From: an archaeon
GTDB lineage: Archaea > Iainarchaeota > Iainarchaeia > Iainarchaeales > 1-14-0-10-31-34
DNA: 15,655 nt
Assembly: GCA_043815885.1 (NCBI GenBank)
Contig: JBDRIL010000033.1
Location: forward strand, 1-15,655
Direction of reading: 5' to 3'
In this document: piece by piece, positions 1-15,655 of the stretch
How the letters are laid out: the number at the start of each line of letters is the position of its first letter
How positions within the stretch are numbered: the first letter of the stretch is position 1
Translations under genes and position numbers: made by a program
The notes under the pieces: model-generated
What the model was told of the DNA's origin: nothing
Databases searched by the model: none
What the model saw: the letters and a program-made list of their open reading frames with translations, nothing else

Positions 1-243
1 GCAATCGATAAAGAAGGAGGAAGATATTTAGCAGAACAAGACGTATTACACAATAAAGGAGAAGTAGGCCCAGACGGATACGGGGCATACGTTGACCCAA
101 TCTGGTGGATGGAAGTAGGCGGAGCAAGATACGGAGGAAAAGGAGGAGAATGTGGCGGACTCGCAATCGATAAAGAAGGAGGAAGATATTTAGCAGAACA
201 AGACGTATTACACAATAAAGGAGAAGTAGGCCCAGACGGATAC
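1..243 (+). repeat. Exact 81-bp direct repeat (1-81 = 163-243), period 162 bp / 54 aa, in frame
   Basis: GCAATCGATAAAGAAGGAGG...CCCAGACGGATAC occurs at 1-81 and 163-243 and encodes AIDKEGGRYLAEQDVLHNKGEVGPDGY twice. Confidence 0.95.
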
Positions 244-3200
244 AGTTCATGTGATTTATTGACAAAACACCTAAGTGATTGTAATAAACTCCGCGAACAA
301 GAATACCTCCAATATTTCGGAGAAAAAGAAAACAAATTAGAAGGAATCATACTTTTATTTAAAAAAGCAATCGAAAAAATTTGGTTCTTAGACTTAATTG
401 ATTATGTGGTTTTCAAAGAAAAACAAAGTATAGAAGAAAATACTGTTGATAAAATAAAAACTATATTCTTTGGCGGGTTATTTCCTTCAACCGATGGCCC
501 GTATGTTTCTCATATCTTTATTCCTTGGTATGATAGATGCCATAAGCTAGATGGCTATGAAGATTTACAGCGAAACCCATTTGAAGAAACACGCGTAGAG
601 TTAGACATCGTTAGCAACAGGCAGAATTTGTTATTAAATGCATATGATTTGAGTGGAGACAGATACTATTATGCAGAGCAGTCATGGATGCATATATGGG
701 GGCAGGGACACGAAAGGCATAATCTGGATTGGGATATTACCTGCCCAAGAGGATATGAAATTGTTCCAGAAACAGTAAAAGGAGAAGAGTATGGAAGAGA
801 TGACTGCGAATACCTTGTACCAGATATTTATGAGAATTCAGTTCATTTCAATGGAAAATGTACTGGAAAGTATTGGTGTGACTTTGGAATAGACATTAAA
901 GGACAGGCAATGTGCAAGCTGGAGGAATGGGATGGAACAGGAAGGGTTCCAATTAAATTCGAGATTACTGAAAATAAGATGAAGACACAACTTAATGCAG
1001 GACTGCCTGTTTACACTACCTTCAATATTTACGCAAATAAAAGAATAGAGGAACTGAGTTCAGGAGGAACAACACTGCCTGTTGGAGACATTAGAGTTGA
1101 ATTCTCAATTCCAAAAGAACTTGCATTGCCTGATGTGGATTTAAATATATTTGACTGTACTGGAGCAGGATTCAAGGATGGAAGAACAGGAGAAGGAGCA
1201 CTGCCAAAGATTAATTTAGCACAAGGAAAGGGATGGTTGTGGGAGGACGTTCCAGTAAATGCCTGCGACCAGGACAACCCAGAACACGTATTCTGTGATG
1301 CAACTCAATTCAGCACAGAGTTAATGCAGAGAATACAGGTCTTGGATGAGTTTTTGAATGAAAATGGTTATGTCTTTGAATGCCCGGAAAATGAATTAGA
1401 GGAAACGCTGAGTGAAGGCAGGTATTATTCCAATACGACTGCAACTGAAGGATTAGAGGAAGGAGTGGATAGTGGAGAGATTGGAATCGATGATGTGATA
1501 ATCAGTACAGGAATACTTGAGGATGGAAGCAAGAATACGCATGTAATAGTTAGAGTTCAGAATAGAACTAATGAGGAAAAGAGTGCAGAGATTGATGTAA
1601 CAATTACAAATGAAGATGAAGGATATAGTGAAACATGCAAGAAAGACTTTGCAGCAGGAATTCCTGCAGCTGGAGGAGAAAGTGAAGGGGCAGGGATTGA
1701 TGCTGAAACATGTGACTTCTATGACTTAGAGCCAAACGATACTGCATATGAAGCAGAAATCACTATTACTTCAACTGGAATAGTTAACCCAGAAGAAGTT
1801 ACTGTAAACTTTGTTGTAATTGAAACAGAGCCAACTGTATTTGAAGGATGCCATATTCCGGCAGGAACTGCGGAAGTCGGAGGAGTATTTATACCAGAAT
1901 ATTGGCTGGATAAGGATGGTCCATACGGAGATTTGGTGAATCAGGACAGCTTTGAAACAACTAATGAAGTAAGAGATTTGGATGACTTATATAATTTGAC
2001 TCACTTCAATGCATTCTTAATGCAGGATTCATATACTACTGACTTCCAGAAAGACTTCCATGACGCAATGACTAAGACTAATTTCTTTGATGCACCGGAA
2101 TACTACAGGAATACAACTGATGGATTAGGAAAGTATTTCTCTGATCCAAACAGGTTTGCATTCTCAGTGGAGGACTCGGATTCAACAAGGCTTCCGGCAC
2201 CAGGGCTTTACAGAGTGGATATAGATGTATGGTTTAGCGAGGACTGGAAGTTCTTTGATTCAGGCGGAGATCCATTAGGAGTAATAATTATAAGGCTGAA
2301 CAGGCTTGCTTCAAGGGACGAGCAAATGTCTGCCTTTTACTATCTGCCGTTTGATGGAAGAGTTGGATTGGAAGGAAGCACTTATAACAGGCAAGGTTAT
2401 GGAGTGGCTTATTCCAATTATGCAATGAATTTACTGCAGGGAGAAGAAATCAGTGAAGTAGTGAAGACTTATTCTTCTGCTGAATCAAATCCATTCATGG
2501 AAATGGATGTAGAATTCGAGCAGGACTTCAGGAATTTGAATTCAGAGTTAGCTTCAAGAGGAGATGTATTGAAGATAAGTGGGGCAGGAACAGGGCAAAA
2601 GAAAATGGTGTTCTCTCCTTCAATTGGAACTCCGGTAATGCTGAAAGTAGAGAATCCGGAAGGAAATCCAATAAAGGCATTTTATAGGTTAATGGAAGAG
2701 GGAAGGATTGGGGAAGCAGGAAGCACTTTAAGCTACTGGGATGGAGCAGACAAGTTAGAGTGCAAGGACTTTGACGGAACATTCCTGTGGAATAAGTATT
2801 CAGTGACTGATACAAAGGCTTCTTCTCTGGACTTGAGAGAGGGAGTGAATATAAAGGATTACAAGCTGGAATGGGATAATGTGAATTATCAAGGAAATGT
2901 ATGGTATAAGAGTATGTTCTATACTCCGACAGAGGAATTATATGCATTGCATACTGTTTCTCCTACAAGCAAAATGACTTTCTATTCCCCTTCAGTTGTA
3001 TCTGGAGGAAGCAGTGTTACACTGAATGGAGTGAAGGGGTCGAGTGGAACAGAATACTTCAATGAAATGAATTCATTGAACAAGATATTTGATTTAGTGA
3101 GGGAAGGAAAGATGTGTATTGCAGACAATGGAAGGACAGTGGATATATTCTGGAATGAAAAGGCATTGTATGAAGATGACTCCTCTGGAAAGAGTGTAAG

Positions 3201-3258
3201 CGATATAGAGGAAGGAATCAATTCAGGGCAGGCTCAATGGAGCTGCATTACCGGCTGA
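1..3258 (+). CDS. Very large acidic, Cys-rich putative secreted/cell-surface protein, 5'-truncated (frame is open from base 1)
   Basis: Frame 1 has no stop from base 1 to TGA at 3256-3258; ATG109 is probably internal. The product is D/E/G/T-rich with many Cys and beta-sandwich-like segments (e.g. THVIVRVQNRTNEEKSAEIDVTITNE). No C-terminal TM helix. Function is inferred from composition only. Confidence 0.8.
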   Translation, partial: AIDKEGGRYLAEQDVLHNKGEVGPDGYGAYVDPIWWMEVGGARYGGKGGECGGLAIDKEGGRYLAEQDVLHNKGEVGPDGYSSCDLLTKHLSDCNKLREQEYLQYFGEKENKLEGIILLFKKAIEKIWFLDLIDYVVFKEKQSIEENTVDKIKTIFFGGLFPSTDGPYVSHIFIPWYDRCHKLDGYEDLQRNPFEETRVELDIVSNRQNLLLNAYDLSGDRYYYAEQSWMHIWGQGHERHNLDWDITCPRGYEIVPETVKGEEYGRDDCEYLVPDIYENSVHFNGKCTGKYWCDFGIDIKGQAMCKLEEWDGTGRVPIKFEITENKMKTQLNAGLPVYTTFNIYANKRIEELSSGGTTLPVGDIRVEFSIPKELALPDVDLNIFDCTGAGFKDGRTGEGALPKINLAQGKGWLWEDVPVNACDQDNPEHVFCDATQFSTELMQRIQVLDEFLNENGYVFECPENELEETLSEGRYYSNTTATEGLEEGVDSGEIGIDDVIISTGILEDGSKNTHVIVRVQNRTNEEKSAEIDVTITNEDEGYSETCKKDFAAGIPAAGGESEGAGIDAETCDFYDLEPNDTAYEAEITITSTGIVNPEEVTVNFVVIETEPTVFEGCHIPAGTAEVGGVFIPEYWLDKDGPYGDLVNQDSFETTNEVRDLDDLYNLTHFNAFLMQDSYTTDFQKDFHDAMTKTNFFDAPEYYRNTTDGLGKYFSDPNRFAFSVEDSDSTRLPAPGLYRVDIDVWFSEDWKFFDSGGDPLGVIIIRLNRLASRDEQMSAFYYLPFDGRVGLEGSTYNRQGYGVAYSNYAMNLLQGEEISEVVKTYSSAESNPFMEMDVEFEQDFRNLNSELASRGDVLKISGAGTGQKKMVFSPSIGTPVMLKVENPEGNPIKAFYRLMEEGRIGEAGSTLSYWDGADKLECKDFDGTFLWNKYSVTDTKASSLDLREGVNIKDYKLEWDNVNYQGNVWYKSMFYTPTEELYALHTVSPTSKMTFYSPSVVSGGSSVTLNGVKGSSGTEYFNEMNSLNKIFDLVREGKMCIADNGRTVDIFWNEKALYEDDSSGKSVSDIEEGINSGQAQWSCITG

Positions 3259-3259
3259 G

Positions 3260-3276
3260 TAATGCAAAAACTATTT
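3260..3276 (+). repeat. Left copy of 17-bp direct repeat TAATGCAAAAACTATTT flanking the TA module
   Basis: Identical to 4167-4183; extends to 19/20 nt (GAGTAATG... vs GAATAATG...). Confidence 0.9.
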
Positions 3277-3294
3277 CTAAGGGCAATAGATAGC

Positions 3295-3351
3295 TTTAAA
3301 TAACATTCACTACGATATTGTATACGAAAGCAACGTTTGTATACAAGGTGA
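3295..3351 (+). promoter_or_regulatory. TA operon promoter: TATA box, palindromic operator and RBS
   Basis: TTTAAATA at 3295-3302; TTGTATACGA (3318-3327) and perfect palindrome TTGTATACAA (3337-3346); GGTGA at 3347-3351 just before ATG3356. Confidence 0.65.
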
Positions 3352-3355
3352 TTTT

Positions 3356-3646
3356 ATGAGGGTTATTACCACGAGAATGGATGAAAAAGATGTAAAAGAT
3401 TTAATTGAAATAGAAAAAGAAGAGAGGGCTGAAAGAGCGGAAGTAATTAGAAGATTGTTAGGAAAAGCCATTAAGGAATGGAAAACCCAGAAAGCATTGG
3501 AAAAACTCAGAGAACACAAGATTTCTCTGAGAAAGGCTTCTGAGTTTGCTGGAATTTCTTACATTGAAATGCTTGATTTGTCCTCTAAGGCTGGAATCGA
3601 CACAGGTTATTCCTTAAAAGAACTCGAAAGAGACCTCAAAAGATAG
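3356..3646 (+). CDS. Antitoxin: N-terminal RHH/CopG-like domain + UPF0175-like HTH domain
   Basis: MRVITTRM...RAEVIRRLLGKAI is RHH-like; ALEKLREHKISLRKASEFAGISYIEM matches the UPF0175 pattern; lies directly upstream of a PIN gene. Confidence 0.85.
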   Translation: MRVITTRMDEKDVKDLIEIEKEERAERAEVIRRLLGKAIKEWKTQKALEKLREHKISLRKASEFAGISYIEMLDLSSKAGIDTGYSLKELERDLKR

Positions 3647-3659
3647 GAAGGCGCACTTA

Positions 3660-4160
3660 ATGGTTTTTGTTGATTCCTCTGTACTGATTCATTTGAGTAG
3701 AATAGGAAAATTGAACCTACTAAAAGAATACTTCAAAGAAATAAAGATAACTGAAGATGTTTTTGAAGAGACAGTAGTTAAATCAGGGGAAGTTGCTGGA
3801 AAGATCGAAATAAAGAGAGGCTGTGATAAATGGATAAAAATAGAAAAGCCAAAAAATGCGGGAAGGGTAAGAGAGCTAAGCAGAAACAATTTAATCAGCA
3901 AAGCAGATGCATCACTAATTGAATCCGCGAGAGAAAGAAAAGAAATACTGCTTACCAACGATTATTTACTGATTAAGGTTGCAAGAAGCTTTGGAGTAGA
4001 ATGCTGGTGGCTGACGACCTTTATTATTAAATGCAGGGAAAAAAATGTTTTGACTAAGTCAGAAACAAAGAAGATAGTTATTGATTTAATTGAATCAGGA
4101 ATGCGGCTTAATATAGAAGTTTATACAAGGATTGAAAAAATAATTGATGAAATGAAATAA
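3660..4160 (+). CDS. vapC: PIN-domain (VapC-like, DUF3368-type) toxin ribonuclease
   Basis: VFVDSSVLIHL, VFEETV, ISKADASLI and LLTNDYLLIKVARSFGV carry the PIN acidic residues; the C-terminal extension is typical of DUF3368. Confidence 0.85.
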   Translation: MVFVDSSVLIHLSRIGKLNLLKEYFKEIKITEDVFEETVVKSGEVAGKIEIKRGCDKWIKIEKPKNAGRVRELSRNNLISKADASLIESARERKEILLTNDYLLIKVARSFGVECWWLTTFIIKCREKNVLTKSETKKIVIDLIESGMRLNIEVYTRIEKIIDEMK

Positions 4161-4166
4161 TGCGAA

Positions 4167-4186
4167 TAATGCAAAAACTATTTAAA
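4167..4186 (+). repeat. Right copy of the 17-bp direct repeat, overlapping a BRE/TATA-like motif (AAAAACTATTTAAA) upstream of the membrane operon
   Basis: TAATGCAAAAACTATTT at 4167-4183 continues as AAAG, forming TTTAAA. Confidence 0.8.
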
Positions 4187-4260
4187 GAAGGAAAGCTTAT
4201 TTTATAAACAGGATGAATTACACGCTGTTACTTGTATTGTTCTCTATAACTGATGAGATA

Positions 4261-4599
4261 ATGAAATGGGAATTCTTTAGTGACATGAATTTTGTCTTGA
4301 AGATATTTGTATTGTTAACAATAATCAGTTTTATTAAAATGAATATTGGGACAGGGGCATTGGGGATAATTTTGATGGCAGGGATTTCTTATTTTGTTTT
4401 ATTTGATTTATGGAAACTGTTCGGAGGAATATACTTAATGTATATGTTATTGTTTTTGGGCTTGAGCCATATTCTTGTGGATTTCTTTTTTGTCAGCGGG
4501 GGCCATGAGCCAACACCAGAAGAAGCAATGCGGGGGAAAGGGGGAATGCACGGACAGGGAATGGCGCATACTGCATTAAGAGGAATGAGGAGAAGATGA
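4261..4599 (+). CDS. Small multi-pass membrane protein (paralog 1) with Gly/Met/His/Arg-rich tail; start uncertain (ATG 4213, 4261 or 4285)
   Basis: About 3 hydrophobic helices; core IISFIKMNIGTGALGIILMAGISYFVLF is shared with the next two ORFs. Confidence 0.8.
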   Translation: MKWEFFSDMNFVLKIFVLLTIISFIKMNIGTGALGIILMAGISYFVLFDLWKLFGGIYLMYMLLFLGLSHILVDFFFVSGGHEPTPEEAMRGKGGMHGQGMAHTALRGMRRR

Positions 4600-4600
4600 A

Positions 4601-4921
4601 ATGAATGAAAAAGGAATTCACTTAATATTCATTATTCTTGGATTGTTCTTGATTCTGGCAATACTTCCAACCATTACAATGTGGTTATTCCCTCAGGCAA
4701 GAATAATCCTTCAAATAATCCTTATCTTCCTGCTTTACTCAATGGTTAGGTCATATCTTGGTTCAGGGATACTAACTATAATAATTTCGGGAATACTAAT
4801 CTATATACTGGTATTCAAGTACCCGGAATTTACTGCTGGAGCATACATACTGTATGTGGCTGCAACACTAATGGTTTCATCAGTAATAATCTGGGGAGCA
4901 GCAATGTTTTTGAGGAAATAA
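4601..4921 (+). CDS. Small multi-pass membrane protein (paralog 2)
   Basis: 106 aa, about 4 hydrophobic segments; core LYSMVRSYLGSGILTIIISGILIYILVFKYPEF; 1 nt after the previous stop. Confidence 0.85.
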   Translation: MNEKGIHLIFIILGLFLILAILPTITMWLFPQARIILQIILIFLLYSMVRSYLGSGILTIIISGILIYILVFKYPEFTAGAYILYVAATLMVSSVIIWGAAMFLRK

Positions 4922-4923
4922 AT

Positions 4924-5172
4924 ATGGGATTTATTTTAGGGGCATTCGAGGCATCAATCTGGACAGCAATCTCCTTATTTGCACTTGTATGGATTTATTC
5001 ATGGGCAAAAGGCAATTTAGGTTCAGCGAAACTAGCCATAATTTTTGCAGCAATAATAGTATACCTTACATTCTATCAGTTCCCTGAATTGGTTTGGTTG
5101 TTTGTGGCTTTATTCCTTTTTGCCACCTTTGGAAAGGAGTTATTTGACAGAGTATATATTTTCAAGCCGTGA
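4924..5172 (+). CDS. Small multi-pass membrane protein (paralog 3)
   Basis: 82 aa; core IYSWAKGNLGSAKLAIIFAAIIVYLTFYQFPEL; 2 nt after the previous stop. Confidence 0.85.
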   Translation: MGFILGAFEASIWTAISLFALVWIYSWAKGNLGSAKLAIIFAAIIVYLTFYQFPELVWLFVALFLFATFGKELFDRVYIFKP

Positions 5173-5178
5173 TAATGA

Positions 5179-5499
5179 ATGGATACATTTACCTTTCTCC
5201 TGGCAGTAATATTCCTGATGATGGCAGTGCAATGGCAGCAGAATTGGCTAGTCATAGCAATAGTAGTAATAATGATTCTCTATATGCGTTCAATAAAGGC
5301 AACAGTAGGGCTGATAATTGCGTTGGGTGTACTATATATATTAAGAGATAGCATAGCTGAATATGCGTTATATATTATCATTGGGATGGTTATATTGGCA
5401 CTGATTATTGGCTTTAAGGAGAAACAAGCTGAACCAGAATACTATTCCCCTGACATGCTTGGAGGATTAATGGGCGGAGGCATGGGAGGAGGAATGTAA
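5179..5499 (+). CDS. Small membrane protein with short hydrophobic helices and a GGM-rich C-terminal tail
   Basis: Hydrophobic over about the first 78 aa, then EPEYYSPDMLGGLMGGGMGGGM; operon spacing of 6 nt. Confidence 0.85.
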   Translation: MDTFTFLLAVIFLMMAVQWQQNWLVIAIVVIMILYMRSIKATVGLIIALGVLYILRDSIAEYALYIIIGMVILALIIGFKEKQAEPEYYSPDMLGGLMGGGMGGGM

Positions 5500-5889
5500 T
5501 TGAATAAGCTTGTTTCAGTACTCCTGCTCATAATAATTGCATTTATTGGATATGAAATGCAACTGGTTTGGGTAAGCATTATAGCAGTACTGCTTTTAAT
5601 ATTCATTGTCCTGGGTTCTGTTTTAAGGGGAACAGCAAGGGCTGGATATGGCATAGCAAGAGAAGGAACAAGGGACATGATGAATGACATGGAGGAAGCA
5701 GAGCCAAAGCCTCCAGAAGGAGAGTACCTGGCAGAATTAACAGAGGAAGCAGCAAAGAAGTTCCCTGAATTAAAGGAAAGCCCAGAAAACAGATGGACGA
5801 TAGACCATAAAACGCAAAGAATACACAAAGGCTCAAAGGGACTGCTTGAAGGAATACAGAAATTATTCAGGAAAAAGTTTGTGGATTAG
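5500..5889 (+). CDS. Membrane-anchored protein: N-terminal hydrophobic hairpin + charged/amphipathic helical region (TTG start)
   Basis: Starts immediately after the previous TAA; two hydrophobic segments, then a charged region ending in amphipathic GLLEGIQKLFRKK. Confidence 0.8.
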   Translation: MNKLVSVLLLIIIAFIGYEMQLVWVSIIAVLLLIFIVLGSVLRGTARAGYGIAREGTRDMMNDMEEAEPKPPEGEYLAELTEEAAKKFPELKESPENRWTIDHKTQRIHKGSKGLLEGIQKLFRKKFVD

Positions 5890-6383
5890 GATTTCTTGTT
5901 TATAAGGCTTCTATTGGTTTCCAATACTTTCTTCATTATTGAATGAGTGGCATTAGTTGATGCCTTTATTTCAGATAATTCTTTTTTCATTTCAGTGAGT
6001 TCCTTTTCCAATTCATTCATTTTCTTTATTATTTTTTCTGCATAAAGGCTTTGGTCCTTGAGTCTGCCTATTGCAGCCTTAACTGAATCCATCTTGGAAT
6101 GGAATTCATCCAGTTTTGCGCTGTGTTCGTCAAGCTTTAAGTGAGTGGAAGTTTCTTTCAGTTCATCTGTCTGGTTTGTTTCTGCGGAAGCTTCCTCTGG
6201 CTCAGGGGTTTCTTCTTCTGGTTCTTCCTCTTCTTCTGGATTTGATTCTGCTTTTGCAATCAATTCATTTATTTCTTCTTCCTTTAAACCCAGATCAATC
6301 AAAGCAGACTTTATTATGGAATCTTCTATTCCTGAGGCCTTCATTTTCTTAATGGTTTTAAGAACCACTTCTTCGTTCACCAT
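5886..6383 (-). CDS. Soluble protein: N-terminal small helical domain, acidic linker, C-terminal coiled coil
   Basis: 165 aa; TIKKMKASGIEDSIIKSALIDLGLKEEEINELI helical motif, EPEEE linker, heptad-rich C-terminus; stop overlaps the convergent gene. Confidence 0.8.
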   Translation of the reverse strand: MVNEEVVLKTIKKMKASGIEDSIIKSALIDLGLKEEEINELIAKAESNPEEEEEPEEETPEPEEASAETNQTDELKETSTHLKLDEHSAKLDEFHSKMDSVKAAIGRLKDQSLYAEKIIKKMNELEKELTEMKKELSEIKASTNATHSIMKKVLETNRSLINKKS

Positions 6384-6543
6384 AAAAAATCATTCAACAA
6401 TCAAGTGCTTTCGAATAAATTACGCGCTTTAAATTAATAAATGTATTCGTTTAATTCAATTCATTTTTTGAGACAAAAGTTATTAATAAGATTTAGCATA
6501 TTATATTAGACAATTAATTAATTTGTTTAAAGGTAGAGTGAAA

Positions 6544-8058
6544 ATGGATTTCAAGTTAAGGGAAGGTCCCTGGAACAAGTTATTTCAGGGAAACTATCAG
6601 GGATTTGAGGTAGAGATTCATTCAAATCCTGAAAGCGTTCTGATTGTAACAGTGCTTGAAAGAAAGAAGGAAAAAATAGAGGGAGCAGTCATAGAGTTAT
6701 TCAAGGTATTTGCAGTTGAAGGAGAGCTGGAAGACTTTGTGGATACCTTTCCAAGAGAGGCAATGGTTTTAATAAAACACGAACCAAAGAGCAGCCTCAA
6801 GTATTTCTTGGTTAGCAGTACCCCGAGCTATGCAAAGTACAAGGAAGAAGAGTTTTGCAATGAAACAGAGAAATTACTGAAGAAATTGAAGGAAAGCGCA
6901 AGAACAATAAAGGATGTAAGCAGGGCATATGATTTGAGCCTGACTGAATTGCATGAAGCAGGAGAAAAATTCAGGGCAGCATTCTTTTCCCAGCCATTAA
7001 TGGCTCCACTGATTACTCCAACAGCAAGAGAGGAAACAGGTTATGAGCCAATAGATTTAAGCGAAAGAAAGAGGATAGGAAAGGGAGAAGTTATTCTGGG
7101 GGTTACAAGAGGCAATGTAGTGGTAAAAGAGCCACTGGAATTGCTTTGCAGGACAACCATCTTTGGTTCAACTACATTGGACAGAAAACACGCAATACAT
7201 ATAATTGCTGAAGGCGGACTAATAAGCAATGTAGCTGTAGTATTGTTTGACTGGGATGAATCATTTAATGGACTGAATACGCCTTCAAATGATTTGGCTT
7301 CACTGCAGAAGTACAAGGTGAACTTTGAGCCAATAGGTTTTCCTATAAGAGACTTTAAAGCAATGGACTTAAAGGTTGACTTGAATCTGATTAGTGTTAG
7401 CGGAACAATGGAATTATTTGGAGTGAGAGGAGAAGAAGAAGCAAAATTCATTACCAGTTTAATTAAGGAAGGAAAAGTGGATTCAATTGAAGAGTTAGCG
7501 AAAAGAGCACGTAAATCCCAGTTACTGGATGAATCAAAGGCAGGAGTTAAAAACAGAACAATAAGAATCCTGAGATTAATAGATTTAAGGCACCCAAAAC
7601 TGTTTGGAGGAAAAAACGAAATAAATGAAATCTCAAAGAACTGGGCGAAAGCGATTGGCAGGGCAGGAATCATTCATTTAGAGGGAATAGAAAGAAGAGC
7701 AGCAACACTCTTAATCCATAACCTATTGAAAGGAATCTTTCTGCACTATGATGCAATGAGGAAAACCAAAGGAGTGAATGCACTGATTTTACTGCCTGAA
7801 ATAAAAATTATTCTTTCGGCAGAAAATCCAAGCTTAATGGAAAAAGAAATAATGGAGTTATTAAAGAAATTCAAGGAAGTAGGAGTCTGCTTTGCTCTGA
7901 GCAGTGACCGTCCAGGGGACCTGCTTAGAGAGGTAATAACCCTGAGTGAAACAGAGATATTCATTCTCTCAAGAGCAGATGTAGGCGTGAGAATGTCCCG
8001 CTCAAAACAATACAGGATAATGATGCGGCCTGGATTGAGCCAGTGCACGGAAAAATAG
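6544..8058 (+). CDS. HerA/VirB4/FtsK-superfamily (DUF87-like) P-loop-fold protein with degenerate catalytic motifs; start probably ATG6544
   Basis: Motif order VILGVT...RTTIFGSTTLDRKH...VAVVLFDWDESFNGL...LILLPEIK...KKFKEVGVCFALSSDRPGDL...VITLSETEIFI mirrors the HerA-family pattern (Walker A, hhhhD, Walker B DEAH, RK-G-hhhh-sQrP). Confidence 0.75.
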   Translation: MDFKLREGPWNKLFQGNYQGFEVEIHSNPESVLIVTVLERKKEKIEGAVIELFKVFAVEGELEDFVDTFPREAMVLIKHEPKSSLKYFLVSSTPSYAKYKEEEFCNETEKLLKKLKESARTIKDVSRAYDLSLTELHEAGEKFRAAFFSQPLMAPLITPTAREETGYEPIDLSERKRIGKGEVILGVTRGNVVVKEPLELLCRTTIFGSTTLDRKHAIHIIAEGGLISNVAVVLFDWDESFNGLNTPSNDLASLQKYKVNFEPIGFPIRDFKAMDLKVDLNLISVSGTMELFGVRGEEEAKFITSLIKEGKVDSIEELAKRARKSQLLDESKAGVKNRTIRILRLIDLRHPKLFGGKNEINEISKNWAKAIGRAGIIHLEGIERRAATLLIHNLLKGIFLHYDAMRKTKGVNALILLPEIKIILSAENPSLMEKEIMELLKKFKEVGVCFALSSDRPGDLLREVITLSETEIFILSRADVGVRMSRSKQYRIMMRPGLSQCTEK

Positions 8059-8060
8059 GG

Positions 8061-8552
8061 TTATTTTTTCTTCCTTTTTGGCTTTACTGTTTTTTTGTCC
8101 TGCATTAATTCCTTTGCCTGTTCAAGGGTAACGAATTCAAGGGGATTGATTGCATCAATGACATACTTTAATTCTTTAAGTTCTTCAGCTTTAGCAAAGG
8201 ATTCCTTCATTTTCTCCAAAGAAGTGTTTATGTCATTAATCATTGCACTGTTCTGGTTTATTTTTTCCTCAAGGGCATAGAGTGAATCCTTTAATTCCTG
8301 GACAGAGGGAAACTCTGTTCCCTCAGCAACTGAAACCCCTCCAGTATAAGCCCTTGATTCCAGGACCTTTAATTTCTTGTTCAGGATTATGAGGTTTCTT
8401 CCAAGGATTTTTTCATTCCTTACAACGTAATTCATTTTCTGGGAGAGCAACAAGACAGAGGAATTCAATGCACGAATATCTCTAATCATGTCCTGAATAG
8501 AGTAAGCCATTCCCTTTGTAGTAGTCTGTTTTGAATGTCTTTCATGGGGCAT
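8061..8552 (-). CDS. Coiled-coil protein with C-terminal LKYVIDAINPLEFVT motif and basic tail
   Basis: 163 aa with heptad periodicity; AGGTGA RBS upstream on the minus strand; convergent with the ATPase-like gene (2-nt gap). Confidence 0.8.
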   Translation of the reverse strand: MPHERHSKQTTTKGMAYSIQDMIRDIRALNSSVLLLSQKMNYVVRNEKILGRNLIILNKKLKVLESRAYTGGVSVAEGTEFPSVQELKDSLYALEEKINQNSAMINDINTSLEKMKESFAKAEELKELKYVIDAINPLEFVTLEQAKELMQDKKTVKPKRKKK

Positions 8553-8640
8553 TTGCTTTCACCTGAACTAATAGACAACAAAGTGATTAATAATTGTTTT
8601 TATTTAATATAAATATTTGGAAAAAAAGGATTGATTTTAA

Positions 8641-11073
8641 TTGAATAAAGCAAAAGGAATACTGCTTGATGCTGATTCTGTTACCGGAAAAGAAAATGAG
8701 AGCATTATAAGGCTGTATGTTAAGGGAGAAAAAGGCATAGAGATATTCGAGGAAAGGAGCTTCAAGCCTTACTTTTACGTCATAGTTGAAGATGTAAGAA
8801 AAGCGAAGAAAGAATTAATGGAAAGAGAGTTTGAGGGAAAGGAAGAAAAAATAAGGATATTGAATGCAGAGGAAGTAAAGAAAAAGAATGCAGAAAATGT
8901 ATTGAAGTTAAGCTTTAACAGCACGAATGAATTAAGTGAAGTGAGAGAGCAGGTAAAGGAAGTGGAAGGAGTAAAAGAGAGAAGAGAATACGATATTATT
9001 TTTGTAAAGAGATACCTGATTGACAAGGCATTAGAGCCAATGAATTACGTTGAGATTTCTTACAGAAAAGAAGGAAAAAAGAAGGTAGTGGAAAAAATCC
9101 AGAAGGGAAAGAAGGAAGCAGGAGAGGAATTCAAAACAGAAGCAATTGACTTGGAGACGTTTTCCCTTGAAAGGTTTTCTGATCCAAGAAAAGATGCAAT
9201 CCTGATGATTTCAATCGCCTCTCCAAAAGAATCGCTTGTGGTTACAACGAAAAAGGAATTAAAGGGAAGAAAAGGAGTAAAGATAGTAGGAAATGAGAAG
9301 GAAATGATTGAGGAATTAAAGGAGAACATAAAGGAAGAGGGAATAGAAATACTTGTCACTTACAATGGAGACACATTTGATTTGCCTTACCTGAAAGAAA
9401 GAAGCAGGATAATGAAAACAAGGTTTGATATCGGGATAGACGGAAGCGAGCCACAGATAAGAAGGAAAGGATTGAGCAATGCAACAAGAATCAAGGGAAT
9501 ACAGCACTTTGATGCCTATCAATTAATCAGGATTCTGTCAAGATTCGGGATAATTGATTTAGTGAAATATGATTTGGAGTCAGTGGTAGAGGCATTGTAC
9601 GGAGAAAAAAAGGAAAAAATTAAGGCAGAAGAAATAACCAAGATATGGGAGAGCGGAAAAGGATTGGAGAAGTTGGTTGAATACAATCGAGAGGATTCAG
9701 TCTTTACCCTGAAGATTGCAATGGATTATTTGCCTCTATTTATTGAATTAAGCAAGCTGGTTAAACAGACACTGTTTGAAGTGAACAGGATTGGAGCAAG
9801 CGGATTAGTTGAATCCCTGCTTATAGACAAGGGATTTGAAGAAGACACGCTTGTGCCAAATAAACCAAATGAAACAGAGGTAAAGAATAGAATGATGAAG
9901 ACCTTCAAGGGAGGTTATGTTAAGGAGCCTACGCCTGGACTGCATGAAGAGATTGCAGTGCTTGATTTCAGGAGCCTTCATCCATCCATAATGATCTCGC
10001 ATAATGTAAGCCCAGAGACATTGAATTGCGAGTGCTGCAGCAAGAGCAAAAAAAATATTGCTCCAACAAAGGATTATTTTTGCTCAAAGAAGTCAGGGTT
10101 TCTTCCGTCAGTGCAAAAGGAACTGCTTGAAAGAAGGAAAGAAATAAAGAAAGAATCAAAGAAGCTGGAGAGAAAGAGTGAAAAATATAAATTGCTTGAT
10201 GCAAGGCAGCATGCATTGAAAATAATACTTAATTCCTTTTACGGGTACTTAGGCTATCCAAGAAGCAGATGGTATTCAATTGAAAGCGCCAAGGCAGTTA
10301 CTGCTTGGAGCAGGCACTACATAAGGGAAACCATCAGAAAATCAGAAGAAGATGGCTTTAAAGCAATCTATTCTGATACTGATTCATGCTTTATAGTTAT
10401 CCCGAAAGAAAAAACTGCAAAGAATGTAAATGAATTCATAAAGAAGGTTAATGCTGAACTGCCTGGAGAAATGGAACTGGAATTAGAGGGAATCTATAAG
10501 AGAGGCATATTTGTAACAAAAAAAATTGGAGGAGCTGCAGCAAAAAAGAGGTATGCATTGATTGACGGGGAAGGAAACCTGAAGATAGTCGGATTTGAGT
10601 ATGTAAGAAGAGACTGGGCTGTAGTGGCAAAGGAGACACAGAAAAGGGTAATTGAATTAGTACTGAAAGAAGGAAAACCAGAGAAGGCAATAGAGGAAGT
10701 AAAAGAAAAGATAAAGAGGTTAAGGGAAGGAAAAACGCCAAAAAAAGAACTGGTTATTTATACGCAGATAAAAAAACCCTTAAGCCAGTATGAATCCATC
10801 GGTCCACATGTATCTGCAGCAAGAAAAGCAATAAAAAAAGGAAAGAATTTAGGAATAGGTTCAATTATCGGATACATTGTAACCAAGAGCGGCAAAAGCA
10901 TTTCAGATAAAGCAGAATTAGAGGAATTCGTAAAGGAAGGAAACTATGATGCGGATTACTATATCGAGCACCAGCTTGTACCGGCAGTAATAAAAATCAT
11001 CCAGGAATTAGGTTATGGAAAGGAAGATTTGATTCATGGAGGAAAGCAGGCAACACTGAATGCATTTAAATAG
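8641..11073 (+). CDS. polB: Family B DNA polymerase (archaeal PolB3-like) with 3'-5' exonuclease domain
   Basis: ExoI AIDLET, ExoII TYNGDTFDLPYL, ExoIII YNRED; motif A DFRSLHPSI, motif B QHALKIILNSFYGY, motif C YSDTDS, KKRYA, GFEYVRRDW. Confidence 0.97.
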   Translation: MNKAKGILLDADSVTGKENESIIRLYVKGEKGIEIFEERSFKPYFYVIVEDVRKAKKELMEREFEGKEEKIRILNAEEVKKKNAENVLKLSFNSTNELSEVREQVKEVEGVKERREYDIIFVKRYLIDKALEPMNYVEISYRKEGKKKVVEKIQKGKKEAGEEFKTEAIDLETFSLERFSDPRKDAILMISIASPKESLVVTTKKELKGRKGVKIVGNEKEMIEELKENIKEEGIEILVTYNGDTFDLPYLKERSRIMKTRFDIGIDGSEPQIRRKGLSNATRIKGIQHFDAYQLIRILSRFGIIDLVKYDLESVVEALYGEKKEKIKAEEITKIWESGKGLEKLVEYNREDSVFTLKIAMDYLPLFIELSKLVKQTLFEVNRIGASGLVESLLIDKGFEEDTLVPNKPNETEVKNRMMKTFKGGYVKEPTPGLHEEIAVLDFRSLHPSIMISHNVSPETLNCECCSKSKKNIAPTKDYFCSKKSGFLPSVQKELLERRKEIKKESKKLERKSEKYKLLDARQHALKIILNSFYGYLGYPRSRWYSIESAKAVTAWSRHYIRETIRKSEEDGFKAIYSDTDSCFIVIPKEKTAKNVNEFIKKVNAELPGEMELELEGIYKRGIFVTKKIGGAAAKKRYALIDGEGNLKIVGFEYVRRDWAVVAKETQKRVIELVLKEGKPEKAIEEVKEKIKRLREGKTPKKELVIYTQIKKPLSQYESIGPHVSAARKAIKKGKNLGIGSIIGYIVTKSGKSISDKAELEEFVKEGNYDADYYIEHQLVPAVIKIIQELGYGKEDLIHGGKQATLNAFK

Positions 11074-11096
11074 GTTTTTCTATGCAAAGGTTTTAA

Positions 11097-11996
11097 GTGA
11101 TTGAAATGAAGGAAAAGGAATTCAAGTCATATGTTAAGGCAGGAAAAGTGCTTAAAAGAATTCAGTCAAATGCAAAGACTTCAATCAAAGAAGGAATGAA
11201 GTTACTGGATATAGCGGAAAAAATCGAGAAGGAAATAATTGAGTTGGATGCAAAACCCGCTTTCCCCGCAAACCTTTCTCTGAATAATAATGCAGCGCAT
11301 TATACTCCTGCAAGTGATGATGAAACAGTAATAGGAGAAAAGGATGTGCTGAAAGTGGATATAGGGGTTCATGTGGATGGATTTATTGCTGATGCATCCA
11401 TTACAATTGATTTCTCCAATGAATGGGGGAAAATGGCGGAAGCAACAGAAAAGGCATTAGAGAATGCATTAAGCATGCTTAAAGTGGGAAGAAAATTAGG
11501 CGAAATCGGGACAGAGATAGAAAAAACAATTCGTTCTTATGGCTTTAATCCAGTGCAGAATTTAAGCGGCCATGGTTTAGCAGAATACCAAACCCATGCC
11601 TCTCCTTCCATTCCAAATATATCTAAAAGAGACGCGAGAACAATAGAAGAAGGAAAGGCATATGCAGTAGAGCCATTTGCAACCAATGGAAGCGGTTTTG
11701 TAAAAGAAGCGCCACAAACAGAGATATTTGAATTAAATGAAGTAAAACCAGTAAGGAACCTGGAAGCAAGAAAGATTTTAAGCAAAGTGGAAGAAGAATA
11801 CAATACCCTTCCATTTGCACAGAGATGGTTATTGAAGAGCTTTTCTCCAATCAATACAAAGATTGCCTTAAGGGAATTAATCCAAAGAGAATGTTTGAAG
11901 AGGTATCCATTGCTGAGAGAACAAAAGGAAATGATTGTAACACAGGCAGAAAATTCCTTTGTAGTGCACAACGAGGAAATAGTTGTATTAGTCTAA
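11097..11996 (+). CDS. map: Type II methionine aminopeptidase
   Basis: AFPANLSLNNNAAHYTP, KVDIGVHVDGFIAD, NLSGHGL, AVEPFAT, the type II helical insert (LPFAQRWL...YPLLRE) and the terminal E ligand. Confidence 0.96.
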   Translation: MIEMKEKEFKSYVKAGKVLKRIQSNAKTSIKEGMKLLDIAEKIEKEIIELDAKPAFPANLSLNNNAAHYTPASDDETVIGEKDVLKVDIGVHVDGFIADASITIDFSNEWGKMAEATEKALENALSMLKVGRKLGEIGTEIEKTIRSYGFNPVQNLSGHGLAEYQTHASPSIPNISKRDARTIEEGKAYAVEPFATNGSGFVKEAPQTEIFELNEVKPVRNLEARKILSKVEEEYNTLPFAQRWLLKSFSPINTKIALRELIQRECLKRYPLLREQKEMIVTQAENSFVVHNEEIVVLV

Positions 11997-12038
11997 TTAG
12001 ATTTTTAATTGTTTTCAATTAATACTTCATTGAGTAAG

Positions 12039-12515
12039 ATGACTAAAAGAGAAACCTACTTCAAAATAATCATTGTATTGCTGGCAGTAGGATTGATTGC
12101 AGTACTGATCCAAAACCAGATGATTATAGGAAAAATAACTGAATTAAATTTAAAAGGAAATGGAGAAACAGCAGGAAACGAAGAAACAAAGGAAACAAAT
12201 ACAGTGGAAAAAGAAACAGAGAAAGAAACCCCTTCTGGAGAAGAAATCCAAACAAACCCATTCCAAGAAGTAATAGACAAGCTGTTGCTTCACCCGGAAA
12301 TAGAGAACTACAATGGAAGAATGGCTATAATCACTCCTTTAAATGAAGAAAACCTTCCGGAATTAAAGGAAAAATATCCAAACATTTATTCTGATTCTAA
12401 AGCAGGAGACTATGTTTTTGAGTATTCGGATCTTCTTGTAGTGTATGACTACAAGAATGACTCAATAGTAAAGATATTCAATATACAAAACATCAATATA
12501 AGCGCAGAACAATAG
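12039..12515 (+). CDS. Single-pass membrane-anchored hypothetical protein (start probably ATG12039)
   Basis: N-terminal TM IIIVLLAVGLIAVLI, E/T-rich linker, globular C-terminal domain (YPNIYSDSKAGDYVFEYSDLLVVYDYKNDSIV). Confidence 0.75.
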   Translation: MTKRETYFKIIIVLLAVGLIAVLIQNQMIIGKITELNLKGNGETAGNEETKETNTVEKETEKETPSGEEIQTNPFQEVIDKLLLHPEIENYNGRMAIITPLNEENLPELKEKYPNIYSDSKAGDYVFEYSDLLVVYDYKNDSIVKIFNIQNINISAEQ

Positions 12516-12554
12516 ATTTAAATTCAATGAAGTCCTATAAAGTAATGGATTTCA

Positions 12555-13565
12555 ATGGACCTGGTTTTTTCAAGGAAAGACTTTGTATTTATTGCATTAA
12601 TTGCAATAAGTATAATTCTCTGGGGTTTTTTCCTTAATGCAAGCGGAATTTTACTGGAAGAAATACTTAAATTCGAAAACATTAAGGCCACAATTAATTC
12701 TCTGACAGCAATTCCATTCATCTTATTTGTTGTATTGTTTCCCTTAACAATAGCCCTTGCAACTGTTTTTTGTGAAATTGAAAAAGAAAAAAAGAAGTCA
12801 TTTATTGTTATTCCTGTTGGAGTGTTGATTGGATTAATTGTTTCAATGCTAGTATTCAGCAATTTAATGGGTTACTGGTTGGCGGGAATCTTTTACATTA
12901 TTTCATTTTTCCTTTTAATCGAAATGAGTTATACAAGGTTAGAGGAATTAAAGAAGTATGTCTCTATGAGGCTGTTAAGTGAATCCGTGAGAAGAACAGT
13001 ATTAATCACTGCAATCGGGTTGTTTATGCTTTCAGCATTAACTGTTTTAGAGAACAAGGAAGCATATGAAGAGAGTTTAGAGGGCGAAATGATTAGTTTT
13101 TCAATTGGAGAAGACACAAGAGATGACTTGGCTGAATTGAGTGCAAACATGATAATACAAAACTACAATCAAATACTGGATGAAATCATTTCAACGGAAT
13201 CCTTTCAGGCACTAAAGACCTCTCCTGACCCAAACGCAATAGCATTTGCATTAGGACTAGAAGAATCAAAACAAAGGATTAATTCCTCTGAATACAGAAG
13301 AGAAGCAATAAGAAAAGCAAATGACGCGCAGGAAGGCGCAATAACAGAGCAACAAATGGAAGAAATGCTTGAATCAATGAAAGACAAAATGCCATTATAC
13401 GGCTTAATGATGCAATTTCTATGGTTGATTTTAGGCTTTGCATTATTCTCTGTATTCCTGCTATTGGGAAACACTGTATTCATGGTTCTGGGAATAATTT
13501 ACGGATTAATCATCATAACAGTAACAAAAGGAATGGTAGAAGGTTCTCCAGCAAAAACAAACTAA
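12555..13565 (+). CDS. Multi-pass membrane protein with a large helical soluble loop
   Basis: About 5 N-terminal TM segments, an acidic helical region of about 110 aa, and a long C-terminal hydrophobic segment. Confidence 0.85.
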   Translation: MDLVFSRKDFVFIALIAISIILWGFFLNASGILLEEILKFENIKATINSLTAIPFILFVVLFPLTIALATVFCEIEKEKKKSFIVIPVGVLIGLIVSMLVFSNLMGYWLAGIFYIISFFLLIEMSYTRLEELKKYVSMRLLSESVRRTVLITAIGLFMLSALTVLENKEAYEESLEGEMISFSIGEDTRDDLAELSANMIIQNYNQILDEIISTESFQALKTSPDPNAIAFALGLEESKQRINSSEYRREAIRKANDAQEGAITEQQMEEMLESMKDKMPLYGLMMQFLWLILGFALFSVFLLLGNTVFMVLGIIYGLIIITVTKGMVEGSPAKTN

Positions 13566-13603
13566 TTAAAAATAATCTTTCTGATAATTCTTTATTCTTT
13601 TCC

Positions 13604-13676
13604 GGCCTCATAGTGTAATGGATTAGCACAAAGGCTTGCGGAGCCTTTAATCGGGGTTCAATTCCCCGTGGGGCCG
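13604..13676 (+). tRNA. tRNA-Arg (anticodon GCG), CCA not encoded
   Basis: Acceptor GGCCTCA/TGGGGCC, anticodon arm AAGGC-TTGCGGA-GCCTT, T arm CGGGG-TTCAATT-CCCCG, discriminator G. Confidence 0.95.
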
Positions 13677-13688
13677 TCGCCGAAAGGC

Positions 13689-13916
13689 TTTTTTTCGCCA
13701 GCCTTTTGGTAAAAAGCCGAAGGCGGTTTTCGCCGCCGTTTTTTCAAAAGGGCGTGCAGGAGTAGCGAAGTGGCCAAACGTGACAGCTTCAGGGGCTGTT
13801 GGCTTAGTGCCTTCGGGGGTTCGAATCCTCCCTCCTGCAATAACCTTTTGAAAAAAGGTTAATCAAAAAAGCAGGAGGCATCCTTGAGTTTTCGCAAACC
13901 TTTTTGTAAAAGGTTT
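13689..13916. repeat. Cluster of short palindromic repeats (CTTTT-nnn-AAAAG stems) around the tRNAs
   Basis: TAACCTTTT-GAA-AAAAGGTTA (13841-13861), AAACCTTTT-TGT-AAAAGGTTT (13896-13916), and degenerate copies GCCTTTT-GGT-AAAAAGC (13701-13717) and at about 13735-13754. Confidence 0.75.
13756..13839 (+). tRNA. tRNA-Leu (anticodon CAG) with long variable arm
   Basis: Acceptor GCAGGAG/CTCCTGC + A73, anticodon arm ACAGC-TTCAGGG-GCTGT, variable arm GGC-TTAGT-GCC, T arm GGGGG-TTCGAAT-CCTCC. Confidence 0.95.
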
Positions 13917-13922
13917 TTCGGG

Positions 13923-13937
13923 TCCTCCCTCCTGCAA
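13923..13937 (+). repeat. 15-bp duplicate of the tRNA-Leu 3' end (TCCTCCCTCCTGCAA)
   Basis: Identical to 13826-13840. Confidence 0.9.
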
Positions 13938-13967
13938 AACCGAAAATAATCGGTTTACGCTTACAGC

Positions 13968-14046
13968 GTCGGGGTATCTTTGATACCCCATAAACTGATT
14001 TATCAGTTTACACTATATTAGGGATATTTACAAGCAATACCCCGAC
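13968..14046. mobile_element. MITE-like 79-bp element with 10-bp terminal inverted repeats and internal hairpins
   Basis: GTCGGGGTAT (13968-13977) / ATACCCCGAC (14037-14046); internal GGGGTATC-TTT-GATACCCC and TAAACTGA-TTTA-TCAGTTTA. No target-site duplication seen. Confidence 0.35.
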
Positions 14047-14077
14047 ATAAAAAATAAAAAAAAGAAAAAGAAAGGAG

Positions 14078-14962
14078 TCAACTGTAAAGTTCTTGGACTC
14101 CTATAATGTCTCCAGCTTCAAGGGTTCTCTTGTTTGTTTCGCCTTCGTCTGCATAACCGTACATTGTTGCCTCTGAGCACTTTACATTGTAGAGGTCATC
14201 CATTCCAACACTGTGTCCGAGTTCGTGTGTAGCAATATTCTCGAAATCCATCTTGTTTGCATCTCCTGATGCAGACCAATCAAAGTCAACCTGGTCATAG
14301 ATTTGATCCCATTCAACTAATTCTCTCTGTGAAGGCTTTCCTCCAAATCTGCCCCACACTACAGTTATAGCGATAGCACCGTAATCATCCACGTCCCCAA
14401 AATAGACTTCGTTCTTGTTGTCTGGTTCTATTAGGTCTGCTTCAAGTTCTTCATTTGTACTTGAACCATTTCCAATAATGTCAACCCCTGCAGCTGTTTC
14501 CCACTTGTTGATGTCCAAAGCCAAATTAGTGAGTATAAATGAGGCATTTAATCCCTGAGTGTTTGATGTATTAACCACATAAGGTTCAATGGTTTTCCAT
14601 TTAGCGCCTCTTGCAAGAAACCCATAGCAATTGCTTCCCTCTTCTCCATTGTCTCCCCCGCAATCAGCAGGACAGCTCTTTGAATTCTCTGAAGGTTCAC
14701 AGAATCCATTACCACATTCAGTTCCAGGTTTGCCGAAACCTTTCTTGTACTGGATTATTGCATAGCCTTCAACTGTCTTTCCTTTGTGTACGGCTTTTCC
14801 AAGGTAAAATACTCCTGGAGAGACTTCCACTGCATTTGAAGGCAGGGAAACCTTTGCCTTTTCTTTAATCTCTTTTGGCACGTAGTCTGGTTTTACTGCC
14901 ACTGCAGAACTAACTGAAAAAACCAGCATTACAAATAAACCCAAAATTAGAAATTTCTTCAT
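14078..14962 (-). CDS. Secreted metzincin (matrixin/M10-like) metalloprotease with a Cys-rich CGNGxCE motif
   Basis: Signal peptide MKKFLILGLFVMLVFSVSSAVA; zinc motif HELGHSVGMDD; Met-turn ATMYG; CGNGFCEPSENSKSCPADC; GGTGA RBS upstream on the minus strand. Confidence 0.9.
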   Translation of the reverse strand: MKKFLILGLFVMLVFSVSSAVAVKPDYVPKEIKEKAKVSLPSNAVEVSPGVFYLGKAVHKGKTVEGYAIIQYKKGFGKPGTECGNGFCEPSENSKSCPADCGGDNGEEGSNCYGFLARGAKWKTIEPYVVNTSNTQGLNASFILTNLALDINKWETAAGVDIIGNGSSTNEELEADLIEPDNKNEVYFGDVDDYGAIAITVVWGRFGGKPSQRELVEWDQIYDQVDFDWSASGDANKMDFENIATHELGHSVGMDDLYNVKCSEATMYGYADEGETNKRTLEAGDIIGVQELYS

Positions 14963-15031
14963 TATTGAATCACCCCTATAAATTAATTGGATTGTCTACA
15001 ATTATAAAACTTTCTCCTGAACAAATATTTC

Positions 15032-15319
15032 ATGCCTCCAAAACCGCCACTGAAACCGCCTTTGCATGAAGCTCCGCCTAAATCACCTCATCCCCCGCCA
15101 CATAAACCGCCACATGAGCCTCCTCACGAGAGAAGAAAGAAATTTTTAGGGAAAAGAGTTATTTACAGCGTAGGAATTGGATTAATTGTGACATTTGTTT
15201 TAAGCCTGGTTTTATGGATATTTAATATCCCAATTAATGTAATTCTTCCTGTTGCGGCTCCAGTATGGGCTGGAACAACAACAATTGCTTACACTGCACT
15301 GGGAGACAAGTTTGAATAA
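15032..15319 (+). CDS. Small membrane protein with Pro/His-rich repetitive N-terminus and two TM helices
   Basis: MPPKPPLKPPLHEAPPKSPHPPPHKPPHEPPHE, then RRKK and two hydrophobic segments; TTATAAAA about 25 nt upstream suggests a leaderless transcript. Confidence 0.7.
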   Translation: MPPKPPLKPPLHEAPPKSPHPPPHKPPHEPPHERRKKFLGKRVIYSVGIGLIVTFVLSLVLWIFNIPINVILPVAAPVWAGTTTIAYTALGDKFE

Positions 15320-15389
15320 AACAAAACCTATTTAAAATAATTGAGACATTAATATCTATTGATTAACAATGAAAAGTGACTGTCTTCAT

Positions 15390-15515
15390 ATCAAACTTTT
15401 TAGAAAAAAGTTTGATCAAAAATGATTTTAGGCTGATTCTGTTTAGTTATAGGAAGGCATTAAAACTTTTAAAAAAAGTTTTATCAAAAAACATTGTATA
15501 CCTTCGGTATACAAT
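15390..15515. repeat. Palindromic repeats upstream of tRNA-His
   Basis: ATCAAACTTTTT-AGA-AAAAAGTTTGAT (15390-15416), TAAAACTTTT-AAA-AAAAGTTTTA (15461-15483), both running into ATCAAAAA; ATTGTATACC-TTC-GGTATACAAT (15493-15515). Confidence 0.85.
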
Positions 15516-15565
15516 AAAAAAAGGTTTTTATTCTACTTTAGACATCAATAAATACTGTGCGGAAT

Positions 15566-15655
15566 GGTTGCGGTGGTCTAGTTTGGTCTATGATAAGGGA
15601 CTGTGGAATTGTTTACAGCAATCCTTTGACTCGGGTTCAAATCCCGGCCGCGACC
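15566..15655 (+). tRNA. tRNA-His (anticodon GTG) with encoded G-1 and a 14-nt intron at 37/38 (15607-15620)
   Basis: G-1 at 15566; acceptor GTTGCGG/CCGCGAC; C73 at 15655; anticodon stem AGGGA/TCCTT; BHB central helix CTGT/ACAG with bulges GGA and CAA; T arm TCGGG-TTCAAAT-CCCGG. Confidence 0.92.

Follow-up and report, generated by a model that had tools for sequence, protein, structure and literature searches.

Gene Content and Layout of the Locus

The stretch of DNA analysed here (15,655 nt, hereafter the window) comes from a small-genome archaeon of 1.16 Mb, in line with the DPANN-type host of the original prediction. Sequence and ORF translations place five small membrane-protein ORFs, two helical-protein genes and one HerA-like gene at positions 4213-8552. 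The features are as follows:

1..3258, + strand: 3' part of the gene for a giant exported protein, open at the contig end; upstream neighbour, given as context
3356..4160, + strand: inserted toxin-antitoxin-like pair (UPF0175 gene 3356-3646, PIN-like gene 3660-4160)
4213..4599, + strand: tm1, small membrane protein with a three-helix core and a basic cytoplasmic tail
4601..4921, + strand: tm2, small four-helix membrane protein with a conserved N-terminus, MNEKG
4924..5172, + strand: tm3, small three-helix membrane protein, better conserved than the other four
5179..5499, + strand: tm4, small four-helix membrane protein with a Gly/Met-rich tail
5500..5889, + strand: tm5, two-helix hairpin followed by a soluble tail of ~85 aa, poorly conserved
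5886..6383, - strand: cc1, conserved N-terminal helical domain of ~50 aa, acidic linker and C-terminal coiled coil
6384..6543, no strand: cc1/HerA-like intergenic region, read from the sequence as AT-rich and divergent
6544..8058, + strand: HerA-like gene, catalytically dead HerA-fold protein of 504 aa
8061..8552, - strand: cc2, helical protein with an RNEKILGRN motif in its very highly conserved N-terminal helix, a conserved INPLEF region at the C-terminus and basic ends
8641..11073, + strand: polB, family B DNA polymerase (PF00136, E 2.3e-68), housekeeping flank outside the set

The intergenic gaps in tm1-tm5 are 1, 2, 6 and 0 nt, and a Kyte-Doolittle scan gave two to four hydrophobic helices per protein. 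cc1 and cc2 flank the HerA-like gene on the opposite strand; cc1 overlaps the stop of tm5 by 4 nt and cc2 ends 2 nt past the HerA-like gene. As originally noted, the genes are not all co-oriented (cc1 and cc2 on the - strand, the rest on +), and because they lie on alternating strands the set is not one operon. The region 6384..6543 presumably carries the promoters of cc1 and the HerA-like gene.

Each of the eight families was recovered in related loci with profile E-values of 1e-10 to 1e-55, so the ORFs are real genes rather than chance frames. All eight are present with the predicted spacing and only two starts were corrected, as orthologue alignments favoured ATG 4213 over 4261 for tm1 and ATG 6544 (MDFK...) over 6523 for the HerA-like gene. 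Translation from the alternative TTG at 6523 would give 511 aa; from 6544 it gives 504 aa, the same length as database entry P0001.

A HerA Fold with a Lost ATP Site

The AF2 model of the HerA-like protein (pLDDT 87.4) combines an N-terminal beta barrel with a RecA-type core. Among the top Foldseek matches listed for this model all were HerA (9x1m, 4d2i, 7wrw; E 5e-14 to 1e-9, probability 1.0), and PF01935/DUF87 was matched by 8/38 orthologues. The P-loop motif GxxxxGK[ST] was absent from all 38 aligned orthologues: Gly215 is retained in 32, Lys is replaced by Arg in 33, and Ser/Thr is absent. The Walker B Asp was found in none of the 38, with Pro at its position in 33. Model and alignment together confirm a predicted HerA fold with the ATP site lost in all 38 aligned orthologues. 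The ‘HerA/VirB4-like pseudo-ATPase’ proposed earlier therefore holds for a HerA fold with dead motifs, but the suggested VirB4/FtsK-type resemblance does not, since the best fold matches are to HerA and not to VirB4 or FtsK. With a dead ATPase, the protein could not be the motor of a Ced/T4SS/T7SS-type system. Elsewhere in the genome DUF87 has three more matches, and in at least one of them Walker A (GKRGGGKS) is intact and Walker B reads DE. The HerA-like alignment profile (A1) matched none of these proteins, even with an E-value of 10 allowed.

Small Membrane Proteins and Helical Proteins

In a whole-genome ORF search the tm1, tm2 and tm3 profiles cross-matched at 1e-3 to 1e-6; tm1-tm2 paralogy was found at a profile E of 1.6e-06, and tm2 matched the tm1 and tm3 profiles at E 2.4e-06 and 8.7e-06. 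As judged from these profiles, tm1, tm2 and tm3 are shown to be distant paralogues with a predicted three-helix core in common. In tm2 the conserved MNEKG is followed by a hydrophobic helix. Mean column identity is 42% for tm3 (alignment A6) and 28% for tm5. None of 15 tm1 orthologues had a Pfam match, nor did 22 of 23 tm4 orthologues at E <= 0.001; one of the 23 had a sub-threshold Peptidase_M50B match. The predicted extracellular loops of tm1-tm5 are only a few residues each. Such short loops offer little hold for a large ectodomain, which speaks against the mounting of surface proteins.

cc1 gave weak DUF7310 coiled-coil matches in 7/27 orthologues, all under the cut-off, and one orthologue matched RuvA_C (E 1.7e-4). 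The cc2 alignment (A2) has 14 invariant columns. We found 180 cc2 relatives among the genome contigs searched, and the gene was single-copy in 5/5 genomes, linked and unlinked cases both included. An ESM-Atlas row relating cc2 to FlaC_arch scored 0.81, under the tool's lead threshold of 0.9. Coiled-coil matches to DivIC, Snf7 and PspA were each confined to a single one of the 28 members, with E near 1e-3. Membership of ESCRT-III failed where tested; the Snf7 and PspA matches look like coiled-coil noise.

Retention and Gene Order Across the Phylum

The set is single-copy, kept in almost every phylum genome sampled and usually side by side. The HerA-like gene was present in 194 of 201 sampled phylum genomes, in all 58 high-quality ones and in 59/61 relatives; tm3 was present in 118/121 phylum genomes, including 55/55 of high quality. 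In the first ten rows of the tm3 survey, 1.35-2.06 kb separate tm3 from the HerA-like gene. A whole-genome ORF search of G000 found every family of the set as a single copy, and the set is retained even in genomes of 0.5-0.8 Mb. The eight genes are thus a conserved, co-occurring set and not the scattered homologues that would have spoken against the original prediction. The set appears lineage-specific and looks essential.

Among 20 wide loci, cc1 adjoins the HerA-like gene in all 20, tm3 and tm4 are present in 18 each, tm5 and cc2 in 16 each, and tm1 and tm2 in 14 each. The core order tm1-4, cc1, HerA-like, cc2 recurs in four of seven sister-order loci, with tm1 orthologues in two of the seven (L044 and L045) and, in the sister orders, ORFs of tm5 architecture at the tm5 position. 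One sister-order locus (L050) has a partial set of tm3, tm5, cc1, HerA-like and cc2, and two short sister-order contigs carry the HerA-like gene only.

Several loci are rearranged. A single inversion in L033 has its breakpoints exactly at tm2|tm3 and cc2|polB, so that the block from tm3 to cc2 moves as a unit. cc2 is relocated beside tm3 with unchanged orientation in L028, and in G054 the two are 5 kb from each other, with the HerA-like gene on a different contig. Neither L032 nor L034 has tm1-tm2 in the neighbourhood, and in families f2 and f31 cc2 or tm3 is far from the HerA-like gene. The conserved order extends to polB (syntenic in 30/39 related loci), to methionine aminopeptidase and to a membrane protein of 336 aa, so inertia rather than function may account for some of the synteny.

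The Exported Protein and the Toxin-Antitoxin Insert

The giant protein is a 1085-aa open frame in the window without a Pfam match. Its AF2 model (pLDDT 78.5) gave only Ig-like sandwich matches (TM ~0.13). Its last ~700 aa form a conserved Cys-containing domain, and giant ORFs with this C-terminal domain lie upstream of tm1 in 14 of the 20 wide loci. The domain is carried by four ORFs in G000 and is multi-copy elsewhere, and it was not found in any of five sister-order genomes in which the other parts of the set are present, three of these genomes being at least 92% complete. A dedicated anchor for the giant protein is therefore doubtful. At the place of the giant gene, L044 and L045 (both family f34) encode Cys-rich proteins (751 and 378-390 aa) whose N-terminus carries a hydrophobic helix; these exported proteins and that of the window belong to different families.

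The UPF0175 and PIN-like pair takes up the ~1 kb that separates tm1 from the giant-protein gene. In the relatives examined this gap is 11-146 nt, with three loci at 0.9-2.3 kb. The UPF0175 gene exceeds its cut-off (E 5e-08, 33 bits against 27.9), the PIN-like ORF stays under it (17.6 bits against 23.6), and neither gene occurs in any of 39 related loci, which confirms the toxin-antitoxin insert first proposed.

A Proposed Non-Motor Membrane Complex

The set probably forms a structure at the cell membrane that is as yet undescribed. None of its components scores as high as the cut-off of a named family, and the literature searched yielded no description of such a set. Tentatively, and at somewhat less than even chance, we propose a complex that is associated with the membrane but is no motor, has an inert HerA ring as its scaffold and may serve surface proteins that are exported. 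The proteins of the set would assemble into one complex at the cytoplasmic membrane, in which the HerA-like protein would form a ring like its HerA relatives and act as a passive cytoplasmic scaffold. The small membrane subunits may build a hetero-oligomeric platform or pore; cc1 and cc2 would tie the ring to it, as would tm1, tm4 and tm5 through their cytoplasmic tails. If the complex does work, the energy must come from another source. More speculatively, the platform might mount, anchor or position exported cysteine-rich surface proteins, an idea suggested by the exported-protein gene that directly precedes tm1-tm2 in the order of the window and in two f34 loci.

Alternatively, the genes may not form one machine but belong to two or three conserved groups without relation to each other (exported protein with tm1-tm2; tm3-tm5; cc1, HerA-like and cc2) that are co-located because the region rearranges slowly. 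The unrelated housekeeping genes polB and MetAP keep the same order, strands alternate, and the L032, L034, f2 and f31 cases separate members of the set. We consider this reading unlikely, as the tm3 to cc2 block moves as a unit in L033, cc2 stays close to tm3 when it relocates (L028, G054), the paralogous tm1, tm2 and tm3 would be split across the supposed groups, and all parts have a common phyletic range. A role as accessory in cell division, chromosome segregation or membrane remodelling, with a HerA-derived ring and coiled coils linking the nucleoid or division ring to a membrane anchor, would suit the universal, single-copy, essential-looking retention even at 0.5-0.8 Mb, and the basic N- and C-terminal tails of cc2 that could bind DNA, and the Streptomyces CmdABCDEF set (PMC2782261) is comparable. 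The adjoining polB would also suit it, but this adjacency persists across the L033 inversion and is explained by simple flanking. The single-orthologue coiled-coil matches (DivIC included, 1/28 each) look like noise, FtsZ/tubulin is already matched three times in the genome and a dead HerA cannot pump DNA, so that such a role seems quite improbable.

The original prediction had pointed to the parts list of Ced, T4SS and T7SS. A DNA or protein channel of this kind, in which a pore or pilus-like polymer is made of the membrane proteins, with the dead HerA ring as a docking adaptor for an active ATPase encoded elsewhere, has the similar parts list of small helical membrane subunits and an FtsK-HerA superfamily protein in its favour. 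The genome also has at least one DUF87 protein with intact Walker motifs, and Ced itself (PMC11868833) has the paralogous ATPases CedB and CedD beside small CedA1 and CedA2. A faint CedD match across the P-loop region (E 0.004) and, for a pilus-like reading, the MNEKG and hydrophobic helix of tm2 with two prepilin-peptidase matches in the genome point the same way. Against this, the CedD match has 15.9 bits where the cut-off is 600, and NCBIfam and Pfam gave no Ced or VirB family match for tm1-tm5 (CedA, CedA1, CedA2 and VirB2 included). The fold matches are to HerA with its N-terminal barrel rather than to VirB4, the HerA-like profile misses the other DUF87 proteins, the locus has no VirB6/CedA-like polytopic protein, and retention everywhere in single copy, next to genes of housekeeping function, does not resemble that of transfer systems that are mobile or accessory. 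Membership of Ced, T4SS or T7SS thus failed where tested (no family matches, HerA fold, dead ATPase), and we hold a channel of this kind to be rather unlikely.

Comparison with Known Systems

The HerA-like protein shares the N-terminal beta barrel and RecA-type core, and in 8/38 orthologues a weak DUF87 sequence match, with the hexameric HerA translocases (archaeal HerA-NurA and the HerA of the defence complexes SIR2-HerA and DUF4297-HerA; 9x1m, 4d2i, 7wrw, 8sub, 8zit). It differs in that 38/38 orthologues have lost Lys and Ser of Walker A and Asp of Walker B, in its sequence identity of only 9-12% to solved HerA structures, and in its partners at the locus, which are coiled-coil and small membrane proteins; no NurA, SIR2 or DUF4297 partner was found there and PADLOC gave no match. 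FlaH of the archaellum motor is a RecA/KaiC-type ring that does not hydrolyse and scaffolds FlaI and FlaJ. The proposed assembly, with an inactive ring of P-loop fold under a complex in the membrane, would resemble it as a functional analogy only. The HerA-like protein belongs to a different branch of RecA-like folds, and the pilin, FlaI and FlaJ families gave no match at the locus; the one hint of an archaellum locus is the sub-threshold FlaC_arch row of cc2.

Ced of Crenarchaeota (PMC11868833) consists of CedA, CedA1, CedA2, CedB, CedD and CedE and imports DNA. Like the locus it combines small membrane subunits with HerA/VirB4-superfamily protein, its ATPase-family components being paralogous. 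Unlike Ced, the locus has no CedA-family match and its ATPase is dead; its genes are chromosomal and occur universally, and no sign of an accessory system induced by damage was found. Lastly, PMC2782261 reports that Streptomyces CmdABCDEF is needed for septation and segregation and proposed to form a membrane complex; unlike the locus, CmdB requires its ATPase domain and the cmd genes form one co-transcribed bacterial operon. Compared by parts list alone, the two sets are alike in having five membrane proteins and one protein that is ATP-binding in CmdABCDEF and of nucleotide-binding fold at the locus.

Gene Content of the Locus

The contig belongs to an assembly of 1.16 Mb in 62 contigs (92% complete), in which it is contig C33. 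An ORF listing combined with family scans gave the following map (positions, strand, feature).

1-3258, +, last 1085 codons (3' part) of a giant ORF that is cut by the contig end; no Pfam match (giant protein)
3356-3646, +, UPF0175 antitoxin-like protein (33 bits, cut-off 27.9)
3660-4160, +, PIN-like protein (score under the cut-off)
4213/4261-4599, +, tm1, small hydrophobic ORF
4601-4921, +, tm2
4924-5172, +, tm3
5179-5499, +, tm4
5500-5889, +, tm5
5886-6383, -, cc1, helical protein of 165 aa
6523/6544-8058, +, HerA-like protein of 504-511 aa, no Pfam match
8061-8552, -, cc2, helical protein of 163 aa
8641-11073, +, family B DNA polymerase (polB)
11097-11996, +, methionine aminopeptidase (MetAP)
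12009-15655, both strands, ORFs of 168, 336, 294 and 95 aa
12555-13565, 336-aa membrane protein downstream of MetAP, no Pfam family
14078-14962, -, secreted matrixin-like (HExxH) metallopeptidase of 294 aa; N-terminus hydrophobic, linker Cys-rich
15032-15319, +, small membrane protein whose N-terminal tail is rich in proline and histidine ('PPHxPPHE'), beside the matrixin-like peptidase

Spacings of 1, 2, 6 and 0 nt separate the genes of the small membrane proteins tm1-tm5. At their stops, the genes of tm5 and cc1 overlap by 4 nt and those of the HerA-like protein and cc2 end 2 nt apart; all of this is as described in the original prediction. Orthologue alignments favour the ATG at 4213 as the start of tm1 and the ATG at 6544 as that of the HerA-like protein. 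The toxin-antitoxin-like pair (3356-4160) is a lineage-specific insertion into the otherwise tight junction between the giant gene and tm1, since it was found in 0 of 39 related loci. Several related loci also have the 336-aa membrane protein in synteny (E 1e-10 to 1e-47). A promoter and terminator scan with a sigma-70-type model, which is ill-suited to archaea, gave counts no higher than in shuffled sequence. Among the sequencing runs listed for positions 4200-8600 there was no RNA run; one DNA run contained a fraction of 0.92 of the words, and the remaining seven runs did not exceed 0.21.

A HerA Fold Without an ATP Site

The window's HerA-like protein has no Pfam match at E ≤ 0.1, and a sequence search of the PDB returned nothing under E 0.1. 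Its database relatives are named 'hypothetical protein', with a precomputed PF01935 annotation on 6 of 25. DUF87 (PF01935) was matched by 8 of the 38 aligned orthologues at E ≤ 0.01 (best 3.1e-07). In the AlphaFold2 model built from this alignment (mean pLDDT 87.4), a helical linker joins a beta barrel (residues 18-105) to a RecA-type core (189-500); the model thus has the N-terminal barrel and RecA-like core of a HerA-type fold. The top PDB matches listed by Foldseek were all HerA proteins (E 5e-14 to 1e-9, probability 1.0, identity 9-12%), with Thermococcus HerA-NurA (9x1m, E 5e-14) as the best, followed by Sulfolobus HerA (4d2i), Deinococcus HerA (7wrw) and the HerA subunits of SIR2-HerA and DUF4297-HerA complexes.

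The catalytic residues have been lost. A glycine after a core strand (Gly215) is kept in 32 of the 38 sequences and the P-loop reads G-x5-R-x: where the P-loop lysine would stand, 33 have Arg and one has Lys, Ser or Thr never predominates at the next position, and GxxxxGK[ST] occurs in none of the 38. After the Walker B strand, 33 sequences have Pro and none has Asp, so that neither Walker A nor the hhhhD[ED] form of Walker B expected for ATP hydrolysis is present in the alignment. Invariant residues lie away from the ATP site (W17, G193, E230, P274 and R498). Given these column counts, the term 'pseudo-ATPase', originally applied to the window's protein, is correct for the whole family. The locus encodes a HerA-family protein without a catalytic site and with a new set of conserved partners.

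The same genome contains three more DUF87/HerA-family matches (contigs C4, C62 and C29), one of them within a 1393-aa ORF and at least one with intact Walker motifs; a profile of the HerA-like alignment did not match any of the three, even at E 10. HerA-like matches in four related genomes (G004, G007, G001 and G011) were reported with one internal stop each (TAA, TGA, TAG and TAA, respectively), which may reflect a match that overruns the gene end.

Distribution and Gene Order

Searched with the single protein, the HerA-like family was found in 59 of 61 relatives, including 32/32 high-quality genomes. The profile extended this to 194 of 201 genomes of the phylum (58/58 of high quality), and the seven genomes without a match are 68-81% complete. 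A tm3 profile matched 118 of 121 genomes that are at least 85% complete (55/55 of high quality), and a cc2 profile matched five of five genomes with a single copy in each; in some of these five, cc2 and the HerA-like gene are separated by hundreds of kb or sit on different contigs. All families of the set are single-copy within the window's own genome. Among 1.84 billion representative proteins the HerA-like profile found 186 at E ≤ 1e-30 and 261 at E ≤ 1e-10, which indicates that the family is narrow; 636 weaker matches lie beyond those listed. Public records with the gene set include four under the names Chloroflexi, Chloroflexota, Thaumarchaeota or Falkowbacteria (L071, L073, L075 and L091) and three under Micrarchaeota; these are probably binning or labelling errors.

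Profile searches covered the neighbourhood of the HerA-like gene, 8 kb to either side, in 20 genomes from the same order. Besides the HerA-like gene, cc1 was found at all 20 loci, tm3 and tm4 at 18 each, tm5 and cc2 at 16 each, and tm1 and tm2 at 14 each. The usual order is giant protein, tm1-tm5, cc1 (opposite strand), HerA-like, cc2 (opposite strand), polB and MetAP, and in the first ten genomes listed by the phylum-wide tm3 search the distance from tm3 to the HerA-like gene is 1.35-2.06 kb. One locus (L033) shows a single inversion of the block from tm3 to cc2, with breakpoints exactly between tm2 and tm3 and between cc2 and polB; in another (L028), cc2 has additionally shifted to just upstream of tm3 and taken the orientation of the tm genes. 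Two loci (L032 and L034) have neither the giant gene nor tm1-tm2 in their vicinity. Among the small-genome families that diverge most (L021-L023 and L025), clustering was seen at most for tm3, tm4, cc1 and the HerA-like gene. Their genomes still contain cc2 and tm3, and in genome G054 these two lie 5 kb apart on one contig. Of seven loci from sister orders, four have the core order tm1-4, cc1, HerA-like and cc2, one (L050) has a partial set (tm3, tm5, cc1, HerA-like and cc2) together with polB and MetAP, and two are contigs of 3-6 kb with the HerA-like gene only. Homologues that are scattered and do not co-occur were named beforehand as the outcome that would count against a common apparatus; the genes were found to co-occur across genomes.

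Small Membrane Proteins and Helical Proteins

Pfam gave no match for 51 of 52 orthologues of tm1, tm2 and tm4 and one sub-threshold match for the other, and NCBIfam returned nothing of note for tm1-tm5. Whole-genome profile searches showed that tm1, tm2 and tm3 are distant paralogues (cross E-values 1.6e-06, 2.4e-06, 8.7e-06, 8.4e-05 and 2e-3), with the same cross-matches in other genomes. They share a three-helix core with a conserved basic 'LGSxK'-type loop after helix 1 and a 'PE/DxW' turn after helix 2. By the positive-inside rule, the outward-facing loops of the tm proteins would be only a few residues long, and the basic tail of tm1, the Gly/Met-rich tail of tm4 and the roughly 85-aa tail of tm5 are probably cytoplasmic. 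At the start of tm2 (4601-4620, and in orthologues) a conserved MN(E/Q)(K/R)G followed by a hydrophobic helix recalls a class III (prepilin-type) signal; the residue following the Gly is usually Asn, which is atypical of such sites. Two prepilin-peptidase (PF01478) matches are present in the genome (contigs C13 and C31).

In cc1, a conserved N-terminal helical domain of about 50 residues is joined by a variable, acidic linker to a conserved coiled coil at the C-terminus. One orthologue matched RuvA_C (E 1.7e-4), and 7 of 27 matched DUF7310, all under the cut-off. The best conserved protein of the set is cc2, with 14 invariant columns, an 'RNEKILGRN' helix, a C-terminal 'INPLEF' region and basic ends. 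In the ESM Atlas its model resembles long helical hairpins, and both cc2 and tm3 have archaeal clusters without a name as their nearest neighbours; a FlaC_arch match at 0.81 fell short of the lead threshold and was dropped. There is no detectable relation between cc1 and cc2, as hhalign (probability 29%) aligned only generic coiled coil.

Exported Proteins Upstream of tm1

Conservation of the giant protein is limited to its last ~700 residues, a domain with many invariant Cys, Trp and Gly residues and without a C-terminal membrane helix. The domain model (pLDDT 78.5) gave just generic Ig-like beta-sandwich matches (integrins, GH2 accessory domains and adhesins; TM ~0.13). An archaeal S-layer protein of the MSTP type (PF07752) was rejected, as the giant ORF has no Pfam match and PF07752 was not found in the 92% complete genome. 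In this genome the domain occurs in four ORFs of at least 1085 to 2586 aa (window 1-3258; contigs C38 and C34). It was matched 2-8 times in each of five other genomes from this order, and no match was found in five of five sister-order genomes. At the contig end (positions 1-250), the 27-residue stretch AIDKEGGRYLAEQDVLHNKGEVGPDGY occurs twice within the first 81 codons, which could be a genuine tandem repeat or a product of misassembly.

In two sister-order loci of family f34, unrelated Cys-rich proteins precede tm1 in the place of the giant gene (L044, 2119-5521; L045, 1664-2836). These proteins of 751, 378 and 390 aa contain 24, 10 and 8 Cys, respectively, each with an N-terminal hydrophobic helix and none with a Pfam match. 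A relationship of the 751-aa and 378-aa proteins of L044 to the giant domain was dismissed (hhalign probability <1%). Because the giant domain was not found in the five sister-order genomes and other Cys-rich proteins take its place at these two loci, the constant feature is the gene for an exported Cys-rich protein upstream of tm1-tm2, and not the giant family itself.

Proposed Role of the Gene Set

DPANN archaea have tiny genomes, yet these contain many conserved genes of unknown function, and how the cells build their envelope and make contact with other cells is a standing question. The present locus is a phylum-wide, single-copy and rearrangement-resistant gene set with a dead HerA-fold protein at its centre. 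Since its eight single-copy genes persist in nearly all genomes of the phylum, down to about 0.5 Mb, the set is a strong candidate for an undescribed core cellular structure.

Conservation and fold together suggest, somewhat short of an even chance, that the proteins may form one complex in which the HerA-like protein would be a ring that acts as a scaffold rather than a motor. That such a complex serves exported surface proteins is an idea to which we give less than half the weight of the one-complex reading. A bolder and rather unlikely reading is that of a new archaeal envelope apparatus, universal to one DPANN phylum. The ATP-dead HerA ring and the two coiled-coil proteins would then organize a pore or platform made of a hetero-oligomer of tiny three-helix paralogues, and this platform would mount, exchange or gate exported cysteine-rich surface proteins, including the variable giant family. 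In this reading a motor fold, that of HerA, would have been turned into a static scaffold at the membrane, and the apparatus, if real, would form the chief interface between the cell and its partners or surroundings. A HerA translocase fold that has turned non-catalytic and has its own conserved partners would be a clear natural case with a bearing on the evolution of pseudo-enzymes and of FtsK-HerA machines. At about 1,250 residues in total, the set is small enough for joint expression, pull-down and cryo-EM.

Gene order alone is no proof of function, because polB, MetAP and the 336-aa membrane protein share the conserved order. A complex prediction for the HerA-like protein with cc1 and cc2, run with alignments and with the HerA-like protein set as the partner, scored 0.05 against a mark of 0.32 and speaks neither for nor against binding. 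That the genes do not make up one machine at all is unlikely in our judgement.

Comparison with Known Systems

No description of this locus was found in a full-text literature search, with subscription journals outside its coverage. New here are the counts of lost motif residues, the two-block structure with its inversion, the paralogy of tm1-tm3, the multi-copy giant domain with its limited range and the observation that in sister orders other exported proteins stand in for the giant protein.

The original prediction compared the parts with DNA-import and secretion systems. A channel like those of Ced, type IV or type VII secretion, powered in trans, is improbable, as every family membership tested failed and only the analogy is left. 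For Ced, the HerA-like protein reached 15.9 bits against the NCBIfam CedD cut-off of 600, over 44 residues only and with dead motifs; the NCBIfam matches of tm1-tm5 (E ≤ 0.1) included no Ced family (CedA, CedA1 or CedA2), and no Pfam family reached its cut-off in the 52 orthologues of tm1, tm2 and tm4. For type IV secretion, the fold matches listed were HerA and a DndH C-domain with no VirB4 among them, and at the level of sequence families the tm proteins have no T4SS match in Pfam or NCBIfam that would point to a VirB2-like pilin. Type VII ATPases (EssC/EccC) differ as well: the HerA-like protein is a single HerA-like domain without a convincing transmembrane helix, its sole hydrophobic window falling in the RecA-like core, and the Pfam matches of cc1 and cc2 orthologues include no WXG100 or T7SS family.

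An accessory role in division or segregation, to which we give as little credence as to the channel, would fit the universality of the set and the basic tails of cc2; against it, three FtsZ/tubulin genes are already present in the genome, in which no match to Snf7 was found. Nor did the suggested likeness to ESCRT-III or PspA hold, as Snf7 and PspA_IM30 were each matched by one of 28 cc2 orthologues (E ~1e-3). A scaffold complex around the HerA-like protein is our preferred, if tentative, reading.

The anti-phage systems SIR2-HerA and DUF4297-HerA were also considered and rejected: seven of the eight proteins had no PADLOC match and cc2 had one at noise level. Anti-phage HerA systems are expected to be patchily distributed, whereas the present set is universal.

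Follow-up and report, generated by a model that had tools for sequence, protein, structure and literature searches.

A stand-alone HerA/VirB4-fold protein with degenerate catalytic motifs conserved across the archaeal phylum Iainarchaeota

The window analysed here, the whole 15,655 nucleotides of contig JBDRIL010000033.1, encodes a member of a real and so far unnamed family of pseudo-ATPases, the function of which we infer. The protein has a HerA/VirB4-type fold in which the catalytic motifs are lost, and its gene is a core gene of the phylum Iainarchaeota (Diapherotrites), under purifying selection and in a conserved gene order. With a rough probability of 55% it is a stand-alone pseudo-ATPase of the FtsK-HerA superfamily that was inactivated in the distant past and serves as a structural or adaptor subunit, with the products of its conserved neighbours as partners. 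An intact reading frame of about 505 codons had been called in a first-pass annotation of the same DNA, and the gene indeed runs unbroken for 504 amino acids (Table 1); its ATG at 6544 is preferred over a TTG at 6523 because a GGTAGAGTGA stretch lying 4 nt upstream of the ATG reads, by eye, as Shine-Dalgarno-like. No model in Pfam, NCBIfam, PHROG or PADLOC covers the protein (no Pfam family at E ≤ 0.01, and DUF87 absent even at E ≤ 1), and so its annotation is currently only that of a hypothetical protein. A phmmer search of the PDB with the single protein found nothing significant (best E 0.1), and no description of the family was found in the openly accessible full-text literature.

Table 1. 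Features of the window around the pseudo-ATPase gene
Feature	Coordinates	Strand	Basis or remarks
5'-open acidic Cys-containing protein, more than 1049 aa	1..3258	+	heads the row of membrane protein genes
Five tightly packed small membrane protein genes (128, 106, 82, 106 and 129 aa)	4213..5889	+	partly paralogous
165-aa protein with a small helical domain at the N-terminus, an acidic linker and a coiled coil at the C-terminus	5886..6383	-	divergent from the pseudo-ATPase gene
AT-rich intergenic region	6384..6543		common to the divergent 165-aa and pseudo-ATPase genes; divergence kept in related loci
Pseudo-ATPase gene, 504 aa	6544..8058	+	ATG at 6544, stop 8056-8058; ORF and translation
N-terminal alpha/beta domain, residues 1-150	6544..6993	+	AF2 model; family-wide GPW motif at 8-10
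Variable low-confidence linker, residues 154-179	7003..7080	+	pLDDT below 50; gappy, unconserved alignment columns
HerA/VirB4-type RecA-like domain, residues 176-504	7069..8055	+	VIA and Foldseek matches
Degenerate Walker A position GSTTLDRK	7165..7188	+	R214 at the Lys place, K215 at the Ser/Thr place
Degenerate Walker B position LILLPE	7783..7800	+	HMMER and hhalign alignments; register uncertain by one residue
Arg-finger segment KKFKEVG	7864..7884	+	K444 where HerA GRKFG has Arg; HMMER against 4d2i
Sensor segment SSDRP (SQRP in HerA; D455)	7900..7914	+	HMMER against 4d2i
163-aa coiled-coil protein, conserved NPLEF motif, basic tail	8061..8552	-	convergent with the pseudo-ATPase gene
Family B DNA polymerase	8641..11073	+	Pfam, NCBIfam
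Type II methionine aminopeptidase	11097..11996	+	Pfam, NCBIfam

HerA (Pfam DUF87, PF01935) is a hexameric DNA translocase of archaea and bacteria, and it is the closest structural match of residues 176-504. The HerA/VirB4 fold first proposed from the sequence is confirmed by comparisons made with an AF2 model of the protein (pLDDT 81.9), in which VIA aligned 278 residues of this domain with HerA 4d2i_B at Z 25.1 and rmsd 2.7 (4D2I is the Sulfolobus solfataricus protein), followed by DndH-C (Z 23.3), VirB4 4ag5 (Z 22.4), TrwB (17.7) and FtsK (15.6). Foldseek matched the model to 4d2i_A at E 1.7e-13 and gave 152 PDB matches at E ≤ 0.001, the 27 listed ones all being HerA or HerA-containing complexes. 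A RecA-like core with HerA/VirB4-type topology is thus present, and places the protein within the FtsK-HerA superfamily at the level of fold. By sequence, a HMMER profile of the family finds HerA 4d2i in the PDB at E 2.4e-4, and the DUF87 profile matches 10 of the 21 close homologs weakly; some relatives pass its cut-off of 23.2 bits (P0011 at 31.2 bits, P0005 at 26.7 bits), and DUF87 matches in relatives begin at profile position 39-41, directly past the zone of P-loop-only matches. The longer family variants P0133 (685 aa) and P0118 (563 aa) owe their extra length to low-complexity Pro/Lys-rich tails, and no additional domain was found in either.

The extra N-terminal domain, put at about 170 residues in the first-pass annotation, is also real, and consists of a folded part followed by a linker. 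Modelled alone by AF2 the domain reaches pLDDT 90.3 and pTM 0.84, and across 147 sequences its G8, P9 and W10 are kept at 89-93%. The top rows of a VIA-wide search are YbjN-family and type III chaperone folds (DR_1245 at Z 7.8, STM2138 7.6, AmyR 7.6, VecA 7.3, SicP 6.9, ExsC 6.6), over 99-113 aligned residues and with rmsd 2.8-3.8 and 4-17% identity, and so the domain resembles YbjN proteins and class I type III secretion chaperones in fold at Z 6.5-7.8, values below 8 being middling by the tool's own note. It differs from both in having no sequence similarity to them and in being fused to an ATPase-like domain, and the likeness to type III chaperones implies no secretion system here. Atlas structure rows for the domain give TM 0.55-0.58 (0.55 for the YbjN row), and Foldseek with the domain alone found no match at E ≤ 0.001. 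In HerA the corresponding hallmark is an N-terminal HAS barrel. The best matches here are YbjN-like instead, and the top 50 VIA-wide rows consist of YbjN-like and chaperone-like folds with no HerA N-terminal domain among them, although a HAS barrel could still escape such a list; the HerA rows for the full model begin at residue 175-183. Full-length TrwK rows do cover residues 12-504 of the model (Z 15-18, rmsd about 9), TrwK scoring Z 5.6 against the N-terminal domain alone. Atlas feature rows for residues 1-155 include VirB4 N-domain clusters at 0.78-0.79, which is a lead only, and the VirB4-type N-terminal domain PF03135 has no Pfam match in the protein.

At each catalytic site the sequence reads exactly as it had first been reported. 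The Walker A position holds no GxxGxGK[ST], the Walker B position offers no more than one acidic residue whichever register is taken, the arginine-finger segment carries Lys for Arg, and the sensor Gln is replaced by Asp, so that the protein differs from HerA in having neither Walker A nor the Walker B pair, the Arg finger or the sensor Gln. An hhalign comparison of a 147-sequence family profile with an intact paralog encoded on contig C62 of the same genome (Prob 96%, E 4.5e-9) pairs the first Gly of GKRGGGKS with G208, its Lys with R214 and its Ser with K215, and the D/E of IDEAH with P418/E419. HMMER alignment of the family profile with 4d2i puts KLKxxG on GRKFG, S[AS]DRP on SQRP, and E419 and I420 on the first and second Glu of Walker B; the two programs differ here by one residue, hence the uncertainty of the Walker B register. 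In the AF2 model the GSTTLDRK segment falls at the transition from strand 203-208 to helix 211-227, which is where a P-loop is canonically found. A global hhalign register that would instead set LGVTRGN on the paralog P-loop is of low confidence and was put aside, because the deeper 147-sequence profile disagrees with it, because residues 182-187 form a strand in the model with the P-loop place at 208-211, and because the VIA range begins at residue 182 against residue 120 of the chain.

Whether the degeneration is conserved among orthologs was a question raised by the first reading, and it is: no P-loop stands at the Walker A position in any of the 147 full-length relatives aligned. A distant relative with intact motifs may have been missed, since the best 150 of the 342 matches of a representative search were covered. 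The pattern [AG]xxxxGK[ST] gave 11 scattered matches in 165 sequences, none of them at the Walker A position, and scored both of the intact paralogs used as positive controls; among these 165 sequences none was a relative with intact motifs. Position 214 is Arg in 120 of the 147 relatives (81%), and the Walker Ser/Thr position and both acidic positions of Walker B vary, with Pro at 418 in 82/147 and Glu at 419 in only 50/147. Position 444 is likewise variable (K 27, S 22, A 15 of 147), and 455 is E in 55, D in 24 and Q in 12 of 147. Conserved instead are G186 and E223 (100%), R341 (99%), R495 (98%) and R491 (95%). Judged from these sequences, the protein would neither bind nor hydrolyse ATP.

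Loss of catalytic features in this superfamily has a described counterpart in the D3 domain of EssC/EccC, which we liken to the family by description only. According to one account (PMC9436818), the EssC D3 domains lack an R finger and carry a Walker B that has degenerated, are required in the type VII secretion membrane machine despite these losses, and are still discussed as contributing via ATP binding. The polypeptide that contains D3 has several ATPase domains, of which D1 and D2 remain active, whereas here a whole stand-alone protein is degenerate, and in Walker A too. The ATP-binding contribution discussed for D3 is a precedent for an alternative in which the protein is not dead, and acts as a sensor or switch that binds a nucleotide, a ligand carrying phosphate, or nucleic acid at a site rebuilt from R214, E223, R341, R491 and R495. 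A non-canonical site for a nucleotide or an anion keeps some probability: R214 sits exactly where the Walker Lys would be and is retained by the great majority of relatives, and the other four are close to invariant. Nevertheless the glycine-rich loop is gone along with any constancy of the Ser/Thr and acidic positions, and in the model helix 211-227 begins two residues past the preceding strand, so that little loop is left for wrapping a phosphate. R491 and R495 belong to a C-terminal R...RP..S motif that the family has in common with intact paralogs, near whose C-terminus it also lies, and are therefore inherited and not new. A rebuilt site is unlikely.

Active relatives are at hand in the same genome, as the first-pass annotation had supposed in suggesting a hetero-hexamer with an active paralog encoded elsewhere: there are three DUF87 paralogs with intact motifs, of which C4 encodes HerA itself, as a separate gene, C29 a form with an intein, and C62 a shorter protein of a type about 440 aa long. 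Every one of the 58 high-quality genomes in the phylum has a DUF87 match at E ≤ 1e-8, and most often 2-4 of them. It is the C62 type that comes closest to the family profile, HerA giving 91.5% and 8.5e-7 in the same kind of hhalign comparison (with family alignment A1 the match to the genome's HerA is weak, Prob 4%, E 0.01). The pseudo-ATPase might then be an inactive subunit in a mixed ring with such a paralog, regulating or spacing the active subunits. Availability of a partner is however no evidence of pairing, none of the paralogs neighbours the gene in any locus examined, identity to them is only about 18-20%, and the N-terminal domain seems to differ from that of HerA. The conserved coiled-coil and small membrane neighbours point to partners other than the paralogs, and a mixed ring seems to us quite improbable.

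The order of these neighbours, small membrane protein genes, divergent 165-aa gene, pseudo-ATPase, convergent 163-aa gene and DNA polymerase, is kept in 13-14 of 16 loci and in 8-9 of 10 more distant genomes, class-level relatives included, and also in both long loci of a distant Micrarchaeota-labelled subclade. The 165-aa gene is the most persistent neighbour and adjoins the pseudo-ATPase gene in 14/16 loci, 9/10 more distant genomes and 6/6 loci of the distant subclade, among them L023, L024 and L037-L040, where the polymerase and 163-aa genes do not. Against the PDB its profile finds only generic coiled-coil matches, the Atlas gave no usable match, and a complex prediction with the pseudo-ATPase, run without controls, scored 0.00 with a mark of 0.32 and speaks neither for nor against their pairing. 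The AT-rich region between the two genes is a putative promoter region. By hydropathy four of the five small membrane proteins have 3-4 TM segments and the fifth has one; their profiles cross-match one another, the genes are kept in 12-13/16 loci (the fifth in 5/16), and relatives of the protein encoded at 5179-5499 occur in 4/6 distant-subclade loci. The large protein upstream has homologs in 10/16 loci and 4/10 more distant genomes and no family match in Pfam or NCBIfam. On the other side, the 163-aa gene is present in 13/16, 8/10 and 2/6 loci, and its product has 506 relatives, the few taxon-bearing names among which are Diapherotrites, Micrarchaeota or archaeon; these carry no functional annotation beyond sporadic automatic names, and the profile meets only generic coiled-coil matches in the PDB. 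No known family was matched by the small membrane and coiled-coil neighbours in Pfam, NCBIfam, PADLOC, PHROGs, the PDB or the Atlas, and in PADLOC and PHROGs the pseudo-ATPase gave nothing and its neighbours only sub-threshold noise. NurA is the usual neighbour of HerA, together with Mre11/Rad50 in archaea, and none of these three has a Pfam or NCBIfam match among the 18 ORFs of the window.

Polymerase and aminopeptidase form the downstream end of the conserved block (13/16, 8/10 and 2/6 loci for the polymerase, 7/16 and 6/10 for the aminopeptidase, and both in L033 and L034 of the distant subclade), and beyond them synteny ends, with 0-3 of the 16 loci. Because two such genes lie inside the block, some of the conserved order may simply be inherited and mean nothing for function, and as the pseudo-ATPase gene forms a transcription unit of its own, with both coiled-coil genes on the other strand, operon logic cannot be applied. 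The polymerase lies two genes downstream and has an 88-bp divergent spacer in common with the 163-aa gene, whose product ends in a basic tail, and one may picture the pseudo-ATPase as a non-motor ring or hub for replication, segregation or division, working with the polymerase and the coiled-coil proteins. A possible parallel is a HerA-domain protein that localises to midcell in Haloferax volcanii (bioRxiv 10.64898/2026.07.16.738847). L023, L024 and L037-L039 however keep the 165-aa gene next to the pseudo-ATPase without the polymerase or 163-aa gene, and the lack of any DNA-binding domain detectable with Pfam or NCBIfam also counts against such a role, which we regard as decidedly doubtful.

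Distribution and selection show that the gene is maintained, as had been supposed. It is present in 202/215 genomes and 75/79 genera of the phylum and in all of the high-quality genomes, with its ORF intact and almost always as a single copy (the genome studied here has one family match only), and one internal stop was found among the matches listed. Across the ten closest pairs (dS 0.65-0.89) dN/dS is 0.20-0.31, well below the value of 1 against which it was to be judged, and the same degenerate state is seen across 28-88% identity. With catalytic residues lost, fold kept and purifying selection evident, the family has the marks of a pseudo-ATPase, its presumed inactivity being read from sequence. 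A decaying gene or recent pseudogene in the making, which the loss of all catalytic motifs might have suggested, has next to no chance of being right and is refuted by intact ORFs across the phylum, by these dN/dS values and by degeneration conserved at such divergence, which together rule out recent decay. The motif degeneration is ancient, older than the radiation of the whole phylum, and probably predates its split from the Micrarchaeota-labelled lineage. An anti-phage HerA system (Sir2-HerA or DUF4297-HerA) was also considered and rejected, because this is a single-copy core gene without an effector neighbour (0 PADLOC families, no Sir2 or DUF4297 neighbour), and a mobile element was rejected because the gene is core and single-copy.

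Since a single-copy core gene remains under purifying selection despite motif loss, the protein most likely works without ATP hydrolysis. The most likely role would be that of a structural or adaptor subunit in which ATP hydrolysis is not used, with the HerA-like domain as a platform for assembly, perhaps in the form of a ring, and a partner polypeptide held by the N-terminal domain. Its most likely partners would be the divergently encoded 165-aa protein, with its coiled coil, and the small multi-pass membrane proteins of the neighbouring gene row. Such an arrangement would resemble the tethering of VirB4 to the membrane by the small protein VirB3; in PMC12624023 a central VirB4 hexamer is described as tied to the membrane via VirB3. 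Like VirB3 for VirB4, the small membrane proteins are encoded near the pseudo-ATPase; the neighbours match no known family, with no homology to VirB2, VirB3, VirB6 or CedA detectable by Pfam or NCBIfam, and so the analogy is one of kind and not of homology. The pseudo-ATPase further differs from VirB4 and CedB in having no active Walker A/B motifs and in being a chromosomal core gene instead of one on a mobile element, and a NCBIfam match to CedD is weak (E 0.0037, with 16 bits where the cut-off is 600).

A bolder extension, which is unlikely to be correct, is that the pseudo-ATPase, the 165-aa protein, four or five of the membrane proteins and the giant upstream protein make up an unrecognised membrane apparatus. 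Its ancestor would be a VirB4/CedB-like translocon whose own motor was lost before the divergence of two DPANN phyla, and it would now be a universal organ powered in trans or not at all. If true, it might for example let these small-genome archaea make contact with other cells, take up DNA or nutrients, or divide.

Long-surviving pseudoenzymes are usually a sign of a role in assembly or regulation, one that their active relatives have too but that catalysis conceals. Here a whole stand-alone HerA/VirB4-fold protein has been stripped of its catalytic motifs and is yet found in 58/58 high-quality genomes of a DPANN phylum, a lineage signature gene in organisms with genomes of about 1 Mb in which few genes are dispensable. 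As a natural experiment, the family could reveal what remains for the FtsK-HerA scaffold to do when ATP is not used. Provided that Micrarchaeota cultivated in co-culture carry the gene, the pseudo-ATPase with its five membrane and two coiled-coil proteins are concrete candidates for study in them.

The source genome (1.16 Mb in 62 contigs, completeness 91.7%, with the window as contig C33) carries the gene for the 504-residue protein as the intact ORF reported in the first-pass annotation, and 4 nt 5' of its ATG lies GGTAGAGTGA, which by eye looks Shine-Dalgarno-like. No Pfam family matches the protein at E <= 0.01, and its sole NCBIfam match, to 'CedD' over residues 199-242, is far sub-threshold (16 bits vs a cut-off of 600). 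An AlphaFold2 model with 21 homologs as input (mean pLDDT 81.9) comprises a folded N-terminal domain (1-150), the extra domain proposed earlier, followed by a segment of low confidence (154-179) and by a large alpha/beta domain. Against the PDB, Foldseek matched this model to Sulfolobus solfataricus HerA (4d2i) with E 1.7e-13; 152 matches had E <= 0.001, and those listed, 27 in number, are all HerA or complexes containing HerA. By VIA-align residues 176-504 superpose on HerA with Z 25.1 (rmsd 2.7, 278 aligned) and on DndH-C, VirB4, TrwB and FtsK with Z 23.3, 22.4, 17.7 and 15.6, and the family sequence profile reaches 4d2i at E 2.4e-4. Structural similarity to HerA of this strength therefore disposes of the objection that an FtsK-HerA fold might be absent.

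Within this fold all four catalytic motifs are degenerate, and the strings originally read there (GSTTLDRK, LILLPE, KKFKEVG and SSDRP) proved exact in coordinates when the sequence was re-read. That these are the homologous positions follows from profile alignments to HerA 4d2i and to an intact paralog that the source genome encodes on contig C62 (GKRGGGKS, IDEAH, GRQPG, TQRP), the latter matched by a 147-sequence family profile at Prob 96%, E 4.5e-9. In the pairing with the C62 paralog G208 takes the place of the first Gly of Walker A, R214 that of the Lys and K215 that of the Ser, and P418/E419 stand at the Walker B Asp/Glu. HMMER alignment of the family to 4d2i sets KLKxxG on GRKFG and S[AS]DRP on SQRP, and moves Walker B by one residue so that E419 falls on the first Glu and I420 on the second; whichever register is taken, Walker B lacks one or more of its acidic residues. 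The model puts the Walker A segment in the P-loop place, between a strand (203-208) and a helix (211-227) just two residues apart, and the structural alignment with HerA starts at model residue 182 on chain residue 120. A different P-loop register, given by global hhalign at low confidence, was rejected, as 208-215 is supported alike by the deeper profile, the topology of the model and the point where the structural alignment begins. In relatives, matches to Pfam DUF87 start at profile position 39-41, and P-loop-only matches elsewhere in the genome span positions 26-58, so similarity of the relatives to DUF87 sets in immediately after the P-loop.

The loss is old and is shared by the family. 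A word-indexed search found 21 homologs (identity 34-88%). In an exhaustive profile search 342 representatives scored E <= 0.001, of which 221 were at <= 1e-10 and 173 at <= 1e-30, with the best 150 of the 342 listed; of 169 family sequences, 147 are at least 430 aa long. None of the 147 has GxxGxGK[ST] at the aligned Walker A position, and the 11 scattered matches to [AG]xxxxGK[ST] in 165 family sequences all lie at other positions, intact HerA and the C62 paralog having scored as expected as controls. Of the 147, 120 have Arg at position 214, 49 have Lys and 34 have Leu at position 215, 82 have Pro at position 418 and 50 have Glu at position 419; the Arg-finger and sensor positions are variable. 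Strict conservation is found instead at G186 and E223, and R341, R495 and R491 are conserved at 95-99%. No close ortholog with intact motifs was seen among the best 150 of the 342 representatives, and within that set recent decay therefore fails as an explanation.

By profile search the gene is present in 202 of the 215 species genomes of the phylum (Iainarchaeota/Diapherotrites), in 75 of 79 genera and in all 58 genomes that are >= 90% complete and <= 5% contaminated; the 13 genomes lacking a match have completeness 68-89%. There is nearly always one match per genome, with one internal stop among the matches listed. Nei-Gojobori dN/dS, proposed at the outset as a check, is 0.20-0.31 in the ten closest pairs (dS 0.65-0.89) and 0.18-0.29 in pairs including the window, where dS is near saturation at 1.4-2.1. 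This is a core gene under purifying selection, and the idea of a decaying gene is ruled out by its presence in 202 of 215 genomes and by these ratios. In a distant subclade the Walker B place is occupied by FE[QP]D-type sequence. For P0118, one of its members, a search of the 215 phylum genomes gave no match at E <= 1e-60, and its named members, in four of four named rows as well as P0133, are labelled Candidatus Micrarchaeota or Micrarchaeia. One locus so labelled, L010, shares its coordinates with G013:C24:4448-5959, in a genome that the genome collection groups with the window's own family, so phylum labels of such records are unreliable and we therefore claim only that the family extends past the phylum as represented by the 215 genomes, probably into Micrarchaeota.

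The search of the genome for active DUF87 paralogs, also suggested from the start, yielded three proteins with intact motifs. Contig C4 encodes a canonical 511-aa HerA (ALSGAGKS, LEEAH, GRKFG, SQRP), the C62 paralog is cut by the contig end, and contig C29 (about 1-3558, - strand) encodes a DUF87/HerA-like ATPase of > 1186 aa. The Walker A of the last is split after the Lys by an intein (GARGSGK, then Cys and ~430 residues to HN, then Ser), the splicing of which would restore GxxGxGKS. Each of the 58 high-quality phylum genomes has one or more DUF87 matches at E <= 1e-8 (in most of them 2-4), so a candidate active partner for a mixed ring is always available; against such a ring, no paralog adjoins the gene in any locus examined.

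Genes of the window and their retention near the gene in 16 loci from other species (some on short contigs) and in 10 more distant phylum genomes (class-level relatives included)
Feature	Coordinates	Strand	Remarks	Loci	Distant genomes
Large protein, > 1049 aa	1-3258	+	5'-open ORF	10/16	4/10
UPF0175 antitoxin-like gene (96 aa) and weak PIN-like gene (166 aa)	3356-4160
Five small membrane-protein genes	4213-5889	+	tightly packed; 3-4 hydrophobic segments in four, single in one	82-aa 13/16; others 12-13/16; fifth 5/16	82-aa 8/10
165-aa protein	5886-6383	-	divergent from the 504-residue protein	14/16	9/10
504-residue protein	6544-8058	+
163-aa coiled-coil protein	8061-8552	-	convergent with the 504-residue protein	13/16	8/10
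PolB			downstream of 163-aa gene	13/16	8/10
Type II MetAP			after PolB	7/16	6/10
Next genes past MetAP				0-3/16
294-aa protein	14078-14962	-	hydrophobic N-terminal segment; C-terminal matrixin-type zinc metalloprotease motif region, Pfam Peptidase_M10 E 3.1e-8

The gene block is conserved into the distant subclade, the two long loci of which (L033 and L034) have a membrane protein, the 165-aa gene, the gene itself, the 163-aa gene, PolB and MetAP in unchanged order and orientation. Four more loci, from metagenomes and at 28-30% identity, all have the 165-aa gene adjacent and divergent; two contain a relative of the membrane protein encoded at 5179-5499, and none has PolB or the 163-aa gene, although two of these loci end at or just past the gene for the 504-residue protein. 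Across the loci, the neighbour retained most consistently is thus the 165-aa gene. The first 45 residues of its product look by eye like a three-helix UBA-like bundle; none of the membrane, 165-aa and 163-aa neighbours matches a known family in Pfam, NCBIfam, PADLOC or PHROG, nor do the 165-aa and 163-aa proteins in profile searches of the PDB or the 165-aa protein in Atlas. The UPF0175/PIN pair is absent from this place in every related locus examined and so suggests local insertion of a toxin-antitoxin pair. Of the small membrane proteins, three (4213-5172) are mutually paralogous, and in reduced genomes one ORF is matched by all three profiles (L024 10814-11080; L031 6101-6487), hence the suggestion of duplication in larger genomes or loss in smaller ones. 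Large acidic proteins (1000-1800 aa) lie upstream of the membrane-protein genes in the window and in L007-L032, and most of them share a conserved C-terminal tail, ...AG.NCI[GSE], in which a Cys lies near the terminus; for that of the window no family match or hydrophobic anchor was seen. Its ORF contains AIDKEGGRYLAEQDVLHNKGEVGPDGY (27 residues) twice in frame within 1-270, a repeat that may explain the assembly break.

Modelled alone from 26 sequences the N-terminal domain reaches pLDDT 90.3 and pTM 0.84. Foldseek returned nothing for it at E <= 0.001, and the top matches of exhaustive VIA form a coherent set, YbjN-family proteins together with class I type III secretion chaperones, at middling Z values of 6.5-7.8 (rmsd 2.8-3.8, 99-113 residues aligned); TrwK/VirB4 scores Z 5.6. 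With Atlas's own model, YbjN-like structures score TM 0.55-0.58; clusters of VirB4 N-domains come up in the Atlas feature search at 0.78-0.79 and are offered by the tool itself as leads only. In no HerA row of the full model does the alignment reach further upstream than residue 175. No match identifies the domain as a HAS barrel; it looks like a peptide-binding alpha/beta module, which with such Z values is therefore a fold-level suggestion.

We put the probability that the protein is a pseudo-ATPase at about 85%; judged from its motifs it would not turn over ATP, and its role would probably be that of a structural subunit or an adaptor. That it is functionally tied to the membrane proteins and the 165-aa protein is rated somewhat less likely than not. 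The nearest mechanistic picture is VirB4, whose central hexamer is joined to the membrane through the small protein VirB3 (PMC12624023), and the nearest precedent is EssC D3, a degenerate superfamily member kept in a membrane machine (PMC9436818); both likenesses are analogies, because features of VirB4 and HerA membership were looked for and mostly not found. Besides the mixed ring, a rival reading is a re-made ligand site around R214. Another, a replication or division accessory beside PolB, is kept alive by a HerA-domain protein that sits at midcell in Haloferax (bioRxiv 10.64898/2026.07.16.738847).

No model of Pfam, NCBIfam, PHROG or PADLOC covers the family, source names of its members, wherever seen, are all 'hypothetical protein', and it is undescribed in the full-text literature searched, a body with few subscription journals, so that an arCOG-level mention could exist. 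The finding of a degenerate family is real and clean, in organisms that are uncultivated, and we rate the family as a pseudo-ATPase branch of the FtsK-HerA superfamily that stands alone, spans the lineage and differs in its N-terminal domain.
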